Below, in pieces: positions 1 to 64,000 of a stretch of 64,000 bases of DNA. Under the pieces are notes generated by a model. It was not told where the DNA came from and ran no database searches. It saw only the letters and a list, made by a program, of their open reading frames with translations. The stretch lies in contig JAIBBJ010000199.1 in NCBI GenBank assembly GCA_019694735.1, positions 16,661 through 80,660 of the forward strand, in the 5' to 3' direction. Origin of the DNA: Gemmatimonadaceae bacterium. Its GTDB lineage: Bacteria; Gemmatimonadota; Gemmatimonadetes; Gemmatimonadales; Gemmatimonadaceae. Position 1 is the stretch's first letter; each line of letters starts with the position of its first letter. The position numbers were made by a program, and so were the translations under genes.

Positions 1-285
1 GCCGGCCACCAGCGCGGCCGTGCCCAGGCCCTTCCGGCGCAGCGCGTCGAAGAACGCGGGGCCGCTGGCGAGGCCGACGGTGTAGACGAAGAGGACCAGC
101 CCGAGCTGTGCGACCGTGTCCGGCAGCCGCAGTGCCGGGTCGGCCGCGCCGAACGCGAGCCCGGTGAACAGCACCGCCGACACGCCGAGCTGCGTGCGGC
201 CCAGCCGCAGCCGACCGAGCGGATAGCCGATCGCCGCGATCAGGAAGAGCAGCAGCAGCGGCGAGGAGGCGAGGACGGTGCGCAC
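1..285 (-). CDS. AAE (YidE/YbjL) family aspartate:alanine exchanger-like transporter, 5' part only (runs off window start)
   Basis: Manual translation from GTG at 285: VRTVLASSPLLLLFLIAAIGYPLGRLRLGRTQLGVSAVLFTGLAFG...LGLVLFVYTVGLASGPAFFDALRRKG, the characteristic YidE/AspT N-terminus; not in the ORF track. Confidence 0.8.
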   Translation of the reverse strand, partial: MRTVLASSPLLLLFLIAAIGYPLGRLRLGRTQLGVSAVLFTGLAFGAADPALRLPDTVAQLGLVLFVYTVGLASGPAFFDALRRKGLGTAALVAG

Positions 286-369
286 GCGACCAATCTACGT
301 GCCGCGCCCGGTGCATCCTGTCAGGGACGCACCGGGCGCGATGTCAGCGAACGGGGCGGGGCCGCCGCG

Positions 370-1515
370 CTACGCCAGCACGCGCCGGAACACCTCGGTC
401 GCCTGCCGCATCTCCTCCAGCGTCCCGATCGAGACACGCAGCCAGTTCGTGAGTGGCGGGAACGGCCGGCCGACGGCGATGCCGTTCGCCCGGCACGCCA
501 TCCGCACGGGCTGCGGGTCGCGGCGCAGGTCGATCATAAGGAAGTTCGTGTCGCTCGGCCCGACCCGGTATCCGGCGCCCTCGAAGAACGCCCGCGTGAA
601 CGCCTTCGCCTCGCGGTTCGCGCGCTGCTCGGCCTCGATGTGCGCGCGGTCCTCGACGGTGGCCGTCGCGGCGGCGAGGGCGAGCACGCTGACGCTCGAG
701 CCGAGGCGCCACTTCTGCAGCGTCGCCGCGGTGTCGCGGTGCGCGATCGCGTAGCCGCAGCGCAGGCCCGCCATCCCGAACACCTTCGAGAAGGTGCGCG
801 AGACGACGACCATCGGGTCCTCGACCGCGATCGGCACGGCGGAGCGGTACGCGGGGTCGTCGACGTACTCGTGGTACGCCTCGTCCACGAGGATGGTCGT
901 CGCGGGGGAGGTCCGCCGCACCTGGCCGAGGAAGGCGCGCACGGCGGCCTCGCCGTGCACCGTCGCGGTCGGGTTGTTCGGGTTGCAGAAGAAGACGAGC
1001 CCCGCGCCGGCTGCGCGTGCGCCCATGGCGTCGAGGTCGAGCCGGAGCGCGGCGTCCACCGGCACGGTCACCACCGGATGCCCGAGCAGCTGCGCGAACT
1101 CGGCCGGCGGCTCGAACGTCGGCGCGGCGGTCACCAGCGCACGCTGCGGGCCGGTGAAGGCCTCGACGCACATCCGCAGGATCTCGCTCGAGCCTGCGCC
1201 GAGCACGACGTTCTCGGCGCCGACCCCGTGCGCCCGCGCGACCGCCGCGACGAGCACCTCCTCCGCCGCGTCGGGATACCGGTTCGCCTCGCCGAGCATG
1301 CCGGTGAGCGCCGCGAGGGCGCGCGCGCCCGGACCGTTCGGGTTCTCGTTCGAGTCGAGCCGGATGAGCCCCGCCTCCGCCGCGGCGGCCGGGCGCCAGC
1401 GGGCGGGTCCCGCTTCGCGGCCCCGCGCCGCGAGGGCGGGGAACGCCGGTGCCGCGAGGAGCCCGGCGCCACCGAGGCCGAGGGACGACACGAACTGCCG
1501 ACGGGAGACGGGCAT
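370..1515 (-). CDS. Tat-exported PLP-dependent class I/II aminotransferase (HisC/PtaA-like)
   Basis: SRRQF twin-arginine signal; LDSNENPNG, CNPNNPT, VDEAY and SRTFSKVFGMAGLRCGY (PLP lysine) motifs. Confidence 0.85.
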   Translation of the reverse strand: MPVSRRQFVSSLGLGGAGLLAAPAFPALAARGREAGPARWRPAAAAEAGLIRLDSNENPNGPGARALAALTGMLGEANRYPDAAEEVLVAAVARAHGVGAENVVLGAGSSEILRMCVEAFTGPQRALVTAAPTFEPPAEFAQLLGHPVVTVPVDAALRLDLDAMGARAAGAGLVFFCNPNNPTATVHGEAAVRAFLGQVRRTSPATTILVDEAYHEYVDDPAYRSAVPIAVEDPMVVVSRTFSKVFGMAGLRCGYAIAHRDTAATLQKWRLGSSVSVLALAAATATVEDRAHIEAEQRANREAKAFTRAFFEGAGYRVGPSDTNFLMIDLRRDPQPVRMACRANGIAVGRPFPPLTNWLRVSIGTLEEMRQATEVFRRVLA

Positions 1516-1548
1516 CACGCGCTCCGGGAGGGGAGGGACGCCGCGAAG

Positions 1549-2718
1549 CTATCGCCGGCCCGGCTCCGCCGCGAGCGTGGGCGGCCCATCGTACGGCGTG
1601 CGCAGGAGCTGCGTCATCGCCGGGACGTAGAACTGCCAGAAGGCGTTCTGGCCGTCCACGCGGAACGGGTTGTCCTCGAAGCGCGTGCGGATCCAGCCGA
1701 GCCCGGCGAACCGGTAGGGGCCCGGGTCGAAGTCCGTGTCCGAGAGGTCGGCCGCGAGGTAGAGCCGGTGCGAGTCGCCCACCACGCGGCGCGTGAGCAT
1801 CGGCACGGACTTCGCGACGCCCGCCGCCGCGAGGACCGAGTCCCGCGCGCGGAGCGGCGGCATCTCGAGCTCGGCCAGCACCTCGGTGCCCGGGTCGGCG
1901 GTGATGATCGGGAACCAGTAGTAGTACGGCGCGCCGCCGCTCGCCGCGGGCACGGCGTCCCGGCCCGCCTCGGTGAGCACGACGTGCGGAGCCGCCGCCC
2001 AGGGCTGGGTCGCCGTCAGGTAGAAGAGCCGGCCATCCTTGTGCACGAGGACCAGCGTCGGGCCGACGGGCAGGGAATCGTTGCCGTAGCGTTCGCGGTG
2101 CAGGCGCGGGAGCCAGAAGGGCACGTCGGTGGTGTCGCGGAGGTCCACGAAGAGCCGGGCGGTCCATCCCGTCCAGTGCACGCCGAGGAGCCCCTCGACC
2201 GTGGCGCGCGCCTCGGGCGGCGTAGGCTCCTCGAGCGCGTTGAACTCGAGGAGGAAGTGGCGGCCGCGGCCGGCGAAGGCGGCGAGGGTGTCGGCGTCGG
2301 GCACGCTGAGGCCGCCGAAGATCCGCTGGGAGTAGTCCATGTGCGCCCGCTCGCGCACGGTGTCGCGCAGGTCGTCCACGTACACGCCGTACGCGTCGCT
2401 CAGCACGATCCAGTCCACCGCCGCGAGGTCCTGCCCGGCGATCGTCCCCGGATGCGCACGGTCGTCCGGGTGATAGCCCACGTGGCTGCCGAGCGGCGTC
2501 CAGTGTCCGCCGTCGGGCGCCCGGTACTTCCGGTGGTTGAGCACCCAGGCGATGCCGCGGTGCTCGCGCGCCGAGAGGAAGGGTACGGTGTAGTCCACGA
2601 GCATCACGCGCTCGCGCTGCCAGGGCAGCTGCTCCCAGATCACGCGGGGCGCCCACCACGGGGCGCTGAGCGCGGCGAGGCTGAGACCGACCATCGCGGC
2701 GACGTTGGCGCGCTTCAT
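1549..2718 (-). CDS. Conserved hypothetical protein with N-terminal membrane anchor
   Basis: ATG at 2718 (MKRANVAAMVGLSLAALSAPWW); normal composition; motifs DYTVP..REHRGIAWVLNH, DAYGVY, EFN, WTGW look like a conserved family. Confidence 0.7.
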   Translation of the reverse strand: MKRANVAAMVGLSLAALSAPWWAPRVIWEQLPWQRERVMLVDYTVPFLSAREHRGIAWVLNHRKYRAPDGGHWTPLGSHVGYHPDDRAHPGTIAGQDLAAVDWIVLSDAYGVYVDDLRDTVRERAHMDYSQRIFGGLSVPDADTLAAFAGRGRHFLLEFNALEEPTPPEARATVEGLLGVHWTGWTARLFVDLRDTTDVPFWLPRLHRERYGNDSLPVGPTLVLVHKDGRLFYLTATQPWAAAPHVVLTEAGRDAVPAASGGAPYYYWFPIITADPGTEVLAELEMPPLRARDSVLAAAGVAKSVPMLTRRVVGDSHRLYLAADLSDTDFDPGPYRFAGLGWIRTRFEDNPFRVDGQNAFWQFYVPAMTQLLRTPYDGPPTLAAEPGRR

Positions 2719-2804
2719 CGGGAACCGGGGAGGGGGGCGGCGGATGCGGCGGAGGGCGCCGCGATGCACCTTTCCCGCGTGCGTCCCCCCGTGCCGTGAA
2801 AGCT

Positions 2805-3257
2805 ATGTCCGCCCCGCCCCCCGCGCCCGACGGCCTGCAGCGGTTCCTCGAGGCGCAGGCCGCCACCTTCGACGCCGCGCTCGCGGAGCTCCGCGCGGGC
2901 GCCAAGCGCTCCCACTGGATGTGGTTCGTGTTCCCGCAGCTCGCGGGCCTCGGACACAGCGACCTGGCGCGCCACTACGCGCTGCGCGACCTCGCGGAGG
3001 CGCGTGCCTACCTCGCACACCCGGTGCTCGGGGCGCGCCTCGCCGACGCCATGCACGCCGTGCTCGCCCACGACGGGCGCACGGCGCTGGATCTCCTCGG
3101 GGCGCCGGACGACCTCAAGCTGCATTCGTGCGCGTCGCTGTTCGCGCTCGTCTCGCCGCCCGGGTCGGTCTTCCACCAGGTCCTCGCGCGCTTCTTCGAC
3201 GGCGCGGTGGACGAGGCGACCCTGCGGCTGCTGGGATTCGGCGCACTCGATCCCTGA
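2805..3257 (+). CDS. DUF1810 family protein
   Basis: LQRFLEAQ...ELRAGAKRSHWMWFVFPQLAGLG...EARAYLAHPVLGARL...DDLKLHSCASLF signature. Confidence 0.85.
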   Translation: MSAPPPAPDGLQRFLEAQAATFDAALAELRAGAKRSHWMWFVFPQLAGLGHSDLARHYALRDLAEARAYLAHPVLGARLADAMHAVLAHDGRTALDLLGAPDDLKLHSCASLFALVSPPGSVFHQVLARFFDGAVDEATLRLLGFGALDP

Positions 3258-3348
3258 GCGGCGCGCGGCTGGCACAACGCCAGCGGCCCTGCCTACGTTC
3301 AGGCGTCGGGGCGGACCGCCCCGCCCGCGACCTCCCACTCCCACGGTC

Positions 3349-6300
3349 ATGATGCCCTCCCTCCGCCTCCACCGGGCGCTGCCCGGCCTCCTGCTGGCGC
3401 TGCCCCTGGCGCTGTCCCTCGTGCCGCCGCGCGCCCTCGGCGCGCAGGGCCCGGGCGCCCCGCTCGACTCCGCGCTGCTCAGCCAGTTCCGCTGGCGCAA
3501 CATCGGTCCCGATCGCGGCGGCCGCTCGATCGCCGTGAGCGGCGTCCGCGGACGGAAGCAGGAGGCGTACTTCGGGGCCGTCGGCGGGGGGCTGTGGAAG
3601 ACGATGGACGGTGGCGAGACCTGGTTCCCGGTCACCGACGGCCAGATCACGTCGGCCTCGGTCGGCGCGGTGGCGGTGAGCGAGTCGAACCCCGACGTGG
3701 TGTACATCGGCACCGGCGAGTCGGCGATCCGCGGCAACATCATGCCGGGCGACGGCCTCTACAAGTCGACCGACGCCGGCCGCACCTGGGCGCACGTCGG
3801 CTTCCGCGGCGTGGACGCGATCTCGAAGATCCGCATCCACCCGACCGATCCCGACATCGTGTACGCGGCGGTGTTCGGCCAGTACAGCGTGCCGAGCGAG
3901 GAGCGCGGCATCTACAAGAGCACCGACGGCGGGCGCTCGTGGCGCCGCGTGCTCTTCCGCGATCCGCGCTCCGGCGGCGTGGACATCGCGATCGACCGCA
4001 CCAACCCGAACGTGCTGTATGCGGCGCTGTGGGAGGCGTTCCGCAAGGAGTGGACGATGTCGTCGGGCGGCCCGGGCTCCGGGTTGTTCAAGAGCACCGA
4101 CGGCGGCGAGACGTGGACCGAGATCACGCGCCGGCCGGGGCTGCCGTCCGGTCTCGTCGGCAAGATCGGCGTCGCGCTCTCGGCGGCGAACCCGAACCGC
4201 GTGTACGCGCTGGTCGAGAACGAGAACGGCGGCCTCTTCAAGAGCGACGACGCCGGCGCGACGTGGACGGTGATGAACCAGGACCGGAACATCCGCCAGC
4301 GCGCCTTCTATTACACGCACCTCTTCGCCGACCACCAGAACGCCGACGTCGTGTACATCCAGAACGTCTCGTTCTACCGCTCGGCGGATGCCGGCAAGAC
4401 CATCACCAGCATCGGCAACGGCACGCACGGCGACTTCCACGACCTGTGGATCGACCCGGACGACCCGGCCCACCTCGTGGTCGGCAACGACGGCGGCGGC
4501 GCGGTCACCACGACGACCGGCCGCGCGTGGACCGCGCAGGACTTCCCGACCGCGCAGTTCTACCGGGTGATCACCACGGCGCACATCCCGTTCCACGTGT
4601 GCGGCTCGCAGCAGGACAACAGCACGGCGTGCACCCCGTTCAACTGGAACCGCGGGGGCGGTGGCGTCGGCGGCGGGCCCGGCCAGTTCGCCGGCGAACG
4701 CGGCGGCGCGGCCGGCGCCGGCGGGCCGGGGGCGGGCTACCGCGACCCGACCGCGGGGAGCATGGACCTCAGCTATGTCGCCGGCGGCGGCGAGCCCGGC
4801 TACATCGCCGCCGATCCGCTCGAGCCCGACCTCTTCTACTCGGGGACGAACAACGGCGGCTACGTGGACAAGTTCAACCGCCGCACCGGCCTCTCGCGCG
4901 AGGTGAACCCGTACCCGTGGTTCTACTCGGGCGAACCGTCGCGCGACATCCGCGAGCGGTGGCAGTGGACCTTCCCGATCATCTTCTCGAAGGCCGACCC
5001 CAAGCGGCTCTACGTCAGCTCGCAGCGTCTCTGGATGACGCGCGACGGCGGCGCCACCTGGGAGAACCTCTCGGGTGACCTCACGCGGCACGCGCCGGAG
5101 ACGCAGGGCCCCTCGGGCGGTCCGATCACCGGCGACATGAACGGCCCCGAGGTGTACGGCGTGCTGTTCGCCGTCGCGCCGGGCAAGCGGAACGTGGACG
5201 TGATCTGGGTGGGCTCGGATGACGGGCTCGTGCACGTCACGCGCGATGGCGGGAAGTCGTGGACGAACGTGACGCCGCCTGACATGCCGGACTTCGGGCG
5301 CGTGAGCATGATCGACGGCTCGTCGTTCGACGACGGCACGGCGTACGTCTCGGTGCGCCGTCCGCTGCTGAACGACCGCGCGCCGCACCTCTGGCGCACG
5401 CGTGACTACGGCCGCACCTGGACCCGCATCGTCACCGGCATCCGCGCCGACGACTACATGCATGCCATCCGCGAGGACCCCGCGCGCCGCGGGCTGCTCT
5501 ACGCGGCCGGGCAGCACGGCGTCTACGTCAGCTACGACGACGGCGACCACTGGCAGTCGCTGCGCCTCAACCTGCCCGACGTGCCGGTCTCGGATCTCGT
5601 CGTCGAGCAGAACGAGCTGGTGATCGCGACCCACGGGCGCAGCTTCTGGGTGCTCGACAACATCGCGCCGCTCCGCCAGTACGCGCCGGCGGTGGTCGCG
5701 GCGGGGGCGCACCTCTTCACGCCGCCGGCCGCGATCCGCAGCGGGCTCCCGGTGACGCTCACCTGGCGCTTCGCGGCCGCGCCGCGGCGCGCCGCGCTCG
5801 AGATCGTGGCCGCCGCCGGCGCCGTGCTGCGGCGCTGGGAGACCGATACGAACCGCACCGCGCCCGGCGCGGGGGCGCCCGCCGGCGGACGCCGGCGCGG
5901 CGGCGGCGCCGCGTTCATCCCCGCCAACGCGGGCCTCAACCGGTTCGACTGGGACCTGCGCACCACGCCGATCGCGAGCTTCCCGGGGATGATCCTGTGG
6001 GGCGCCGGCACCGCCGGACCGGCCGTTCCGCCGGGCACCTACACCGTGCGCCTCACCGTCGACGGCCAGCGGCACGAGGCGCCGCTCGTGGTGAAGCGCC
6101 ATCCGCTCCTCCCCGAGGTGACGGACGCCGACCTGCACGCGCAGTACCAGTTCGGCCGGATGGTGCGGGACCGCGCCAACGACGCGAACCTCCGCGTGAT
6201 CGAGATCCGGCGCGTGAAGGCCCAGCTCGAGGACCGCACCAAGCGCAGCAACAACGACCGCCGGCTCGCCACGGCCGGCCGGACGCTCACGACCAACGCA

Positions 6301-6609
6301 TCCGACGTCGAGGACGACATCTACCAGGTGAAGAACCAGAGCGGGCAGGACCCGCTCAACTTCCCGATCCGCGTCAACAACCGGCTCGCCAACCTGCTCT
6401 CGATGGCCGAGCGTGGCGATGGCCGGCCGACGACGTACATGCCGGAGATCTTCGGGATCCTCGACACCGAGCTGAAGGGGTATGAGGTGAAGCTGCAGCA
6501 GGTGTGGGCGCGGGACCTCGCCGCGGCCAACCGGGAGCTGGCACGGCTCGGGCTCCCGCCCCTCGACCCCAAGTGCGAGAAGGTGGACGGCTGCGCCCCG
6601 ATCCCGTGA
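3349..6609 (+). CDS. Secreted Vps10/sortilin-like BNR (Asp-box) repeat beta-propeller glycosyl hydrolase-like protein
   Basis: Signal peptide; WRNIGPDRGGRS start; many S/TxDGGxTW Asp-boxes; C-terminal helical region; real start at ATG 3349, not 3004. Confidence 0.85.
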   Translation: MMPSLRLHRALPGLLLALPLALSLVPPRALGAQGPGAPLDSALLSQFRWRNIGPDRGGRSIAVSGVRGRKQEAYFGAVGGGLWKTMDGGETWFPVTDGQITSASVGAVAVSESNPDVVYIGTGESAIRGNIMPGDGLYKSTDAGRTWAHVGFRGVDAISKIRIHPTDPDIVYAAVFGQYSVPSEERGIYKSTDGGRSWRRVLFRDPRSGGVDIAIDRTNPNVLYAALWEAFRKEWTMSSGGPGSGLFKSTDGGETWTEITRRPGLPSGLVGKIGVALSAANPNRVYALVENENGGLFKSDDAGATWTVMNQDRNIRQRAFYYTHLFADHQNADVVYIQNVSFYRSADAGKTITSIGNGTHGDFHDLWIDPDDPAHLVVGNDGGGAVTTTTGRAWTAQDFPTAQFYRVITTAHIPFHVCGSQQDNSTACTPFNWNRGGGGVGGGPGQFAGERGGAAGAGGPGAGYRDPTAGSMDLSYVAGGGEPGYIAADPLEPDLFYSGTNNGGYVDKFNRRTGLSREVNPYPWFYSGEPSRDIRERWQWTFPIIFSKADPKRLYVSSQRLWMTRDGGATWENLSGDLTRHAPETQGPSGGPITGDMNGPEVYGVLFAVAPGKRNVDVIWVGSDDGLVHVTRDGGKSWTNVTPPDMPDFGRVSMIDGSSFDDGTAYVSVRRPLLNDRAPHLWRTRDYGRTWTRIVTGIRADDYMHAIREDPARRGLLYAAGQHGVYVSYDDGDHWQSLRLNLPDVPVSDLVVEQNELVIATHGRSFWVLDNIAPLRQYAPAVVAAGAHLFTPPAAIRSGLPVTLTWRFAAAPRRAALEIVAAAGAVLRRWETDTNRTAPGAGAPAGGRRRGGGAAFIPANAGLNRFDWDLRTTPIASFPGMILWGAGTAGPAVPPGTYTVRLTVDGQRHEAPLVVKRHPLLPEVTDADLHAQYQFGRMVRDRANDANLRVIEIRRVKAQLEDRTKRSNNDRRLATAGRTLTTNASDVEDDIYQVKNQSGQDPLNFPIRVNNRLANLLSMAERGDGRPTTYMPEIFGILDTELKGYEVKLQQVWARDLAAANRELARLGLPPLDPKCEKVDGCAPIP

Positions 6610-6644
6610 GCGCAGGCGGGGCCGGGGAGGGACGCCGTGCGGCG

Positions 6645-8387
6645 GTGATCGTCGCGATCACCGCCGCGTGGACCGCGGTGTACGCACTCGCGACCCTCGC
6701 CCTGCCGGCGGCGATGCCGGCCCGGGCCGTCGCGACGGATGTGCTGTTCCTCCCGGGCCACGCACTCGCCGCGTGGGCCCTGCGGCAGGCCTGGCGGGCG
6801 CAGGCCCGCGAGTCGCCGTCCTGGCACGGATTCGGCGCGCTCTGGCTGTCGCAGGTCATCGGGGTCGCGAACTCCTTCATCTGGATCGCGACGAGCGCCG
6901 GGGTGCTGCCGCAGAACTCGGTGGCGTACCAGGCCATCGGCGTCGTCACGACGCTCCTCACGCTCTACGGCGTCGCGCGGCTCGTCCCGTTCCGCCGCCC
7001 GGGGGCGGCGACGGTCCCCTGGCTCGACATCGCGCTGCTCGCCCTCGCCAGCATCTCGATCGGCTGGTACTTCGTCGGCTGGCCGCTGCTGCGCAGCGGC
7101 GGGGAGAGCACCCCGGATTTCGCCTGGTGGGCGATCATCACGACCGCCGACACCTTCGCCGCGCTCCTCTTCGTGGCGGCGTGGACGTACCCGTCCGAGC
7201 GGCTCTCGACCACGGCGGCGGCGTGGCTCGGGTCCTCGTTCTTCATCTCGGCGTGGGGCGACGTCTACATCGAGACCGGCAGCGTCGACGGCACGTACGT
7301 CAGCGGCGGGCCGGTCGACATCCTCTTCGCCCTCACCATCCTCGTCACCACCGTCGGCGCGTGGCACGAGGTGCAACGGCGGCGCGCCAGCGCCCCGGAG
7401 CGGGACGTCCCGCAGCGCCGGATGCTGGTCGGCCGGGCGGTCACGCCCCTCATCGCGACCGCCGCCGTCCTCGCCCCGGTGCTCGTCGGGCTCGCCCGCG
7501 GCGACGGACGTGCCGCGTTCTACGTGCCGGTCGCGCTCAACATCGCGTTCCTGCTCACGCTGCAGTGGCGCCAGCTGCAGCTCGAACGCGAGATCGCGCG
7601 CACGCTCGCCGAGCGCTTCGGCCTCGAGCGCGACCTCGCGCTCGCCCAGCAGTTCGAGTCGCTCGGCCGCTACGCGGGCGCCATCGCCCACGACTTCAAC
7701 AATGTGCTCTCCGGCATCAAGGGCCACCTCCAGCTCGTGCGCATGGGGATGGTCCCCCCGGGCGAGATGGGGCCCGTGCTCGCGACGATGGAGGACGCGG
7801 TCGAGCGCGGCGTCACGCTCAACCGCCGCCTCGTCGGGCTGGTGCGCGGCACGTCCGTCGCGCCGGAGCCGGTGGACCTCGCCGCCCTCGTCCGCTCCGT
7901 GATCGCCTCGGTGCGGCCGGTGATGCCGCCCGGCCTCGCGCTCGAGCTCTCGCTGCCCCGCACCCCGGCCGTCACCGAGCTCCGCCCCGGGGACGCGGAC
8001 CAGCTGCTGCTCAACCTGCTCATCAACGCGCGCGATGCGATGCCGGAGGGCGGTCGCCTCGACGTGCGGGTCCGGGTCGAGGATGCGCAGGTCGTGCTCG
8101 AGGTCGAGGATGCGGGGACCGGCATCCCCGCCGCGATCCGTGACCGCATCTTCGAGCCCCTGTTCACCACGAAGGGCGCCCAGCGCGGCACCGGGCTCGG
8201 CCTCGCGACCGTGCAGGCCGTCGTGAAGGCGGCTCGCGGCACGATCGACGTGTGGAGCGAGGAGGGCCGCGGCACCCGCTTCACGGTGCGGCTGCCGCGT
8301 TCGGCGAAGGCACCCAATGCCGCCGCCTCGACCGCGACGATGACGCCGTCGTCACTGCCGGCGGTGCCGGGCGCGCCGCGAGGCTGA
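6645..8387 (+). CDS. Multi-pass membrane sensor histidine kinase
   Basis: About 8 hydrophobic helices, then H-box AGAIAHDFNNVL, N-box QLLLNLLINARDAM, DAGTGI, FEPLFTTK, GTGLGL; GTG start at 6645 is approximate. Confidence 0.85.
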   Translation: MIVAITAAWTAVYALATLALPAAMPARAVATDVLFLPGHALAAWALRQAWRAQARESPSWHGFGALWLSQVIGVANSFIWIATSAGVLPQNSVAYQAIGVVTTLLTLYGVARLVPFRRPGAATVPWLDIALLALASISIGWYFVGWPLLRSGGESTPDFAWWAIITTADTFAALLFVAAWTYPSERLSTTAAAWLGSSFFISAWGDVYIETGSVDGTYVSGGPVDILFALTILVTTVGAWHEVQRRRASAPERDVPQRRMLVGRAVTPLIATAAVLAPVLVGLARGDGRAAFYVPVALNIAFLLTLQWRQLQLEREIARTLAERFGLERDLALAQQFESLGRYAGAIAHDFNNVLSGIKGHLQLVRMGMVPPGEMGPVLATMEDAVERGVTLNRRLVGLVRGTSVAPEPVDLAALVRSVIASVRPVMPPGLALELSLPRTPAVTELRPGDADQLLLNLLINARDAMPEGGRLDVRVRVEDAQVVLEVEDAGTGIPAAIRDRIFEPLFTTKGAQRGTGLGLATVQAVVKAARGTIDVWSEEGRGTRFTVRLPRSAKAPNAAASTATMTPSSLPAVPGAPRG

Positions 8388-8412
8388 GCCGACGGCGGGG
8401 CGTCCACGCCGT

Positions 8413-8450
8413 GTCCGCGCCGCGCCGGCGGGCGGGAGCGCGGCGCGGAC
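8413..8450. terminator. GC-rich inverted repeat between convergent genes (putative terminator)
   Basis: 13-bp arms GTCCGCGCCGCGC / GCGCGGCGCGGAC between the stops at 8387 and 8457. Confidence 0.4.
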
Positions 8451-8456
8451 CCGGCG

Positions 8457-9374
8457 TCAGCCCGCGAAGATCCGCTGCGCCGCCGCCAACGTGGCGATCC
8501 CGTCCGCACGCGGGATGAACTCGTGCGCCACGAACCCGGTGAAGCCGGTCGCCGCGATCGCGCGCGCGATCTTGGGATAGTAGAGCTCCTGGTCCTCATC
8601 GAGCTCGTGGCGGCCCGGCACGCCCGCCGTGTGGTAGTGCGCGATGAAGGGCGCATACGTCTGGATCGTCCGCACGACGTCGCCCTCCATGATCTGCATG
8701 TGGTAGATGTCGTAGAGCAGCTTGAAGCGCCCGCTGCCGAGTCCCTTGGCGACCTCGACGGCCCACGCGGTGCGGTCGGCGTGGTAGTCCTTGTGGTCCA
8801 CCTTCGAGTTCAGCATCTCCATCACCAGCGTCACGCCGTGCCGCTCGGCGGCGGGCAGCAGCCGCTTGAGGCCGGCCACGCAGTTGGCGATCCCCTCGCC
8901 GTCGCCCATGCCGCGGCGGTTGCCGGAGAACACGATCATCTGGCCGATCCCTGCCTGGGCCACGAGCGGCAGGAGCCGCTCGCCCTCGGCGACCAGCTTG
9001 TCGTGCAGGTCGGGGCGGTTCCACCCGTCGGGGATGGGGCCCGGGCCGTTGGCTACCGTGCAGACGAGCCCGTGCCGCTTCGGCACCTCGTACTCGGGCT
9101 CGCTCAGCAGGTCGATGCCCTGCAGGCCGATGCGCTTCGCCTCGGCGCAGAGCGTGTCGAGCGGCATGGACGAGAAGCACCAGCGGGCCACGCTCTGGCG
9201 GTAGCCGGGCGCCGAGCCGGCACCCGGGAGGGCATCGCGTCGCGGGGCGGGCGCGTCCGTTGCCACCCCGCCTTCCTCCGCCCGCGCGAGACCGGGCGTC
9301 AGCGCGCCGGTCGCGGCGAGCGCCCCGGCGCCCGCGAGTCCTGCCTTGATCGCCTGCCGTCGGGTCGGGCTCAC
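8457..9374 (-). CDS. Tat-exported hydroxypyruvate isomerase-like / xylose isomerase-like TIM barrel protein
   Basis: TRRQA Tat signal; YRQSVARWCF, EMLNSKVDHKDY, LYDIYHMQIMEGD, HYHTAGVPGRHE, HEFIP; GTG start overlaps upstream stop (GTGA). Confidence 0.85.
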   Translation of the reverse strand: MSPTRRQAIKAGLAGAGALAATGALTPGLARAEEGGVATDAPAPRRDALPGAGSAPGYRQSVARWCFSSMPLDTLCAEAKRIGLQGIDLLSEPEYEVPKRHGLVCTVANGPGPIPDGWNRPDLHDKLVAEGERLLPLVAQAGIGQMIVFSGNRRGMGDGEGIANCVAGLKRLLPAAERHGVTLVMEMLNSKVDHKDYHADRTAWAVEVAKGLGSGRFKLLYDIYHMQIMEGDVVRTIQTYAPFIAHYHTAGVPGRHELDEDQELYYPKIARAIAATGFTGFVAHEFIPRADGIATLAAAQRIFAG

Positions 9375-11080
9375 AGTTCCCCCTTCTTCATCCGGTCCAC
9401 CGCCCCCGCGACGGCGCGGGCGGTGAGCGCCATGTAGGTGATGCTCGGGTTCTGGCAGGCGGAACTCGCCATGCACGCACCGTCGGTCACGTGGACGTTC
9501 GGCACCTCCCAGAGCGCGTTGTTCGCGTCACAGACGGAGACGTCGGCGCTGCGGCCCATGCGGGCGCCCCCCATCTCATGGATGCAATGGCCGGGCGGGT
9601 TCCCCGACCGCGTCTCGCGGATCCCGGTCGCGCCGGCCGCCTCGAGCATCTCGACGGCGGTGCGCACCATGTCCTCCTGCATCCTGCGCTCGTTGTCGCC
9701 CCACCGGCAGGTGATGCGCAGCGCGGGGATCCCCCACTTGTCCTTCACCTGCGGGTCGAGCGCGAGCGCGTTGGTCGCGACCGGGAGCGTCTCGCCCCAG
9801 CCGTGGATGCCGATGCCCCAGGTCGGGTCGAGCTCGGTGAGCAGCCTGGCCTTGAAGGCCGCGCCATGGCCCGCGCCGCTCCAGCTGCCGCGACCCCCGG
9901 CACCCCCCTGCATGCCGTAGCCGCGCAGGAAGTCCGGGTGCTGGCCGCTCGTCTGCGTGTTGCGGAACCGCGCGACGTACATCCCGTTCGGCCGGCTGCC
10001 GACGCTCTTGTACGCCTCGAAGCCGGCCATCCGGCCGCTCGCACCCCAGTAGTAATGGTGGTCCATGATGTACCGTCCGAGCGTGCCGCTCGCGTTCCCC
10101 ATGCCGTTCGGATGGGCCGCGCTCGTGGAATGCATCAGGATGCGCACCGACTCGAACGCCGACGCGCAGAGGAAGACCACCCGCGCCTCGTACACCGTCT
10201 CGGCCATCGTGCGGGCGTCGATCACCCGCACGCCCTTCGCCCGGCCCGTGCGCGGGTCGTGCACGACCTCGCTCACCACCGACCAGGGGCGCAGCGTGAG
10301 CCGTCCGGTCCGCTGGGCCGCGGGGAGCGTCGCGCCGATGGACGAGAAGTACGAGTGCGTGATGCAGCCCCGTTCGCAGGGGCCGCAGTAGTGGCAGGCG
10401 GCGCGGCCGTTGTGTGGCTGCGTGAGGATGGCCGCGCGACCGATGGTCCACACGCGCTGGCCGCCGAACGCCTTCAGCACCTTCTCGCGGGTGTGCCGTT
10501 CGACCACCGACATCGACATCGGCGGGAGGAACTCCCCGTCCGGGAGCTGGGCGAGCCCCTCGGCGGCGCCGCTCACGCCGATGAACCGCTCGACGTGCGA
10601 GTACCAGGGGGCGAGGTCGGCGTAGCGGATCGGCCAGTCGTTGCCGTGGCCGTCCTTCGCGTTGGCCTCGAAGTCGAGGTCGCTCCAGCGGTAGACCTGG
10701 CGGCCCCAGGTGATGGACCGGCCGCCGACCTGGCGGCCGCGGAACCAGCGGAACGGGGCGTCGTCCGGCGTCGTGTACGGGTTCTCGCGGTCGTTCACGA
10801 AGAACTTGCCGCTGTACTCGTCGCAGGCGTAGCACTCGCGCTGGATGGGCTGGTCGCGCTCGAGCGCCCAGCGGTCACCGTAGCCGCGGTAGCGGAGCTG
10901 ATGCGGCTGGACGTGCTCCACGTAGTCGGTCGCGGGGTCCACCGGGCCGCCGGCCTCGAGCACGAGGGTCTCGAGGCCGCGCTCCGTGAGCTCCTTCGCC
11001 GCCCAGCCGCCGCTGATGCCGGAGCCGACGACGATCGCGTCGAACCGGCGGCGCTGCACCGTGGGGCGCTCAGTGGCCAT
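9371..11080 (-). CDS. GMC family FAD oxidoreductase (glycoside 3-dehydrogenase-like catalytic subunit)
   Basis: FDAIVVGSGISGGWAAKEL FAD motif; GRQVGGRSITWGRQ; CHYCGPCERGC Fe-S motif; HEMGGARMG; CQNPSITYMALTARA. Confidence 0.9.
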   Translation of the reverse strand: MATERPTVQRRRFDAIVVGSGISGGWAAKELTERGLETLVLEAGGPVDPATDYVEHVQPHQLRYRGYGDRWALERDQPIQRECYACDEYSGKFFVNDRENPYTTPDDAPFRWFRGRQVGGRSITWGRQVYRWSDLDFEANAKDGHGNDWPIRYADLAPWYSHVERFIGVSGAAEGLAQLPDGEFLPPMSMSVVERHTREKVLKAFGGQRVWTIGRAAILTQPHNGRAACHYCGPCERGCITHSYFSSIGATLPAAQRTGRLTLRPWSVVSEVVHDPRTGRAKGVRVIDARTMAETVYEARVVFLCASAFESVRILMHSTSAAHPNGMGNASGTLGRYIMDHHYYWGASGRMAGFEAYKSVGSRPNGMYVARFRNTQTSGQHPDFLRGYGMQGGAGGRGSWSGAGHGAAFKARLLTELDPTWGIGIHGWGETLPVATNALALDPQVKDKWGIPALRITCRWGDNERRMQEDMVRTAVEMLEAAGATGIRETRSGNPPGHCIHEMGGARMGRSADVSVCDANNALWEVPNVHVTDGACMASSACQNPSITYMALTARAVAGAVDRMKKGEL

Positions 11081-11648
11081 GCGCGCTCCCCGCCGGGGTC
11101 GCGTGCACCGGCACGTCGCCCCGGTACTCGCCGGGCATGATCCGCACCTTGAGCACGTCGCGCCGCACGCGCTCGCTCGTGAGGTAGCCGTGCAGCACAT
11201 GGCCGCGGAGCCGTCGGTAGGCGCGCTTGGCCGGGACGCCGGCGTCGAGCGCCGACGACGCCCAGTCGAGCTCGCCGAGGCGCTGCACGGGGTCGAGGGC
11301 CGGCCAGCGGAGGCCGTAGCCGTCCACCGCATGCCGCTCGAACGCGGCGAGCCCATCGCGGAACTCCGTGCGCTCCGCCTCGCTCATCCACTCGGCGGTG
11401 ATGAGCTCGACGAACGCGGGCACGTTCACGTCGAGCGCCCCCGGGGTGTCCGTGCGCGGCAGGATCGCGTCGGCGACGGCGGCGACGAGGGCCCGCTCGT
11501 CGGGGCGGAAGAGGCGCGGCGGCTGCTGCGCGGCCTGCGCGTGCACGAGGCGCTCCCAGCCATCGGTCGCCCCTTCGGCGCGGGCGAGCGAGGGGAGCGC
11601 GGCGAGGCCGGCCAGCTGCAGCAGCGCGCGGCGCGAGAATGTGGTCAT
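11070..11648 (-). CDS. Gluconate 2-dehydrogenase subunit 3 family protein (Tat-exported partner of the GMC enzyme)
   Basis: MTTFSRRALL Tat signal; ADAILPRTDTPGA..VNVPAFVE; GYLTSE; 11-bp overlap with the GMC gene. Confidence 0.85.
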   Translation of the reverse strand: MTTFSRRALLQLAGLAALPSLARAEGATDGWERLVHAQAAQQPPRLFRPDERALVAAVADAILPRTDTPGALDVNVPAFVELITAEWMSEAERTEFRDGLAAFERHAVDGYGLRWPALDPVQRLGELDWASSALDAGVPAKRAYRRLRGHVLHGYLTSERVRRDVLKVRIMPGEYRGDVPVHATPAGSAHGH

Positions 11649-11804
11649 GCCCAACGTTGCATCACGGCCACGGGGGGCGGCAACCCGCGGCGCGGGTCCG
11701 CGCGGACGGCCGGACAACCTTCCGGGCCGCGCCGGCGGTCCAACGGAGGATGCGGCGGCCGCCCGCGTGTGCCACATTCTCCCCACTCCCTTCGCCCCGA
11801 CCCG

Positions 11805-14147
11805 ATGCTCACCGTCGCGCTCGCCCTCGCCGTCACGCTCGCCGACCCGCCGGTCCACAACGGCCGGAGCGGCCAGACGAAGGTCACGCCGCCGCGCCTG
11901 GCGGCGGAGGTCGTCGTGGACGGCAACCTCACGGAGCCGGTGTGGCAGCAGGCGGCGGTGCTGACGGGCTTCTCGCAGTTCTCGCCGCAGGACGGCATCC
12001 CGGCGGCGGACTCGACGCGCATCCTCGTCTGGTACTCCGCGACCGCCATCCACTTCGGCGTCCGCGCCTACGAGCCGCACGGCACGGTGCGCGCGACGCT
12101 CGCCGAGCGCGACCGGATCTCGGCGGACGACCATATCCAGTTCCTGATCGGCACCTTCAACGACGGCCGGCAGGCGGTGATGTTCGCGGTGAACCCGTTC
12201 GGCGTGCAGGCCGACGGCGCGCTGGTGGAGCAGGGGAACCGCTCCGGCGGCTTCATGAGCGGCGGCGCGACCGCCGCGCGCGAGAGCGCCGACCTCTCGC
12301 AGGACTACGTCTTCCAGTCCAAGGGGCACCTCACGGACTTCGGGTACGAGGTCGAGCTGACGATCCCGTTCAAGAGCCTGCGCTTCCAGTCCACCGCCGA
12401 GCAGACGTGGGGCTTCAACGTGGTGCGGCGCGTGCAGCACTCCAACTACGAGGATTCGTGGACGCCGGCGTTGCGCGCGAACGCGAGCTTCCTCGCGCAG
12501 TCGGGGACGCTCGCCGGGCTCACCGACCTGCACCGCGGGCTCGTGCTCGACGTCACGCCGGAGCTCACCGACCGCGTGGACGGCACCCCGGGCGCCGCGG
12601 CCTGGGGTTACCGCACCGCGGACCCGCAGCTCGGCGCGACCGTGCGCTGGGGCATCACCAACAACCTCACGTTCAACGGCACGTTCAACCCCGACTTCTC
12701 CCAGGTCGAGGCCGACGCGAACCAGCTGAACTTCGACCCGCGCCGTGCGGTGCAGATCCCCGAGCGGCGGCCCTTCTTCATCGACGGCATCGAGCAGTTC
12801 CAGACGCCGAACGGCCTCGTCTACACGCGCCGCATCGTGCAGCCGCAGGCCGCCGGGAAGGTGTCGGGGAAGATGGGCGCCACCAACGTCGCCCTGATGA
12901 CCGCGGTGGATGACCGCGTCGCGTCGTCGAGCGGGCAGGACTCGCCGATCTTCAACATCCTGCGCCTCTCGCGCGACCTCGGCCGCCAGTCGCGGCTCGC
13001 GATGACCTACACCGACCGCATCGACGGCGACAACAGCAACCGGGTGCTCAGCGTGGACGGCCGCGGCGTGCTGGGGCGGATCTACTCCGGCAGCTTCCAG
13101 GTCGCCGGGGCCCGCACCGTGCGCAACGGCACCACCACGACGGCGCCGCTCTTCGACGTCCGGGCGAACCGCGACGGCCGCGCCTTCGGCGTCCGCTCCC
13201 AGTTCAGCGGCATCGACCGGGACTTCCTCACGCAGTCGGGGTTCATCGGCCGCACGGGCGAGGTCCACGCCAGCGTCGCCCCGCGCTACACCTGGTTCTT
13301 CGAGCGCGGGTCGCGCGTCGAGACCTTCTCGTACTCGATGCTGTTCGACGGGACGTGGAACTACGACCGCTTCATGCAGCGTGGCGACGCGCGCGACAAG
13401 AAGATGCACTTCAACGCGAGCACGCTGCTGCGCGGCGGTTGGACCCTCGGCGGCTCGCTGCTGGTCGAGACCTTCGGCTACGACCCGACCTTCTACGCCG
13501 ACCTCTACCGCATCGAGGCCCCCGACGGCCTCGGCGGGCTCGACACGCTCCCGTTCGTCGGCACGCCCCGCCTGCCCAACCGCGACTGGGTGCTCAGCTT
13601 CACCTCGCCGCGCTTCAAGTACTTCCAGGCCAGCGGATCCTGGGTGTGGGGCCAGGACGAGAACTTCTTCGAGTGGGCCTCGGCGGACATCCTCTACGCC
13701 CAGCTCACGCTGAACGCGCGGCCCTCCGAGCGCATCCGCGTGGATGCCACGTACCAGATCCAGGAGTACAAGCGGAAGTCGGACGGGTCGCTGGTCGGCA
13801 CGACGCGGAATCCGCGCGTGAAGCTCGAGTACCAGGTCTCGCGGCCGTTCTTCGTGCGCGTGATCGGGGAGTACGTCGCGGTCGCGACCGACGCGCTCCG
13901 CGACGACACGCGCACCGGCTTCCCGCTGCTGCAGCGGACCGGGAGCGGCGTCTACGTGCGGACGACGCCGTCGCAGACGAACAGCCTGCGCGGCGACCTG
14001 CTGCTCGCGTACACCCCGCAGCCCGGCACGGTCGTCTACCTCGGCTACGGTGCGCGCATGTTCGAGCCGGAGCCGTTCCGGTACCAGCACCTCGCGCGCC
14101 AGAGCGACGCGGTCTTCCTGAAGCTGTCGTACCTCTTCCGGCGCTGA
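11805..14147 (+). CDS. DUF5916 / CBM9-like sugar-binding domain protein with probable C-terminal outer-membrane beta-barrel
   Basis: Signal peptide; VDGNLTEPVW; FAVNPFGVQAD; YEVELTIPFKSLRF; NPDFSQVEAD; ERRPFF; C-terminal LKLSYLF. Confidence 0.8.
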   Translation: MLTVALALAVTLADPPVHNGRSGQTKVTPPRLAAEVVVDGNLTEPVWQQAAVLTGFSQFSPQDGIPAADSTRILVWYSATAIHFGVRAYEPHGTVRATLAERDRISADDHIQFLIGTFNDGRQAVMFAVNPFGVQADGALVEQGNRSGGFMSGGATAARESADLSQDYVFQSKGHLTDFGYEVELTIPFKSLRFQSTAEQTWGFNVVRRVQHSNYEDSWTPALRANASFLAQSGTLAGLTDLHRGLVLDVTPELTDRVDGTPGAAAWGYRTADPQLGATVRWGITNNLTFNGTFNPDFSQVEADANQLNFDPRRAVQIPERRPFFIDGIEQFQTPNGLVYTRRIVQPQAAGKVSGKMGATNVALMTAVDDRVASSSGQDSPIFNILRLSRDLGRQSRLAMTYTDRIDGDNSNRVLSVDGRGVLGRIYSGSFQVAGARTVRNGTTTTAPLFDVRANRDGRAFGVRSQFSGIDRDFLTQSGFIGRTGEVHASVAPRYTWFFERGSRVETFSYSMLFDGTWNYDRFMQRGDARDKKMHFNASTLLRGGWTLGGSLLVETFGYDPTFYADLYRIEAPDGLGGLDTLPFVGTPRLPNRDWVLSFTSPRFKYFQASGSWVWGQDENFFEWASADILYAQLTLNARPSERIRVDATYQIQEYKRKSDGSLVGTTRNPRVKLEYQVSRPFFVRVIGEYVAVATDALRDDTRTGFPLLQRTGSGVYVRTTPSQTNSLRGDLLLAYTPQPGTVVYLGYGARMFEPEPFRYQHLARQSDAVFLKLSYLFRR

Positions 14148-14226
14148 CGGGCCGGCCGCGCGCGGGGGCGGTCCCGGCGCCGCGGCCGCCCGGGTCAGGT
14201 CCGCGCGGGGCGCAGGTCAGGTCCCC

Positions 14227-16539
14227 TCATCCGGCGCGGCGGACCGCGGGGGCGGCCGCGGGCGCGAGCGCCTCGCGCACCGCGGTCGCGAGCAGCAGCC
14301 CGGCGGCGTGCGCCGGGACGATCGCGCGGAACCCGACCTCACCCGCCCACGCGAGCATCGCCGGGTCCTGCTGCTCGGTGCAGGCGACGCAGGGCGCGCC
14401 GCCGTCGCCGGCCAGCGCCTGCACGAGCGCGAAGCCGTCGAGGGCGGGGAGCACGAGGTCGGTGACCACGACGCTCGGTCGCAGGCGCCGCGCATAGGCG
14501 AGCGCGGCCGCGCCATCGGCCGCCTCCACCACCGCGATCCCGGCGTTCTCGAGCGCATCGCGCCATGCCCGCCGCTCCTCCCGCACCTCGTGCACCACGA
14601 GCGCGCGCGGGGCATCCTGCGGCAGCGGGCGCGCGGGGCGCGGCCCGATGCGCGTGTAGCGCACGGACGGCACCGGCGGCGCGCCCTCGGCCGCCGCGCC
14701 GGACGCCGCCGGGATGGGCATCGCGAACGCCGGGTGCGTGCCGCCCGCCGCGGGTCTCGCCGAGGCCGCCGCCGGGGCGGCCGCCGGCGCCGGCCGACCG
14801 AGCATCCGCGCGACGACCGCGTCCACGTCGCTCTGGTCCGATGACTGCTCCTCGACCGGCGCCGGAACGTTGTCGATCAGCTCCTGCACCGAGGTCAGGC
14901 CCTCCACGACGCGCCGGAGGCCGGCCTCCCACATCGGGATCATGCCGGCGCGCTTCGCGAGGTTCACCAGTTCGACGCGGTCCTCGCGCCGCGCGATCGC
15001 GGAGCGCAGGTCGTCCGAGACCAGCAGGACCTCGGCCACCACCATCCGGCCCCGGTAGCCGGTGCCGCGGCACGCGTCGCAACCCACGGCGCAGCGGAGC
15101 TTCTCCGTCTTGCGGCCGATCATCAGCATCTGCTGCGTGACCGGCAGGTCGGCGAGCTCGATCGGGCGGGCGCACGCGTCGCAGAGCCGGCGCACGAGGC
15201 GCTGGGCCACCACCCCCTTCAGCGCGCCGGAGAGCGCACCCATGTCCACGCCGATGTCGGCGAGGCGGCCGATCGCGCTCGGGGCGTCGATCGTGTGCAG
15301 CGTCGAGAGCACCAGATGGCCGGTCAGGCCCGCCTTCACCGCGATCCCGGCCGTCTCGGCGTCACGGATCTCGCCGACGAGGATCACGTCCGGGTCCTGC
15401 CGCACGATCGAGCGCAGCGCGGTGGCGAAGTCGAGTCCCGCCTTCTCGTTCACCTGGACCTGGTTGATCCCCTCGAGGTGGTACTCGATCGGGTCCTCGA
15501 CGGTGACGATGTTCGTCTCGCCGGTGCGGCATTGCTCGAGCGCGGAGTAGAGCGTGGTCGTCTTGCCGGAGCCGGTGGGGCCCGTGACCAGCACCATCCC
15601 CTCATTGGCGCCGAGGAGCTGGCTGACGCGGTGCGTCTCGCTCGGCATGAAGCCGAGGGCGTCGAGGCCGCGCGTCGCCGAGTGGGCGTCGAGCAGGCGG
15701 ACGACCGCCTTCTCGTAGCGGTCGCCGAGGGGCAGGGTGGAGACGCGGAGGTCCACGTCGCGGCCGTCGAAGCGCGTGCTCGCGCGGCCGTCCTGCGGCC
15801 GCCGGCGGTCGGCGATGTCGAGGCCGGCGAGGATCTTGAGCCGGCTCATCAGCAGTGGCGCGACGTCCGCGCTCACCCGCGTGACATCGTGCAGCACGCC
15901 GTCCACGCGGTAGCGGACGAGCAGCTCGTCGTCCTTCGGCTCGAAGTGGACGTCGCTGGCCCGCTGGTCGAGCGCATCGGCGATGAGGCGGTCGAGCGAG
16001 TCCACCACGGCGCCGCGGTTGGGCAGCGTGCGGCGGCCCGTCGGGCCCTCCTTGACGATCCATTCGAGGCGCGACGGCGCCTGCACCGCCTGCGACGGCC
16101 GGCCGCCGTAGATCTTCTGGCTCGCCGCCCGCTGCGCGGCCGGCGAGCAGACGGTGATGCGCACCTGCCGCGCCGACGCGAACGACAGGTCGCGCTCGAG
16201 ATGCGGCACGAGCGGGTTCGAGGTTGCGACCTCGAGCACGGGCCCTTCCTCGCGCACCGGGATCACGCCGTAGCGCTGCGCGAGGTGCGGGGCGAGGAGG
16301 TGCGCGGTCTCGCGCGAGACGCCCTCGAGGTGCGCCGGCGACGCCCCGGAGAGCGCGCAGGCCACTTCGGTGAGCTCCGCAGTGGTCGCGCCCGCCGCCT
16401 CGAGCGCCTCCCAGGCGCTCGCGGCGGGCTTGAGCTGGTCGGCGGCCTTGTGCCCCTGCTGGCGCATCGCGTCCAGCAGCCACCGGTCGGTCCACGGGAT
16501 GCGAGCCTCGCGGCTGGCCTTCGAATCGGGCTCGGTCAT
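14227..16539 (-). CDS. GspE/PilB family secretion/pilus ATPase with C-terminal receiver-like domain
   Basis: T2SSE N-domain; Walker A GPTGSGKTTT; TVEDPIEY; Walker B ILVGEIRD; HLVLSTLHT; two CDAC zinc motifs; C-terminal REC (VVTDLVLP). Confidence 0.9.
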   Translation of the reverse strand: MTEPDSKASREARIPWTDRWLLDAMRQQGHKAADQLKPAASAWEALEAAGATTAELTEVACALSGASPAHLEGVSRETAHLLAPHLAQRYGVIPVREEGPVLEVATSNPLVPHLERDLSFASARQVRITVCSPAAQRAASQKIYGGRPSQAVQAPSRLEWIVKEGPTGRRTLPNRGAVVDSLDRLIADALDQRASDVHFEPKDDELLVRYRVDGVLHDVTRVSADVAPLLMSRLKILAGLDIADRRRPQDGRASTRFDGRDVDLRVSTLPLGDRYEKAVVRLLDAHSATRGLDALGFMPSETHRVSQLLGANEGMVLVTGPTGSGKTTTLYSALEQCRTGETNIVTVEDPIEYHLEGINQVQVNEKAGLDFATALRSIVRQDPDVILVGEIRDAETAGIAVKAGLTGHLVLSTLHTIDAPSAIGRLADIGVDMGALSGALKGVVAQRLVRRLCDACARPIELADLPVTQQMLMIGRKTEKLRCAVGCDACRGTGYRGRMVVAEVLLVSDDLRSAIARREDRVELVNLAKRAGMIPMWEAGLRRVVEGLTSVQELIDNVPAPVEEQSSDQSDVDAVVARMLGRPAPAAAPAAASARPAAGGTHPAFAMPIPAASGAAAEGAPPVPSVRYTRIGPRPARPLPQDAPRALVVHEVREERRAWRDALENAGIAVVEAADGAAALAYARRLRPSVVVTDLVLPALDGFALVQALAGDGGAPCVACTEQQDPAMLAWAGEVGFRAIVPAHAAGLLLATAVREALAPAAAPAVRRAG

Positions 16540-16764
16540 CAGGGTCGTCCGGTGGTCGTGCCCGGCGCCGCCCGCGCAGCAGCGCCGGCGGTGCACCGAG
16601 GTGCATGGGGCCATCGGCCTGCGGGCGTGGCCGCGGGTCCCGACGGATGCTCTCAGTGTCGTCCACGGCCGAGGGTTCTTTACCCGTGGTCCATCTTCCC
16701 GCCAATGGAACGGCCGGGCACCCGTCGGGGCGCCCGGCCGTCTACCCGCGGCCCGAAGGTCGGG

Positions 16765-18525
16765 CTATTCGAGGGCCGCCCGCGCCTTCGCATGCGCGGC
16801 GCGCACCGCCGTCTGCGCGCGCGAGATCGCCGCCCGCGTCTCCGGCGACGCCCCCCCGACCTCCACCTCGGTGAAGGCGCCGAGCGCCGCGACGTACCAC
16901 GCGGTCCACGTCTCGAGCAGGTCCTCCTCGGTGGCGCGCGGACCGCCGGCGGCGATCGCCGCACGGCTCAGCGCGGCCTCAGCCGCGAGGCGGCGCTCGG
17001 CCGCTCCGGTGACCTCGGCGATGAGTCCGCGGGTCGTGGCCCCGTCGGCCGAGGAGAGGGCGAGCGCCGTCACGAGGGCGGTGATCCCGACGTTGCGCAG
17101 CTCGTCCGGCGACACCTTGTCGAGCCGGTCGCCGTCGGTGTGGTAGAACTCGTCGGTGAAGTGCCAGAGCAGCAGGCCGGGCTTCTTCGCCTTCAGGAAG
17201 GGCGTGTGGTCCGAGCCGCCCTCGAACGGGTTCGTGCGGACCACCCATCCGTTCGTCGCCGCCTGCTCCAGCGCCCGCCCCAGCACGACGTCATTGAAGT
17301 AGTGCGGCGTCAGGTCGGCCTTCGTGAGCGGACTCCCGCCCCACGCGGTGTGATGGTCGTCGCCGCGCGTCCAGATCGCGGAAGGGTCGGGCATCTTCTC
17401 GATGAGGAAGGTGCCGCCCGTCTTCTGCGTGTCCTCGCCGACCATGTCGAGGGAGAGCCCCCACCGGATGCCGCGTGCCCGCGCCGTATCCTGCGTGATG
17501 TAGCGGTCGGTGGAGCGGATCTCGAGGCCCCAGAGGAACGTGATCGTGCGCGCCGGCGCCACGCGGCCGTCGCGCACGAGCTGCGCGGCCACGCGCGCCA
17601 TCTCCACCTGCGCCCCCACGCCGGAGGCGTTGTCGTTCGCGCCCGGTTCCTGCACGTGCGCACTCAGCACGAACCGCTCGTCCGGCGCACCCGCCCCGCG
17701 CACCTCGGCGACGACCGCCTGCTCGACCGCGTCCGGGGTCCAGCGCACGTCCGCGGCGACGTGGACGCGCAGCGGCGTGCCGGCGGCGCGGGCGCGCGCC
17801 ATGGCGGCGCGCAGCCGCTCGTGCGCCGCGTACGAGAGCTGGATCCCGAACGCCTTGGCGGCCGTGTCACGCGGCACCGAGCCGAACTGGATGGACTGCT
17901 GATGCACGCTGGGCCGCAGGTATTCGGGGAGCGCGTACCCGATCACGCCGAGCGCGCCGCCCCTGGTCACCGCTTCCGTGAAGGCGCGGCCCGCGCCGCC
18001 CTGCACGAGGACGAGCTTGCCGCGCACGCGGGCCTGCGCGACCTCGGACGGCGTGCCGCGGCCGACGTCCACCAGCTCGGCGGTGATGCCGCCGGCGGGG
18101 GTCGCGAACGAGTTCGTCGCGAGCATGTTCCGGTTGGTCGCGAACCGGAGGAGCGGTTCGGCCTCGCCGACGATCGCGAGCTCGGCGTCGACCGGCTCCC
18201 ACGCGGGCGCGGCCATCGGGTAGCGCTCCACGCGGTAGGTGAGACGGGTCCCGGCCGGCGCCCGATCCTCGCGGACGTAGCCCGCCGCCTCCAGGCGCTC
18301 GACGAGGTGCGCGATGGAGGCGTCGAACCCGCGGTTGCCCGGCCAGCGAACGAACTGGTCGAGGAAGGCGACCGTGCGGAAGGCCGAGTCGCCGGAGAAG
18401 CGCGGGGCGACGAGGGCGTGGAGCGGGGCGGTGGGGGAGCCGGCCGCTGCCGGCTGCGCGGCGGCGGCGAGCGGGACCGAAGCGAGGCCGGCGAGCGCGG
18501 CCGTGAGGCGGGCAGGGAGGCGCAT
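16765..18525 (-). CDS. Secreted M28 family metallopeptidase with PA-like domain
   Basis: Signal peptide from ATG 18525; SAHVQEPGANDNASG, LSLDMVG, GGSDHTPF, YHTDGD. Confidence 0.8.
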   Translation of the reverse strand: MRLPARLTAALAGLASVPLAAAAQPAAAGSPTAPLHALVAPRFSGDSAFRTVAFLDQFVRWPGNRGFDASIAHLVERLEAAGYVREDRAPAGTRLTYRVERYPMAAPAWEPVDAELAIVGEAEPLLRFATNRNMLATNSFATPAGGITAELVDVGRGTPSEVAQARVRGKLVLVQGGAGRAFTEAVTRGGALGVIGYALPEYLRPSVHQQSIQFGSVPRDTAAKAFGIQLSYAAHERLRAAMARARAAGTPLRVHVAADVRWTPDAVEQAVVAEVRGAGAPDERFVLSAHVQEPGANDNASGVGAQVEMARVAAQLVRDGRVAPARTITFLWGLEIRSTDRYITQDTARARGIRWGLSLDMVGEDTQKTGGTFLIEKMPDPSAIWTRGDDHHTAWGGSPLTKADLTPHYFNDVVLGRALEQAATNGWVVRTNPFEGGSDHTPFLKAKKPGLLLWHFTDEFYHTDGDRLDKVSPDELRNVGITALVTALALSSADGATTRGLIAEVTGAAERRLAAEAALSRAAIAAGGPRATEEDLLETWTAWYVAALGAFTEVEVGGASPETRAAISRAQTAVRAAHAKARAALE

Positions 18526-18579
18526 GCCGGAACCTACCGCGACTGGCGCCGCGCGGCGATGCCGATTACTCCTTCGGCA

Positions 18580-18666
18580 CAGCCGCCAGGGGTACTCCGC
18601 ACGGTGCGGGGTTGAGAAAGTCCCTTGGAACCTGACCCGGTCAACACCGGCGTAGGGAGTGCGGCG
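18580..18666 (+). promoter_or_regulatory. TPP (thiamine pyrophosphate) riboswitch
   Basis: GGGG..TGAGA..CCCTT-GGAACCTGA-CCGG(TCAACA)CCGG-CGTAGGGA core; P1 GCCGC(18582-86)/GCGGC(18661-65); P3 CTCCGCAC/GTGCGGGG; about 120 nt upstream of a TonB receptor. Confidence 0.9.
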
Positions 18667-18788
18667 AGTGTCGCGTCCGCGTTCTCGGGCCGCGTCACCC
18701 GCTCGCCGGGTGCGCGGCCCTTCGTCGTCGAAGGGGGCGTCCCGGCGGGGCCCGTCACTCCGGACACCTTCTCCCCCGAGGCTCCGGC

Positions 18789-20834
18789 ATGTCGTTCGTC
18801 CTCCGCAGCACCCTGGTCCTCGCCGTGGCGGCCCTCCCGGCCGCCGCACGCGCGCAGGCCGTCGGTCCCGACTCCGCCCGCCGCGCCACGCGCGACACGC
18901 TCGAGGCGGTCATGGTCCGCGCGACGCGCGCCGGGACCCCCACCCCGACCACGCGCACGACGCTCGCGCGCCGAGACATCGAACGGCTCAATCAGGGGCA
19001 GGATGCGCCGCTCCTGCTGCAAGCGCTCCCGAGCGTCACCACCACGAGCGACGCTGGTGCCTACTCCGGCTACAGCGCGATCCGGCTCCGCGGGGTGGAC
19101 CAGACGCGGCTCGCCATCTCGGTGGACGGCGTGCCGCTCAACGATCCCGAGGACCAGGTCCTCTACTTCTCCAACGTCCCCGACTTCCTCAATTCGATGG
19201 CGTCGGTGACGGTGCAGCGCGGCGTCGGCGCCAGCGCGTTCGGCACGGCGCCGTTCGCCGGCGCGCTGAACTTCGAGTCGGCGCCGCTCGCGACCGCCCG
19301 CGACCTCACCGAATACCAGCTCACGATGGGCTCGTTCGGCACGCGCCGCGCGAGCGTCGAGAAGGCAACCGGCCTCCACCGCGGATTCGCGGCGTACGGG
19401 CGGCTCTCCGCCCAGCGCACCGACGGCTACCGCGCGCACTCGGGCAACCGCGCACGCTCGGCCTTCCTCAGCGCCGGGTGGTTCGGCACGCGGGACGCCG
19501 TGAAGTTCACCGGATTCGCGGGGCGCTCGCGGATGCAGCTCGCGTACTACGCCGCCAGCGAGGCCGAACTGGCCGCGGACCGGCGCACCAACCCGATGAG
19601 TCCCGATGAGCGGGACGACTTCCACCAGGAGATGGCGAGCCTGCAGTGGACGCATGCCTTCGGCGAGCGGCTGCGCCTGCAGTCCACCGTGTACCGCAAC
19701 GGCGCCGGTGGCGCCTACGACGTCGCCGTCGCCCCCGAGCTCTGGAACTTCAACCTCGACCACCGCTGGGTGGGCCTGCTCTCCTCCCTCTCGTACGAGC
19801 GGCCGGGGCTGCAGGTGGCCGCCGGCGCGCACGCGAGCCGCTACAGCCGGGACCACTACCTCAAGATCCGCCCGGACCTCGACACGCGCATCTACGACAA
19901 CACCGGGTTCAAGGAGGAGCAGAGCGCGTTCGTGAAGGCCACGGTGACCCGCGGCGCGGTGGACCTCTCGGGCGACCTGCAGCTCCGGCGGGCCGCGTTC
20001 CGCTACCGGCCGAGCCCCGGCACGACCTTCCCCGAACCCTCCATCGACTGGGTCTTCCTCAACCCGAAGGTCGGGCTGACCTGGCGGGCCCGGCCGCGCG
20101 TCGAGCTCTTCGCGTCGCTCGGGAGCGCCGGGCGCGAGCCGACCCGAAGCGACCTCTTCGCCGGGAACGACGATCTCGACGATGCGACGGCCGCCGCCGT
20201 GCTGCCGCTCGACCGGGTCCGCCCCGAGCGGCTCCTCGATCTCGAGGCCGGTGTGCGCGTGCGCCGGGCGCGCCACTGGGTCTCGGCGAACGTCTTCTCG
20301 ATGCGGTTCGCGGACGAGATCGCCCCGATCGGGGCGCTCACCCTCAACGGCACCCAACTCCGTCGGAACGTCGGGCGGACCACCCGCACGGGCGTGGAGC
20401 TGGAGGGGAGCGCGGACCCCGGCTTCCAGCTCACGGTCAGCGGGAACCTGATGCTGCTCGACGCCCGCATCGCGCGGTACACCGACGAGGCGTCCGGCAC
20501 GACCTACCGCGATGTGCCGCCGCTGCTCACGCCGCGGGTGATCGGCAACCTGCAGCTGGTCCGGCACCAGGGGGACGGCGAGCTCTCGCTCGGCGTGCGC
20601 CACATCGGCCGCTCCCAGCTCGCCAACGACGGCAACGCCGCCCTCGTGACGCCGGCCTTCACCACCGTCGAGTTCGGCACCCTCATCCCGTTCCTCGGGA
20701 ATCTCATCCGGGTGCAGGTCCAGAACCTCCTCGATGCCCGGGGCTACGCGAGCGGCTACACCGACGGCACGACCCGCTACCTGTTCCCGGTCGCCGGGCG
20801 CACCATCCTGGCGACTTTGGTGATATCCTTCTAG
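18789..20834 (+). CDS. TonB-dependent receptor, probable thiamine(-precursor) uptake
   Basis: Signal peptide; TonB box-like DTLEAVMVRATR; plug QDAPLLL..PSV..TSDAG..GYS.IRLRG..DGVPLND; C-terminal Phe; directly downstream of the TPP riboswitch. Confidence 0.85.
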   Translation: MSFVLRSTLVLAVAALPAAARAQAVGPDSARRATRDTLEAVMVRATRAGTPTPTTRTTLARRDIERLNQGQDAPLLLQALPSVTTTSDAGAYSGYSAIRLRGVDQTRLAISVDGVPLNDPEDQVLYFSNVPDFLNSMASVTVQRGVGASAFGTAPFAGALNFESAPLATARDLTEYQLTMGSFGTRRASVEKATGLHRGFAAYGRLSAQRTDGYRAHSGNRARSAFLSAGWFGTRDAVKFTGFAGRSRMQLAYYAASEAELAADRRTNPMSPDERDDFHQEMASLQWTHAFGERLRLQSTVYRNGAGGAYDVAVAPELWNFNLDHRWVGLLSSLSYERPGLQVAAGAHASRYSRDHYLKIRPDLDTRIYDNTGFKEEQSAFVKATVTRGAVDLSGDLQLRRAAFRYRPSPGTTFPEPSIDWVFLNPKVGLTWRARPRVELFASLGSAGREPTRSDLFAGNDDLDDATAAAVLPLDRVRPERLLDLEAGVRVRRARHWVSANVFSMRFADEIAPIGALTLNGTQLRRNVGRTTRTGVELEGSADPGFQLTVSGNLMLLDARIARYTDEASGTTYRDVPPLLTPRVIGNLQLVRHQGDGELSLGVRHIGRSQLANDGNAALVTPAFTTVEFGTLIPFLGNLIRVQVQNLLDARGYASGYTDGTTRYLFPVAGRTILATLVISF

Positions 20835-20863
20835 GCATCTTCAGACCCATCAGGCCCCCCTGC

Positions 20864-21343
20864 ATGCCCGATCGCGTCCGTTCCCTCGCCGAGGAGATCC
20901 AGCAGACCCGACCGTGGAGTTCCGCGGCCGAGGAGGCGCTGGTCTCCGTGATGCGCACCTCCGCGCTCGTCCGGCGGCTGATCACGAAGAAGCTCGAGCC
21001 CTGCGGCATCTCGCAGCCGCAGTACAACGTGCTCCGCATCCTGCGGGGCGCGGGCCGCGAGGGGCTCCCGACGCTCGCCGTGCGCGACCGGCTCGTCGAG
21101 GAGGCGCCGGGGATCACCCGGCTGATCGACAAGCTCGAGCGCGGGAAGTACGTCAAGCGCGACCGTTCGGGACGTGACCGCCGGACCGTGCGCGTGCAGA
21201 TCACGGCGGCCGGGCTCGAACTGCTCACCCGAGCCGACGTGCTCGTGCGCGAAGCGCAGCAGGCGATCGAGCGGGGCCTCCCGAACGCCGAGGACCAGCA
21301 GGCGCTCGTCGCGCTCCTCGCCAAGGCCCGTTCGGCGCTCTGA
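20864..21343 (+). CDS. MarR family transcriptional regulator
   Basis: ISQPQYNVLRILRGAG...ITRLIDKLERGKYVKR..SGRDRRTVRVQITAAG. Confidence 0.9.
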   Translation: MPDRVRSLAEEIQQTRPWSSAAEEALVSVMRTSALVRRLITKKLEPCGISQPQYNVLRILRGAGREGLPTLAVRDRLVEEAPGITRLIDKLERGKYVKRDRSGRDRRTVRVQITAAGLELLTRADVLVREAQQAIERGLPNAEDQQALVALLAKARSAL

Positions 21344-21394
21344 CGTCGCGGCTCGGCGCGACGTCAGAGCGCCGCGCGGCTCAGCCGGCGAGCG

Positions 21395-22285
21395 TCACGG
21401 CGTGCCGCCGGCCACCGTCGGCAGGTTGCGCAGCTGCCACTCCTGATAGGACCCGTCGAACAGGCGCGCGTCGTATCCCAGCCAGTGCGCGATGAACCAC
21501 GTGGCGCTCGCGCGGTAGCCGACCCAGCAGTACGTCGCCACCTGGTCGCCGGCGCGCACGCGCTCGGCGAACAGGCGCTCGAGTTCCGCCCGCGGCTTCA
21601 GCGTGATCGCGCTGTCGGCGAAGAGGTCCTCCCACTCCAGCTGGCGCGCGCCGGCGAGGTGGCCGGCGCTCGGCATCCCGCTCCGGTTGCCGCTGCCGTT
21701 GTACTCGCCGGTGGTGCGCGTGTCGATTAAGCCGGTCCCCGGCTTGCCGAGGCGGCCGAGCATCCAGTCGGCGGAGGCGACCACGTCGCGCGGCGGCTGC
21801 GCCGACATCCGGCCCGGCGCCGGGACGGGCGCGGGGGGTGCGACCGGGCGGCCCTCCGCCCGCCAGCGCGCGAGCCCGCCGTCGAGGTACGCATAGCGCG
21901 CGTGGCTGAGCGCCGCGAGGGAGAAGAGCGCGCGCGTGGCCATCGGCCCCTGGTGCGCGAAGACCACCACGAGGTCACCGTCCGAGACGCCCAGGGCCGC
22001 GAAGCGCGCCCGCAGCGTGTCGGCGGGCGGCAGCTGCGTCGAGAGGCCGCCCTCGCGCACCACGAGCCGCGCGTACGGCAGCTGCCGGGCGCCGGGAATC
22101 GTCGCGGTGGCGCTGTCGGTCATCGTGATCTCGATGAGCCGGACGCGCGGATCGGACGTGTGCTCGGCCACCCATGCGGTGGTCACCACCTGCGGGCCGT
22201 CGGGCATGTCGCTCCGCCCGCTGGATTGCGCGGCGAGGGCCCCGGCGGAGGACAGGAGGAGGGCAACGGCGAGCGACACACGCAT
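21395..22285 (-). CDS. Exported two-domain rhodanese / sulfurtransferase
   Basis: Signal peptide; LRARFAALGVS; YLDGGLARW; GHLAGARQLEW; active-site loop YCWVGYRAS; LFDGSYQEW. Confidence 0.85.
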   Translation of the reverse strand: MRVSLAVALLLSSAGALAAQSSGRSDMPDGPQVVTTAWVAEHTSDPRVRLIEITMTDSATATIPGARQLPYARLVVREGGLSTQLPPADTLRARFAALGVSDGDLVVVFAHQGPMATRALFSLAALSHARYAYLDGGLARWRAEGRPVAPPAPVPAPGRMSAQPPRDVVASADWMLGRLGKPGTGLIDTRTTGEYNGSGNRSGMPSAGHLAGARQLEWEDLFADSAITLKPRAELERLFAERVRAGDQVATYCWVGYRASATWFIAHWLGYDARLFDGSYQEWQLRNLPTVAGGTP

Positions 22286-22362
22286 CGGGGGGCTCCAAGC
22301 AGGGATGGCTGAACGCTAGGGGAGGTTCGGTCCCGGGGCGAGCGGCACCCGGGCGGGCGCGG

Positions 22363-23922
22363 TCAACGCCGGCGCCGCGTTCCGCCGCCGAGGAGCGACC
22401 CGAGCACGCCGCGCACCAGCTCCCGCGCGATGCTGTTGCCGACGGTGCGGGCCGCGCTCTTGGCGACGAGGTCCACCATCCCGTCCCGGCGGCCACCCCG
22501 CGGGCCCGTCGAGCCGAAGATCAGTCCTCCCAGCCCGCCGAGCACTGCGCCCGCGGCCCCGGCGGCGCCGATCCCGCCGCCCGCCGGCCCTCCGCCGCCC
22601 GGCATCGGCGGCGGCGCACTGGAGGATGCGGTGCCCGCGCCCGCCTGCTCGGCCCGCGCCTTCAGCCGCTCGAACGCCGACTCGCGGTCCTGCGCCTGCT
22701 CGTACACGCCGGCGACGAGGGAGCGCTGCCGGAGCGCCGCCCGCTCGTCGGGCGTGATCGGCCCGATCTGCGAGCCCGGCGCGTACATCCACGCCCGTTC
22801 CGTGATGCCCGGCGTGCCCTTGGCGTCGAGCAGCGAGACGAGGGCTTCGCCCACCCCGAGCTCGAGGATCGCGGTCGCGATGTCGAGCGTGGGATTCGCC
22901 CGCATCGTCTCCGCCGTCGCGCGCACCGCCTTCTGGTCCTTCGGCGTGAACGCCCGGAGCGCGTGCTGCACGCGGTTGCCGAGCTGGGCCGCGACCTTCT
23001 CCGGGATGTCGACCGGGTTCTGCGTGATGAAGTACACGCCGACGCCCTTCGAGCGGATGAGCCGTACCACGAGCTCCACCTTCTCCACCAGCGCCGCCGG
23101 CGCGTCGGCGAAGAGCAGATGCGCCTCGTCGAAGAAGAACACGAGCTTCGGCTGCTCGAGGTCGCCCACCTCGGGCAGGTTCTCGAACAGCTCCGACAGG
23201 AGCCAGAGCAGGAAGCACGCGTAGAGGCGCGGGCTCTGCATCAGCCGGTCGGCCGCCAGGACGTTGACGACGCCGCGCCCGTCGGCCGCCTGCATCAGGT
23301 CGGCGATGTCGAGCATCGGCTCGCCGAAGAAGCGGTCGCCGCCCTGGTCCTCGAGCTGCAGCAGCCCGCGCTGGATCGCACCGATCGACGCCGCCGAGAC
23401 GTTGCCGTACTGCGTCTTCACCTGGGCCGCGTTGTCGCCGACGAACTGCACCATGGCCCGCAGGTCCTTCAGGTCGAGCAGCAGCAGCCCGTTGTCGTCG
23501 GCGACGCGGAACACGATGGAGAGCACGCCCTCCTGCGTCTCGTTCAGGCCGAGGAGGCGGCTCAGCAGCAACGGTCCCATGTCGGAGATCGTGGCGCGCA
23601 CCGGATGGCCCTGCTCGCCGAACACGTCCCAGAAGGTGACGGGACAGGCCGCGAGCGCGGGCGTCGGGAGCCCGCGCTCGCTGAGGCGCCCGGCGAGTTT
23701 CTCGCTGATGGTCCCCGCCTTGCCCATGCCGCTCAGGTCGCCCTTCACGTCGGCGAGGAAGACCGGCACGCCGATGCGGGAGAAGTGCTCGGCGAGCACC
23801 TGCAGCGAGATCGTCTTCCCGGTGCCGGTGGCACCGGTGATCAGGCCGTGGCGGTTGGCGAGGGCCGGGAGGAGGGCCAGTTCGCCGGCGGCGGACTTCG
23901 CGATCGCGAGGGGCTCGGTCAT
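22363..23922 (-). CDS. DUF853 (YjgR-like) HerA-like P-loop ATPase
   Basis: [16 protein letters not shown]; DVKGDLSG; [10 protein letters not shown]; [16 protein letters not shown]; [20 protein letters not shown]. Confidence 0.9.
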
Positions 23923-25400
23923 GGACGGAGGGGACGGATCTTCTTGATGAGGTCGCCTTCCAAGATACCATCCACGACCGCGATGCCGGAGACCACCTCG
24001 CCCCAGACGGTGTAGTCCCGGTCGAGGCGCGCGTTGTCACGGAGGTTCACGAACCACTGGGCATCCCCGGTATCGTGCCCGCGCGTGCTCATCCCGAGCG
24101 TGCCGCGGGCGTGGGGCACCGTGCCGAGCTCGTCGCGGAGGTACTGCGCGAGCCCCACGTACTCGTTCGCGCCGGGGCTGCCGCCCTGGATCACGAAGTC
24201 GTGCTCCACCCGGTGCCAGCGGAGTCCGTCGTAGTAGCCGTCCCTCGCCAGGGCGTAGAGCCGCGCCGCCATCAGCGGCGCGACATCGCCGCGCAGCCGC
24301 ACGTCGAAGGTCCCGCCGCCGCTCCGCTTGTCCATCGTCACGCGGAGCCGGAGCTCGCGGCCGAGTGCGAGGGCCACCGCCTCCCGCGGCAGCGTCGCGC
24401 GCACCGGGGGCGGACGGTCCTCGCTCGCCGGACGCCCCGCGGCCGCGAGGAGCGCCAGCCGGGCGTCGCGCTCGCTGGCATTGGCCCGTTGCACGAAGCG
24501 CTCGAAGGCGCGTTGCGCGGCCGGCCCCGCGTCGCCGCGCGCCGAGCCCGTGACCGCCTCCGCGGCCGCGCGCACCACCTGCGCCCCCTCGCGCGAGAGC
24601 GCGGCCACGAAGAGCGCGTCATCGGCGTGGCCGGTCAGCGTGCGCAGCAGCGGGATCGCGGTCTCGGCCACGTTGTCGTCGCGGTCCCGCGCCAGCTGCC
24701 GGAGGGTCACCGTGTCCTGGAGCAGCGCCGCGGCGCGCGCGGCGTACTGGCGCAGGTGCGCGTCGCGGTCGCTCGTGAAACGGGCCATCGCCCACCGAGC
24801 CTCCTGGGGGGCGACGCGCGCGAGGGCCACCAGGGCCTGCGCCCCGGCCTGCCAGCTCACGCCGCCGCGCGGGCGGCGCGACACGTCGGTGGGCATCTCG
24901 CGGATCCAGCGGGCGAACGTCTGCACGAGCGCCTCGTCGCCGGCGCAGCTCCCGCGCACGAGCTGCGCGGCGCGCAGGCGGACCGGCCACGCGCTGTCGG
25001 CGGCCGCGAGCCGGAGCGCGGCGCAGTCGTCACGGAGCGCGGCGAGCTGGCGGTATCGGATGCGCCACGCCGGTTCCACCCAGGTCGGGGGCGGCCGGAG
25101 CGCGGGGCCCTGCGTACGCGCCGCGAACTGCGGGTCCTGGATGCGGCCGACGGCGCGCTCGGCGAGCGCCCGCACACGGGCGTCGGGATGCGCGCGTCCC
25201 TCGGCCAACGCCGGGTCGGCGACGTCCCGCCGGTCCTCGGCGAGGAGGATCCGCCCGACGAGCGCCGAGTCCGCGCGGGCGAGGGCGGCGGCCTGCGCCG
25301 GGAGTGCTTCCGGCAGCACGCCGGTGGCGAGGGCGGAGGCGAACGCGGCCGCCGCGACGGTGTGCCACGCCCGGGAACCGCGCGAGGAGGCTGGGGTCAT
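23919..25400 (-). CDS. Exported HEAT-repeat + cyclophilin-type peptidyl-prolyl isomerase
   Basis: Signal-like N-terminus; HEAT-like helices; [20 protein letters not shown]; [21 protein letters not shown]; [10 protein letters not shown]; ATGA overlap with the ATPase gene. Confidence 0.85.
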
Positions 25401-25462
25401 GGGGGAACGTTGCGCCGCCCGCTCGCTTCCCGCCACCGGCGCCCCTCGCCAGCTTTCACGCG

Positions 25463-25975
25463 ATGCTCATCCTGAAATTCCTCCAGACGCTCATCAAGGC
25501 GCTCAACTCCGACGGGACCCCCGGCCAGGTGGGCATGGGGATGGCCCTCGGTCTCTGCCTCGGCCTCTCGCCGCTGATGAGCCTGCACAACCTCGTGGTC
25601 CTCGCGATCGCCTTCCTCACCACCGTCTCCATCCCGGGCTTCATGCTCGGCTGGGCGATCGCCGTGCCACTCGGGTTCGCCCTCGACCCGGTCTTCGATC
25701 GGGTCGGCATGGCCCTCCTGATGAACGACGGTCTCGCGCCCGCCTTCACCTGGGTGGTGAACACCCCCGTGGTCGCCTGGTCGCGCCTCAACAACTCGAT
25801 CGTCGTCGGCAGCCTCGCGGTCTGGCTCGCGGCGCTCCTGCCCGCGTTCCTCGTCTTCCGGTACCTGGTGGCGAAGTACCGCGCGCACGTGTTCGCGCGC
25901 CTCGAGCGCCTGAAGGTCTTCCAGGCCATCAAGGCGTCCAAGCTCTACCAGATGTACGAGATGTTCCGTCCATGA
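25463..25975 (+). CDS. TIGR03546 family membrane protein
   Basis: LIKALNSDGTPGQVGMGMALG..LGLSP; FALDPVFDRVG; NNSIVVGS; paired with a TIGR03545-like gene. Confidence 0.85.
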   Translation: MLILKFLQTLIKALNSDGTPGQVGMGMALGLCLGLSPLMSLHNLVVLAIAFLTTVSIPGFMLGWAIAVPLGFALDPVFDRVGMALLMNDGLAPAFTWVVNTPVVAWSRLNNSIVVGSLAVWLAALLPAFLVFRYLVAKYRAHVFARLERLKVFQAIKASKLYQMYEMFRP

Positions 25976-27801
25976 GCTGGATCCGCTGGAAGGCCCTCGT
26001 CCCGCTGGTGCTCGTCCTCCTCCTCGTGGTCGGCGCCACGATCCTGTTCCTCGACCCGGCCGTGCGGCGCGGCATCGAGGCCGGCGGGACCGCCGCGGTC
26101 GGCGCGAAGGTGGACCTCGCGCGCGCCCATGTCGGCATCCTCGACGGCCACGTCACCCTCGCCGGCCTCCAGGTCACGGACCCGTCGGCGCCGATGACGA
26201 ATCTCGTCGAGGCCGACGCGCTCGTCTTCGATGTCGGCATCCTGCCGGCGCTCTCGGGCAAGGTCGTCATCGACACGGTGGCCGCGCGCGGCATCCGCTT
26301 CGGCACCCCGCGGCGCACCTCCGGCGCGATCCCGCAGCCCTCGGACCCCGCGCCCGAGGAGCCGAGCGCGGTCCGCAAGGTCATCGACGAGTGGATGGCG
26401 CAGGTGAAGGTGCCGCCCCTCTCGCTCGAGACGCTCACGCAGACGGTGAACGTGGACGCGATCAGCGCCGAGAGCCTGGCGACGCTCCGCGCGGCGCGTG
26501 CGGTCGCGAGCTTCGCCGACTCGGCGCGTGACCGCTTCACGGCCGGCTACCGGGCCCTCGACCCGCGGCCGACGATCGACTCCGCGGAGGCGCTCGCCAC
26601 CCGCTTGCGCAGCGCGAACCTGCGCACCCTCGGCCTCGCCGGCGCCCGGCAGGCGGCGACCGACGTGCGGCGCACCATCCGCGACCTCGACGCACTCGAT
26701 GACAAGCTGAAGGCGTTCGAGCGCAGCACCCGCGCCGATGCCGACTCGATCAAGGGCCGCGTGGAAGCGGTCGGCCGCGCACGCGCGACCGACTATGCGT
26801 ACGCGAAGTCGCTGCTCCGGCTCCCGAGCTTCGAGATCCCGGCGATCGGTCCGCAGCTCTTCTCGCCGATCATCGCCGAGAAGGTCGGCGAGGTGATGTA
26901 CTGGGTGAACATGGCCGAGCGCTACGTGCCGCCGGGCATGAAGCGGTCCATGGAGCAGGGGCCGGCGCGCGTGCGCGCATCGGGCACGACCGTGCGGTTC
27001 CCGGTCGAGAAGGTCTATCCGGACTTCCTCGCGCGGCTCGCCGAGCTCTCACTCGCCATCGGCGGCGAGGGCGCGGCGGCCGGCGAGTACCAGGCGCGGA
27101 TCGTCGGGCTCACCACGCAGCCGGCGGTGTACGGTGCGCCGACGCGCTTCCTCGTCAGTCGGGCCGAGGGGAAGGTCGGACCGCGCGACGCGCGCATCAC
27201 CGGCTCCCTCGATCATCGGGGCACGCCGCGCGACTCACTCACCGCAACGCTCACCGGCTTCCCGCTCCCCACGATGCCGCTCGCCGGACTCGGTGGCGCG
27301 GTCGCCCTCGGCGACGGCACCTCGGCGCTGGTGGTCGCGCGCGACGGCGACCGGCTCGGGGGCCGCTGGCTCTGGCGGTCGACGGCGGTGCGTTGGCAGC
27401 GCGACAGCGCGGCCGCGCCCAGGGCGACGACACCGGCGATGCGGCTGGTCGAGGAGGCCCTCTGGCGGGCGATGACCCGCATCGAGGCCGTCGAGATCGA
27501 GGCGCGCTTCAGCGGATCCGTCACGCGCCCCGAGCTCGCGGTGCGCACCAACATCGCCGACGCGGTCGCCAACGCCCTCAAGGCCCAACTCGGGGAGGAG
27601 GTGCGCCGCGCGGAGCAACAGGTGCGGGCGCGGGTGGACGCGCTCGTGGATCAGAAGGCGCGCGAGGCGCGAGCGAAGGCCGACGAGGTGCGGCAGCAGG
27701 CGGAGCAGCGGCTCGCCGAGGAGCGGGCGAAGCTCGAGGCGCAGAAGGCCGCGCTCGAGGCTCGGCTGCGCGACCTCGTGCGGATCCCCGGCATCGGCTG
27801 A
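25972..27801 (+). CDS. TIGR03545 family (AsmA-like) protein
   Basis: IRWKALVP N-terminal anchor; GAKVDL; QVTDPSAPMTNLVEAD; R.SG..V.FP..K.YPDFL; C-terminal coiled coil; ATGA overlap with TIGR03546 gene. Confidence 0.8.
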   Translation: MSWIRWKALVPLVLVLLLVVGATILFLDPAVRRGIEAGGTAAVGAKVDLARAHVGILDGHVTLAGLQVTDPSAPMTNLVEADALVFDVGILPALSGKVVIDTVAARGIRFGTPRRTSGAIPQPSDPAPEEPSAVRKVIDEWMAQVKVPPLSLETLTQTVNVDAISAESLATLRAARAVASFADSARDRFTAGYRALDPRPTIDSAEALATRLRSANLRTLGLAGARQAATDVRRTIRDLDALDDKLKAFERSTRADADSIKGRVEAVGRARATDYAYAKSLLRLPSFEIPAIGPQLFSPIIAEKVGEVMYWVNMAERYVPPGMKRSMEQGPARVRASGTTVRFPVEKVYPDFLARLAELSLAIGGEGAAAGEYQARIVGLTTQPAVYGAPTRFLVSRAEGKVGPRDARITGSLDHRGTPRDSLTATLTGFPLPTMPLAGLGGAVALGDGTSALVVARDGDRLGGRWLWRSTAVRWQRDSAAAPRATTPAMRLVEEALWRAMTRIEAVEIEARFSGSVTRPELAVRTNIADAVANALKAQLGEEVRRAEQQVRARVDALVDQKAREARAKADEVRQQAEQRLAEERAKLEAQKAALEARLRDLVRIPGIG

Positions 27802-27939
27802 CGGCTCGGGAGGCGACGGCGCCGTCATCGGGCCGTCGCCGGTGCGTTGCACGGCCGTGACGGGACGATGCCGGCGGGGTGACACGGCGCGCCGAACCTT
27901 CGGCGTTCCGACCGACCTCCACCCTCGCCCCGCCCTCCC

Positions 27940-29604
27940 ATGCGTTCCACCCGTGCCTTGCTGCTCCCGGCCGCGCTCCTCGGCGTCGCCGCGTGCGCCC
28001 CCGACTCGCTTCCGACGCTGGAACCGGCGTCGGCCTCCGCACTCTCCCGTCGCGCCGACGAGCGCACGCCCGCGACCATCGAGCTCGAGAAGATCGGCAC
28101 GTGGGTCGGCGGGGGCGCGCAGGCGAGTGAGATCACGGCCTACGACGATGTGAGCCGCCGGATGTTCGTCGTCAACGGCGCGCTCGGCACGGTGGATGTC
28201 GTGGATGTGCAGGTGCCGTCCGCGCCGGTGCGCGTGGGGCAGCTGCAGTTCGCCGGCAGCGCCAACAGCGTCAGCGCGTACCGGGGCGTCGTCGCGATCG
28301 CGGTCGAGAATGCCTCGAAGACGGCAGCGGGCACCGTGGAGTTCTACCGCACCACTACGCTCGAGCCCTTGGCCAGCGTCGGCGTCGGCGCGCTGCCCGA
28401 CATGGTGACCTTCTCGCCGGACGGACGGTACGTCGTCGTCGCGAACGAAGGGGAGCCGAGCCCCGACTACACGGACGACCCCGAGGGGTCGGTGAGCATC
28501 ATCGAACTGCGCGGCCTCGTGCACTGCGACGACGAGGACGAGGCGGAGCACCGCTTCCATGATGGCGATGATGACGATGGGCGCCGCCCGGCGCCGCGGG
28601 TCCGGCACGTCCGCTTCACCGCGTACAACGGTCGCGAGACGGCGTTGCGGGCACAGGGGATCCGCATCTACGGCCCCAACGCGACCGCCGCCCAGGATCT
28701 CGAGCCCGAGTACGTCGCCATCGACGGGGACTCGCGCACGGCGTGGGTCACGCTCCAGGAGAACAACGCGCTCGCGATCATCGACCTCCGGTCGGCGACC
28801 ATCCGCGAGCTGGTGCCGCTGGGCTACAAGGACCACCGCCTCGCCGGGAACGGCCTCGATGCGAGCGATCGCGACAACGCGGTCAACATCCGGAACTGGC
28901 CGGTGTTCGGCATGTACCAGCCGGATGGCATCGCGGCCTTCAGCGTCGGGCGCCAGACGTACCTCATCACGGCGAACGAGGGCGATGCGCGGGACTATCC
29001 CGGCTTCGCCGAGGAGTCGCGGGTCAGCGCCCTCGCGCTCGACCCGGCGGTGTTCGGCGACGCGGTCTGCGGCGGCCCGTGCAAGGACAACGCCCGCCTC
29101 GGGCGTCTGACCGTCACCCGGACGCTCGGACAGGACCCGGCGTCCGGCCTGTACCGCGAACTCTACGTCCTCGGCGGCCGCTCGTTCAGCATCCTCAGCG
29201 CCTCCGGCGCGCGACTCTGGGACTCGGGCGACCAGCTCGAGCAGCGGACGGCAGCGCTCCCGAACGTCGCCTTCAACGCGAGCAACACCGGCAATGCGTT
29301 CGACGATCGCAGCGACAACAAGGGTCCGGAGCCGGAAGGCGTCGCCGTGGGCCGGATCGGACGCAAGACCTTCGCCTTCATCGGGCTCGAGCGCGTCGGC
29401 GGCGTGATGGTGTACGATGTCTCCGTCCCCACCGTGCCGGTGTTCGCCACCTACGTGAATACGCGCGCGGGGGCGGCGGGTGACCTGGGCCCCGAGGGCC
29501 TGCAGTTCGTCCCGGCGGAGCGCTCGCCGATCAAGGCGCCGCTCCTCTTCGTCGGCAACGAGATCAGCGGCACGACCGCCATCTTCGAGATCAAGCTTCG
29601 GTAG
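27940..29604 (+). CDS. Choice-of-anchor I family beta-propeller lipoprotein (alkaline-phosphatase-associated domain)
   Basis: Lipobox LGVAAC; SEITAYD; VGALPDMVTFSPDG; ANEGEPS; DLEPEYVA; LQENNALA; GMYQPDGIA; ANEGDARDY; RSDNKGPEPEG; GLERVGG. Confidence 0.85.
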   Translation: MRSTRALLLPAALLGVAACAPDSLPTLEPASASALSRRADERTPATIELEKIGTWVGGGAQASEITAYDDVSRRMFVVNGALGTVDVVDVQVPSAPVRVGQLQFAGSANSVSAYRGVVAIAVENASKTAAGTVEFYRTTTLEPLASVGVGALPDMVTFSPDGRYVVVANEGEPSPDYTDDPEGSVSIIELRGLVHCDDEDEAEHRFHDGDDDDGRRPAPRVRHVRFTAYNGRETALRAQGIRIYGPNATAAQDLEPEYVAIDGDSRTAWVTLQENNALAIIDLRSATIRELVPLGYKDHRLAGNGLDASDRDNAVNIRNWPVFGMYQPDGIAAFSVGRQTYLITANEGDARDYPGFAEESRVSALALDPAVFGDAVCGGPCKDNARLGRLTVTRTLGQDPASGLYRELYVLGGRSFSILSASGARLWDSGDQLEQRTAALPNVAFNASNTGNAFDDRSDNKGPEPEGVAVGRIGRKTFAFIGLERVGGVMVYDVSVPTVPVFATYVNTRAGAAGDLGPEGLQFVPAERSPIKAPLLFVGNEISGTTAIFEIKLR

Positions 29605-29620
29605 GGGCCCGGCTCGACGC

Positions 29621-29657
29621 GCGAGGGGCGCCGCGGCCACGCCGCGGCGCCCCTCGC
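29621..29657. terminator. Perfect 17-bp-stem hairpin between convergent genes
   Basis: GCGAGGGGCGCCGCGGC-CAC-GCCGCGGCGCCCCTCGC. Confidence 0.55.
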
Positions 29658-29720
29658 CGTTCGTCCGGTCCGGAGGCGACCGGTGCGCCGGCGCCCGACC
29701 GCCGCATCAGCGGACGGGGG

Positions 29721-31031
29721 TCACCGCGCGCCGGCCGGCACCTGCTTCCAGAACGCGATGCCGCTCGCCTGCTGGCCGATCGCGACGCTGCCGACCTTCT
29801 GCCGCGCGACGATGTCGAACACGTCCACGCGGCCCGGGGCCGCGCCGACGCCCTCGCTGGTGACGAACGCGTAGCGCGAGTCGGTGGAGACGGCGACGCC
29901 GTGCGCGAGCGTGTTCGTGGTCGGGATCTGCGCGACGCTCTGGCCGGTCGCGAGATCGTAGATCTCGAACTTCGCCCCCTGCTTCAGCGTGGCGACGAGA
30001 TACTTCCCGTCGGGCGTCACCGCGAGGTTGTAGACGCCGCGGCCGGTCTTGATGTGCCGGACCACCGTCCACGAGTCGCGCGAGATCTCGACGATGTCGT
30101 CCGCCTTGTTGCAGGCGACGAAGATGCTGGCGCCGGTGACCGACGGCTGCGCCCACGTCGGGGAGCAGGTCTGCGGGGTCATCTCGTGCTTGTGTCCGCC
30201 CATGGCGAGGTAGCCGACCTGCGCCGGGTCGGCCGTGGCGCCGTTCGACGCCTTCTTCGTGCCCTCGACCCACATCTCGACCATCGGGTCGTCGGCGGCG
30301 AGCGGCCCCTCGCGGCCGACCGCGACCGAGAACCGGCGGCTCACCTTCATCGCGCGGAGGTCGATCTCGACCAATTGGTCGTCCATCATGCAGCCCGAGT
30401 ACTGCAGCCGTCCGTCGGGCGAGACCCGGCTGCCGTGCGGCATCGTGCAGGTGACGATGCGTGCGACCTCCTCCAGCGTCGGCGTGTAGACGACCGACTG
30501 CGACGACGGCACCATGTCGCCGTGCAGGTTGAAGTTCGCCGAGATCGCGTACAGTCCGTCGGGCGTCACGTCGATCGACGCCGGGAACGCGCCGAGCAGG
30601 GTCCCCGGCCCGGCGAGCGTGTCGGGGCCGAGCACGTACTGCCAGTACTTGCCGTCCGGGAATCCGTGACCGGTCGTCATGTGCAGGCGCTTGCCGTCGG
30701 CCGAGATCTGCAGCCCGTGCGGCCCTTCCATCTCCGCCTGGAGTTCGCCGATGATGATCTCGCGCTCGACCGTCGCGCCGTCCGGCCCGAACCGCACGCG
30801 GTAGATCTTGTCCGCACTCTCCGCGCCGGCGTACACGTAGTACGTCGCGGCCGGCTGCGCCGGCGCGGTGGTCGCCGGTGGTGCGGCCGCGGACCCTGCC
30901 GCGCGGGCGGGCGGGCCGCCCTGGGCGCCGAGGTGCGGTGCGAGCGCCGTGAGCAACCCGAGCGCGGCGGCCGTGCCGGCCGCCCGGGACAGACCGGATG
31001 CGTGGTTGCGGCCGTGGTCGGCGTGGTGCAT
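29721..31031 (-). CDS. Exported YncE/YVTN-type beta-propeller protein
   Basis: Signal-like segment; repeated GPHGLQISADG, ASIDVTPDG, MPHGSRVSPDG, YNLAVTPDG, AHGVAVSTD blades; ATG 31031 has an SD-like AAGGG (alternative ATG 31061). Confidence 0.8.
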   Translation of the reverse strand: MHHADHGRNHASGLSRAAGTAAALGLLTALAPHLGAQGGPPARAAGSAAAPPATTAPAQPAATYYVYAGAESADKIYRVRFGPDGATVEREIIIGELQAEMEGPHGLQISADGKRLHMTTGHGFPDGKYWQYVLGPDTLAGPGTLLGAFPASIDVTPDGLYAISANFNLHGDMVPSSQSVVYTPTLEEVARIVTCTMPHGSRVSPDGRLQYSGCMMDDQLVEIDLRAMKVSRRFSVAVGREGPLAADDPMVEMWVEGTKKASNGATADPAQVGYLAMGGHKHEMTPQTCSPTWAQPSVTGASIFVACNKADDIVEISRDSWTVVRHIKTGRGVYNLAVTPDGKYLVATLKQGAKFEIYDLATGQSVAQIPTTNTLAHGVAVSTDSRYAFVTSEGVGAAPGRVDVFDIVARQKVGSVAIGQQASGIAFWKQVPAGAR

Positions 31032-31079
31032 TGTCTCACCCTTGCGGTGTCGGTCAACCATCCTGAGGAGCCCCCTGCC

Positions 31080-33179
31080 ATGCGGATGTTAGCACGCAAT
31101 CGTCGATTCGTCACGCAGACCCTCGGCGCGGCGTTGACGCTCGCCGCCGCGGCCGGCCTCGCCGCCGCCCAGCAGGCGGGGGCCGCGCCGGCGGATCGTC
31201 CCGCGATGCGCAACGCCCCGGCGGAAGCCATCCCCGCCGCGCGGCTGGTCGCGGAACCGGCCTCGCTGGCACTCCGGGCGGGCCAGACGGTCCCCTTCCG
31301 CGTGCGCGCCTTCGACGCCAACGGACGCGAGATCGCCAATCCGTTCGTGCAGGTGCGGGCCAGCAATCGCGGCGTGCGCTTCGCCGACACCACCGTGACC
31401 GCCACCGCGGCCGGGCGCTACGAGGCGACGGCGATGGCCCTGGGCGCGAACGGTGCGCCGATCTCGATCACCATCCCGATCACCGTGACGTGGCCCGCGC
31501 TCACCCGGCTCGAGATCGCGGGCACCGCCGGGCCGCTCTATGCGGGGCTCACGCAGGCCCAGAAGCTCAACGGGTGGCATGCGGACGGGTCGGAGCGGAC
31601 CGGCCTCACCGCCAGCTGGCGCTCGAGCGATCCCCGGGTGGCGACGGTGAACCGCTTCGGCGACGTCACCGCACTCGCGGCGGGCACCGTCACCGTCACC
31701 GCCGAGGCCGAGGGCGTCAAGGCGACGCGCACCTACACGATCGGCACCAATCCGGTCGCGAGGATCGAGATCGGCATCGCCGAATCGCAGATCCGCACCG
31801 GCGACGTGCTCCACCTGAAGGCGACGGCGCGCCGCGCCAACGGCCAGGTCGTCGCCGACGCGCCGATCACCTGGAGCTACACGTACGTGCCGGACGACTC
31901 GATCGCCCCGGCCGGCCTTCCCGGCGGGGCGGGCATCGTGCAGTTCGACCGCTTCGCGGCGAACTATCCGGGCCGGTACACGCTGCTCGCGCAGTCCGGC
32001 GGCGCGTACGCGCAGTGGGCGGTGCAGGTCAATCCGCGTGATGTCCGCCAGCGCATCCAGGTGACCGGCCGCGGCAACATCAATGCCACACACACCTCGG
32101 ACCTGTGGCCGTGGACCGGCAAGAACGGCCGCGACTACGTGCTCGTCGGCACCTGGGGCGGCGACGGGTACGCCCTCGTGTTCGACATCACGGACATGGA
32201 CAACATCGTCAAGACCGACTCGGTCCGCGTGGACGCGCGGACGATCAACGACGTGACGGTCTCGCCGGACGGCCGCTACGGCGTGCTCTCGCGCGAGGGC
32301 GCGTCCAACCGGGTCAACGGCGTCGTCATCCTGGACCTCGCCGACCCGGCGCATCCGAAGGTCGCCAGCACGTTCGACCAGGAGCTCACCGGCGGTGTGC
32401 ACAACATGTTCGCCACCAACGACTACCTGTTCGCGATCTCCGGCGGCGCCAAGTACGTCATCATCGACGTGCGCGACATCTACAAGCCGAAGTACGTGAG
32501 CGAGTACCGCCACCCGAACGCCCGCATCCATGACCTCTGGGTGCGCGACGGCATCGCCTACTCGGCGCAGGGCGGCGTGGGCGTCGTCGTGGTGGACGTC
32601 GGCAACGGGCGCTACGGCGGCTCGATCGAGAACCCGAAGCTCATCACGACGTACCGCGTGAACTCGGGCCATGAGATCTTCCCGTACTTCCAGCAGAAGA
32701 CCGGGCGCACCTACCTGTTCATCGGCGACGAGGAGATGAGCCGCCGCGGCCGCACGTGGGAGGGCACGCAGTACTCGCTCGCCGGCCCGGACGGCAAGCC
32801 GCCCCGCAACGGCATCGCGCAGACGTCAGGCGGCTACACCCATATCGTGGACTTCACCGACCCGATGCATCCGATCCCGGTCGGCCGCTACCACCTCGAG
32901 GACTACGGCTCGCACGACATCATCGTCGAGGACGACATCCTCTATCAGGCGTACTACGACGGCGGCGTCCGCGTCGTGGACGTCTCGGGCGAGCTCCTCG
33001 GCAACATCTACGACCAGAACCGCGAGATCGCCGTCTTCAAGCCGTACGACCCGGACGCCTACACCCCCAATGCGCCGTTCGTCATGAACGCGATGCCGTG
33101 GAAGGGCCGCGTCCTGTTCACCGACTTCAACAGCGGCCTCTGGGCCGCGAAGCTGCTGCCCAAGCCCGTCGTGCAATAG
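31080..33179 (+). CDS. Exported Ig-like (Big_2) + LVIVD-repeat beta-propeller protein
   Basis: Signal peptide; WRSSDPRVATVNRFG Big_2 motif; LVIVD-type blades (LVFDITD, VILDLADP, VIIDVRD, VVDVG, VRVVDVS); SD GAGGAG upstream. Confidence 0.8.
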   Translation: MRMLARNRRFVTQTLGAALTLAAAAGLAAAQQAGAAPADRPAMRNAPAEAIPAARLVAEPASLALRAGQTVPFRVRAFDANGREIANPFVQVRASNRGVRFADTTVTATAAGRYEATAMALGANGAPISITIPITVTWPALTRLEIAGTAGPLYAGLTQAQKLNGWHADGSERTGLTASWRSSDPRVATVNRFGDVTALAAGTVTVTAEAEGVKATRTYTIGTNPVARIEIGIAESQIRTGDVLHLKATARRANGQVVADAPITWSYTYVPDDSIAPAGLPGGAGIVQFDRFAANYPGRYTLLAQSGGAYAQWAVQVNPRDVRQRIQVTGRGNINATHTSDLWPWTGKNGRDYVLVGTWGGDGYALVFDITDMDNIVKTDSVRVDARTINDVTVSPDGRYGVLSREGASNRVNGVVILDLADPAHPKVASTFDQELTGGVHNMFATNDYLFAISGGAKYVIIDVRDIYKPKYVSEYRHPNARIHDLWVRDGIAYSAQGGVGVVVVDVGNGRYGGSIENPKLITTYRVNSGHEIFPYFQQKTGRTYLFIGDEEMSRRGRTWEGTQYSLAGPDGKPPRNGIAQTSGGYTHIVDFTDPMHPIPVGRYHLEDYGSHDIIVEDDILYQAYYDGGVRVVDVSGELLGNIYDQNREIAVFKPYDPDAYTPNAPFVMNAMPWKGRVLFTDFNSGLWAAKLLPKPVVQ

Positions 33180-33201
33180 GCAGCGTTCGACACGAAGTGG
33201 A

Positions 33202-33236
33202 ACGCGGGCGCCCGGCCACCGGCCGGGCGCCCGCGT
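33202..33236 (+). terminator. Perfect 16-bp-stem hairpin after the LVIVD gene
   Basis: ACGCGGGCGCCCGGCC-ACC-GGCCGGGCGCCCGCGT, 22 bp after the stop; no U tract. Confidence 0.5.
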
Positions 33237-33274
33237 CGCTTACCCATGCGGGCGGGCCCGCGTACCTTCCGGTC

Positions 33275-34429
33275 ATGCGTCGGCCGCTCCGTCCGTCGCC
33301 GCCCCCCCGGTGCGTGCGCGTCCTGCTGGCGGTGCTCGCCGCCGCCGGGTGCGCGCGCGAGCCGCAGGGACCGCCGGCGATCGGCTTCACCTACGCCTTC
33401 CAGGACACGCTGTTCCGCGCCTTCCTCGAGCGGGAGATCGAGCGGGAGCGGCCCGAGGGCGCGGTGCGCATCGTCGTGCGCGGCGCCGACGACGCCGCCG
33501 TCGGCGCGGGTTCACTCGGCGCGGAGGTCCGGTGGGCGACCCGGCTGGCGGCCGACCCGCGCGTCATCGTCTCCGTCGGACCCGACGGCAGCCGTGAGGC
33601 GCTGCAGGTCGCGCCGATCTACCGCGGCGCCGGGGTGCCCGATCTCGTGCCCACCGGCACGAGCCGCCTCCTCGCCGACGCCGGCCCCCAGACCATCGCG
33701 CTGCCGCCGAACGACTCGGTGCAGGCCGAGGTGTTCGCGGCGTTCGCGGACACCGCGCTGCGGGCGCAACGCGTGCGGGTGCTCCACATCCCGGATGAGT
33801 ACGGCGTCGGGCTCGCGCGGTTCGCCGAGGCCGCGCTCCGGCGGCGCGGCATCGCCGTCGGCGCACGCGTCACGGTGCGCCAGGGCGCCGATTGCCGCGT
33901 CGCGGCCGACTCCACCGCGTTCGCGCTCGCCGTCGAGGAGGCCGCGCGCGACGCTGCACCCGACGTCGTCCTCATCGCCACGCGCACCCGCGAAGGGGCC
34001 TGTCTCACCGCGGCGCTGAAGCGGCGGCTGCCGACGGTGCGCATCGTGCTCGGCGACGGCGTGGACGTGAGCGAGGAGTTCCGCACCCGGGCCGCCGCGG
34101 CGGCGGTGGGCGTGCACGCGATGCTCTTCTGGCATGCGAGCGTCGGCCGCCGCGACGCCGCCGACCTCGCGGCCCGGTTCGAGCGCGAGGTCGGCCGGCC
34201 GATGCGCAGCGGCGAGGCGATGTACCTCGACGGCGCCCGGCTCGCTGCCACCGCCATCCGTACCGTGGGCGCCGACCGCGCGGCCGTGCTCGCGTGGCTG
34301 CAGGGCGTGGGCACGCGCACGCCGCCCTACGTCGGGATCACCGGCGAGTTCTCGTTCGCCCCCGGCGCCAGGCGGCCGATCTACATCGGCCGCTTCGACG
34401 GACGCGACTTCACCATCGTCGCCCGATGA
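33275..34429 (+). CDS. LivK-like (branched-chain amino acid type) substrate-binding lipoprotein
   Basis: Lipobox LAAAGC; VGPDGSREAL; PNDSVQA; DEYGVGLARF; DVVLIA; YLDGARL; YVGITGEFSF. Confidence 0.75.
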   Translation: MRRPLRPSPPPRCVRVLLAVLAAAGCAREPQGPPAIGFTYAFQDTLFRAFLEREIERERPEGAVRIVVRGADDAAVGAGSLGAEVRWATRLAADPRVIVSVGPDGSREALQVAPIYRGAGVPDLVPTGTSRLLADAGPQTIALPPNDSVQAEVFAAFADTALRAQRVRVLHIPDEYGVGLARFAEAALRRRGIAVGARVTVRQGADCRVAADSTAFALAVEEAARDAAPDVVLIATRTREGACLTAALKRRLPTVRIVLGDGVDVSEEFRTRAAAAAVGVHAMLFWHASVGRRDAADLAARFEREVGRPMRSGEAMYLDGARLAATAIRTVGADRAAVLAWLQGVGTRTPPYVGITGEFSFAPGARRPIYIGRFDGRDFTIVAR

Positions 34430-37197
34430 GCGCCATCGGTCGCCCGGCGACGCTCCGCGCCCGGCTGATCCTCCTCGGGGCGCTGTCCATCCTGTACGTG
34501 ATCGTGGTCACGGTGCAGCTGGGCAGCGTGCTCGTACCGGCGGCGACCGCGATGGAGGGGCGCGCCCGCGACCAGCTCTCCGAGCACGACCGCATCGCCG
34601 GTGACCTCAAGCGGATGACCGAGGCCCGGCGCGAGGTCGCGCGCTGGGTGCCGCCGATCCGGGATACCGTCGGTCGCGAGTCGCTCGCGGCGATCCGGAC
34701 GGAGATGGACCGGCTGCTCGCCGAGGGCGTGGCGATGCGGGGCGCGCTCGAGCGCGCCGACGTGCCGCTGGAGATGCGGGTGCTCCTCGCCGAGGCGCTC
34801 GAGCAGGAGACGGCGCTCGGCGTCCACGTCGTCGAGGCGATCCGCGCGGTGCAGCTCGGGCGTCCCGCGGACGGCGTCGAGCCGCTCCGCGCCAGCGGTC
34901 TCCGGTCCGACTCGAGCGCCCGGCTCCTCTCGCTCGCGCAGCGCCGCGCCCTGGCCATCGCCGTGGACGAGCAGGGCACCCTCCTGCGCGACCTCGAACG
35001 GCTCGAGCGCTGGGCGAGCCTCTGGGTGGTCGTCGGCCTCGTCCTGTTCGCGTGGGGCGTCTGGATGCTCCGCGACCAGCTCCTGCGCCCGCTCGCCGCG
35101 ATCGAGGGGGCGGTGCGCCGCATCCGTGACGGCGACCTCGACACGGTGCTCGCCGTCCCGCGCGCCGACGAGCTGGGCCGCCTCGCCGACCTCGTGAACG
35201 ACATGCGTGCCATGCTGCGCGCCCGCGCCGAGGACGAGACCGCCCGCCGCGAGGGACTCACCGAGCGCTTCGGGCGCATCCTCGACGAATCGTCCAACGA
35301 GATCGGCATCTTCGACGCCCGGTCGCTCCGGGCCCTCCAGCTCAACCGGGGGGCGCGCGCGCACCTCGGCTACGCCCCCGAGGAGGTCGCGGCGCTGTCG
35401 CTTCCGCAACTGCTCCGGGCGATCGACGTCGGCGTGCTGCACGAACTCGTCGCCCGACTCCGGACGGGGCAGCAGGAGCGGCTCATCCTCACCACCCGCC
35501 AGACGCGGAAGGACGGGAGCGACTATCCGGTCGAGCTGACGGTGCGCCTCTCGCGCGACCGCGACGCCGAACTGCTCATCATCGTCGGCGAGGATGCCGG
35601 GGCGCGCGAGCGGGTGCGTGAGCTCGACCGGGCGCTCCGTGAGCACAGCTACCGCGAGCAGCAGCGCCTCGAGCGCGAGCCGGTGGGGGCGACCCTCGCG
35701 TCGATCGCGTCCATGGCCGCGCAGGCGCTCCAGGTCCCGCAGGTCGGCATCTGGCGCGAGAAGGGCGGCGCGCACCATTGCATCGGGACCAGCGGGCCGC
35801 CGGGGCCCGAGCTCGCCGCGCGCGCGCTCCCCGACGCCCCGTGGCACCTCACCGTGACCGTCCCGGCCACCGCCCGCGGCGACCTCCTGCTCGTGGCCGA
35901 GGCGCCCGCGCCGGACCGCGTGTGGAGCGCCGAGGAGCGCACGTTCCTCCGGGCGGTGGGGGCGCTCGCGGCCCGTGCGGTGGACGCCGACGAGCGGCGC
36001 GCGCTCGAGCAGGCCCTCGCCCGAGCCCAGCGGATGGACTCGATCGGGCAGCTCGCCGGCGGCATCGCGCACGACTTCAACAACATCCTCACCGCCATCC
36101 TCGGCAACCTGGAGATCGCGCGGAGCGGGCTCGATCCCAACGACGGCCGGGCCGGCGCGATCGCCGACGCGGAGGAGGCGGCGCGCCGCGCCGCGGATCT
36201 GACGCGGCAGCTGCTCACCTTCGCGCGGCACCAGCGGGTGGAGCAGCGGGTGATCGACCTGAATGCACTGACCCGCGACGCCGACCGCATGCTGCGCCGG
36301 CTCGTGGGGCCGGAGGTCGAGATCGACACCCGGCTCGACCCGGCGCTGCGCGCGGTGCGGGCCGCGCCCGGCCAGATCGAGCAGGTGCTGCTGAACCTCG
36401 TGGTGAATGCACGGGACGCCACCCCGCGCGGCGGCCGCATCAGCATCGCCACCCGCAACCGACTCGTCGCCGGAACGCCGGGGGACGGGGCGGGGGACGT
36501 GCCGCCGGGCGACTACGTCGAGCTCAGCGTTCGGGACACCGGCAGCGGCATGCCCGCCGACGTGCTCGAGCGCGTGTTCGAGCCCTTCTTCACCACCAAG
36601 GAGCCCGGCGCGGGCACCGGACTCGGACTCGCCGTCTGCTACGGGATCGTCCGCCAGGCCGGCGGCGACATCGTCGTGCAGAGTGCGCCCGGCGAGGGCA
36701 CGGTGTTCCGCGTACTGCTCCCGGCCGTGGATGCGCCGGTGGAGCCGCTCGATCGTGCCCCGGCGCCCGGCCAGGCGCGCGGCAGCGAGACCATCCTGGT
36801 GGCCGAGGACGAGCCCGCGATCCGCACGCTCGTCGCCCGGGCCCTGGGGGCGCGCGGATACCGGGTGCTGCACGCGGCGGACGGCCAGCAGGCGCTCGAT
36901 GTCGCCGCCGGTCTCGCCGAGGCGCCGCACCTCCTGCTCACCGATGTGGTGATGCCGCGGCTGGGCGGCCCCGAGCTCGCCGTCGCCCTCCGGCACCGCT
37001 GGCCCACGCTGCCGGTGCTGCTGATGTCCGGCTACACGGCCGATGCGCTGCGCGAGGGGCGCGAGGTGCCGGAGAGCGCCTTCCTGGCGAAGCCGTTCAC
37101 CGCGGACCAGCTGAGCCTGCGCGTGCGCGAGGTGCTCGACGGGCGCTACCGCCGGGAGACCCCCAGGCCCGGGGCCACGCGCGCGATCCCGGGCTAG
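34426..37197 (+). CDS. Hybrid sensor histidine kinase (2 TM, HAMP, PAS, GAF-like, HisKA, HATPase, REC)
   Basis: HAMP (RADELGRLADLVNDM); PAS (RKDGSDYPVEL); IGQLAGGIAHDFNNIL; QVLLNLVVNARDA; FEPFFTTK; REC ILVAEDE..TDVVMP..MSGY..LAKPF; ATGA overlap with the SBP gene. Confidence 0.9.
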   Translation: MSAIGRPATLRARLILLGALSILYVIVVTVQLGSVLVPAATAMEGRARDQLSEHDRIAGDLKRMTEARREVARWVPPIRDTVGRESLAAIRTEMDRLLAEGVAMRGALERADVPLEMRVLLAEALEQETALGVHVVEAIRAVQLGRPADGVEPLRASGLRSDSSARLLSLAQRRALAIAVDEQGTLLRDLERLERWASLWVVVGLVLFAWGVWMLRDQLLRPLAAIEGAVRRIRDGDLDTVLAVPRADELGRLADLVNDMRAMLRARAEDETARREGLTERFGRILDESSNEIGIFDARSLRALQLNRGARAHLGYAPEEVAALSLPQLLRAIDVGVLHELVARLRTGQQERLILTTRQTRKDGSDYPVELTVRLSRDRDAELLIIVGEDAGARERVRELDRALREHSYREQQRLEREPVGATLASIASMAAQALQVPQVGIWREKGGAHHCIGTSGPPGPELAARALPDAPWHLTVTVPATARGDLLLVAEAPAPDRVWSAEERTFLRAVGALAARAVDADERRALEQALARAQRMDSIGQLAGGIAHDFNNILTAILGNLEIARSGLDPNDGRAGAIADAEEAARRAADLTRQLLTFARHQRVEQRVIDLNALTRDADRMLRRLVGPEVEIDTRLDPALRAVRAAPGQIEQVLLNLVVNARDATPRGGRISIATRNRLVAGTPGDGAGDVPPGDYVELSVRDTGSGMPADVLERVFEPFFTTKEPGAGTGLGLAVCYGIVRQAGGDIVVQSAPGEGTVFRVLLPAVDAPVEPLDRAPAPGQARGSETILVAEDEPAIRTLVARALGARGYRVLHAADGQQALDVAAGLAEAPHLLLTDVVMPRLGGPELAVALRHRWPTLPVLLMSGYTADALREGREVPESAFLAKPFTADQLSLRVREVLDGRYRRETPRPGATRAIPG

Positions 37198-37208
37198 ATT
37201 GCCCTCCC

Positions 37209-38036
37209 ATGGACGCCATCCAGGCCTACTTCAGCACCATCCCGTCGTCGCACCGCGCGCTGATCCTCGCCGGCGGCATCGCCTTCTTCTGGGTCTGGGA
37301 GAGCGCCTTCCCGCTCTTCCGGTTCGAGTACCGGAAGTGGCCCCACGCGCTCGTGAACCTCTTCTTCACCGCCACGACCATCGTCGTGAATTTCGTCCTC
37401 GCGTTCCTGCTCCTGGACGCGAGCGCCTGGGTGACCGGGGCCGGGATCGGCGTGCTCTCGTGGATGGGCGGTGCCCCGTTGTGGCTCCAGGCGCTGGTCG
37501 GGCTGCTGCTGCTCGATCTCGTCGGGGCGTGGCTGGCGCACTTCGTCGAGCACAAGACGCCGGTGCTCTGGCGCCTGCACCTGATCCACCACTCCGACAC
37601 GCACATCGACACGACGACGGCGAACCGGCACCATCCGGGGGAGAGCGTCGTCCGGTTCGCGTTCACCCTGCTCGCGGTGGTGGTCGCCGGGGCGCCGATG
37701 TGGCTGGTCTTCCTGTACCAGAGCCTGAGCGTGGTGCTCAGCCAGTTCAACCACGCCAACATCGCGCTGCCGGCCTGGCTCGACCGCGCGCTGGCGTGGG
37801 TGGTCGTCTCGCCGGACATGCACAAGGTGCACCACCACTACGTGCTGCCCTACACCGATTCGAACTACGGCAACGTCTTCTCGGTGTGGGACCGGGTGTT
37901 CGGCACCTTCATGGATATGGAGCGCGCCCGACTGGTGTATGGCGTGGATACCCACATGGATCCGCGCGAGCACGGGACCGTCGGGGCACTCCTGACGATG
38001 CCCCTGCGACCGGGGACCAAGGGCCCCAAGGGCTGA
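37209..38036 (+). CDS. Sterol desaturase / fatty acid hydroxylase family membrane protein
   Basis: His boxes AHFVEH, HLIHHSD, RHHP, FNHAN, HKVHHH; NYGNVFSVWDRVFGT. Confidence 0.9.
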   Translation: MDAIQAYFSTIPSSHRALILAGGIAFFWVWESAFPLFRFEYRKWPHALVNLFFTATTIVVNFVLAFLLLDASAWVTGAGIGVLSWMGGAPLWLQALVGLLLLDLVGAWLAHFVEHKTPVLWRLHLIHHSDTHIDTTTANRHHPGESVVRFAFTLLAVVVAGAPMWLVFLYQSLSVVLSQFNHANIALPAWLDRALAWVVVSPDMHKVHHHYVLPYTDSNYGNVFSVWDRVFGTFMDMERARLVYGVDTHMDPREHGTVGALLTMPLRPGTKGPKG

Positions 38037-38076
38037 GCAGGCGGCGTCCAACCCAGCGTCGGGTCGGTCGAACCGT

Positions 38077-38094
38077 TGTCAGGCAGAGTTGACG
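38077..38094. promoter_or_regulatory. PpsR/CrtJ-like box (distal): TGTCA-N8-TGACG
   Basis: TGTCAGGCAGAGTTGACG, one mismatch to TGT-N12-ACA and close to TGTCA-N8-TGACA; lies in the bchE upstream region. Confidence 0.5.
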
Positions 38095-38125
38095 GGGGAT
38101 TCTCTGTAGCCTACAGAGAATCCCC
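38095..38125. repeat. Perfect 15-bp inverted repeat with 1-nt spacer
   Basis: GGGGATTCTCTGTAG-C-CTACAGAGAATCCCC, read directly from the sequence. Confidence 0.9.
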
Positions 38126-38184
38126 TACGTCTTTCCCCTCACACGATTTAGGGCACTTCTCCCTACTGCGCTGAGGCGTCACTG

Positions 38185-38228
38185 TGTGCAGGTTCTGTGG
38201 CATTCCGGACTGTCACGCAAACCCGACA
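38185..38228. promoter_or_regulatory. Tandem PpsR/CrtJ-like boxes 8 bp apart upstream of bchE
   Basis: TGTGCAGGTTCTGTGGCA (38185-38202, TGT-N12-GCA), then 8 bp, then TGTCACGCAAACCCGACA (38211-38228, perfect TGT-N12-ACA); 23 bp before the bchE ATG. Confidence 0.65.
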
Positions 38229-38251
38229 CTCGCGATTCGGAGGCCCCTCGC

Positions 38252-39961
38252 ATGCGCATCGTCCTTGTGCACCCCAACTATCACTCGGGTGGGGCGGAGA
38301 TCGCGGGGAACTGGCCGCCGGCGTGGGTCGCCTACATCAGCGGGGCGCTCAAGGCGGCCGGGTTCACGGATGTGACCTTCCTCGATGCGATGACGGACCA
38401 CATCGCGGACGACGCGCTCGCGGCGCAGCTCCTCGCGCTCGACCCGGACGTGGTCATGCTCACGGCGATCACGCCGGCGATCTACAAGGCGCAGGAGACC
38501 GTCCAGCTGGTCCGCCGCGTGGTGCCCCGCGCCACGACGGTGCTCGGCGGCATCCACGGCACCTTCATGTACGGCCAGGTGCTCGGCGAGTGCCCGCAGA
38601 TCGACTACATCGTGCGCGGCGAGGGCGAGGAGGTCGTCGTGAACCTCGTGCGGGCGCTGGCCGAGGGCCGGCTCCCGGCCGAGCGCGAATCGATCCGCGG
38701 GATCGCGTTCCTCAAGGATGGCGCGCCGGTCGCGACCACGCCGCACCCGTCCATCCAGGATCTCGACACGCTGACGCCCGACTGGGACATCCTCAACTGG
38801 GACCGCTACATCTACATCCCGCTCAACACCCGGGTGGCGATCCCCAACTTCGCGCGCGGCTGCCCGTTCACCTGCAGCTTCTGCTCGCAGTGGAAGTTCT
38901 GGCGCCAGTACCGCACGCGCGACCCGAAGAAGTTCGTGGACGAGATCGAGTACCTCGTCACGAAGCACAAGGTCGGCTTCTTCATCCTCGCCGACGAGGA
39001 GCCGACGATCAACCGGAAGAAGTTCGTCGAGCTCTGCAACGAGCTGATCGCGCGCGACCTCGGCATCAAGTGGGGCATCAACACCCGCGTCACCGACATC
39101 CTGCGCGACGAGGAGCTGCTGCCGCTCTACCGCAAGGCGGGGCTCGTGCACGTCTCGCTCGGCACCGAGGCCGCGGCGCAACTCAAGCTCGACCGCTTCA
39201 ACAAGGAGATCAAGGTCGAGCAGTCCAAGAAGGCGATCCAGCTCCTCCGGCAGAACGGCATCGTCACCGAGGCGCAGTTCATCGTCGGGCTCGAGAACGA
39301 GACCCCGGAGACCCTCGAGGAGACGTACCGGATGGCGCAGGACTGGAAGCCGGATCTCGTCAACTGGAACTGCTACACGCCGTGGCCGTTCTCCGACCTC
39401 TTCGCCGACCTCGGCGACAAGGTCGAGGTGCGCGACTACGCGAAGTACAACTTCGTCACGCCGATCATCCAGCCCGACGTGATGACCCGTGACCAGGTGC
39501 TCTTCCACGTCCTGAAGAACTACCGCCGCTTCTACTTCAGGAAGGCGACCGGCGGGTATCTCTGGGACAAGGACCCGTTCCGCCGGAAGTACCTCCGCGG
39601 CTGCCTGAAGGCCTACCTCAAGAGCGCCATGGAGCGCCGCTTCTACGACCTCGGCCGCGTGAACTACTGGGGTGCCGGCAAGGCCGACTGGCAGTTCGAC
39701 GAGTCCAAGATCACCTCGAAGGAGGAGCTGGTGCGCCTCCGCACCAAGCGCGAGATCCAGCACGTGCACGGGCAGTCGCCGCTCGATCCGGCGGTGCCGA
39801 TGGTCTCGGTCGCGGGGCACGAGCTCCCCGCCGACGAGTTCATCGCGCCCAAGCGCTCGACGATGCGCCCCAAGGCGAAGGGCGGCACCGCGGTGATGCC
39901 GGACGAGGACGCCTCGACCGCCGCCGTCGCGGCCGCCAGCGAGGGGATCCGCGCATGCTGA
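38252..39961 (+). CDS. bchE: Mg-protoporphyrin IX monomethyl ester anaerobic oxidative cyclase (B12-dependent radical SAM)
   Basis: Diagnostic N-terminus [28 protein letters not shown]; [18 protein letters not shown] radical SAM motif; [18 protein letters not shown]; GGAGG SD before ATG 38252. Confidence 0.95.
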
Positions 39962-41322
39962 GCCTCGGCGACCTGGCCGAGCCGGTGCCGGCGGACCTGC
40001 TCGCGAAGTACGATGTCGCCGGGCCGCGCTACACGTCGTATCCCACCGTCCCGGCCTGGCGCGACGACTTCGCGCCCGACGACTTCGCGCGCGCCCTCCG
40101 CGCGGCCGGGGCGACCGGGACGCCGGTGGCCCTCTACGGCCACTTCCCGTACTGCGCCGCCAAGTGCTTCTACTGCGGCTGCAACGCCGTCACCACCAGC
40201 CGGCCGGAGGCGATCGACCGCTACCTCGACGACCTCGAGCGGGAGCTCGACTGCGTCGTCGGCGAGCTCGGGCGCTTCCACCGGACGGCGCAGCTGCACT
40301 GGGGCGGGGGCACCCCGAATCACCTCGACGACCGCCAGCTCGAACGCGCGTTCCGCCTCTACGCCGACCGCTTCCGCTTCACCGACGAGGTCGAGCTGAG
40401 CCTCGAGGCCGACCCGCGACTCGTCTCGCGGGAGCAGCTCCGGACCCTGCGCGCCCTCGGCTTCACGCGCATCTCGTTCGGGGTGCAGGACCTCGACCGC
40501 AACGTCCAGGAGGCGATCGGCCGCCTGCAGTCGCCGGCCCTCGTGCGCGACGTGTGCGAGAGCGCGCGCGAGGCCGGCTTCACCGGGCTCAACATCGACC
40601 TCATCTACGGCCTGCCGCGGCAGACGCCGGAGTCCTTCGCGCGCACCATCGACGAGGCCCTGCGCCTCGGGCCCGACCGGGTCGCCTGCTTCGGCTACGC
40701 GCACCTGCCGTCGTCGCGGCCGCACCAGCGTGTCATCGAGGAGGCCGAGCTGCCCGACGCGCCCGAACGGGCGGCCCTGTTCCAGCTCGCGGTGCGCCGC
40801 TTCACCGAGGCGGGGTACGCCTGGATCGGGCTCGACCACTTCGCGAAGGCCGACGACCCGCTCGCGGTCGCGCAGCGCGAGGGGCGGCTCCACCGGAACT
40901 TCATGGGCTATACCACGATGCCGGCCGCACATCTCGTCGGCACCGGGATGAGCGCCATCTCCGACGTCGGCGGCGCCTTCGCGCAGAACGAGGCGCGGCT
41001 CGGTCCGTGGCGCGAGCGGGTGGACGCCGGGCGGCTGAGCACGGTGCGCGGCCTGTGGCTCTCCGACGATGACCGCGCGCGGAAGCACGCCATCCAGCAG
41101 CTGATGTGCAACCTCGAGCTCGCCTTCGACGACATCCCGCCCGGTGTCGACGACCTGCGGGCGCGCTTCGCGCCGTTCGAGGACGACGGTTTCGTCGAGT
41201 TCGGTGTGGACCGCGTGCAGGTCACGCCGCGCGGCCGGTTCTTCATCCGCAACCTCTGCATGGAACTCGACGCCTACCTGCCGACCCAGCAGGGACAGGG
41301 GCGCTTCTCGAGGACGGTGTGA
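39955..41322 (+). CDS. hemN: Oxygen-independent coproporphyrinogen III oxidase
   Basis: [13 protein letters not shown]; [15 protein letters not shown]; HWGGGTP; RISFGVQD; [10 protein letters not shown]; IGLDHFA; LHRNFMGYT; 7-bp overlap with bchE. Confidence 0.92.
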
Positions 41323-41918
41323 CCGCGTCGGCCGGCCGGATCGGCCCGAACGCGATCATCCAGACGGCGGCCGCACTGCGCGCGCGCGTGGGCGAGGTCC
41401 ACGCGCAGGCGCTGGTCGTCGGCGCCACCGGACGCGGCCTCGGCGCGCTCCCGACCGAGATGGTGGACGAGGCCGAGGTGAACCGGCTCGTGCGCGCGCT
41501 CGCCCACGACCTCGACCCGGCACTCTTCGAGGCCGTCCTCCGCGACGCGGGACGGCGGACCGCCGACTACCTGATGGCGCACCGGATCCCGCGCCTCGCA
41601 CAGCGGCTCATGGGCCTGCTGCCGCCGGCGCTCGCGCTCCGGGTCCTGCTCGCAGGCATCATGCGGCACACCTGGACGTTCGCCGGGTCGGCCGCCGTGA
41701 CGCTGAGGCGACCGCGCGGCGCGCCGCTCACCCTCGAGATGCGGCACTGCCCCATGTGCCGAGGGATGCGCACGGGGACCGCGACCTGTCACTTCTACGC
41801 CGCGACGCTGGAGCACCTGCTCACGACGCTCGTCACCCCGGCGGCACGGGTGGTCGAGACGAGTTGCGAGGCGACGGGCGGCCCCGCCTGCGCGTTCGCG
41901 CTTCGGCTCCGCGGCTAG
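41319..41918 (+). CDS. bchJ: BchJ (V4R-domain bacteriochlorophyll biosynthesis protein)
   Basis: RIGPNAIIQ; GRRTADYLMAHRIP; RHTWTFAGS; CPMC..CHFYAATLEHL..ETSCEATGGPAC; GTG start overlaps the hemN stop (GTGA). Confidence 0.9.
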   Translation: MTASAGRIGPNAIIQTAAALRARVGEVHAQALVVGATGRGLGALPTEMVDEAEVNRLVRALAHDLDPALFEAVLRDAGRRTADYLMAHRIPRLAQRLMGLLPPALALRVLLAGIMRHTWTFAGSAAVTLRRPRGAPLTLEMRHCPMCRGMRTGTATCHFYAATLEHLLTTLVTPAARVVETSCEATGGPACAFALRLRG

Positions 41919-41990
41919 GCTGCCGCAGCGAGGCGCCGAAGCCGGGAGCCGAAGCTAGGCGCCACGGCGCCGGACGCGCCCCCCGGGCCC

Positions 41991-42614
41991 TCAGCCGGTC
42001 GGTCCGTCGCCGGCTGCCGTGCCCCCGTGACGCGCCAGCCGCGCCATCAGGTGGCGCCGCACGTCCGGCCACTCCGCGCGGAGGATGCTGTACATCACGG
42101 TGTCGCGGGCCGTGCCGTCCTTCCGGGCCTGGTGGTGCCGCAGGATGCCGTCGCGCTGTGCGCCCAGCGCCTCGATCGCGCGCTGCGAACGCGCATTGAA
42201 GCGGTCCGTGCGCAGGCCGACCACGGCGCAGCCGAGCGCGTCGAAGGCGTGCGTCAGCAGAAGGAGCTTGCACGCGGTGTTCACGTGGCTCCGCTGCCAA
42301 CGGGCCGCGTACCAGGTATAGCCGATCTCGACGCGGTCGATCGCCGCCTCGATGTCGTGGAAGCGCGTCGTCCCGACGATGGTCCCGTCGCCGGCGAGGC
42401 GGACGACCCAGGGCCACATCCGCCCGTCCCGCTGGCCCGCGAGCGCGGTCTCGACGTACGCGGCCGCCTCCTCCGGGCGCGGCACGGACGTGAACCAGAG
42501 CTCCCAGAGCGCGCCGTCGCGCGCCGCCTCGGCCAGGGGCTCCGCGTGCATCGGCGTCAGTGGCTCGAGGCGCACGCCATGCCCCTCGAGGGTCACCGGT
42601 GTCAGATGGATCAT
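41991..42614 (-). CDS. GNAT (RimJ/RimL-like) N-acetyltransferase
   Basis: VTLEGHGVRLEPL; VGTTRF; VEIGYTWYAARWQRSHVNTACKLLLL; NARSQRAIEALGA; RDTVMYSILRAEWP. Confidence 0.9.
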   Translation of the reverse strand: MIHLTPVTLEGHGVRLEPLTPMHAEPLAEAARDGALWELWFTSVPRPEEAAAYVETALAGQRDGRMWPWVVRLAGDGTIVGTTRFHDIEAAIDRVEIGYTWYAARWQRSHVNTACKLLLLTHAFDALGCAVVGLRTDRFNARSQRAIEALGAQRDGILRHHQARKDGTARDTVMYSILRAEWPDVRRHLMARLARHGGTAAGDGPTG

Positions 42615-42728
42615 GGTCCGAATGTAATCCAGGTCACGCGCGCGCGGCGCCGCGCCCGCCGCGTGACGCAGCGCACGAAACCTCGTGCGTGCTCGCGCGT
42701 ATCTTCGAGTGGACCTCACCCCACACCC

Positions 42729-43808
42729 ATGCACATGACCCGCGCCCGTTCCGTGTTCGTGCTCGCCGCGCTCGTCGCGGCGGCCGCCTGCTCCGACTCC
42801 ACCGGGCCCTTGCCGCCCCTCGACGAGGCCGCGCTCGTCGGCGACATGAACGCCGCCGCGTCCGCCACGGACGCCCCCGCGGCCGCCAGTCTCGCGGTCC
42901 TGGGCGACCAGATGAACTTCGCCCTCGGCGGCGGGGTCGCCGTCGTCGCGGCAGAGGCCGTGCCCGCGCTGCTCAAGGACCCGCTCGCCCTCGTGAAGGA
43001 CGGCGCGCTCGCCAAGCGCCTCGCCCCGACCACCGGCGGCACGACCGCCAGCGTCATCCCGCAGGCCGCGCTCGGCAAGACGTTCGTGTACTCGACCGAC
43101 TCCGGCCGCTACGTCTTGAGCGCACGGACCGGAGCGCCCGCGAACGGCGTCCGGTTCGTGCTCTACGCGGTGGACCCCCTCTTCCAGGAGATCGTGCTGC
43201 CGCTCACCGAGGTGGGCTACGCCGACCTCACGCGGACGGTCGTGAACGACAATGCGCGCGCCCGCGTCGAGGTCTGGACGACGGGTGGCGAGACCAAGGT
43301 GCTCGACTACGTCGCGATCGTCGGCGGCACGCTCGTCGCCCCGGCGGTGACCGTCGAGGGCTTCTCGCGGAATGGCGCCGACTCGCTCGCCTTCCGGCTG
43401 GTGACGCGCGCGTCGCTCGCGAATGAGAGCGTCAGCATCAACTGGCGCGCGGCCGTGCCGTCGCGCGACCTCGTGACCGTCGTCGAGCAGGTGCTCACCG
43501 GCGGCGAGGTCGGGTCCGTCGCCTTCGACGGCAAGATCGCGAGCGCCAATGGGGTCGTGACCATGAAGGGCACGCTCCAGCAGCAGTCCGGCGGCACGAT
43601 CACGGTCAAGGTGAACGGCGAGACCTTCGCGCGCATCGTGCTCGCGACGCCGAGCGCCGAACCGGAGATCACGGGCCCGACCGGCGAGCCGCTGACCGAA
43701 CAGCAGGTCGTCATGCTCCAGCAGATCTTCGCCTGGTTCCAGGGCGCCTATGCCCTCTTCTTCGGCCTCCTGGCCCCGGTCTCCGGCCTGCTCGACCTCG
43801 CCTTCTGA
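42729..43808 (+). CDS. Hypothetical lipoprotein
   Basis: Lipobox LVAAAAC-SDSTGP; beta-rich mature region; clean ORF followed by a strong hairpin. Confidence 0.75.
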   Translation: MHMTRARSVFVLAALVAAAACSDSTGPLPPLDEAALVGDMNAAASATDAPAAASLAVLGDQMNFALGGGVAVVAAEAVPALLKDPLALVKDGALAKRLAPTTGGTTASVIPQAALGKTFVYSTDSGRYVLSARTGAPANGVRFVLYAVDPLFQEIVLPLTEVGYADLTRTVVNDNARARVEVWTTGGETKVLDYVAIVGGTLVAPAVTVEGFSRNGADSLAFRLVTRASLANESVSINWRAAVPSRDLVTVVEQVLTGGEVGSVAFDGKIASANGVVTMKGTLQQQSGGTITVKVNGETFARIVLATPSAEPEITGPTGEPLTEQQVVMLQQIFAWFQGAYALFFGLLAPVSGLLDLAF

Positions 43809-43848
43809 CGCGACGCTGGCGCCGGGGGGTACCGGCGTCGGGTGAACT

Positions 43849-43888
43849 GAGGCCCCCGGCCGGTCCTTCGGGACCGGCCGGGGGCCTC
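43849..43888. terminator. Perfect 18-bp-stem hairpin with C(UUCG)G tetraloop between convergent genes
   Basis: GAGGCCCCCGGCCGGTCC-TTCG-GGACCGGCCGGGGGCCTC. Confidence 0.7.
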
Positions 43889-43908
43889 GTCATCTGGTCG
43901 GCGTCACC

Positions 43909-43957
43909 CGGGCGCGCGGGACTCGGGCGCGCGGGACTCGGGCGCGCGGGACTCGGG
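43909..43957. repeat. 15-bp tandem repeat x3 (CGGGCGCGCGGGACT) plus partial copy
   Basis: Three exact copies at 43909, 43924 and 43939, just downstream of the CBS gene stop. Confidence 0.85.
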
Positions 43958-43964
43958 GGCCGGG

Positions 43965-44429
43965 TCACACGGGGGCGCCGCGCCTCGGGAAGACGAAGGT
44001 CTGCTGCCCGAGCCGACGGTCGGCGACCGCGGAGACGAGGTCCACCGTGGACACGATCCCGACGAGGCGGTGGTCCTCGACGACGGGCAGCCGGTGCAGC
44101 CGTTCGCGCTTCATCACCTCGGCGGCGAGCGTGACCGCGTCGTCCGGGCGCAGCGAGCGCACGGGCGCGCGCGTCATCGCCTCCTCGACCGCGTGTCCCT
44201 CGAGGATCCCGTGCTCGCGTCCGCCGTCCATCTCCGGTGGCTCGGACGGGAGTCCGGCGATGAAGTCGAGCAGGTCGCTGGCGCTGAGCATGCCGACGAT
44301 GCGGCCGTTCGCCACGACGGGCATCCCGCCGAGCCGCTCGGTGGCGAGGAGTTCGGCGGCCTCGCGGATGCTGACGTCCGGTGCGATGGTCAGCACCTCC
44401 GTGGTCATGATGTCGCGTAGCTTGAGCAT
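43965..44429 (-). CDS. CBS domain pair protein
   Basis: LRDIMTTEV...GGMPVV..GRIVGMLS..D; VEEAMT..; RLPVV..RLVGIVSTVDL. Confidence 0.9.
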   Translation of the reverse strand: MLKLRDIMTTEVLTIAPDVSIREAAELLATERLGGMPVVANGRIVGMLSASDLLDFIAGLPSEPPEMDGGREHGILEGHAVEEAMTRAPVRSLRPDDAVTLAAEVMKRERLHRLPVVEDHRLVGIVSTVDLVSAVADRRLGQQTFVFPRRGAPV

Positions 44430-44456
44430 CGGGACCTCCCGGGTGTTGGCGCGGCC

Positions 44457-45551
44457 TCAGCGCGTGGTGGGGAGCGGGAAGCGGAGCCCGGCGAAGACGC
44501 CCTCGCCGTCGGACGGCATATCGCCGCCGACCGGGGCGAGCGCGACCTCGGCACCTGCCGCGAGCGCCCGCTGCACGAGTGCCTCGATCTCGTCGGGGTG
44601 CTGCCGCCAGGCGCGTTCGGAGAAGATGAGCTCGGCGAGGGCGCCCAGGTCGGCGGCGGTGCGGGCGGGCGTGAGTCCGACGGCGGCCCGGCCGTGTGCG
44701 TGCGCCATCTCGCGCAGCTCCGCGACGCGACGGAGCCGGAGCGTACGCTCGAGGTCCTGGAGGGCCCCATGGATGACCGGGGCGGTCACCGCGTCATCCG
44801 CGGAGAGCGCGAGATCGGCGACCAGCACCGCGCGGTCGGCCACCGCGCCGGGCAGGTGGGCGAGCAGGCGGGCCGCAGCCTCGGCGCCGCCGCCGATCAG
44901 GATCGGCATGGTTCGTCCCGCCAGATGGAGCACCTGGGTGCGCGCGAACGCGAGCAGTCGGTCCGTGGCCTCCTGCCGCTGGCGCTGGTCCTCATCGGTC
45001 CTCGTGCGGCCACGCGTGCCGTCGTGGAACCCGAGGCGCGCCGCGTCCCCCATGTGCGGTCCCGGCTCGTGGTCGAGCGTGGCATCGCGCGAGACCAGCG
45101 GCTCCAGCACACCCTCGTGCCAGCGGTGGATGCGCAGGTGCAGGCGGTCGATGCGGACCACGAGCGCCGGCGGCTCGTCCGCCGCGCGGAGGAACGGGAC
45201 CAGTCGCACGCCCGGGCCCCACGCCACCTGCGTCTCGGCCGCGTCGCGGAGGTGGACCGTGAGCACCTCGCCGCCGGCACTGGCGAAGCAGGCCCACCCG
45301 AGCCCGCCGGCCGGGGTCTCGCCGTTCGGCAGCCGGCCGAGGACTTCCGCGGCGCAGCGCTCGAAGGCGTCCTGCTCGTCGGCCGGGGCCTGGACGAGCG
45401 ACTCGCGGACGTCGTTCAGTCCCTGCCGGAGGCGGACGCGCCAGTTGCGGCGCGCCGCGGGGTCCGCCGGGGCCGCCTCGATGTACACGGAGAGGGTGAG
45501 CTCGTCGCGGTGCGCACGCACGAAATCGAGGAGATCGTCTCGGATGTTCAC
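44457..45551 (-). CDS. Bacterial archaeo-eukaryotic release factor 1 (baeRF)-like protein
   Basis: GTG 45551 after GGAGG; LSVYI N-domain; middle domain VVRIDR..RI / ILIGGG; eRF1 domain-3-like GRAAVG...LAELI...IEALVQRALAAGAEV...GVFAGLRF; no GGQ. Confidence 0.65.
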   Translation of the reverse strand: MNIRDDLLDFVRAHRDELTLSVYIEAAPADPAARRNWRVRLRQGLNDVRESLVQAPADEQDAFERCAAEVLGRLPNGETPAGGLGWACFASAGGEVLTVHLRDAAETQVAWGPGVRLVPFLRAADEPPALVVRIDRLHLRIHRWHEGVLEPLVSRDATLDHEPGPHMGDAARLGFHDGTRGRTRTDEDQRQRQEATDRLLAFARTQVLHLAGRTMPILIGGGAEAAARLLAHLPGAVADRAVLVADLALSADDAVTAPVIHGALQDLERTLRLRRVAELREMAHAHGRAAVGLTPARTAADLGALAELIFSERAWRQHPDEIEALVQRALAAGAEVALAPVGGDMPSDGEGVFAGLRFPLPTTR

Positions 45552-45711
45552 GGGGCCCTCCGGCTCGTTCGGATCCACCGTACAGGTGCAATACTGCCCG
45601 GCGGTGCGGTGGGAGCCATCAGCGGAGATGCTGAACCCGTGTGCGGGGAAACCGTAGGTGGGCCGAAGCCGCACGGGTGGGTTCCCTCGCACGGCGCGGC
45701 CGGGAAGCACG

Positions 45712-45741
45712 ACGGGGCGGCGCCGTCCGGCGCCGCCCCGT
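45712..45741 (-). terminator. 13-bp-stem hairpin downstream of the giant FN3 gene
   Basis: ACGGGGCGGCGCC-GTCC-GGCGCCGCCCCGT, 25 bp past the stop at 45767. Confidence 0.5.
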
Positions 45742-45766
45742 TGCGTGTCGAGCCGCTGTCGAGCGG

Positions 45767-48700
45767 TCAGGGATAACCGCGGGCCCAGTGGTTGGTCAGG
45801 TTGCCGGTGTAGGCGGTGGAGAGGATCGGATAGACGGCGGGCAACGCCGTCCCCCACGTGTGGCTGATGTAGTTCACCGTGGTGGGGCTGCCGGTGTCCT
45901 GTGTCCGCGTGATGGTGTTCTGGAAGTTGACCATCAGCCAGTACGTGCCGGCGGCGACCGTCACGTTGCCCGTCGTGAACTCGACCTGGCCGGTCGTGCT
46001 GATGGTCCCGACGGCCTGCGCGACGAGCACGCTGGGCCGGCCGGCGGCATCGGTGTAGAGCCCGATCCGCGCGCCGCCGGTGCCGCCGGCGACGTTCAGC
46101 CCGAGGTGCGTGAGCGTGATCGGCTGCGAGATCGTGATCTGCTGGCCGATCAGGTAGTTCGGGCTCCACGGGCTCGTCCCGGCGAAGGCCGTCGGGTAGC
46201 CGTAGCGCACCACGTACGAGGCCTTCACGGAGACGTTGGAGAACGAGCTGTAGCCCTGCAGCATGATGAACCAGTCACCGGCCGCCGGGTTGTCGATGAC
46301 GCACTCCTCGGCGTTGCCGCCGATGTACGGCCGGCAGTTGAAGAGCCCGAGGGTCGCCGCGAACCCTTGGCGCACGTACAGGTCGGCGTCGCCGGTGCCG
46401 CCCGAGATGGTGACGCGCAGCTGCGGCGTGCCGGCGGGCACGTTGATGACGTAGTGGCGCTGCGCGGACGCGGTGTCCGTGATGCCGGCGATCGTCTGCC
46501 CGTTCGACATCGGGACCGGCATCCACACGCCGGCTCGCACCGTCGTGTCGGAGAGGGTGCCGTTGGAGACCGCGCGGACGGACCACGAGGCGCTGATCCC
46601 GGCCGGCACCGAGGGATAGGTGTACGTCGTGACGTCCGGTCCCACCGTGCCGATCACGCTGACCGGGGTGCACCCGACGCCGCCGCACGCGAGGATCTGG
46701 TAGCCGGTCTCGATCGTGCTGTTGTCGGACCAGGTGACGTCGACCCGCCCGCGGTCCACCACCGTCGCCTGGATGCCGCTGGGCGCGACGAGCACCGTGG
46801 ACGCATCCCCCGACACCGGGCCGCCCGCGGAGAATCCGATGCCGCTCCGGAACGTCCGCACGCGGTAGCGATAGATGCTGTTCGGCACCACCGAGCTGTC
46901 GACGTGCGCGGTGACGTCGACGCCCAGCACCGCGGTGATGCTGAAGTTCGAGCAGCCGGTGCCCGCGCAGCGCTCGATGACGTTGAACGTCTCGTTGTCG
47001 GCGTTGTCGGCCCACGTGACGGTCACGCGGTTGACCGTGTTCGGCGTCACCACGAGCGCGCTCGGGTCGGCCGGCTGCCGCGTGTCCGCCGCCGCCGTGT
47101 TGCTGTACGGGGTCACGCCCACCGCATTGAAGGCGCGGATCCGGTAGACGTATGACCCGTTGAGCACGAGGCCGGTGTTCGCGAAGCCGGTCACGTCCGG
47201 ACCCGTGGTCGCGATCTCCTCGAAGTCGGTGCATCCCGCGCTGCTGCACCGTTCGATGCGGTAGCCGGACTCGTCACTGGCGTTGTCCACCCAGCCCAGG
47301 TTGATCTGGACCGAGTTGATCATCGTCGCCGTCAGCCCCGTCGGGGCCGCCGGCAGCGTGGTCGCCGCGACCGCGGTGGCCGTGTAGGCCGAGTTCCCCA
47401 CCGGGTTCGTCGCGACGATCCGGAACTGGTACGTGTTGTTGAAGGCGAGGTCGTTCACCTGGAAGGCCGCGACGTCCGGCCCCACGCTCGCGAACGGCGC
47501 GAAGTCGACGCATCCGCCGCCCGTGCAGCGCTCGAGGATGAACCCGGTCTCGTTCCCCGAGTTGTCGAGCCAGGTGAGCGACGCCTGGGTCTCCGAGAGG
47601 GTGGTGGCCGCGAGGTTGAGCGGGACGTTCGGCGCATCGAGGAGCTGCAGCACCTCGCTGCTGTTGTCCGACGAGCCCGCCGCGTTGGTGGCGCGGACGC
47701 GGTAGTTGTAGAACTCGCCGGTGGTGAGGCCGGCGTCCTCATAGAAGGTCGAGTTCGCGGGCACGCTGCTCACCGGGGCGAAGTCGGCGCACTCCTTCCC
47801 GAGGCAGCGCTCGATGACGAACGCATCCTCGTTGTTCGCGTTGTCGTTCCAGTCCACCCGGATCGCGGTCGGCGACGTGATGACGAGACCGATGATCTCC
47901 GGGCGGTCGGGCAGCAGGGTCGAGCCCACGGCGAGCGGGGAGGCGCCGGAGATGCCGGCGGCGTTCCGCGCGTAGACGCGGTACGCGTACTGGCGCCCGA
48001 GGTCCACGCGGGCGTCGGCGTAGACCGTCGTCGCCGCGTCCACGGAATCGCGCAGCGCCACCCCGGTGTTGCAGGCCGGGTCGTCGCAGCGTTCGATCAC
48101 GAACCAGATCGGTGCCCCGCCGGCGGACGCGTTCCAGGTCACGTCGATCTGGGTCGCCGTGATGGTCGTCGCCACGACGTCGGTCGGGTCGCCGGGGATG
48201 GAGGTCGTGGCCCCCGCCTCCGCCGTGTAGGCCGAGGCGCCGGCGGCGTTCACCGCCCGCACCCGGTACGTGAAGGATTCATTCGGCGCGATCGGCGCGT
48301 CGGTGAACGCGGTCGTGCCCGGCGGCAGCTGGGCCTGCTCGGTGAAGTCGCTGCACCCGACGCCGGCGCACCGCTCCACGCGGAACGACTCCTCGTTGTC
48401 CGACGCGTCGGCCCAGGCGAGGTCGATGCGCGTGGCGCTCACGGTCGTCGCCGTCAGTCCGGTCGGGGCCGCGGGCAGGTCGGTGTCGAGCTCCACGATC
48501 GCCGAGTAGCCCGAGCTGCCGGCGGCGTTGCTCGCCCGGACCCGGTACCGGTACGTGGTGTTCGCGACCGTCGAGACGTCGCTGAAGCTGACGGTGTTCG
48601 GCGGTTGGAACCCGATCTGGGCGAAGGAGGTGCACCCGGTGCCGGTGCAGCGCTCCACGAAGTAGGCGAGCTCGTTGTCCGCGGCGTCGACCCACGCGAG

Positions 48701-51700
48701 GTCGATCCGGGTGGCGCTGATCACGGTCGCCGCGAGGCCCGTCGGGTCCGCCGGCGTGTTCGTGCCCGCCGCGGCCACGTTCGACGCGCCCGAGACGCCG
48801 GAGGCGTTCTGCGCGCGGACGCGGTACAGGTACGCGATCCCCGCCGGCAGGCCGGTGTCGCTGTAGTTGGTGCTGTTCGCGGCGATCGTCGCGATCGTCG
48901 CGAACGTGCAGGCCGAGGCCTGGCAGCGCTCGATGACGTACGCGGTCTCGTCGGTCGCGTTGTCGGTCCAGGCGAGGTCGATCCGGGTCGCGTTGACCGT
49001 CGTCGCCGTCAGCGCCGTCGGGATCCCCGGCACGTTCGTCACGGCCGAGACGATGGCGCTGTAGCCCGACGGGCCGGCGCCGTTCACCGCGCGGACCCGG
49101 TAGCGGAAGGTGCTGCTGCCCGCGAGGCCGGCGTCGCTGTATTCCGTCGCGCCGGCCGCCGTGGTGGCGATGAGCGCGAAGTCCGTGCAGCTGCCGCCGG
49201 CGCACCGCTCGATCTGATAGCCGGTCTCGTTGTCCGCGTTGTCCGACCACGCGAGGTCGATCCGGGTGCCCGACACCGCGGTCGCGGTCGCGCCGCTCGG
49301 GTCGGCCGGCAGGATCGTCGTCGCGGTCGCGGCGTTCGACCACCCCGAGCTGCCCTCCGAGAAGGCCCGCACGCGGTAGGTGTACGACGTCGCGGCGGCG
49401 ATCGGCGTGTCGCTGTAGCTCGTGGCGTTCGCGGCGAGCGTCGCGAGCAGCGTGAAGCTCGAGCAGCCCGCGCCCGTGCAGCGCTCCACGCGGTAGCCCG
49501 TCTCGTCAGAGGCGTTGTCGGTCCACGCGAGGTCGATCCGGGTCGTCGAGAGCGGGCCCGCGACGAGGTTCGTCGGGTCGAGCGGCACGACGGTGCTGCC
49601 GTCGGCGACGTCGGAGTAGGCCGAGTTCGCGACGCCGTTGTACGACCGCACCCGGTACCGGTAGGTCGTGCCGATGGTCAGCGTCGAGTCGGCGTGCGTC
49701 GTCACGTTGGCCGCGACCGTCGCAACCTCGGTGAACGTCGTGCACCCGACGCCCGCGCACCGCTCGATCCGGAAGCCCGTCTCGTTCGAGGCCGGGTCCG
49801 TCCAGGTCAGGTCGATGCGGGTGCCCAGCACCGTCACGGCGTCGAGTGCCGTCGGGGCGGCCGGGGCGAACGTGTTCGGGCTCACCGTCGCCGTGTACGC
49901 CGAGCTGCCGGCGGCGTTCACCGCGCGGACGCGATAGCGGTAGAAGGTGTTGCTCGCGAGACCGCCGTCCACGTAACCGGTGGCGCCGGGGGCCAGCTGG
50001 ATGAGTTGCGTGAAGCTCGTGCAGGACACGCCGGTGCAGCGCTCGACGCGGTAGCTGACCTCGTTCGTCGCGTTGTCGGTCCACGCCAGCGTGATCTCGG
50101 TGGGGGCCGTCACGACGGCCGAGAGGCCCGTCGGGTCCGCCGGCAGGAGGGTGCTCGCCTCGACCGGCCCGTCATAGCCGGCCGCGCCCGCGTTGTTGAA
50201 GGCCCGGATGCGGTACCGGTAGGCGTTGCCCACCGCGACCGACAGGTCGGTGTACGTGGTGGCGTCCACCGGCGCGGTGCCGATCTCGGCGAAGTCGCTG
50301 CAGCCGCTGCCGGTGCACCGTTCGATCGCGACGCCGTTCTCGTTGGTGGCGTTGTCGGTCCAGCTCAGGTCGATGCGGGTCCCCGTCGTCGTCACCGCGG
50401 CGAGGCCCGTCGTCGCGGCCGGCCGCAGCGTGTTCGCCGTCGCCGTCGCGGAATACGCCGACGCGCCCACGCGGTTCACCGCGCGCACGCGGTATCCGTA
50501 GGTCTGGTCGAGCGCACCCGTCGAATCGACGAGCGAGTTGGTGTTCGGCGCGAGCGAGTCCAGCCGCGCGAAGGTCGTGCAGCCGACCCCCGTGCAGCGC
50601 TCCACCTCGAGCCCGGTCTCGTTGGTCGCCCCCTCCGTCCAGCTCAGCGCGATCCGCGTGCCCGACTGCAGCACGGCGGTCAGGCCGGTCGGCGCGGTCG
50701 GCGTCGTCACCGAGGCGGTCGCCGTGTTCGAGAAGCGCGACGACCCGTTCGCGTTGATCGCCCGCACGCGGTAGGTCATCACGTTGCCGAGCGCCAGCCC
50801 GCCGTCCACGTACTGCGCGACGTTGGTGCCCACCAGGATGAGGTCGCTGAAGTCGCCCTCGCCGCAGGGCAGGGCGGTGCAGCGCTGGATGACGAACCCG
50901 TCCTCGTTCGCCGAGTTGTCCGTCCAGGCGACGGTGATCGCGGTCGGCGAGGTCGCCGTCGCCGTGAGGCTCGTCGGGTCGGCCGGCACGTCGGTCGTCG
51001 CATCGACGACCGCCGAGAAGGCCGAGGCGCCCGCGCCGTTCAGCGCGCGCACCCGGTAGCGGTACGTGAGGTTCGGCGTCAGGCTCGCGTCGCTGTACGC
51101 CTGCGTGTCCGGGGCCAGGCTGTCCACGCGCGCGAACGCCGTGCAGCCGGCGCCGGTGCAGCGCTGCAGCTCGTACGCGGTCTCGTTCGTGGCGTTGTCG
51201 GTCCACGTGAGGTCCACCTGGGTCGCCGAGACCGTCGTCGCCGCCAGGGCCGACGGCGCGGACGGCAGCACCGTGGTCGCCGTGGCGATGTTCGAGGGGG
51301 CCGACGTGCCGATCAGGTTGGCCGCCACGACGCGGTAGCTGTACGACTGCCCGGCGGCGACCGTGCTGTCGATGTGGCTCGCGACGCCGGCTCCGACCGA
51401 GACGAGGTCCGTGAAGCCGCCGCAGGCGACGCCCGTGCACCGCTGGATCGTGAAGACCGTCTCGTTGTCCGAGGCGTCGGCCCACGCGAGCGCGATCCGC
51501 GTGGTCGAGGTCGCCTGCGCGGTCAGCGACGCGGGCGCGGCCGGTGTCGCCAGCGTCGTCACGGCGACCGCGGTGTACGCGGACGCGCCGGCGCCGTTGA
51601 CCGCCCGCAGCCGATACGCGTACGTCAGGCCCGGCGTGAGGCCGGCATCCCCGGCCCCGGTCGCGTTCGCCGCCGCGGTGATCACGAGCGCGAAGTCGCT

Positions 51701-54700
51701 GCAGCCGACGCCGGCGCACCGCTCGATCTCGAATCCGGTCTCGTCGCCCGAGTTGTCGGTCCACGAGATCGTCGTGCCCGTCGCGCTCGCCGGCACCACC
51801 GTGAACGCCGACGGGATCGCCGGGAGGTTCGTCGAGGCCGCCGCCGTGTTGGAGTAGGCCGACGTGCCGGCCAGGTTCCGGGCCCGCACGCGGTAGGTGT
51901 AGGTCTGCGACGCCGTGAGCCCCTCGTTCGCGTACGCCGTCACGTTCGCGCCCACCGAGTCGAGCAGGGCGAACGTGGTGCAGCCCGCGCCCTGGCAGCG
52001 CTCGACGTAGAAGCCGGTCTCGTTCGTCGCGTTGTCGGTCCAGCTCAGGTCCACGCGCGTGTCCGACTGCGTCGCCGCCGCGAGGCCGGTCGGGGCGCTC
52101 GGCAGCTCCGTCGAGGCCGTCGCCGTCGCGGTCGGGGTCGAGAGGCCCGAGAAGTTGCGCGCGAGGACGCGGTACCCGTACACGTTGCCCACGGTCGCCG
52201 TCAGGTCGGTGTACGCGGCGATGCCGCCCGCCACCGAGTCGATGACCGTGAACGTCGCGCAGCCGGCGCCGGTGCAGCGCTCGACCAGCACGCGCGTCGC
52301 ATCGAGCGCGTTGTTGGTCCACGCCAGCGCCACCGAGGTGCCGGACGTCGTGGTCGCCGTCAGCGCGCTCGGCGCGTTCGGGAGCGTCGTCGAGACCGAC
52401 GCGACGTTGGAGGCCGCGCCGGCGCCGACGATGTTGAAGACGACGACGCGGTAGTCGTACGACGTGGACGGGGCGACCGTGGAGTCGATGAACGACGTCA
52501 CGTTCGGCCCGACGGTGTCCAGCGGCGCGTACGTGCACCCGGTGCCCGCGCACCGCTGGACGATCACCCCCGACTCGTTCGCCGCGTTGTCGGTCCACGA
52601 GAGCGTCACGCGCGGGCCGGCCGAGAGCGTCGCCGCCAGCGCGGACGCCGGGTTCGGCGCCCGCGTGTCGCCGATCGCGATCGCCGTGTAGCCCGACGCG
52701 CCCGCGGCGTTGTACGCCCGGACGCGGTACCGGTACGCGGTGCCCGCGGCCACGCTGGCGTCCGCGTAGCCGACGATGTTCGCGCCGACGGTGCCGATCT
52801 CGACGAAGTCCGTGCAGGCCTCGCCGGTGCAGCGCTCGATGCGGAAGCCGAGCTCCGTCACGGCGCCGTCCGTCCAGGCCAGGCTCACCTGCGTCGGGCC
52901 GCTCGTCGTCGCGACGAGGTCGGTCGGGTCGCCCGGCGCGGCCGTGGCGACCGTGGCCACGTTCGACGCCGCCGACGGGCCGGTCGCGTTGACCGCCCGC
53001 ACGCGCCACCGATACGTCGTGCCGGCCGTCAGGCCGGTGTTCTGGTAGGTCACCACGTTCGAGTCGAGCGTCGCGAGCGTCGTGAAGTTGACGCAGCCCA
53101 CGCCCGCGCACCGCTCGACGACCTGCGCCGTCTCGTTCGTCGCGTTGTCCACCCACGACAGGTCCACCTGGGTCGTCGAGATCAGCGTCGCCGTGAGCGT
53201 CGACGGCGCCGCCGCGCTCCGCGTGCTCGCGACCGCATCGCTCGTGTAGGCGGAGTTGCCGACCGCGTTGCGGGCGCGCACGCGGTAGCGATAGTCGCCC
53301 TCCGCGGCCACCGTCTGGTCGTTGTACGTGTTCGTCCCGGCGGTGACGAAGCCCACCTCGGTGAACGCGGTGCACCCGACGCCGCTGCAGCGCTCGATGC
53401 GGAAGGTCGTCTCGTTGTCCGAGGCGTCCGTCCACGCGAGGTTGACCTGCGTCCCCGAGATCGTCGCGGCCGAGAGGCCGGCGGGCGGGGCGGGGAGGAG
53501 CACGGCGGCGAGCACCGGGCCCGCCTCGACCGAGGTGCCGGCCACGCCGACCGCCTTCACGCGGTACCGGTAGCTCGAGCCGACGACCACCGAGTCGTCG
53601 GTGAAGCTCGTGGCGCCGGCCGCCAGCGTCGCGCGCAGGCCGAAGCCCGAGCAGCCGGTGCCGGTGCAGCGCTCGACCTGGAAGCCCGTCTCGTTGCTCG
53701 TCGTGTCGGCCCAGCTCAGGTCCACGCGCGAGGCCGAGACCACGCTGGCGGCGAAGCTCGCCGGCACGCCCGGCGGGCGCGTGTTCGCGTTCGCCGTGTT
53801 CGTCGCCGCCGCCGATGCCCCGGCGACGTTCACCGAGCGCACGCGGTAGCTGTAGTAGGTGTCCGCGATGACCGTGACGTCGCTGTACGCCGTCGCGTTC
53901 GCCGCCGTGGTGTCGATCGCCGCGAACGTCGTGCACCCCTGGCCCGTGCAGCGCTCGATCACGAAGCCCGTCTCGGTCGCCGAGTTGTCGGCCCACGAGA
54001 GGTCGATCTGCGTCGCCGAGATCGTCGTCGCCGCGAGGGCGGTCGGGGCGGCCGGCCGGATGGTGTTCGCGGTCGCGGTGGCGCTGTAGGCCGAGGGCGC
54101 GACGTTGTTCGTCGCCCGGACACGGAACACGTAGGTGTTGTCGAGCGCGAGGCCCGTCGCGCTGGCGGTCGTCGTCCCCGCCGGCAGCGTCGCGATGGTC
54201 GTGAAGTCGGCGTCGCCCGCGCAGGTGCCGTTGTTGCAGCGCTGGACCTCGAACGCCGTCTCGTTGTTCGAGTTGTCCGACCACGCGAGGTCGATCCGCG
54301 AGCCGGAGATCGTCGTCGCCGTCAGCGCGCTCGGGGCCGTCGGGCCGGCGAGCACGACGTCCACCGGGCCGGCGTACGCCGAGTTGCCGATGGCGTTGCG
54401 CGCGCGGACGCGGTAGCGGTACGTCTGGCCGGCGGTCAGCCCGGCGTCGCTGAAGCTCGTGTCGTTCGCCGCGCCCGCCGTCAGCTCGGCGAAGTCCGTG
54501 CAGGCCGCGCCCTGGCAGCGCTCGATCCGGTACGAGGTCTCGTTGTCCGCCGCGTCGGCCCAGCGCACGCGCGCCGCCGTGGCCGACGTCGCGAGCACCG
54601 CGAGCCCCGTCGGGGCCGCGGGCAGCCGCTTCACCGTGAGGATCAGCTCATAGTGGCCCACCGAGCTCCCGGTGCGCCCCACGCGCACCAGCACGTGCTC

Positions 54701-55690
54701 CGTCGCCGGCGCCACGCCGACCACCCGCGAGTCGGTGCTGCCGGTGATGTCATCCTCGGCGGCGCCGAAGCCCGTCGTGCCGTCGGCCCGGAACAACGCC
54801 AGCGTCGTGTTCAGCGGCGAGGCGGGCGTCAGTCGCGCGGCGCGGGTCTCCGCGAACACCGAGTCGCCCGCCCGCACGCTGATCGCCTGCCAACCTTCGG
54901 TGAGCGAGGCGATGAGGTTGCGGTCGCGGAGCGTGTCGGGGACGCCGGCCGGATTGAGGCTCGCCGGCGCGCCGAGGGCGGCCGCCGGGGTGCGGTTCCC
55001 CGTCGAGGGCCGCACGAAGAACTGCCGGGCGTCGCTCCAGATCACCTCGGTGAACGTCTGGAAGGGCAGCACCGGCCGCGTCCGGATGTGCCAGCTGCCG
55101 GTGTCGGACACGGTGACCGTGAACTGCGAGCCCGCGGCCGTCTGCGTCGCCGGCGCGTCCCCGAACGCCGGGTCCCGCGACACCTGGTACTGCCAGCCCG
55201 TCGCCAGCGTGAACGACGTGCTCAGCGTGACCGGCTGCGCGAAGTCGACCGTGTCCGCCACGGCGAACGCCGGGATCGTCGGCACCACCGGCGCCACCGT
55301 GACGTTGCCCGGCACGTTGGCACCGCCGGTCACGGTGATCGCCGCGCCCGAGCGCCCGTAATGCTGCACCTGCCCGCCGACCGTGCCCTCGACGAAGAGC
55401 TCGTACGTGCCGTTCGGCACGTCCGGGATCTGCCCCGTCCAGTTGTTGCTGGTCGTGTTGAGCGTCAGCGCCGCGGAGGTCTGGAAGGTCGTCGTGCCGG
55501 TGCCGCGGATCGTCGCGCGCATGCCGGTGAGCGGCTGGATCGCGTGCGCGCTCAGCGGGTCGGCGACGACCGTGAAGACCGGCGTGATCCGCCCGTGCGT
55601 CTGCGGCCGCGTGGGCGCGTCGCACGAGATGGCCACGGACGCGGCCGCGAGGACGGCCGCCAGGACGAGGGGTCGACGAGTCGTATGCAT
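45767..55690 (-). CDS. 3307-aa surface lipoprotein with 29 fibronectin type III repeats, PPC domain(s) and C-terminal beta-sandwich (putative adhesin)
   Basis: Lipoprotein-type signal ending VAISC; 29 repeats of about 93 aa counted by eye (P..P..L.A....I.L.W.DN..NE.G(F/Y).IERC.G.GC..F...Y.YRVRA.N..G.S); PPC motif GGTGDADLYVRQG..CRPYIGGNAEEC. Confidence 0.9.
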   Translation of the reverse strand: MHTTRRPLVLAAVLAAASVAISCDAPTRPQTHGRITPVFTVVADPLSAHAIQPLTGMRATIRGTGTTTFQTSAALTLNTTSNNWTGQIPDVPNGTYELFVEGTVGGQVQHYGRSGAAITVTGGANVPGNVTVAPVVPTIPAFAVADTVDFAQPVTLSTSFTLATGWQYQVSRDPAFGDAPATQTAAGSQFTVTVSDTGSWHIRTRPVLPFQTFTEVIWSDARQFFVRPSTGNRTPAAALGAPASLNPAGVPDTLRDRNLIASLTEGWQAISVRAGDSVFAETRAARLTPASPLNTTLALFRADGTTGFGAAEDDITGSTDSRVVGVAPATEHVLVRVGRTGSSVGHYELILTVKRLPAAPTGLAVLATSATAARVRWADAADNETSYRIERCQGAACTDFAELTAGAANDTSFSDAGLTAGQTYRYRVRARNAIGNSAYAGPVDVVLAGPTAPSALTATTISGSRIDLAWSDNSNNETAFEVQRCNNGTCAGDADFTTIATLPAGTTTASATGLALDNTYVFRVRATNNVAPSAYSATATANTIRPAAPTALAATTISATQIDLSWADNSATETGFVIERCTGQGCTTFAAIDTTAANATAYSDVTVIADTYYSYRVRSVNVAGASAAATNTANANTRPPGVPASFAASVVSASRVDLSWADTTSNETGFQVERCTGTGCSGFGLRATLAAGATSFTDDSVVVGSSYRYRVKAVGVAGTSVEAGPVLAAVLLPAPPAGLSAATISGTQVNLAWTDASDNETTFRIERCSGVGCTAFTEVGFVTAGTNTYNDQTVAAEGDYRYRVRARNAVGNSAYTSDAVASTRSAAAPSTLTATLISTTQVDLSWVDNATNETAQVVERCAGVGCVNFTTLATLDSNVVTYQNTGLTAGTTYRWRVRAVNATGPSAASNVATVATAAPGDPTDLVATTSGPTQVSLAWTDGAVTELGFRIERCTGEACTDFVEIGTVGANIVGYADASVAAGTAYRYRVRAYNAAGASGYTAIAIGDTRAPNPASALAATLSAGPRVTLSWTDNAANESGVIVQRCAGTGCTYAPLDTVGPNVTSFIDSTVAPSTSYDYRVVVFNIVGAGAASNVASVSTTLPNAPSALTATTTSGTSVALAWTNNALDATRVLVERCTGAGCATFTVIDSVAGGIAAYTDLTATVGNVYGYRVLARNFSGLSTPTATATASTELPSAPTGLAAATQSDTRVDLSWTDNATNETGFYVERCQGAGCTTFALLDSVGANVTAYANEGLTASQTYTYRVRARNLAGTSAYSNTAAASTNLPAIPSAFTVVPASATGTTISWTDNSGDETGFEIERCAGVGCSDFALVITAAANATGAGDAGLTPGLTYAYRLRAVNGAGASAYTAVAVTTLATPAAPASLTAQATSTTRIALAWADASDNETVFTIQRCTGVACGGFTDLVSVGAGVASHIDSTVAAGQSYSYRVVAANLIGTSAPSNIATATTVLPSAPSALAATTVSATQVDLTWTDNATNETAYELQRCTGAGCTAFARVDSLAPDTQAYSDASLTPNLTYRYRVRALNGAGASAFSAVVDATTDVPADPTSLTATATSPTAITVAWTDNSANEDGFVIQRCTALPCGEGDFSDLILVGTNVAQYVDGGLALGNVMTYRVRAINANGSSRFSNTATASVTTPTAPTGLTAVLQSGTRIALSWTEGATNETGLEVERCTGVGCTTFARLDSLAPNTNSLVDSTGALDQTYGYRVRAVNRVGASAYSATATANTLRPAATTGLAAVTTTGTRIDLSWTDNATNENGVAIERCTGSGCSDFAEIGTAPVDATTYTDLSVAVGNAYRYRIRAFNNAGAAGYDGPVEASTLLPADPTGLSAVVTAPTEITLAWTDNATNEVSYRVERCTGVSCTSFTQLIQLAPGATGYVDGGLASNTFYRYRVRAVNAAGSSAYTATVSPNTFAPAAPTALDAVTVLGTRIDLTWTDPASNETGFRIERCAGVGCTTFTEVATVAANVTTHADSTLTIGTTYRYRVRSYNGVANSAYSDVADGSTVVPLDPTNLVAGPLSTTRIDLAWTDNASDETGYRVERCTGAGCSSFTLLATLAANATSYSDTPIAAATSYTYRVRAFSEGSSGWSNAATATTILPADPSGATATAVSGTRIDLAWSDNADNETGYQIERCAGGSCTDFALIATTAAGATEYSDAGLAGSSTFRYRVRAVNGAGPSGYSAIVSAVTNVPGIPTALTATTVNATRIDLAWTDNATDETAYVIERCQASACTFATIATIAANSTNYSDTGLPAGIAYLYRVRAQNASGVSGASNVAAAGTNTPADPTGLAATVISATRIDLAWVDAADNELAYFVERCTGTGCTSFAQIGFQPPNTVSFSDVSTVANTTYRYRVRASNAAGSSGYSAIVELDTDLPAAPTGLTATTVSATRIDLAWADASDNEESFRVERCAGVGCSDFTEQAQLPPGTTAFTDAPIAPNESFTYRVRAVNAAGASAYTAEAGATTSIPGDPTDVVATTITATQIDVTWNASAGGAPIWFVIERCDDPACNTGVALRDSVDAATTVYADARVDLGRQYAYRVYARNAAGISGASPLAVGSTLLPDRPEIIGLVITSPTAIRVDWNDNANNEDAFVIERCLGKECADFAPVSSVPANSTFYEDAGLTTGEFYNYRVRATNAAGSSDNSSEVLQLLDAPNVPLNLAATTLSETQASLTWLDNSGNETGFILERCTGGGCVDFAPFASVGPDVAAFQVNDLAFNNTYQFRIVATNPVGNSAYTATAVAATTLPAAPTGLTATMINSVQINLGWVDNASDESGYRIERCSSAGCTDFEEIATTGPDVTGFANTGLVLNGSYVYRIRAFNAVGVTPYSNTAAADTRQPADPSALVVTPNTVNRVTVTWADNADNETFNVIERCAGTGCSNFSITAVLGVDVTAHVDSSVVPNSIYRYRVRTFRSGIGFSAGGPVSGDASTVLVAPSGIQATVVDRGRVDVTWSDNSTIETGYQILACGGVGCTPVSVIGTVGPDVTTYTYPSVPAGISASWSVRAVSNGTLSDTTVRAGVWMPVPMSNGQTIAGITDTASAQRHYVINVPAGTPQLRVTISGGTGDADLYVRQGFAATLGLFNCRPYIGGNAEECVIDNPAAGDWFIMLQGYSSFSNVSVKASYVVRYGYPTAFAGTSPWSPNYLIGQQITISQPITLTHLGLNVAGGTGGARIGLYTDAAGRPSVLVAQAVGTISTTGQVEFTTGNVTVAAGTYWLMVNFQNTITRTQDTGSPTTVNYISHTWGTALPAVYPILSTAYTGNLTNHWARGYP

Positions 55691-55699
55691 CGGTCAGGA

Positions 55700-57403
55700 T
55701 CAGGGATTCGGGACCGTGATGACCACCGTGCCGGTGGTGCTGCCGCCGCCACCGCCACCACCGCCGCCACCACCACCACCCATCGCGGCCGCCGCGGCGG
55801 CGCCGCCGCCCAGCACCGCGATCCACACCCACTTCGGCATGCCGCCCTTCTTCGCGACCGCCGGTGGCGCGCCGCCGCCCGGGCCCGCGGCCACCGCCGT
55901 GCGCAGCGGCACCGCGATGCGCGTGAGCTGCCCCGGCTGGAGCAGCACGTCCTGCGTGCGCGTCGGCAGCCCCGGGGCGCTCGTCTCGAGGCGATACCGC
56001 CCCATCGGCCCCGTGAACGTGAACGGCGACGCGCCCGTCGTGCCGGTCGTCACCTCGCCCCAGTGCCACCGCTCGATCCCGACGAGGCGCACCGAGGCGC
56101 CCGGCACGTCGGCCACCACCGTCAGCTGGCCGAAGAGATGGTTCTCGCGCCGCGCGACGTCGGCGACCGCGATCGTCTGCTGCGCCGTCACCGCCTGCCG
56201 CGCCGCCGCCAGCAGGGCCGCGGCGTTCGGGCCCGGCACCGCCGCGGACGCGCCCGACCACGGGCCGATCAGCCGGCCGAGGTAGTCCACCACCGGCGAG
56301 CCCGGCACCGCGTTCGCGATCTCCGTCCCCAGCTTGAGCGCGCCGAGCGGCCGCTGCGTCCACTCGTCGAGCGTGCTGCGCGTGTCGCCGGCGGTCCGGC
56401 ACTGCGCGAGGCCGATGCCCCACGCCGCCTGCCCGTCGATCAGCTGCGTCGCGAGCGGCGTCGAGTCCGGCCGCGCCTGCGGCAGCGCGAGCACCGCGAG
56501 GTTCGCGGTCGCGTCGTATGCCGCCACGCGGACTTCGCCCGGGGCGGGCGTGCCATTGAAGGACGCGCTGATCGCATCGCCGCCGCGGATCGCGCTGTAG
56601 GTCGTGACCACGAAGCGCCCGCCCACCACCGCGCCGGCGGCGCACGTCGGCGCCGCCGCGCCGAAGCGCGTCACCGACAGGGCCACGGTCGCGCGGAACG
56701 CCCGCTGCCGCGCGTCCTCGGTGATGTTCGCCGAGACCACCGCCGCCGACGTGAGCTGGAACGAGAGCGTCAGGTTCACGCCCGGCAGCACCTCGCGCGT
56801 GATGCGCGCGGGCAGGTAGCCCGTCGCGCCCACCTCGATCTCGTACGTCCCCGGCGCGAGCGTGAGCCCCGGACCGGCCGGGAGCACGCCGATCGTGTTG
56901 CCGTTGGCGCCGCGCACGAGGACGTTCACCGGCACCGGCATCGTCGAGGGGTCGAGCCGCAGCTGGCCCTGCGCCGCGCGGTTGCCGACGGCGGGCCACT
57001 GGTACGCCATGCGCGTGACGTCGTCGCCCGCGGTGCGCGAGCCGACCGCGGTCCGCGCCGTCCGCAGGGCCGTGACGACGCCCTGCGGGAAGGCGACGGT
57101 GTCGATCACGATCGCCGGATTGGTCCGCATCACCCAGCGCGCCCATGTCCCGGCGAGCGTCTCGTCGCCATTCTCGAGCAGCAGCTGCGTCACGAGTTGG
57201 GCGGCGCGCGCCCAGTTCGCGTCGGGCGCGCCGAGCGCGGGATTGAGCGCCGCGCGCGCGAAGTCCAGCGCGCGGTCGGGCGCGAAGTCGTCGTACGCCT
57301 GCGTCGCCTGCCGGAGCAGGTCGGAGCGCGTGGGCTGCTGCGCCGCGGCGGGCGCGGCGGCGACGGCCGCGAGTGCGGCGGCGAGAAGGAGGCGGCGCAT
57401 CAT
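55700..57403 (-). CDS. Secreted/anchored protein: helical N-domain, PEGA-like, degenerate trypsin-like domain, PEGA-like, hydrophobic + poly-Gly tail
   Basis: Signal peptide AAA/QQ; PGTYEIEVGATGY and GRYRLETSAPG PEGA-like motifs; trypsin-like scaffold (FVVTTYSAI, YD..ANLAVL, PGSPVVDYLGRLIG); ATGA overlap with the kinase. Confidence 0.75.
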   Translation of the reverse strand: MMRRLLLAAALAAVAAAPAAAQQPTRSDLLRQATQAYDDFAPDRALDFARAALNPALGAPDANWARAAQLVTQLLLENGDETLAGTWARWVMRTNPAIVIDTVAFPQGVVTALRTARTAVGSRTAGDDVTRMAYQWPAVGNRAAQGQLRLDPSTMPVPVNVLVRGANGNTIGVLPAGPGLTLAPGTYEIEVGATGYLPARITREVLPGVNLTLSFQLTSAAVVSANITEDARQRAFRATVALSVTRFGAAAPTCAAGAVVGGRFVVTTYSAIRGGDAISASFNGTPAPGEVRVAAYDATANLAVLALPQARPDSTPLATQLIDGQAAWGIGLAQCRTAGDTRSTLDEWTQRPLGALKLGTEIANAVPGSPVVDYLGRLIGPWSGASAAVPGPNAAALLAAARQAVTAQQTIAVADVARRENHLFGQLTVVADVPGASVRLVGIERWHWGEVTTGTTGASPFTFTGPMGRYRLETSAPGLPTRTQDVLLQPGQLTRIAVPLRTAVAAGPGGGAPPAVAKKGGMPKWVWIAVLGGGAAAAAAMGGGGGGGGGGGGGSTTGTVVITVPNP

Positions 57404-59232
57404 CCCTTGGGCTTGAGCTCGATGGTGATCGTCTTCACTTCACCGGCCTGCAGGTCCACCGTCTGCGAGACGGTCTCGTAACCGTCCTTCGAGACCTTGA
57501 TCGTGTGCGTCCCGCCGAGGAGACGCTCCTGGAAGTTCCCCTTGTTGCCGAGCGAGCGGCCGTCGATCTCGACCGTCCCCGCCACGGGGAGCCGCACGCG
57601 GAGCGTCGCCATCGCCGCGTCGGCGGCGCCTGCCGCCGGCGCACTCGGCGCGGGCTGCGTGGCGGGCTGCTGGGCGGGCAGCGTGGAAGCGGGTACGGTC
57701 GCCGGCGCGGAGGCCTGCTGGCGCGGCGCCGGGGCCTTGGTCGGGGCCTTCGTCGGCGCCTTGGTCTCCGCGGCAGGCGCCTTCGTCTCCGCCGCCGGCT
57801 TCGTCTCGGTCGCCGGGGGCGTCGTGGCGGGGGGCGCGCTCGCCCCCGTCGCGGAATCGGTGCCGGTCGTCGCCGCGCCGGCGACCGGGCCCGGCGTCGC
57901 CGTGCCCAGGGCCGACACCGGGGCCGACGCGACCTGCTGCGTCACCGGCGTGGCCGGCGCCTCGCCGCCCTTCGTCGCGAAGTACGCCGCCGCCCCGCCG
58001 CCGAGCACCACCACCGCGCCAATCACGGCGAACAGGCCGGCCTTGCTCTTCGGCTCCGGCGCCGGCGCAGGGGCCGGCGCGGCGGTCCGCGCCGCCGGCT
58101 TCTGCCCCGCCACCACCGTGCGGTCGTTCGGCCCCGTCGTCGCCTTCGCCGCCGACGACCGGTTCTTGCCGCTCGTCGAGCCCGCCGGATTCGCACCCGG
58201 GCCGCCCGTCCGCAGCTTCTTCGCCTCCGCGGGGTCGAGCACGACCGTCGCCACGCTCGGCCGCACCGGGCCGCGGGCCACGAAATCCGGGTCGGCCATC
58301 GACTCGATGAAGTCGTGCACCGTCAGGAAGCGGTCCGCCGCGTCCTTCGAGAGCGCGCGGGCCACCGCCTGCGCGACATGCGCCGGGATGTCCGGCACGT
58401 CGTCGTGCAGCGACGGGGCGGGGAACATGCAGTGCTTGTGCAGGATGTCGATCGCCGAGTCGCCGTCGAACGGCACGTGCCCCGCGAGCATCCGATACGC
58501 CATCACCGCCACCGAGTACTGGTCCGAGGCGCCGGAGACCGGCTTCCCCATCCCCTGCTCGGGGCTCATGAAGTACGGCGTGCCGATCACCGAGTCGGTC
58601 GCCGTGAGCTTCCCCTCGGAGAGCGCCTTCGCGATGCCGAAGTCCGTCACGATCACGCGGTCGCGCGAGTCCAGCATCACGTTCGCCGGCTTGATGTCGC
58701 GGTGGATGACCTTGTTCTGGTGCGCGTAGTCGAGGGCGTCGGCGACCTGGCGGAGGATCTCGCAGGTCTCGTCCACCGGGAGCGACCCGCGCTCCTTCAG
58801 CCGGTCCTCGAGCGACTGCCCCTCGAGGAACTTCATCGCGTACCAGAAGAGCTTGCCGCTGTCGCCGATCCGGTAGATCGGGATGATGTGCGGGTGGTCG
58901 AGCGCCGCCGCCGTCCGCGCCTCGCGCTTGAACCGCTCGACGCCATGACCGAACGTGAGCTCCGGCGGCAGCACCTTCAGCGCCACCTTGCGGGCCAGCC
59001 CCGTCTCCTCGGCGAGGTACACGACCGCCATGCCGCCGCGGCCGAGCATGTGCTTGACGTTGTAGACCCCCTTCGTGTCCTCGCGGAGCAGCCGCTCCAT
59101 GTGCAGGAACGAGGACTGGTCCATCGCCGCGGTCGCCGCGGCTTGGCCCTCGGCGTCGGAGACGAGGGACCCGCAGGAATGACAGAAGCGCGCCTCGTCA
59201 GGGACGGGCGTGCTGCAGTGGGCGCAGATCAT
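57400..59232 (-). CDS. Eukaryotic-like Ser/Thr protein kinase with N-terminal zinc ribbon, TM helix and C-terminal PEGA domain
   Basis: CAHC..CHSC; GRGGMAVVY; VALKVL; HRDIKPANV; DFGIAK; GTPYFMSPEQ; SDQYS; TM LFAVIGAVVVLGGGAAAYF; GTHTIKVSKDGYE. Confidence 0.93.
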   Translation of the reverse strand: MICAHCSTPVPDEARFCHSCGSLVSDAEGQAAATAAMDQSSFLHMERLLREDTKGVYNVKHMLGRGGMAVVYLAEETGLARKVALKVLPPELTFGHGVERFKREARTAAALDHPHIIPIYRIGDSGKLFWYAMKFLEGQSLEDRLKERGSLPVDETCEILRQVADALDYAHQNKVIHRDIKPANVMLDSRDRVIVTDFGIAKALSEGKLTATDSVIGTPYFMSPEQGMGKPVSGASDQYSVAVMAYRMLAGHVPFDGDSAIDILHKHCMFPAPSLHDDVPDIPAHVAQAVARALSKDAADRFLTVHDFIESMADPDFVARGPVRPSVATVVLDPAEAKKLRTGGPGANPAGSTSGKNRSSAAKATTGPNDRTVVAGQKPAARTAAPAPAPAPEPKSKAGLFAVIGAVVVLGGGAAAYFATKGGEAPATPVTQQVASAPVSALGTATPGPVAGAATTGTDSATGASAPPATTPPATETKPAAETKAPAAETKAPTKAPTKAPAPRQQASAPATVPASTLPAQQPATQPAPSAPAAGAADAAMATLRVRLPVAGTVEIDGRSLGNKGNFQERLLGGTHTIKVSKDGYETVSQTVDLQAGEVKTITIELKPKG

Positions 59233-59617
59233 CGGGCGTGAAGGGCCGTCGAATGGGGTGGGACCGACCCGCCGAATATCCGGTCAGACTCTAATGTTTG
59301 CAATATCCCGGACCGTCGAGGGTCGAACCGCCATCGGGACTCGGAACGGTGAGAGAATCGTGCCAGTCCGTCACGGTGGTGGAAGTCCCGACCGGCATCG
59401 CCGCCAAGTCCTTTCCGCGCAACGCGTTGCTCGGGGCCCGCAGCTGGGCGTCGCCGACGGGCTCCCCCCGGCGACCTGCGTCACCCCGGGAGGCGGTCGG
59501 AGGTTACCATGGGACCGTGCGACCGGACCCCTCTGACCGGCGGCTGCCGCGCGCGGCCCGTGCGCCGGGGCGCGAGTGATGCGCCGCTGCCGCGGCGCCG
59601 GTGCGGCGATTCGCCAG

Positions 59618-61762
59618 TCAGCCGGCGATCAGGCGCCAGACCTGCGCGACCAGGAAGGTCGCGACGACCCCCATGCCGAGCGGCAGCAGCGTGGCGACGG
59701 CCGTCCACTTCACACTGCGCGTCTCCTTGTGGATCGTGTAGATCGTCGTCGAGCAGGGGTTATGCAGCAGGCTGAACAGCATCAGGTTCACCGCCGTGAG
59801 CGCGGTCCAGCCGTGCTGCCGGAGCAGGGCCCCGACCTCGGCGGCGTCGAGCTCGAACATCACCCCCGCGCCCGCCCCCAGCTCGGGCGTGCCGCCCACG
59901 AGCACCGTGAGCATGAGCACCGTGGGGATCACGATCTCGTTCGCCGGGATCGCCACCACGTAGGCGAGCAGGATGACCCCGTTGAGGCCGAGGAGGATCC
60001 CGACGGGGTCCAACCATCGGGTGACATGGGCCGCGACGCTCTCGCCGCCCCAGCCGACGTTGGCGACGAGCCAGATCACCGCGCCGGCGGGCGCCGCGAA
60101 CACGATCGCGCGCCACAGCACGATCAGCGTCCGGTCGATCAGGCTCGTGTAGAGCGTCTGCCAGATCCGCGGCGGCCGGTACGGCGGCAGCTCCAGCGAG
60201 AAGCTCGTCGCCTCGCCGCGTAGCACGGTGCGCGTGAGCAGCCAGCTCGAGAGGAACATCGCCGCGACGCCGATCAGCGTGACCGCCACGACCGCGGTCG
60301 CCGAGACGAGGCCGGCCAGCGCCGGCGGCGCGAGCGCGCCGATGAAGATGGACGCGAGCAGGATCTGCGTCGGCCAGCGCCCGTTGCAGAGCGAGAAGTT
60401 GTTCGTGATGATCGCCACCAGCCGCTCGCGCGGCGAGTCGATCACGCGCGTCGCCACCACGCCGGCCGCGTTGCAGCCGAACCCCATGCACATCGTCAGC
60501 GCCTGCTTGCCGTGCGCACCCACGCGCCGGAAGAGCGCATCGAGGTTGAAGGCGACCCGCGGCAGGTAGCCGAAGTCCTCCAGCAGCGTGAACAGCGGGA
60601 AGAAGATCGCCATCGGCGGCAGCATCACGGCGATCACCCAGGCGGTCGCGAGATAGACGCCGTCCACGAGCAGCCCCGTGAGCCACCACGGGGCGCCCAT
60701 CGCGTCGAAGGCCCCGCGGAGCCACGGATGCCCGGCGTCCACGAGCAGCGACGCGATCATCCCCGACGGCACGTTGGCCCCCGCGATCGTCAGCCAGAAG
60801 ACGATGCCGAGCAGCAGCACCATCAGGGGGAACCCGGTCGCGCGGCTCGTCAGCAGGCGGTCGAGCGTCCGGTCGAACGTGAATCCCGCCTTCGCGGCCC
60901 CGCGGAGCGCCGCCCGCGCGGCGATCCGCTCCGCGGCCGCGTAGAGGCCCTGGGCGATGCGGTCGTGGAAGTCGGGACTGAGCCGCCACCGCACCTCGTT
61001 GGCGCGCGCGACGACCGCTGGCGGCAGCATGGCCTGCACCCGCTCGTCGGCGTTGAGCAGCCGCAGCGCCACCCAGCGCGCGTTCGGCCGCTCCGGCTCC
61101 GCCGCGCGCACGGCCGCCTCCACCTCGCCGATCAGCGCCTCGACCTCCGGCGTGAAGTGGCTCGCGCGGCCCGGGGCCGGCGCGACCTCGCCCCGCGCCA
61201 CCTGCTGCACCGCGGCGCGCAGCGCGTCGAGCCCCTCGCCCTGGCGCATCGCCGCGGGGACCACCGGCACTCCGAGCTCCCGGGCCAGCGCCTCGGCGTC
61301 CACGCCGATGCCGAGCCGGCGCGCCTCGTCCATCAGGTTGAGGCAGACCACCACACGTGGCGTGATCTCGAGCACCTGCAGCGCGAGGTTCAGGTTGCGC
61401 TCGAGCCGCGTCGCGTCGAGCACGATGATCGTGACGTCCGGCCGCCCGAACAGCAGCGCGTCGCGCGCGACCTCCTCGTCCGTGCTCGCCGCCTGCAGCG
61501 AGTACGTGCCGGGCAGGTCCACGAGCTTGAACCGGTCCCCGCCCACGGTGAACAGTCCTTCGGCGCGCGTGACCGTCTTGCCCGGCCAGTTGCCGGTGTG
61601 CTGCCGGAGGCCCGTGAGGGCGTTGAACACCGTGCTCTTGCCGGTGTTCGGGTTGCCGGCGAGCGCGACGAGGAAGTCCCAGCGGTCGGACCGCACCCCG
61701 AGCTGGACCAGCGATTCGTCGCGCGCCGGGAGGCGCGTCCGCATCGTCGTGCCCGGCGTCAT
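59618..61762 (-). CDS. feoB: Ferrous iron transport protein B
   Basis: GNPNTGKS, NWPGKTV, DLPGTYSL, NLMD G-motifs; EDFGYLPRVAF; MGFGCNAAG; CNGR; HNPCSTT; ATG 61762 overlaps the upstream stop (ATGA). Confidence 0.95.
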   Translation of the reverse strand: MTPGTTMRTRLPARDESLVQLGVRSDRWDFLVALAGNPNTGKSTVFNALTGLRQHTGNWPGKTVTRAEGLFTVGGDRFKLVDLPGTYSLQAASTDEEVARDALLFGRPDVTIIVLDATRLERNLNLALQVLEITPRVVVCLNLMDEARRLGIGVDAEALARELGVPVVPAAMRQGEGLDALRAAVQQVARGEVAPAPGRASHFTPEVEALIGEVEAAVRAAEPERPNARWVALRLLNADERVQAMLPPAVVARANEVRWRLSPDFHDRIAQGLYAAAERIAARAALRGAAKAGFTFDRTLDRLLTSRATGFPLMVLLLGIVFWLTIAGANVPSGMIASLLVDAGHPWLRGAFDAMGAPWWLTGLLVDGVYLATAWVIAVMLPPMAIFFPLFTLLEDFGYLPRVAFNLDALFRRVGAHGKQALTMCMGFGCNAAGVVATRVIDSPRERLVAIITNNFSLCNGRWPTQILLASIFIGALAPPALAGLVSATAVVAVTLIGVAAMFLSSWLLTRTVLRGEATSFSLELPPYRPPRIWQTLYTSLIDRTLIVLWRAIVFAAPAGAVIWLVANVGWGGESVAAHVTRWLDPVGILLGLNGVILLAYVVAIPANEIVIPTVLMLTVLVGGTPELGAGAGVMFELDAAEVGALLRQHGWTALTAVNLMLFSLLHNPCSTTIYTIHKETRSVKWTAVATLLPLGMGVVATFLVAQVWRLIAG

Positions 61763-62829
61763 GCCGCCCCCGCGGGCGCACCGCCGATCGCCGCATCCGC
61801 GGCCGCACCATCCTCCGCCGCGGGCTCGACCTCGATCCACGCCGCCTGATGCCGCCGCAGCGCGATCAGGGCGCCCCGGATCCGATAGGCGATCGGGTCG
61901 CCGCCCGCGGAGCGCATCTCGCCGACGATCCGCGTCCCGGGGACGACGCCGAGGTCGAGCAGCCGGCGGCGCTGTGCCCCCCGGCAATCCGAGGAGAGTC
62001 GCCGCACGCGGCCGACCTCGCCCATCGCGAGGTCCGCCAGTGTCCGCACCGGCCCGTGCGCGACCTCGGCGCGTTCGATGCTCACCGCCGGCTCGAACGC
62101 CCGCGGGATCGCCAGCTCACGGCCATCGAGCACGAGCGCCGTCATCGTCGGCGTGCGCGAGCGCACCACCACCGACTTGCCGAGCGCGAAGCCCTGCGCG
62201 ACGAGACGGTCGTAGGCGTCCGTCGGCTCGTCCTCGAGGTGCACGATCGTCCCGCCATCCCCGGGCGGCAGCGTCGGCAGCGGGAGGTCCGTCGTCACCG
62301 GCAACTCACCGGTCGCGGTCGGGATCGGGTCGCCGTGCGGGTCGAACCGGGGCTGCCCCAACCGTTCGGCGAGCCGCTCCACCTCCTCCGGCGTGAGCAG
62401 GTGCTCCTCGTCCTCCGCGACCTCGTGCCACTCCTCGGGGCCGATGCCGGTGCGGTCGGCGAGATAGTGCTCGAGCAACCGGTGCGACCGGACGATCCGG
62501 AGTGCCTCCGTGCGGCCTACGGCGGTCAGGCGGTGCCCCAACGGGCCGTGCCGTTCGGCGAGGCCGCGATCGGTCAGCCGGTCGAGCAGGTCGCGCGCCA
62601 CGGCCTGCCGGACCTGTAGCGCGCCGGCCAGCGCGTCCGGCGTGACGTCGGTCCCCTCGGCGCCCCGATGGAAGAGGTACTTGAGTGCATCCTCCACGCG
62701 GACCCGTTCGGTCGCCCGCCGGAGGCGGCGCAGGCGCGCCGCGACCCCCACGCGCGGCCAGAAGGCGGCGAGGCAGAGGGTGCTGAGGAGGGCGAAGAGC
62801 CCGAGGGCGAGGGCAGGGTCGGTGTACAT
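61759..62829 (-). CDS. Membrane-anchored DtxR/MntR family metalloregulator fused to two FeoA/SH3-like domains
   Basis: N-terminal hydrophobic helix; EDALKYLF wHTH; LTAVGRTEALRIVRSHRLLEHYL; HEVAEDEEH; PRFDPHGDPIP; C-terminal canonical FeoA RRLLDLGVVPGTRI...GDPIAYRIRGALIALR. Confidence 0.88.
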   Translation of the reverse strand: MYTDPALALGLFALLSTLCLAAFWPRVGVAARLRRLRRATERVRVEDALKYLFHRGAEGTDVTPDALAGALQVRQAVARDLLDRLTDRGLAERHGPLGHRLTAVGRTEALRIVRSHRLLEHYLADRTGIGPEEWHEVAEDEEHLLTPEEVERLAERLGQPRFDPHGDPIPTATGELPVTTDLPLPTLPPGDGGTIVHLEDEPTDAYDRLVAQGFALGKSVVVRSRTPTMTALVLDGRELAIPRAFEPAVSIERAEVAHGPVRTLADLAMGEVGRVRRLSSDCRGAQRRRLLDLGVVPGTRIVGEMRSAGGDPIAYRIRGALIALRRHQAAWIEVEPAAEDGAAADAAIGGAPAGAA

Positions 62830-62832
62830 ATC

Positions 62833-62850
62833 TTTTAGGACGTACGAAAA
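62833..62850. promoter_or_regulatory. Candidate DtxR/MntR-type operator (imperfect AT-rich palindrome)
   Basis: TTTTAGGACGTACGAAAA: 7 of 9 symmetric pairs; TTTAGG half-site; 3 bp from the regulator start codon in otherwise GC-rich DNA. Confidence 0.55.
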
Positions 62851-63059
62851 ATGCGGAGCGCGCGGACCGTCGTCAAGGCGCCGCGCGGCGCCCCGGACCG
62901 TTCCGGCGCGGGCGGACCTTGGAGGGTGGCGTATGCGTCAGCCCCGTAGCCCGTGCCGGTCGCGCCAGGCGGACGCGCCCTTCGCGCGCTGACCTCCACG
63001 AGCCTCCGGGCCGCCGCGAGCCGTGGAGCGCGCCGCAGGCGGCAGGGCCGGGGACGCGA

Positions 63060-63088
63060 ACGCCCCCCGCCGCGAGGGCGGGGGGCGT
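63060..63088 (-). terminator. 12-bp-stem hairpin downstream of the S8 peptidase
   Basis: ACGCCCCCCGCC-GCGAG-GGCGGGGGGCGT. Confidence 0.5.
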
Positions 63089-63111
63089 CCGGTCCCACCG
63101 GGGGCGCGCGG

Positions 63112-64000
<889 letters not shown>

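Follow-up and report, generated by a model that had tools for sequence, protein, structure and literature searches.

A likely composite PpsR (CrtJ) operator upstream of the bchE-hemN-bchJ operon in a phototrophic Gemmatimonadota genome

We describe three PpsR/CrtJ-like boxes in the intergenic region directly upstream of bchE, the first gene of a bchE-hemN-bchJ operon that lies outside the photosynthesis gene cluster of its genome. Judged from sequence comparisons, the boxes are very probably binding sites for PpsR, and we consider it likely that together they make the 215-bp region that holds them a composite operator for PpsR (CrtJ). The host genome is that of a phototrophic member of the Gemmatimonadota. 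A sequence-only reading of the same DNA had proposed that the operon is wired into a PpsR regulon. This proposal is now supported in silico by the presence of ppsR, by the distribution of the motif across the regulon, by the tandem geometry of the boxes and by their conservation.

Results

The bchE operon and its upstream region

The window, that is, the whole 64,000-nucleotide stretch of DNA that was analysed, comes from contig C119 of a 226-contig assembly. The genes and elements around the boxes are as follows.

37209..38036, plus strand: fatty-acid hydroxylase family gene (PF04116, 90 bits), co-directional with the operon and outside it
38077-38094: box 1, TGTCAGGCAGAGTTGACG (TGT-N12-ACG), distal, starting at -175 from the bchE ATG; candidate PpsR site
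38095..38125, plus strand: perfect palindrome (15+1+15), GGGGATTCTCTGTAG-C-CTACAGAGAATCCCC, directly 3' of box 1
38132-38144, plus strand: conserved block TTTCCCCTCACAC, kept across Gemmatimonadota bchE upstream regions
38156-38171, plus strand: conserved block CTTCTCCCTACTGCGC, likewise kept across Gemmatimonadota bchE upstream regions
38185-38202: box 2, TGTGCAGGTTCTGTGGCA (TGT-N12-GCA), weak candidate partner site
38211-38228: box 3, TGTCACGCAAACCCGACA (perfect TGT-N12-ACA), proximal candidate high-affinity PpsR-type site
38239-38243, plus strand: Shine-Dalgarno sequence GGAGG of bchE, conserved in orthologues
38252..39961, plus strand: bchE (TIGR02026, 777 bits against a cut-off of 481; Pfam B12-binding and Radical_SAM domains)
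39955..41322, plus strand: hemN, oxygen-independent coproporphyrinogen III oxidase (TIGR00538, 483 bits against a cut-off of 325)
41337..41918, plus strand: bchJ, start approximate (TIGR02019, 166 bits against a cut-off of 74)

The bchE product is the oxygen-independent Mg-protoporphyrin IX monomethyl ester cyclase, a B12-binding radical SAM enzyme. The start of hemN overlaps the stop of bchE by 7 nt, and the TIGR02019 match of bchJ begins at residue 78 of the open reading frame 41106-41918. This gene order, with bchE first, is conserved in 11 Gemmatimonadota loci. The closest relatives of the BchE protein, from 88% identity downwards, are all from Gemmatimonadota MAGs, and the host is therefore a phototrophic member of this phylum. 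Identity to Rubrivivax BchE is about 70%.

The upstream fatty-acid hydroxylase gene, which also has an OlsE-like match below the cut-off (72 bits), ends at 38036 and thereby sets the 5' limit of the 215-bp regulatory region. All three boxes fall inside this single intergenic region. Between boxes 2 and 3 there is a gap of 8 bp (38203-38210), another 23 bp separate the end of box 3 from the bchE ATG (38252), and box 1 lies 108 bp upstream of box 2 and 134 bp upstream of box 3, measured start to start. The box positions, the 8-bp gap and the 23-bp distance to the ATG had all been given in the sequence-only reading and are borne out by the letters of the window. Compared with the extended motif TGTCA-N8-TGACA, boxes 1 and 3 each agree at 9 of 10 positions (box 1 with ACG for ACA) and box 2 at 7 of 10. 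The right half of box 1, TTGACG, resembles a -35 hexamer.

The extended motif is concentrated at photosynthesis promoters

The bare TGT-N12-ACA core was rejected as evidence because its frequency in the 64-kb window matches chance (3 found, 3.19 expected) and its enrichment across the genome is no more than about 2-fold (154 matches against around 71 expected). The caveat raised earlier, that single 6-bp matches occur by chance, was right. The extended half-sites do carry information. A criterion of at most one mismatch to TGTCA-N8-TGACA finds two matches in the window, both in the bchE intergenic region, and 12 in the whole genome (3.52 Mb, 73% G+C). At the same threshold the reversed pattern gives a single genome match, and identical half-sites with spacers of 6, 7, 9 or 10 give 4-8. 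From the rate of 12 sites per 3.52 Mb, about 7e-4 sites would be expected in 215 bp, where two were found. Contig C80 accounts for seven of the 12 matches, and boxes 1 and 3 for another two. Box 3 is also one of three genome matches to TGTCA-N8-NGACA, and the remaining two flank ppsR.

To avoid circularity, a weight matrix was built from 21 boxes upstream of proteobacterial bchE genes only. When all 3,519,258 positions were scanned with it, box 1 ranked 7th (19.5 bits) and box 3 ranked 10th (14.9 bits). The other eight sites of the top ten comprise seven in the photosynthesis gene cluster, at bchC, bchG, bchF/aerR, crtF/bchI and ppsR, and one on contig C61. On that contig, the neighbours of a CarH/LitR-like gene gave no family matches. 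Nine of the 12 consensus matches and nine of the top ten matrix matches are thus found either in the cluster or upstream of bchE.

Box 2 and the 8-bp tandem geometry

For each strong site, the best-scoring neighbour was sought within 14-40 bp. The tandem geometry pointed out earlier for bchE recurs elsewhere in this genome: the best neighbour is found exactly 26 bp away, start to start, leaving an 8-bp gap, at bchC, bchG and crtF/bchI as well as at bchE. The partner at +26 is TGTAAGTCGTACGTTACC at bchC (4.2 bits) and scores 4.4 bits at bchG, while the crtF/bchI pair with the same offset scores 9.5 and 21.1 bits. At bchE, box 2 is the best-scoring neighbour of box 3, at an offset of -26 bp.

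Taken alone, box 2 has mismatches at 3 of 10 positions and scores 0.1 bits; a fraction of 5.5e-4 of all positions score at least as high. A site of this quality would turn up by chance at either of the two exact offsets with a probability of about 1e-3. The three PpsR boxes originally proposed are accordingly of unequal standing: boxes 1 and 3 are strong, and box 2 is at background level by its own score. What argues for box 2 is its exact spacing and its conservation in orthologues, and nothing else. It is best read as a putative low-affinity partner that would rely on cooperativity.

The regulator and the photosynthesis gene cluster

The boxes had been taken as a sign of a photosynthesis cluster elsewhere in the genome, and such a cluster is indeed found on contig C80. 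It contains bchI (minus strand), a crtF-like methyltransferase gene, bchC and bchX, together with pufL, pufM, acsF, bchF (minus strand), an aerR-like ORF, ppsR and bchG. The regulator gene and the motif matches on this contig are listed below.

C80:73063-74379: ppsR (TIGR02040, 459 bits against a cut-off of 275, model positions 1-442 of 442)
C80:47137 and 47163: sites between bchI and the crtF-like gene, one mismatch each, 8-bp gap
C80:47106: third site between bchI and the crtF-like gene
C80:48516: site upstream of bchC
C80:72028 and 72044: sites between bchF and the aerR-like gene
C80:72792: site before ppsR, inside the 3' end of the aerR-like gene
C80:74460: site directly upstream of bchG

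The ppsR gene that the earlier proposal called for is therefore present and full-length, including a Fis-type HTH match over residues 424-464 at the C-terminus of its product. Its immediate neighbours are the aerR-like ORF, with a B12 domain, upstream and bchG downstream. The aerR-like ORF (C80:~72083-72940) gives weak matches to corrinoid-binding models (E values from 1e-10 to 1e-6, far below the cut-offs), and its position and domain type would be compatible with AerR.

Six of the C80 matches with at most one mismatch are at bchI/crtF (two), bchC, bchF/aerR, ppsR and bchG, in line with the expectation that the motif would also be found upstream of other photosynthesis genes. The seventh precedes a gene for type III glutamine synthetase at the edge of the cluster. 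The target promoters on C80 are classical CrtJ/PpsR targets in Rhodobacter.

The redox cysteines are missing from this PpsR

We aligned the PpsR of this genome to R. sphaeroides PpsR (4HH2). The cysteine of the Rhodobacter 'LLLCQI' motif (C251 position) is replaced by Val, the single cysteine of this PpsR is found 11 residues upstream of the C251 position, and no cysteine is present in the last 80 residues, HTH included. The equivalents of both redox-active cysteines (C251/C424 of PpsR, C249/C420 of CrtJ) are thus absent, and the disulfide/sulfenic-acid switch is therefore unavailable. The sequence-only reading had spoken of a redox/light regulon. Membership of the operon in the PpsR regulon is supported in silico, and the redox half finds no support, both cysteines being missing. 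Any signal probably enters via the AerR-like B12 protein or by another route.

Conservation in orthologous bchE promoters

The fatty-acid hydroxylase gene also precedes bchE in three further loci (L009, L014 and L058), and in these loci as in the window the proximal box is found at -39 to -41.

L009: proximal box CGTCACGATGTCCTGACA
L014: proximal box TGTCACGCCAACACTACA
L058: proximal box TGTCACGCGTTCATGACA

Across the four sequences GTCACG and ACA of box 3 are invariant and the 8-bp spacer is variable; GTCACG is the longest invariant run of the 115-nt alignment. Since the half-sites are invariant in four species while the spacer has diverged, they appear to be under purifying selection. The proximal box is conserved in L102 too, and a genome of the same genus has a one-mismatch box, TGTCAACTTCCCCTGACC, at -33 within a different upstream context.

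Box 2 aligns to yGACAGGTT...CGACA in the syntenic loci. The orthologous positions hold TGACAGGTTATCGCGACA (L009) and CGACAGGTTAGCGCGACA (L014), 7 bp from the proximal box, so that box 2 of the window can be read as a degenerated copy with a 1-bp insertion. Box 1 is missing from L009, the closest relative, and from L014 and L058. In L009, around 35 bp are absent, taking in box 1 and the left arm of the adjacent palindrome. Distal or upstream sites similar to box 1 occur in L020/L021 and in Rubrivivax; the closest likenesses noted are the upstream bchE sites TGTCAGGCTGGGTTGTCA (Rubrivivax, L049) and TGACAGGACGAGTTGACG (L020).

We also counted boxes with at most two mismatches or a perfect TGT-N12-ACA core in 23 Gemmatimonadota loci and found 18 matches in about 7.5 kb of upstream DNA compared to one in 34.5 kb of bchE coding sequence. 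Around half of the Gemmatimonadota bchE loci have only half-sites (for example L010, L015 and L018) or nothing, with no box at two mismatches or fewer. An intact ppsR is found in all genomes tested (10-11), including those without a clear bchE box, and one complete genome without bchE boxes keeps sites around ppsR.

Outside the phylum, a box with no more than one mismatch is present within around 120 bp upstream of bchE in about 20 proteobacterial loci, and several of these (Rubrivivax, Chromatiaceae and others) have tandem boxes at 24-25 bp. Cyanobacterial loci show weaker or distant matches but no such box within 150 bp of the gene, and no box was found upstream of bchE in Chloroflexota loci. 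The conservation looked for in orthologous promoters is therefore present for the proximal box, which is kept in syntenic Gemmatimonadota and common in proteobacteria.

Promoter, terminator and leader searches

A scan of positions 37950-38300 called neither a sigma-70 promoter nor an intrinsic terminator. Fitting a -35/-10 pair by hand under boxes 2 and 3 also failed, giving 22-nt spacers or no -10. The sole -35-like hexamer in the region is the TTGACG of box 1, which has a poor -10 (TACAGA) 17 bp downstream. Two layouts can be envisaged. The promoter may consist of TTGACG in box 1 and the TACAGA downstream of it; the transcript would then have a leader of around 128 nt, and boxes 2 and 3 would form a roadblock. 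Alternatively, a promoter that escapes recognition may overlap boxes 2 and 3 or be situated within or close to the conserved blocks (38132-38171).

The blocks at 38132-38171 are conserved also in loci without PpsR boxes (alignments A1, A2 and A3) and could be a promoter or the site of another regulator. The palindrome at 38095-38125 forms a 14-bp stem (-37.1 kcal/mol for a 91-nt fold, z = -3.1) and may be a terminator-like hairpin of the upstream gene; having no T-run, it was not called by the terminator scan. With no second copy in the genome, it was rejected as a repeated element.

A structured RNA leader or riboswitch was likewise rejected for 37900-38400, where no Rfam match was found at E <= 1. 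On C80, a B12 riboswitch suspected 5' of the crtF-like gene was not confirmed by the search. No FNR-type box (TTGAT-N4-ATCAA, up to two mismatches) is found near bchE, and such a box was rejected as an alternative oxygen control of the gene.

Discussion

A possible mechanism

The analysis shows the sites, their specificity across the genome, the regulator gene and the conservation among orthologues; from these we infer that PpsR binds, in which direction it regulates, that the DNA may loop and which signal is involved. PpsR, encoded in the cluster on another contig, would bind the strong proximal box 3 and from there cooperatively fill the weak box 2, as at the Rhodobacter bchC promoter. Box 1 would be an auxiliary strong site, which the oligomeric repressor could bridge to the proximal pair. 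Such looping would parallel the 'distant-site' CrtJ promoters of Rhodobacter capsulatus, bchEJGP among them. Occupation of the operator would switch off the oxygen-sensitive radical-SAM branch of bacteriochlorophyll and haem synthesis, and acsF in the cluster would supply the aerobic cyclase while the bchE operon is shut off. The gene next to ppsR, which encodes an AerR/PpaA-like protein with a predicted B12-binding domain, may provide relief. Repression is the sign favoured by the placement of box 3 immediately ahead of the ribosome-binding site. This regulatory logic is a sensible one, since bchE and hemN encode radical-SAM enzymes that are oxygen-labile and acsF offers an oxygen-dependent cyclase in the same genome.

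Comparison with known systems

CrtJ binds TGT-N12-ACA, and ChIP-seq peaks are found upstream of bchE (PMC5362033, PMC6199135). The bchC promoter of Rhodobacter capsulatus has two CrtJ palindromes that are 8 bp apart and cover -35 and -10 (PMC5362033, PMC6199135), while the Rhodobacter bchEJGP, puc and crt promoters have 'distant' CrtJ site pairs 45-500 bp apart (PMC6199135). The window shares with R. capsulatus bchC a pair of 18-bp palindromes with an 8-bp gap, one strong and one weaker, for which cooperative repression would be expected. The bchC promoter of this genome reproduces the Rhodobacter bchC layout, with TGTCAGGTTTGCTTGACG, 8 bp and TGTAAGTCGTACGTTACC over TTGACG-17-TACGTT: the strong site carries TTGACG and the weak partner TACGTT 17 bp further. 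The bchE region differs from R. capsulatus bchC in that its strong site lies downstream of the weak one, the boxes cannot be matched to a -35/-10 pair, and the host belongs to the Gemmatimonadota and not to the proteobacteria.

With R. capsulatus bchEJGP the window has in common the target bchE, the regulator family and the combination of a distal with a proximal site, and the box 1 distances of 108 and 134 bp fall within the 45-500 bp reported for Rhodobacter. The gene arrangement differs: in Rhodobacter, bchE is inside the cluster directly after crtJ and heads bchEJGP, whereas in this genome bchG comes after ppsR, and bchE is the first gene of an operon of its own, bchE-hemN-bchJ, on a different contig. 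TGTCA-N8-TGACA boxes are also found upstream of bchE in Rubrivivax and other betaproteobacteria (L049, L061, L073 and L088), as one or two boxes 80-110 bp upstream with the tandem at 24-25 bp. Compared to the window, their gap is 6-7 bp instead of 8, the boxes are farther from the ATG and no distal third site was noted.

Gemmatimonas phototrophica AP64 also has its bchE/hemN/bchJ locus outside the cluster (PMC7844134). Transcription of its cluster is hardly oxygen-responsive and only transiently light-repressed, and a single PpsR site was located, at the bchID-puhE operon (PMC11406998). AP64 and the present genome have in common the phylum, a horizontally acquired cluster, ppsR with ppaA/aerR, and the location of bchE and hemN outside the cluster. 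The AP64 bchID-puhE site, where an operon containing bchI starts, corresponds to the tandem at C80:47137/47163 next to bchI. While AP64 has one reported site, inside the cluster, sites with at most one mismatch are found here at six or more cluster promoters (at least six) and at the remote bchE operon. These extra sites, several of which end in ACG and not ACA, would escape a strict pattern.

Alternative explanations

The sites may be real and PpsR may activate the operon or play a dual role, for example from box 1 upstream of a promoter. The CrtJ homologue of Rubrivivax gelatinosus is thought to be both repressor and activator (PMC5362033), and an activating PpsR is described in Bradyrhizobium (PMC12654162). 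The BchE identity to Rubrivivax of about 70% and the likeness of box 1 to the Rubrivivax upstream site point the same way, and the absence of a called promoter leaves room for an upstream placement of the boxes. Nonetheless, occlusion or a roadblock would better explain a box only 23 bp from the ATG, and the 8-bp tandem is the geometry of repression at bchC (PMC5362033), so we regard an activating or dual PpsR as unlikely. We find it quite unlikely that the boxes are decaying relics of horizontally acquired photosynthesis genes with little or no regulatory effect today. Such decay would agree with the minimal transcriptional control of the G. phototrophica cluster despite ppsR and ppaA (PMC11406998), with the many Gemmatimonadota bchE promoters that keep half-sites only (L010, L015, L018), and with the degenerate box 2 and the lost PpsR cysteines of this genome. 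It sits poorly with a motif sharply confined to photosynthesis promoters, with 0-1 mismatches at several operators, with box 3 half-sites that have stayed invariant across four species around a diverged spacer, as under purifying selection, and with a ppsR that is intact in all 10-11 genomes tested.

An FNR/CRP-type oxygen sensor controls bchE and hemN in some purple bacteria, and the boxes might belong to such a palindrome-binding regulator, be an ordinary -35-like TTGACA or be chance matches. In the window the 6-bp core is no commoner than chance predicts, TTGACA does resemble the right halves of PpsR boxes, and the other-spacer controls also yield their 4-8 genome matches at up to one mismatch. 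Against this stand two matches in 215 bp where some 7e-4 are expected, and the place of boxes 1 and 3 among the top ten of a matrix trained in other phyla. Moreover, TGTCA as a left half does not look like a promoter element, CCGACA as the right half of box 3 does not resemble a -35, and TTGAT-N4-ATCAA is lacking near bchE at up to two mismatches. We therefore hold this whole group of explanations to be very unlikely, and return to the composite PpsR operator.

A wider reading, which we offer tentatively as possible rather than probable, is that a full PpsR regulon, larger than the one site reported for G. phototrophica, survived the horizontal transfer of phototrophy into Gemmatimonadota and reaches bchE-hemN-bchJ outside the cluster, with a PpsR devoid of its cysteines and an operator that is eroding lineage by lineage. 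Control would then act only via the B12/light partner AerR or another signal, and the bchE operator would be strong in this clade and reduced to half-sites or absent in others that keep ppsR.

Significance

CrtJ/PpsR control of bchE is established textbook knowledge in Rhodobacter. The PpsR wiring of bchE is thus already known from purple bacteria, and it involves no new regulatory principle. The present result connects the repressor of the photosynthesis cluster with an operon that lies outside it, in a phylum with horizontally acquired phototrophy whose sole experimental study reported a single PpsR site and hardly any transcriptional control. Provided that the boxes are functional, the acquired regulator would, in at least some Gemmatimonadota, still coordinate the switch between pigment synthesis without oxygen (bchE, hemN) and with it (acsF). 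The added interest is modest and concerns the evolution of a transferred regulon in this phylum: lineages that keep the boxes and lineages that lose them would, if the boxes work, amount to a natural experiment in how such a regulon is retained or dismantled.

Sequence elements upstream of bchE

In the window, the distal PpsR-type site upstream of bchE (box 1, 38077-38094) directly borders a palindrome, and two conserved blocks are also found upstream of the gene:

38095-38125: perfect 31-nt palindrome GGGGATTCTCTGTAG-C-CTACAGAGAATCCCC, immediately adjoining box 1
38132-38144: first conserved block, TTTCCCCTCACAC
38156-38171: second conserved block, CTTCTCCCTACTGCGC

A genome-wide search of the source genome (G000) found the palindrome in a single copy. 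It forms a 14-bp hairpin (91-nt fold of -37 kcal/mol, z = -3.1) and may be the terminator of the upstream hydroxylase gene, albeit one without a T-tract. Comparison with two relatives' bchE loci (L058 and L009) that carry the same hydroxylase gene revealed that the right arm alone is common to them. Because these loci have only the right arm, box 1 and the left arm look, on this alignment, like an insertion or inverted duplication of around 35 bp.

The two blocks are kept in many Gemmatimonadota bchE upstream regions, including loci devoid of PpsR boxes, and the first reads CCTGACA in relatives, resembling a -35 element. These blocks could be the actual bchE promoter or a site for another regulator.

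PpsR and the origin of the photosynthesis genes

PpsR (contig C80 of G000, 73063-74379) has neither of the cysteines serving redox sensing in Rhodobacter: a valine occupies the C251 position, the HTH contains no cysteine, and the sole cysteine precedes that valine by 11 residues.

Of 24 further genomes from the genus of G000 (G011-G034), just 3 encode BchE, so the bchE operon is patchy even inside the genus. On C80, which carries the photosynthesis cluster, the crtF-like (47162-48436) and aerR-like (71948-72940) ORFs have a third-position G+C of 0.71-0.77, compared to 0.9 or more in most other genes examined. This low value fits a foreign origin of the cluster.

PpsR-type boxes elsewhere in the genome

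C80, 72028-72061: overlapping strong boxes TGTCAAGACAAGTTTACG and CGTCAATGTCTCTTGACA, offset by 16 bp, between bchF and the aerR-like gene
C80, 91911-91928: box with one mismatch, TGTCCTGTTCTGCTGACA, preceding a type III glutamine synthetase gene by 70 bp
C61, 22811-22828 (locus L107, about 2311-2328): strong box TGTCTAGCAACACTGACA, ranked fifth in the genome by the weight matrix

The 16-bp overlap differs in geometry from the 8-bp tandem; such a pair also adjoins ppsR in a complete Gemmatimonas genome (G004, 3094863 and 3094879). Identified by a 235-bit GSIII_N match, the glutamine synthetase gene at the cluster contig's edge is an unexpected candidate target.

On C61, family searches of the neighbouring genes returned no matches. 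The box itself is located around 100 bp 5′ of a gene for a CarH/LitR-like regulator (MerR-HTH and B12-binding domains); this gene's promoter is a clean TTGACA-17-AATATT, and its start is almost leaderless. PpsR may therefore be linked to a second light-responsive regulator.

Follow-up and report, generated by a model that had tools for sequence, protein, structure and literature searches.

The window (the whole 64,000-nucleotide stretch of DNA analysed here) carries a genuine three-gene operon, bchE-hemN-bchJ, which very probably (we put the probability at roughly 85%) represents an accessory oxygen-independent pigment module in a phototroph whose AcsF/HemF cluster lies elsewhere in the genome, with probable PpsR repression of the operon in air. 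The host is a Gemmatimonadaceae metagenome-assembled genome (MAG; 3.5 Mb, 97% complete, 226 contigs) from activated sludge. The gene coordinates given in a first-pass annotation of this DNA were confirmed. The operon and its surroundings contain the following features.

about 37203-38036, + strand: fatty-acid hydroxylase / 'sterol desaturase' family gene (PF04116, 89 bits; HKVHHH and WDRVFGT motifs; start uncertain)
38086-38135, + strand: strong hairpin whose 15-nt arms pair perfectly, separating the hydroxylase gene from the promoter region of bchE
38185-38202, no strand: candidate PpsR/CrtJ-like box with one mismatch (TGT-N12-GCA, GCA not ACA), with a gap of exactly 8 bp to the perfect box that follows
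38211-38228, no strand: candidate perfect PpsR/CrtJ-type palindrome TGTCACGCAAACCCGACA (TGTC-N10-GACA), 23 nt 5' of the bchE ATG
38239-38243, + strand: Shine-Dalgarno sequence GGAGG of bchE, read from the sequence, 8 nt 5' of the ATG
38252-39961, + strand: bchE, B12-dependent radical-SAM (anaerobic) Mg-protoporphyrin IX monomethyl ester cyclase, 569 aa
39955-41322, + strand: hemN, oxygen-independent coproporphyrinogen III oxidase, 455 aa
41319-41918, + strand: bchJ, V4R-domain protein, 199 aa
41991-42734, - strand: GNAT acetyltransferase, convergent (PF13302, 74 bits)

Operon structure and surroundings

The bchE gene starts with the ATG at 38252 and stops at 39961. It scores 777 bits against TIGR02026 (equivalog cut-off 481), with model positions 1-494 of 497 aligned, and its product combines an N-terminal B12-binding domain (PF02310, 90 bits) with a Radical_SAM domain (PF04055, 93 bits) and a CxxxCxxC motif, CPFTCSFC, at residues 204-211; the protein is 88% identical to the copy in the closest relative (L008). 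HemN scores 483 bits against TIGR00538, whose equivalog cut-off (325) separates HemN from HemW, HemZ and ChuW, and 129 bits against the HemW model, which is under the HemW cut-off of 205. It has the CxxxCxxCxC motif with the fourth cysteine (residues 67-76) and GGGTP at 117; its Radical_SAM domain exceeds the cut-off for that model, while HemN_C, at 22.4 bits, is slightly below the Pfam gathering score of 24. The bchJ product scores 166 bits against TIGR02019 (equivalog cut-off 74), with a C-terminal V4R domain (PF02830, 48 bits), and a search of the whole genome found a single copy of the gene. The HMM scores of the three proteins rule out chance, and judged by sequence the family assignments are unambiguous. 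The bchE stop and hemN start overlap in ATGCTGA, and the hemN stop overlaps the real bchJ start, a GTG at 41319, in GTGA; the three genes form a translationally coupled operon. The earlier description of three overlapping genes with diagnostic motifs is therefore correct, with all three far over their NCBIfam equivalog cut-offs and each overlapping the next.

The flanking genes had been described as unrelated (sterol desaturase, GNAT), which agrees with the PF04116 gene located 5' and the convergent GNAT gene located 3' of the operon. The hydroxylase gene is kept 5' of bchE in L008, L013 and L054, and the GNAT gene is kept at the same place in L008 and L013. Two other frames considered for the hydroxylase gene, 37199-38092 (+) and 37194-38051 (-), have no Pfam matches and were rejected; the true frame ends at 38036. 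The hairpin that follows (free energy -29 kcal/mol; z = -5.4 relative to shuffles), the palindrome of which occurs once in the genome, is probably a terminator or insulator setting the operon apart as its own transcription unit; the terminator scan was silent at this hairpin because no T-tract comes after it. Sigma-70 promoter and intrinsic terminator scans of 37900-42200 gave no hits, these scans being uninformative for a 73% GC non-proteobacterium. Rfam searches at the gathering threshold recovered no cobalamin or other riboswitch upstream of bchE, nor did any appear in 37900-38400 when E values up to 5 were admitted.

GC3 values of bchE, hemN and bchJ (0.94-0.97) are like those of other host genes. 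A GC dip at 38-40 kb was considered as a sign of recent transfer and rejected; the dip reflects the first and second codon positions in the gene for a conserved enzyme, with a GC3 of 0.97. In an empty-site test with the same-genus non-phototrophs G051 and G110, the hydroxylase orthologue was recovered at 73-74% identity and the other flanking genes were not syntenic, so that no insertion boundary can be defined. Of the first-pass proposal of a 'bolt-on cassette', the notion of a separate accessory locus is retained, while a reading of it as a recent arrival is contradicted by the native GC3 and by a module and flanks common to relatives.

Photosynthesis apparatus of the host and candidate PpsR boxes

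Genome-wide searches for pufLM, bchHDI, bchLNB, acsF and ppsR located all of them on a single contig (C80), which makes the host a true phototroph and not the relic of one that the earlier reading also allowed. The photosynthesis genes on C80 comprise pufLM, puhABCE, bchHDI, bchLNB, bchCX, bchO, bchP, acsF and ppsR, and the contig also carries the haem-trunk genes hemA-hemE-hemF-hemY and hemC-hemB-hemL. None of the proteins of this cluster has a homologue across the 92.5-kb contig holding the window (C119), consistent with the first-pass statement that puf, puh, crt and other bch genes are missing from the 64 kb. AcsF, HemF and a HemY-type oxidase are encoded inside or adjoining the photosynthesis cluster; thus, the oxygen-dependent enzymes reside in or beside the cluster and their oxygen-independent counterparts in a separate operon, which is why we regard the latter as an accessory module. 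In the host, BtuF-like, FecCD-type and TonB-dependent receptor genes also lie behind a cobalamin riboswitch, giving it the riboswitch-controlled B12 uptake that a B12-dependent BchE would need. Assignment of the host to the Gemmatimonadota, proposed from the DNA alone, is borne out by the best BchE matches (73-88% identity), all of which are from Gemmatimonadota MAGs, and by flanks that share synteny with a contig labelled 'uncultured Gemmatimonas sp.'.

The presence of bchE/hemN has been used to split microaerophilic from aerobic species (PMC7844134), and the host fits the 'microaerophilic' type of that study, with a type-2 reaction centre, a full bacteriochlorophyll pathway, and bchE/hemN together with acsF/hemF. 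The same study put BphP forward as marking the aerobic type (PMC7844134); a bacteriophytochrome-like gene (295 bits, under the BphP cut-off) adjoins the C80 cluster, and the dichotomy is therefore not clean in this bchE/hemN-type host. Fragments matching bchE and hemN perfectly are present, as a few short contigs, in a sludge run labelled metatranscriptomic, which may contain DNA.

Members of the PpsR/CrtJ regulon are recognized by TGT-N12-ACA palindromes in the promoter region, which are typically paired. The Rhodobacter capsulatus bchC promoter has a CrtJ/PpsR tandem operator of two such palindromes positioned 8 bp apart. Like this operator, the window has two boxes 8 bp apart directly 5' of bchE; unlike it, one of the boxes is mismatched, the host is not a proteobacterium and the boxes are candidates only. 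The same tandem, with the 8-bp gap, occurs in the photosynthesis cluster of the host (C80:47137 and C80:47163), which also has single PpsR-type boxes before and after ppsR (TIGR02040, 297 bits). Exact boxes are found upstream of bchE in L010, L013, L054, L018, L019 and L020; the closest relative, L008, has no perfect box, its versions carrying one mismatch each. Genome-wide, TGTC-N10-GACA is not enriched (26 found, 21 expected), so only the placement of the boxes is telling. In several relatives, the DNA 5' of bchE contains a repeated TTCCCCTAC-like motif, which showed no enrichment on C80 or elsewhere. The operon appears to be wired to the regulator of the photosynthesis cluster via the PpsR-type boxes, and we infer from their sequence that the cluster-encoded PpsR probably represses it under oxic conditions by way of the two boxes, which overlap the promoter region.

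Distribution and relatives of the module

BchE is encoded in 6 of 151 genomes of the family, all six being reaction-centre genomes, of which this sample has 16 (Fisher p = 5e-7); among these 16, HemN is present in 6/6 BchE-positive and 1/10 BchE-negative genomes and BchJ in 5/6 and 1/10, respectively, while across 401 genomes of the phylum BchJ accompanies 9/11 BchE-positive and 2/390 BchE-negative genomes, these co-distribution counts not being phylogenetically independent. The same bchE-hemN-bchJ order is found in at least 11 other Gemmatimonadota genomes/loci, and a closed 4.7-Mb relative (G279) has bchE, a 1.5-kb gap (hemN-sized) and then bchJ in the same orientation. The suggestion made from the window that BchJ works with BchE and HemN gains support, as the distribution of BchJ and of HemN in phototrophic relatives follows that of BchE, and bchJ is usually in one translationally coupled unit with the other two genes. 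BchJ has been suggested to act as a chaperone or carrier (PMC7242693). We tentatively propose that BchJ might be a helper devoted to the oxygen-independent branch (e.g., a porphyrin carrier feeding BchE or taking its product) that is dispensable when AcsF performs the cyclization; this reading draws on natural 'knock-outs', with 9 of 10 BchE-less phototrophic Gemmatimonadaceae in the family sample lacking BchJ and 5 of 6 BchE-bearing ones retaining it.

The closest published counterpart is in Gemmatimonas phototrophica AP64, in which hemN, bchJ, bchE and hemJ (GEMMAAP_RS19165-19180) are located outside the photosynthesis gene cluster (PMC9862903; PMC7844134). Both organisms belong to the same phylum and family, cluster the three genes away from the photosynthesis genes, and also have acsF and hemF; since the same accessory operon has been published for G. 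phototrophica, that of the window is ordinary. The window differs in having no adjacent hemJ, in its hydroxylase and GNAT flanks, and in its BchE, which falls in clade A, whereas Gemmatimonas-like BchE forms clade B (66-69% identity between the two); the window host is further set apart by its activated-sludge origin and 73% GC. An AU test rejects joining clades A and B (p = 1e-5), the BchE groups having been named after the tree was seen. In the taxa sampled, Gemmatimonadales BchE comprises two non-sister lineages, while HemN and BchJ are not so split; the Gemmatimonadota HemN and BchJ sequences group apart from those of Proteobacteria.

In Proteobacteria, the pairing of bchE with bchJ (bchEJ) has long been known (PMC3176799, PMC10569730), being in-cluster in Rhodobacter and Bradyrhizobium PGC1 and outside the cluster in Dinoroseobacter shibae (PMC3176799, PMC10569730, PMC6052148). 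In most of the proteobacterial loci that we retrieved, bchJ is directly 3' of bchE. Purple bacteria have the bchEJ pair either complete or not at all, and many aerobic phototrophs lack it; in the window, unlike in that arrangement, hemN sits between bchE and bchJ and all three genes are translationally coupled. Heterocystous cyanobacteria (Nostoc, Calothrix) resemble the window in that a BchE homologue adjoins a HemN homologue (L043, L049, L053, L057, L062), likewise pairing two oxygen-independent radical SAM steps; their locus differs in its reversed order, lack of bchJ, a HemN that is 38% identical, and its place in a chlorophyll pathway.

Function of the operon and alternative explanations

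The operon is predicted to supply oxygen-independent versions of both oxygen-requiring steps toward bacteriochlorophyll a. HemN would convert coproporphyrinogen III to protoporphyrinogen IX, BchE would form the isocyclic ring of Mg-protoporphyrin monomethyl ester via radical SAM chemistry and B12, and BchJ would act as an accessory protein. Such a module would keep pigment synthesis going at low or zero oxygen, which fits an activated-sludge, wastewater habitat; both the enzymatic activities and the oxygen-dependent use of the operon are inferred from the encoded proteins. A different division of labor is conceivable, in which BchE is the main cyclase and AcsF the back-up, or both operate together, the two loci then being a legacy of history and not of labor shared between oxic and anoxic conditions. 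Oxygen is often limiting in activated sludge, and purple bacteria with both cyclases vary in which is dominant (Rubrivivax and Rhodobacter work), both of which would be compatible with a leading role for BchE. We consider this improbable given that AcsF, HemF and the HemY-type oxidase are in or near the cluster, that BchE and HemN are accessory and patchy in their distribution, and that bchE/hemN presence is tied to microaerophily in Gemmatimonas (PMC7844134).

It is highly improbable that an anaerobic phototrophic ancestor or a transfer left the three genes behind as an orphan relic that no longer serves pigment synthesis. The module is missing from 10 of the 16 phototrophic relatives and is therefore dispensable for phototrophy as such, and although pufLM is present in 16 of 19 other BchE-bearing Gemmatimonadota genomes, reaction-centre genes were not seen in three BchE-bearing Gemmatimonadota MAGs. 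A relic is difficult to reconcile with intact ORFs, the full set of catalytic motifs and scores far over the equivalog cut-offs, with native codon usage, translational coupling and conservation of the module as a unit across many species, and with the full photosynthesis apparatus and candidate regulator boxes of the host. The least likely alternative is that the contig was mis-binned, i.e., that the module derives from a proteobacterial or other phototroph of the same sludge and not from the organism with C80. The linkage between C119 and C80 rests on binning of a 226-contig MAG, and 7 of 8 other sampled genomes of the same genus have no module gene, two of these seven also being without reaction centres. 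For BchE, HemN and BchJ alike, the best matches are nevertheless all from Gemmatimonadota, which counters the proteobacterial origin raised in the first-pass annotation; about 20 kb of flanking sequence is syntenic with a 198-kb Gemmatimonas MAG contig, including a housekeeping-type gene at 93% identity, and the GC contents of C119, C80 and the genome agree (0.731, 0.718 and 0.729). Moreover, bchE co-occurs with photosynthesis genes in independent MAGs and closed genomes, and closed single-contig relatives carry bchE with pufLM, or bchE-hemN-bchJ.

As an accessory oxygen-independent module, the operon adds one further species to the known 'microaerophilic' type and leaves current understanding unchanged. 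Three aspects go slightly beyond published work: the gain or loss of the three genes as a unit in phototrophic Gemmatimonadaceae, which, on comparative grounds, supports a functional link of BchJ with the anaerobic cyclase; the two lineages of BchE as opposed to the unsplit HemN and BchJ; and the occurrence of one and the same tandem PpsR-type operator in an extra-cluster operon and in the photosynthesis cluster. For the organism itself, the operon identifies an abundant Gemmatimonadaceae population of activated sludge as phototrophic, with a predicted capacity to produce bacteriochlorophyll under scarce oxygen.

The bchE-hemN-bchJ operon and its surroundings

The first-pass annotation had placed three overlapping genes, bchE-hemN-bchJ, between unrelated neighbours (a sterol desaturase and a GNAT gene). 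This arrangement, with all three genes consecutive on the plus strand, is borne out in every detail by equivalog scores, motifs and gene overlaps, and both flanks are as claimed. The features concerned are:

33892-37197, plus strand: hybrid sensor histidine kinase (HAMP-PAS-HisKA-HATPase-REC), two genes upstream of bchE
ending at 38036: fatty-acid hydroxylase ('sterol desaturase' family) gene, upstream of bchE
38252-39961, plus strand: bchE; TIGR02026 (BchE equivalog) 777 bits, cut-off 481; Pfam B12-binding and Radical_SAM
39955-41322, plus strand: hemN; TIGR00538 (HemN equivalog) 483 bits, cut-off 325
41319-41918, plus strand: bchJ; TIGR02019 (BchJ equivalog) 166 bits, cut-off 74; V4R domain
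41991-42734: GNAT gene, convergent to bchJ

All three operon genes are single-copy in the host genome. bchE starts with the ATG at 38252, which has GGAGG 8 nt to its 5' side, and encodes the radical SAM motif CPFTCSFC; the hemN product contains both the HemN-type CxxxCxxCxC and GGGTP motifs. For bchJ, a maximal ORF of 270 aa was rejected, the real start being the GTG at 41319 (199 aa). The overlaps ATGCTGA (bchE/hemN) and GTGA (hemN/bchJ) make the genes translationally coupled. Elsewhere in the window, a TPP riboswitch (18578-18676), with 62 bits exceeding the gathering score, is located directly 5' of the plus-strand ORF 18789-20834, and the minus strand at 45767-55690 encodes a giant protein (3307 aa) with many fibronectin type III repeats and a PPC domain at its C-terminal end.

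Photosynthesis genes elsewhere in the host genome

The same annotation took the operon to be a stand-alone anaerobic bacteriochlorophyll module that marks a phototroph or a relic of one. The window is C119:16661-80660 of the host assembly (3.52 Mb, 226 contigs, 97% complete, 2% contamination). The reading stands because this assembly carries reaction-centre and Mg-chelatase genes in a complete photosynthesis gene cluster on a second contig, C80. No homologue of any protein of that cluster occurs on the operon's own contig. The cluster comprises:

C80: puhE, bchD, bchI, bchC, bchX, bchO; pufL, pufM; puhA, puhB, puhC
C80, further cluster genes: acsF; bchL, bchH, bchB, bchN; ppsR, bchP

Directly adjoining this cluster are hemA, hemE, hemF, a HemY-type protoporphyrinogen oxidase gene, hemC, hemB and hemL, such that the photosynthesis genes form one stretch with almost the entire haem trunk pathway (C80, ~43-92 kb); between the two groups is a bacteriophytochrome-like gene whose 295 bits fall short of the BphP cut-off. 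Together they form a pigment 'super-cluster' of oxygen-dependent enzyme versions. With AcsF and HemF encoded in or beside the C80 cluster, the oxygen-dependent set resides there, and the oxygen-independent BchE and HemN are encoded in the separate operon. The B12 that BchE needs can be imported, given the BtuF-like binding protein, FecCD-type permease and TonB-dependent receptor genes that follow a cobalamin riboswitch on a third contig (C60:19332-24243); a SelB-like elongation factor gene is located just downstream.

Near-identical copies covering almost the complete operon (72-98% of sampled words) turn up in ~20 metagenomes of activated sludge, wastewater and biofilm, drawn from many studies, and the phototroph would appear to be common in sludge. 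Activated sludge and wastewater are habitats with fluctuating oxygen. Five short contigs matching bchE and hemN at 99-100% identity occur in a sludge run labelled metatranscriptomic, which is weak evidence of expression because DNA carry-over is possible in that run.

Candidate regulatory elements upstream of bchE

The hydroxylase gene is followed by a strong hairpin (38086-38135; -29 kcal/mol, z = -5.4), and a separate promoter for the operon is thus probable within 38136-38251. The hairpin is a perfect palindrome of 15+15 nt, GGGGATTCTCTGTAG C CTACAGAGAATCCCC, with no second copy in the genome; it is probably a terminator of the hydroxylase gene that lacks a T-tract. TGT-N5-ACA also occurs inside it, and it could be a protein-binding site. 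Within the putative promoter interval, a motif scan found a perfect PpsR/CrtJ-type palindrome, TGTCACGCAAACCCGACA, at 38211, and a one-mismatch box was read on the sequence at 38185, exactly 8 bp upstream. In the host's C80 cluster, the intergenic region upstream of bchI has a pair of perfect boxes that are likewise 8 bp apart (C80:47137 and 47163), and further single boxes on C80 lie before ppsR, after ppsR and at C80:91911. Genome-wide there are 26 TGTC-N10-GACA sites, 5 of them inside the ~50-kb C80 cluster. Exact boxes also precede bchE in six other loci (L010, L013, L054, L018, L019, L020), and both boxes are degenerate in the closest relative (L008). From these candidate boxes we infer that PpsR may couple the remote operon to the redox control of the C80 cluster. 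That the upstream hybrid sensor kinase might sense oxygen or redox state for the operon is wholly speculative; in the closest relative this kinase is in synteny at only 55% identity.

An Rfam search returned no riboswitch in the region upstream of bchE. A 'TTCC(C)CTACTGCGC' element (38140-38175, ~80-100 nt upstream of bchE) is conserved in the closest relatives (L008, L009, L017), with looser 'GGGATTCYCCTAC' copies upstream of bchE in other relatives and no enrichment elsewhere in the host genome; a promoter or a site for a second regulator are possible roles.

Distribution, descent and precedent

When BchE was searched against 185,579 species genomes, the best matches all came from Gemmatimonadota MAGs (73-88% identity), and ~20 kb around the module is in synteny with an 'uncultured Gemmatimonas sp.' contig of 198 kb (neighbour genes at 55-93% identity). 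Recent import of the module was rejected: GC3 of bchE, hemN and bchJ (0.97, 0.96 and 0.94) is like that of other host genes, and the local GC dip arises from codon positions 1 and 2.

In a tree of the 80 best BchE loci, clade A comprises 16 rows, all Gemmatimonadales and including the window (SH-aLRT 98), while the Gemmatimonas-like clade B groups with sequences from Roseiflexus and cyanobacteria and with some from Proteobacteria, and Longimicrobiales BchE groups with Myxococcota. A tree constrained to join A and B is worse by 102 log-likelihood units (AU p = 1e-5, for groups named after the tree was seen); at this limited sampling (L008-L091), the BchE sequences of Gemmatimonadales make up two lineages that are not sisters. 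HemN and BchJ of Gemmatimonadales stay close together without the BchE split, and one locus (L010) combines a clade A BchE with clade-B-like HemN and BchJ. These trees, on limited sampling, hint that bchE may have been replaced within a conserved module.

Gene order varies. The window's order occurs in at least 11 Gemmatimonadota loci, and a closed 4.7-Mb relative has the window's arrangement; some other Gemmatimonadota and two Falsiroseomonas have bchE-bchJ-hemN, Longimicrobiales have bchJ-bchE-hemN, most Proteobacteria have bchE-bchJ without hemN, and Nostocales have hemN-bchE. Another closed relative has its genes scattered (bchE to bchJ, 450 kb; pufLM 2.5 Mb off).

Of 151 genomes sampled evenly from the host's family, 16 have reaction-centre genes, and all 6 BchE-bearing genomes are among them (Fisher p = 5e-7). 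Within these 16, true HemN is present in 6/6 genomes with BchE vs. 1/10 without, and BchJ in 5/6 vs. 1/10, the exception with BchE being an 81%-complete genome. Across the phylum (401 high-quality genomes), BchJ is present in 9 of 11 genomes with BchE vs. 2 of 390 without, and pufLM is present in 16 of 19 further BchE-bearing Gemmatimonadota genomes. Although these family and phylum counts are not phylogenetically independent, the pattern is clear: bchE, hemN and bchJ are an accessory unit confined to a subset of phototrophs. Three Gemmatimonadota MAGs (G154, G159, G168) have an intact-looking bchE with no pufL or pufM seen, and could be incomplete bins or hold genuine orphan genes; in the first two (L011, L016) bchE has no adjacent hemN and bchJ. 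Within the window's own genus (G051, G110, G242, G386, G404 and G506 compared with the host and G417), bchE and bchJ occur in only 2 of 9 sampled genomes, the host's included, and reaction centres were not found in G051 and G110, the two checked; phototrophy is thus patchy even at genus level.

According to Zeng et al. 2021 (PMC7844134), Gemmatimonas phototrophica has acsF as well as bchE, and hemF as well as hemN; bchE and hemN are missing from the aerobic G. groenlandica, and the authors propose that absence of bchE marks out aerobic phototrophic Gemmatimonadetes. G. phototrophica also has a co-regulated locus 'outside of the PGC' with hemN, bchJ, bchE and hemJ (PMC9862903), and the bchEJ pair, a long-known unit in Rhodobacter, is either kept whole or missing altogether in Bradyrhizobium and in aerobic anoxygenic phototrophs (PMC3176799, PMC10569730, PMC6052148). 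The window thus adds one more case of an arrangement already described, differing in its flanks, the lack of an adjacent hemJ, its BchE lineage and its habitat; the finding is real and was correctly interpreted, but is ordinary. The role of BchJ is still unsettled in the literature (PMC7242693). Of most interest here is that the comparative data lend support to a functional link of BchJ to the oxygen-independent branch, a link we regard as tentative, at somewhat less than even odds.

What the first reader, a model, noticed from the sequence alone, without database searches (positions are those of the whole stretch)
45767..55690. Giant lipoprotein with 29 disulfide-stapled FN3 repeats and a non-catalytic PPC tip
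Seen: every one of 29 repeats carries a Cys-x4-Cys pair (mostly E/Q-R-C-x-G-x-G-C) and most have a W-x-D-N-x-x-N/D-E motif. Repeats are diverged at DNA level, so this is not a recent duplication or a collapse artefact. The tip has a protease-type PPC domain and a further beta-sandwich but no catalytic domain; a second PPC-like segment lies near the N-terminus. Established: most bacterial FN3 repeats lack such Cys pairs, and PPC domains bind insoluble proteins. Inference: a lipid-anchored rod of roughly 100 nm (assuming 3.5-4 nm per domain), stiffened by disulfides and possibly Ca2+, presenting an adhesive tip.
Basis: partly seen in the sequence, partly recalled or inferred. Interest (0 to 1): 0.7.

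Follow-up and report, generated by a model that had tools for sequence, protein, structure and literature searches.

The report
Giant FN3-stalk lipoprotein, kinase-linked
This is a real, conserved 3,307-residue lipoprotein of a Gemmatimonas-like bacterium: a base module, a stalk of exactly 29 cysteine-clamped FN3 domains and a swappable binding tip, always encoded behind a membrane kinase and a dead protease, so it is probably a long-reach binding arm wired to a signalling pair.

Summary
The ORF at 45767-55690 (-) encodes 3,307 aa. It has a lipobox Cys23 and 29 FN3 repeats, each with an invariant Cys-x4-Cys. A PPC domain and a non-catalytic jelly-roll tip follow. The repeats are old: 41% protein and 63% DNA identity.

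New points:
- The Cys-FN3 is not special to this protein. It is a widespread, apparently undescribed FN3 subtype found in many phyla, often as C-terminal modules on secreted GH44, S8 and C1 enzymes.
- Repeat number is fixed and quantised at 25, 29 or 33. Repeat i matches repeat i across orthologues.
- Congeners keep the stalk but swap the tip: jelly-roll, ALK/LTK-like glycine-rich domain, or an alpha/beta domain.
- The gene is the last of a cassette: Hanks kinase with PEGA ectodomain, then a membrane-anchored pseudo-HtrA, then the lipoprotein. The pseudo-protease gene lies directly upstream of the base-module gene in 21 of 22 Gemmatimonadota genomes that have the base module. In other families the stalk is Big_2 plus RCC1 propellers.

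Best reading: an envelope-anchored stalk presents a binding tip, and its base docks the pseudo-protease and kinase. Disulfides, surface exposure, the ~100 nm length and signalling are inferred, not shown. The 'second PPC' is supported only indirectly. I class it as a new variant of a known kind, of moderate interest.

The parts
45767..55690 (-). Whole gene for the 3,307-aa lipoprotein (P0001), including the stop codon at 45767-45769
   Evidence: Orthologues of 2,929-3,687 aa.
55622..55690 (-). Signal peptide and lipobox (residues 1-23, ...AASVAIS-C23-D)
   Evidence: Read. It fits the lipobox pattern used. The Cys with an acidic +2 residue is conserved in all homologues.
54623..55621 (-). Base module, residues 24-356: three beta-sandwich domains (about 23-144, 147-247, 251-356). 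The third is a probable divergent PPC.
   Evidence: AF2 pLDDT 82 with three domains. Foldseek matches triple-FN3 fragments. No Pfam hit. The homologous N3 domain in L128 hits Pfam PPC at E 6e-8. This is the only part conserved across the whole cassette family.
46514..54622 (-). Stalk: 29 contiguous FN3 domains (residues 357-3059), each with C-x4-C framing the C-C' hairpin
   Evidence: Hairpin position by alignment to titin and FN3con. Positional orthology.
46202..46513 (-). PPC domain (residues ~3060-3163; Pfam 3080-3146) with the conserved pair C3119/C3130
45770..46201 (-). Tip: jelly-roll beta-sandwich (residues 3164-3307), no Pfam family
45714..45739 (-). GC-rich hairpin (11-bp perfect stem, 4-nt loop) 28 nt after the stop codon; probable operon end
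   Evidence: Sequence read. Not found by the T-tract terminator scan.
55700..57403 (-). Upstream partner P0014 (567 aa). It has a signal peptide, a helical N-domain, PEGA/CarboxypepD_reg-like sandwiches, an S1C (HtrA)-like domain without the nucleophile Ser, and a C-terminal TM helix followed by poly-Gly. Its stop lies 9 nt before the giant's ATG.
57400..59232 (-). Upstream partner P0015 (610 aa). It is a Hanks Ser/Thr kinase with a Zn ribbon, a kinase domain with intact VALK/HRD/DFG motifs, a TM helix, a Pro/Ala/Thr-rich linker of about 110 aa and a C-terminal PEGA ectodomain. Its stop overlaps the P0014 start (ATGA).

Best explanation
The gene encodes an extracytoplasmic, lipid-anchored, rod-like protein made of five parts.
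1. A membrane-proximal base of three beta-sandwiches.
2. A stalk of 29 FN3 domains. In each, the C-C' hairpin is closed by a Cys-x4-Cys pair, which is probably a disulfide made by the DsbA/VKOR pathway.
3. A PPC domain.
4. A jelly-roll tip of the kind found at the distal ends of phage fibres.

The stalk acts as a spacer of selected length that holds a modular binding tip far from the anchor.

The base module is the part that co-evolves with the two upstream gene products. These are a membrane-anchored pseudo-HtrA with PEGA-type sandwiches, and a Hanks kinase whose PEGA ectodomain hangs on a long Pro/Ala/Thr linker. I therefore propose that the base docks to this pair. Tip engagement, or load on the stalk, would then be reported to the cytoplasm by Ser/Thr phosphorylation.

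Shown: the anatomy, its conservation, tip swapping and the synteny. Inferred: disulfides, extension to roughly 100-130 nm, surface exposure, base/pseudo-protease/kinase contact, and signalling.
For: Anatomy.

Selected length:
- Six close orthologues have exactly 29 pairs and 61 Cys, and a seventh, more distant one has 28 pairs and 61 Cys with 29 FN3.
- Repeat i best matches repeat i in about 25 of 29 positions.
- Family-wide counts are 24/25, 29 or 33.

Modular tip:
- The congener G010 and four cluster representatives carry an ALK/LTK glycine-rich domain instead (PDB 7lrz, E 1.6e-10).
- Two others carry an alpha/beta domain.
- The tip fold matches C-terminal domains of phage pectate-lyase and collagen-repeat fibre proteins.
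- The PPC matches the ColG collagen-binding domains and the vEP PPC.

Cassette:
- Kinase, pseudo-protease and lipoprotein are in the same order in the window and in L002-L005 and L127-L131.
- Start and stop are coupled.
- The pseudo-protease gene is directly upstream in 21 of the 22 genomes (out of 401 searched) that have the base module.
- In other families the base is kept while the distal part is Big_2 plus RCC1 propellers.

Precedent for a dead S1C domain used as an extracytoplasmic sensor: the best PDB hit of the partner is the RsgI9 sensor domain.

Oxidative folding genes are present.
Against: - No experiment or transcript data.
- Localisation is unknown. The conserved Asp at +2 is the inner-membrane retention signal in E. 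coli (own knowledge). An inner-membrane anchor would make a 100-nm perpendicular stalk impossible inside the periplasm.
- The window's C-D-A-P-T-R does not match the Bacteroidota surface-export signal K-(D/E)2 or Q-A-(D/E)2 (PMC5080379).
- No physical contact between the three proteins is shown; synteny could reflect co-regulation only.
- One locus (L126) lacks the kinase directly upstream.
- No tandem-repeat structure was modelled, so the Cys geometry and the rigidity of the rod are untested.
Confidence: 0.45

Rival explanations
1. It is a plain adhesin, matrix or fibre protein. It only sticks the cell to surfaces, polymers or other cells. The kinase and pseudo-protease merely regulate or help assemble it and do not use it as a sensor.
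For: The architecture of anchor, long beta-sandwich extender and distal binding modules is that of giant bacterial adhesins. The tip and PPC resemble binding domains. One locus has no kinase directly upstream.
Against: The base module and the pseudo-protease gene are adjacent in 21 of 22 genomes across three families, while the stalk and tip are freely exchanged. The partner has lost its nucleophile, so a processing role is unlikely.
Confidence: 0.3
2. It is an inner-membrane-tethered periplasmic scaffold or ruler. The Asp+2 lipoprotein stays in the inner membrane and lies along the envelope. It organises or measures something in the periplasm together with the kinase complex.
For: Asp at +2 is conserved. 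Both partners are inner-membrane anchored. The repeat number is quantised and position-specific, as in a ruler.
Against: Acidic residues after the Cys mean surface export in the related phylum Bacteroidota (PMC5080379). Asp+2 is present in about 9% of predicted lipoproteins here, which does not decide the matter. Swappable phage-fibre-like, ALK-like and RCC1 tips suggest external ligands. The kinase's ~110-aa Pro/Ala/Thr linker is long enough to reach the outer membrane (inference).
Confidence: 0.12
3. It is a substrate-capture arm for nutrition. The PPC and jelly-roll would act as carbohydrate- or protein-binding modules that harvest insoluble polymers, as FN3/CBM modules do on secreted hydrolases.
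For: The same Cys-FN3 subtype sits on GH44, S8 and C1 enzymes in other phyla. The PPC resembles collagen-binding domains.
Against: There is no hydrolase or transporter in the cassette; the neighbours are a kinase, a pseudo-protease and FeoAB. A 29-domain stalk is far longer than enzyme linkers.
Confidence: 0.1
4. It is an artefact: a mis-assembled or collapsed repeat, or a spurious ORF of a high-GC genome.
For: At 73% GC there are many long spurious ORFs.
Against: GC3 is 0.98 and the longest exact repeat is 27 nt. Independent orthologues of the same length come from JGI, NCBI, ENA and Logan assemblies. Pfam fn3 gives E 1.9e-153.
Confidence: 0.01

Closest known systems
Giant repeat adhesins of Gram-negative bacteria (RTX adhesins such as LapA, SiiE, MpIBP; own knowledge)
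   Same: Cell-anchored, with a very long extender made of tandem ~90-100-aa beta-sandwich domains, and ligand-binding modules at the far end.
   Different: - The repeats here are FN3, not BIg.
- They are old and individually conserved rather than near-identical.
- The anchor is an N-terminal lipid instead of a T1SS retention module.
- No RTX or T1SS signal appears in Pfam.
- The proposed stiffener is a Cys pair, not Ca2+.
- The gene is tied to a kinase cassette.
Titin and myomesin FN3 arrays (best PDB sequence hits: 8g4l, 8q6t, 5fm5)
   Same: Same FN3 fold and core motifs. Long arrays in which each position has its own conserved identity, as in a ruler.
   Different: These are eukaryotic and cytosolic. 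They have no Cys pair at the C-C' hairpin. Titin has 7- and 11-domain super-repeats, whereas no super-period is seen here.
FN3 modules of secreted bacterial hydrolases (here GH44, Peptidase_S8 and Peptidase_C1 proteins with C-terminal Cys-FN3)
   Same: The same FN3 subtype, with the motif NE-x2-[FY]-x-[IV]-[EQ]-R-C-x-G-x-G-C.
   Different: Those carry 1-4 copies as linker or accessory modules on enzymes. Here there are 29 copies, no enzyme, and a lipid anchor.
PFNA operon of Bifidobacterium (pkb2 kinase, large FN3 protein, MoxR, DUF58, transglutaminase; PMC10688814)
   Same: A Ser/Thr kinase gene is co-operonic with a large membrane-attached FN3-containing protein that has been proposed as a sensor and ligand-binding pair.
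   Different: - That FN3 protein has only 2 FN3 domains.
- The partner genes differ: no MoxR, DUF58 or Tgm here, and a pseudo-HtrA instead.
- The phylum and envelope type differ.
RsgI9 anti-sigma sensor of Clostridium thermocellum (PDB 7sjy)
   Same: An S1C-protease-like domain serves as the extracytoplasmic part of a transmembrane signalling protein.
   Different: This concerns the partner protein, not the giant. The output there is an anti-sigma factor, whereas here it is a separate Hanks kinase.
Collagen-binding domains of clostridial collagenase ColG and the PPC of Vibrio vEP (PDB 5iku, 2luw)
   Same: The PPC-fold beta-sandwich next to the tip. It shares 33% identity with the vEP C-terminal domain.
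   Different: No peptidase is attached. Ligand and Ca2+ dependence are unknown.

Membership tests
Fibronectin type III domain (Pfam PF00041) | Profile match above the gathering score; core Trp in strand B and the Y-x-Y-R-V tyrosine-corner strand | tested here: met
   499.5 bits against a cut-off of 25. A HMM built from the repeats finds 29 domains. Trp is invariant and YRVRA is conserved.
PPC, bacterial pre-peptidase C-terminal domain (PF04151): C-terminal copy | Profile match above the gathering score, and the PPC fold | tested here: met
   66.2 bits overall, 70.9 bits on the C-terminal fragment, against a cut-off of 25.9. Foldseek gives TMt 0.80 to vEP C-ter100.
PPC (PF04151): proposed N-terminal copy (residues ~251-356) | Profile match, or profile-profile similarity to a PPC | tested here: inconclusive
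   No Pfam hit at E<=10. hhalign against the C-terminal PPC gives probability 0.3%. However, the homologous domain of relative L128 scores 33.8 bits against the 25.9 cut-off.
Bacterial lipoprotein | Sec-type signal peptide ending in a lipobox with an invariant Cys | tested here: met
   MHTTRRPLVLAAVLAAASVAIS-C. The pattern matches and is conserved in all homologues.
Bacterial lipoprotein | Actual acylation and membrane location | not testable with these tools
   Needs palmitate labelling and cell fractionation.
RTX / T1SS giant adhesins | RTX nonapeptide repeats, a C-terminal T1SS signal, and BIg extender repeats | tested here: not met
   No such families appear in Pfam or NCBIfam. The protein has an N-terminal Sec/lipobox signal instead.
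Bacteroidota surface lipoproteins with a lipoprotein export signal | K-(D/E)2 or Q-A-(D/E)2 directly after the lipidated Cys (PMC5080379) | tested here: not met
   The window reads C-D-A-P-T-R. Relatives read C-D-D, C-K-D-V-E, C-D-E-D and C-E-D-E, which is acidic but not the published consensus. Whether the rule applies in Gemmatimonadota is unknown.
Titin-type ruler array | Position-specific conservation of repeats between orthologues | tested here: met
   Repeat i best matches repeat i in about 25 of 29 positions in five orthologues. Identity is 0.42-0.78 depending on position.
Titin-type ruler array | Super-repeat periodicity | tested here: not met
   Identity is flat at 0.41-0.43 for lags 1-12, even though length changes come in blocks of four repeats.
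PFNA-type kinase/FN3 operon (Bifidobacterium) | pkb2, fn3, aaa-atp (MoxR), duf58 and tgm together | tested here: not met
   Only a kinase and an FN3 protein are present. The neighbours are a pseudo-HtrA, FeoAB, an aeRF1-like gene and a CBS gene.
HtrA/S1C serine protease (partner P0014) | Catalytic His-Asp-Ser triad | tested here: not met
   The fold is detected (RsgI9 E 4.5e-6, Deg1 E 8e-6). The Ser column holds Pro, Ala, Val or Ile in all five orthologues; Asp is Asn in four of five; His is kept in only two.

The most novel reading that the evidence does not exclude
The three genes form an undescribed contact- or load-sensing system of Gemmatimonadales. A lipid-anchored 'antenna' has exchangeable stalk and tip: 25, 29 or 33 Cys-clamped FN3 domains with a jelly-roll, ALK-like or alpha/beta tip, or else Big_2 plus RCC1 propellers. 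It reports distal binding through a dead HtrA adaptor to a Hanks kinase. Stalk length is set in 4-domain (~15 nm) quanta to match a fixed distance outside the cell.
Probability: 0.25. Interest if true: 0.8.

Novelty: new variant of a known kind. Interest (0 to 1): 0.55.

Why it matters
Three things would follow if the model holds.
- It would be a bacterial case of a titin-like array: domain-counted and position-specific, used outside the cell. The natural 25, 29 and 33 variants would give a direct test of whether length matters.
- It would add a new input device for bacterial Ser/Thr kinases, namely a separate giant lipoprotein plus a pseudo-protease adaptor.
- It would give a first functional context for bacterial homologues of the ALK/LTK glycine-rich domain.

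Independently of the model, the Cys-x4-Cys FN3 is a common, structurally unsolved FN3 subtype of soil and sediment bacteria. It deserves its own family model and a solved structure.

Tried and rejected
- The search for related loci with the 29-repeat alignment failed because it found no conserved 7-10-column stretch. I replaced it with a degenerate DNA motif scan.
- Second PPC at the N-terminus: rejected for the window's own sequence by Pfam at E<=10 and by hhalign. It was revived only through relative L128.
- The N1 domain as a PEGA/CarboxypepD_reg relative: hhalign probability 40% over 16 columns, which is inconclusive.
- Super-repeat periodicity: none.
- Pfam on the G010 tip found nothing. 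A PDB phmmer search then found the ALK/LTK domain.
- The class-c tip gave only sub-threshold hits to DUF4350, GATase1-like and GIFT.
- A Tat signal was considered because of the T-R-R in the window protein. I rejected it because the RR is not conserved in orthologues.
- I looked for a conserved fourth gene downstream on the same strand in relatives. Only antisense-looking ORFs of a convergent gene turned up.
- The sigma-70 promoter and T-tract terminator scans found nothing.
- Literature searches for a described Cys-FN3 subtype, or for this protein in Gemmatimonas, found nothing.
Full report

The minus strand of 45767-55690 is one open frame of 3,307 codons. Its third-position GC is 0.98 in a genome of about 73% GC.

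The protein has 61 cysteines. One is Cys23, at the end of a signal peptide and lipobox (…AASVAIS-C-D). Fifty-eight form 29 C-x4-C pairs spaced 92-96 residues apart. Two lie in the C-terminal PPC domain.

Pfam gives fn3 at E 1.9e-153 and PPC (PF04151) at residues 3080-3146. Neither Pfam nor NCBIfam finds a catalytic family.

In an alignment of the 29 repeats the only invariant columns are the core Trp and the two Cys. [EQ]-R-C occurs in 28 of 29 repeats and C-x-G-x-G-C in 18 of 29. The strict W-x-D-N-x-x-[ND]-E motif occurs in 16 of 29 and a relaxed form in 27 of 29.

The repeats share on average 41% protein identity and 63% DNA identity. The longest exact DNA repeat is 27 nt.

**2. Organism and relatives**

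The nearest named relatives are MAGs labelled Gemmatimonas or Gemmatimonadaceae.

Nine full-length homologues came from a search with the C-terminal region. Six (3,299-3,323 aa) have exactly 61 Cys and 29 pairs. One distant homologue of 3,312 aa has 28 pairs. Two of about 2,930 aa have 25.

Repeat i of the window protein is most similar to repeat i of each 29-repeat orthologue in about 25 of 29 positions. The mean identity is 0.60, against 0.42 for non-corresponding repeats. The array is therefore ancient, not homogenised, and each position has its own identity.

Across the family, HMM-counted repeat numbers are 24/25, 29 or 33. A domain-level alignment places one contiguous four-repeat gap between the 29- and 25-repeat forms. 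It also places an unmatched four-repeat block in the 33-repeat form. There is nevertheless no four-repeat periodicity in sequence identity. I cannot explain the steps of four.

**3. The Cys-FN3 repeat is a widespread subtype**

In the window's own genome only this protein has it; five other FN3 domains there lack the pair.

I scanned one genome per species for the motif N-E-x2-[FY]-x-[IV]-[EQ]-R-C-x-G-x-G-C. By my own uniform-base estimate about 0.07 matches are expected by chance. The hits came from:
- Acidobacteriota
- Gemmatimonadota
- Desulfobacterota-type MAGs
- Nitrospirota
- Chloroflexota
- Chthoniobacterales
- Rhodothermales
- Zixiibacteriota
- a Heliobacteriaceae MAG
- Methylomicrobium

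.

In most of these the module occurs once to four times at the C-terminus of secreted proteins. Pfam identifies the catalytic parts of three of them as GH44, Peptidase_S8 and Peptidase_C1.

Among the 150 best multi-FN3 proteins in the 1.84-billion-protein library, 772 of 3,060 FN3 domains carry the pair. These include other long arrays and other lipoproteins.

No solved structure found by profile or single-sequence search has the pair. By alignment to titin and FN3con it frames the turn between strands C and C'.

I found no paper that describes this subtype. The repeat is therefore neither unique nor well described.

**4. Are the pairs disulfides?**

This was not tested directly. The following points favour it:
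- The pairs are invariant and there is no unpaired Cys apart from the lipobox.
- The protein is exported.
- The same motif sits on secreted enzymes.
- The genome encodes VKOR and two DsbA-like thioredoxins, though no DsbB.

In FN3 topology (own knowledge) the C-C' hairpin lies at the C-terminal pole and the B-C loop, which carries W-x-D-N-x-x-N-E, lies at the N-terminal pole. In a tandem array both conserved motifs would therefore sit at domain junctions, which fits a stiffening role. That is inference.

**5. The two ends**

*C-terminal 256 residues.* The AF2 model was built with nine orthologues and has pLDDT 89. It shows two beta-sandwiches.
- The first is the PPC. Foldseek matches the ColG tandem collagen-binding domains and vEP C-ter100 (33% identity, TMt 0.80).
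- The second has no Pfam family. It is a jelly-roll that matches about 170 columns at 3-4.5 Å. The matches are C-terminal domains of phage proteins annotated as pectate-lyase superfamily, collagen-repeat and DUF2793 proteins, and a 202-aa Anabaena phage A-4L protein.

*N-terminal 334 residues.* The model has pLDDT 82 and shows three beta-sandwich domains that match triple-FN3 fragments.

However, the homologous third domain of a relative (L128) passes the Pfam PPC threshold. It is probably a very divergent PPC.

**6. Tip swapping**

A congeneric genome (G010) has the same lipobox, base module, 29 FN3 and PPC. After the PPC it carries a glycine-rich domain homologous to the ALK/LTK ligand-binding region (PDB 7lrz, E 1.6e-10).

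Among twelve family representatives at 50% clustering:
- six have the jelly-roll tip,
- four have the ALK-like tip,
- two have an alpha/beta domain with only weak GATase1-like or DUF4350 hits

.

Within one tip class the tip does not diverge faster than the stalk. Variation is by module exchange.

**7. The cassette**

Two genes lie directly upstream on the same strand.

*P0015* is a Hanks kinase. It has a Zn ribbon, intact VALK/HRD/DFG motifs, one TM helix, a Pro/Ala/Thr linker of about 110 residues and a C-terminal PEGA domain.

*P0014* has a signal peptide, a helical domain, two PEGA/CarboxypepD_reg-like sandwiches, a central domain and a C-terminal TM helix followed by poly-Gly.

The kinase stop overlaps the P0014 start (ATGA). 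P0014 ends 9 nt before the giant's ATG. A perfect 11-bp GC hairpin follows the giant's stop.

A profile of P0014 orthologues hits the S1C-like sensor domain of the anti-sigma factor RsgI9 (E 4.5e-6) and the protease Deg1 (E 8e-6). The nucleophile Ser column is never Ser in five orthologues. The Asp is Asn in four of them, and the His survives in only two. P0014 is therefore a pseudo-protease.

The three-gene order is kept in the window and in L002, L003, L004, L005 and L127-L131. This holds even where the flanking genes differ.

In 401 Gemmatimonadota genomes the base module occurs in 22 and P0014 homologues in 26. Twenty-one genomes have both. In each of these the P0014 match lies directly upstream on the same strand.

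The giant FN3 form (2,940-3,546 aa) is confined to 5 of 8 genomes of the window's genus. In another family of the same order the third gene keeps the lipobox and base module but continues with Big_2 domains and RCC1-like propellers, or with the jelly-roll tip. Those forms have no Cys-FN3.

What is conserved with the kinase and pseudo-protease is therefore the membrane-proximal base. Stalk and tip are interchangeable payload.

**8. Most likely mechanism**

The order of events would be:
1. Export by Sec.
2. Lipidation at Cys23.
3. Oxidative closure of 29 hairpins and of the PPC pair.
4. The base sits at the membrane and docks the PEGA-type sandwiches of the pseudo-HtrA and of the kinase ectodomain.
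5. The stalk holds the PPC and jelly-roll tip far from the anchor. If each FN3 contributes 3.5-4 nm, this is roughly 100-130 nm in all. That figure is arithmetic, not measurement.
6. Tip binding or load changes the base complex and thereby kinase activity.

Steps up to the anatomy are shown. Contact, extension, location and signalling are inferred. I put about 0.45 on this coupled-sensor reading and about 0.3 on a plain adhesin or fibre whose neighbours only regulate it.

**9. The main uncertainty is location**

Asp at +2 is conserved. In E. coli it retains lipoproteins in the inner membrane (own knowledge). In Bacteroidota, acidic residues after the Cys direct surface export (PMC5080379), but the window's C-D-A-P-T-R does not fit that consensus.

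In this genome about 9% of roughly predicted lipoproteins have Asp+2, which decides nothing.

A periplasmic, membrane-parallel ruler therefore remains possible; I put about 0.12 on it.

**10. Comparison with known systems**

It works like the giant repeat adhesins, which also have an anchor, an extender and distal binding modules. It is not a member of the RTX/T1SS class, because it has no RTX repeats or T1SS signal, carries a lipobox instead, and uses FN3 rather than BIg.

Its array behaves like titin in position-specific conservation, but it has no super-repeat.

A kinase-plus-FN3-protein operon has been described in Bifidobacterium (PFNA; PMC10688814), but its partner genes are different.

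The pseudo-protease partner has a precedent in RsgI9.

I file it as a new variant of a known kind. The repeat itself is ordinary in distribution, though unstudied. The interest lies in the quantised stalk, the tip exchange and the obligate kinase/pseudo-protease cassette.

**11. Limits**

- No tandem-repeat model was made.
- Organism names come only from record titles.
- Genome handles are anonymous.
- The repeat counts of fragmentary proteins may be off by one.

Noticed in passing
L005 (G010:C1:1014000-1033000), minus-strand ORF of 3,455 aa: A congener's orthologue ends in a domain homologous to the ALK/LTK glycine-rich ligand-binding region (PDB 7lrz, E 1.6e-10) instead of the jelly-roll tip. 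Four cluster representatives (P0020, P0022, P0024, P0025) do the same. Pfam did not recognise the domain.
   Followed up: partly
window 45767-55690 and orthologues: Lysine is almost absent: 4 of 3,307 residues against about 1.9% genome-wide, and 3-13 Lys in all orthologues. Arg is 5.2%, and the protein is net acidic.
   Followed up: partly
P0010, P0016 against P0001: Family repeat counts fall into classes 25, 29 and 33. The differences map to contiguous blocks of four FN3, although there is no four-repeat periodicity in sequence identity.
   Followed up: partly
window 55700-57403 (-): The S1C-like pseudo-protease lacks the nucleophile Ser in all five orthologues. The two most distant orthologues (L004, L005) keep the catalytic-His position (TSYHAIRG), and L003 keeps the Asp. 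The C-terminus is a TM helix followed by a run of 13 Gly and a conserved G-T-x-x-I-x-V-P-N-P tail.
   Followed up: partly
window 57400-59232 (-): The kinase has an N-terminal zinc ribbon. Between its TM helix and its PEGA ectodomain lies a Pro/Ala/Thr-rich, partly repetitive (AETKAP) linker of about 110 residues. That is long enough in principle to span a periplasm.
   Followed up: no
L045, L084, L054 and others: The same Cys-x4-Cys FN3 subtype is a C-terminal module of GH44, subtilase and papain-family enzymes, and of BNR/sortilin-like proteins, in Verrucomicrobiota, Chloroflexota, Desulfobacterota and Acidobacteriota. It often follows a Pro-Thr linker.
   Followed up: partly
L127, L129, L130 (family f2 genomes): In the sister form of the cassette the third gene is base module + Big_2 + one or two RCC1-like beta-propellers, with 31-34 Cys.
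   Followed up: partly
L128:5665-8184 (+): The open frame of the third gene in this relative runs into a partial protein-kinase domain at its C-terminal end (Pfam Pkinase, residues 715-828). This is either a fusion or a frame artefact.
   Followed up: no
L004:20897-29939 (-): Convergent to the distant orthologue lies another giant gene. Its called product is 6,521 aa with Big_1/Invasin_D3 domains.
   Followed up: no
window 59618-62829 (-); L002, L003: A DtxR-type regulator fused to FeoA, plus feoB, lies directly upstream of the cassette in the window and in two orthologous loci, but not in L004. It is therefore probably not part of the cassette.
   Followed up: partly
window 43965-45551 (-); L002:20134-21207: An aeRF1-like (baeRF_family10) gene follows the giant gene in the window and in L002, but not in L003 or L004.
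   Followed up: no
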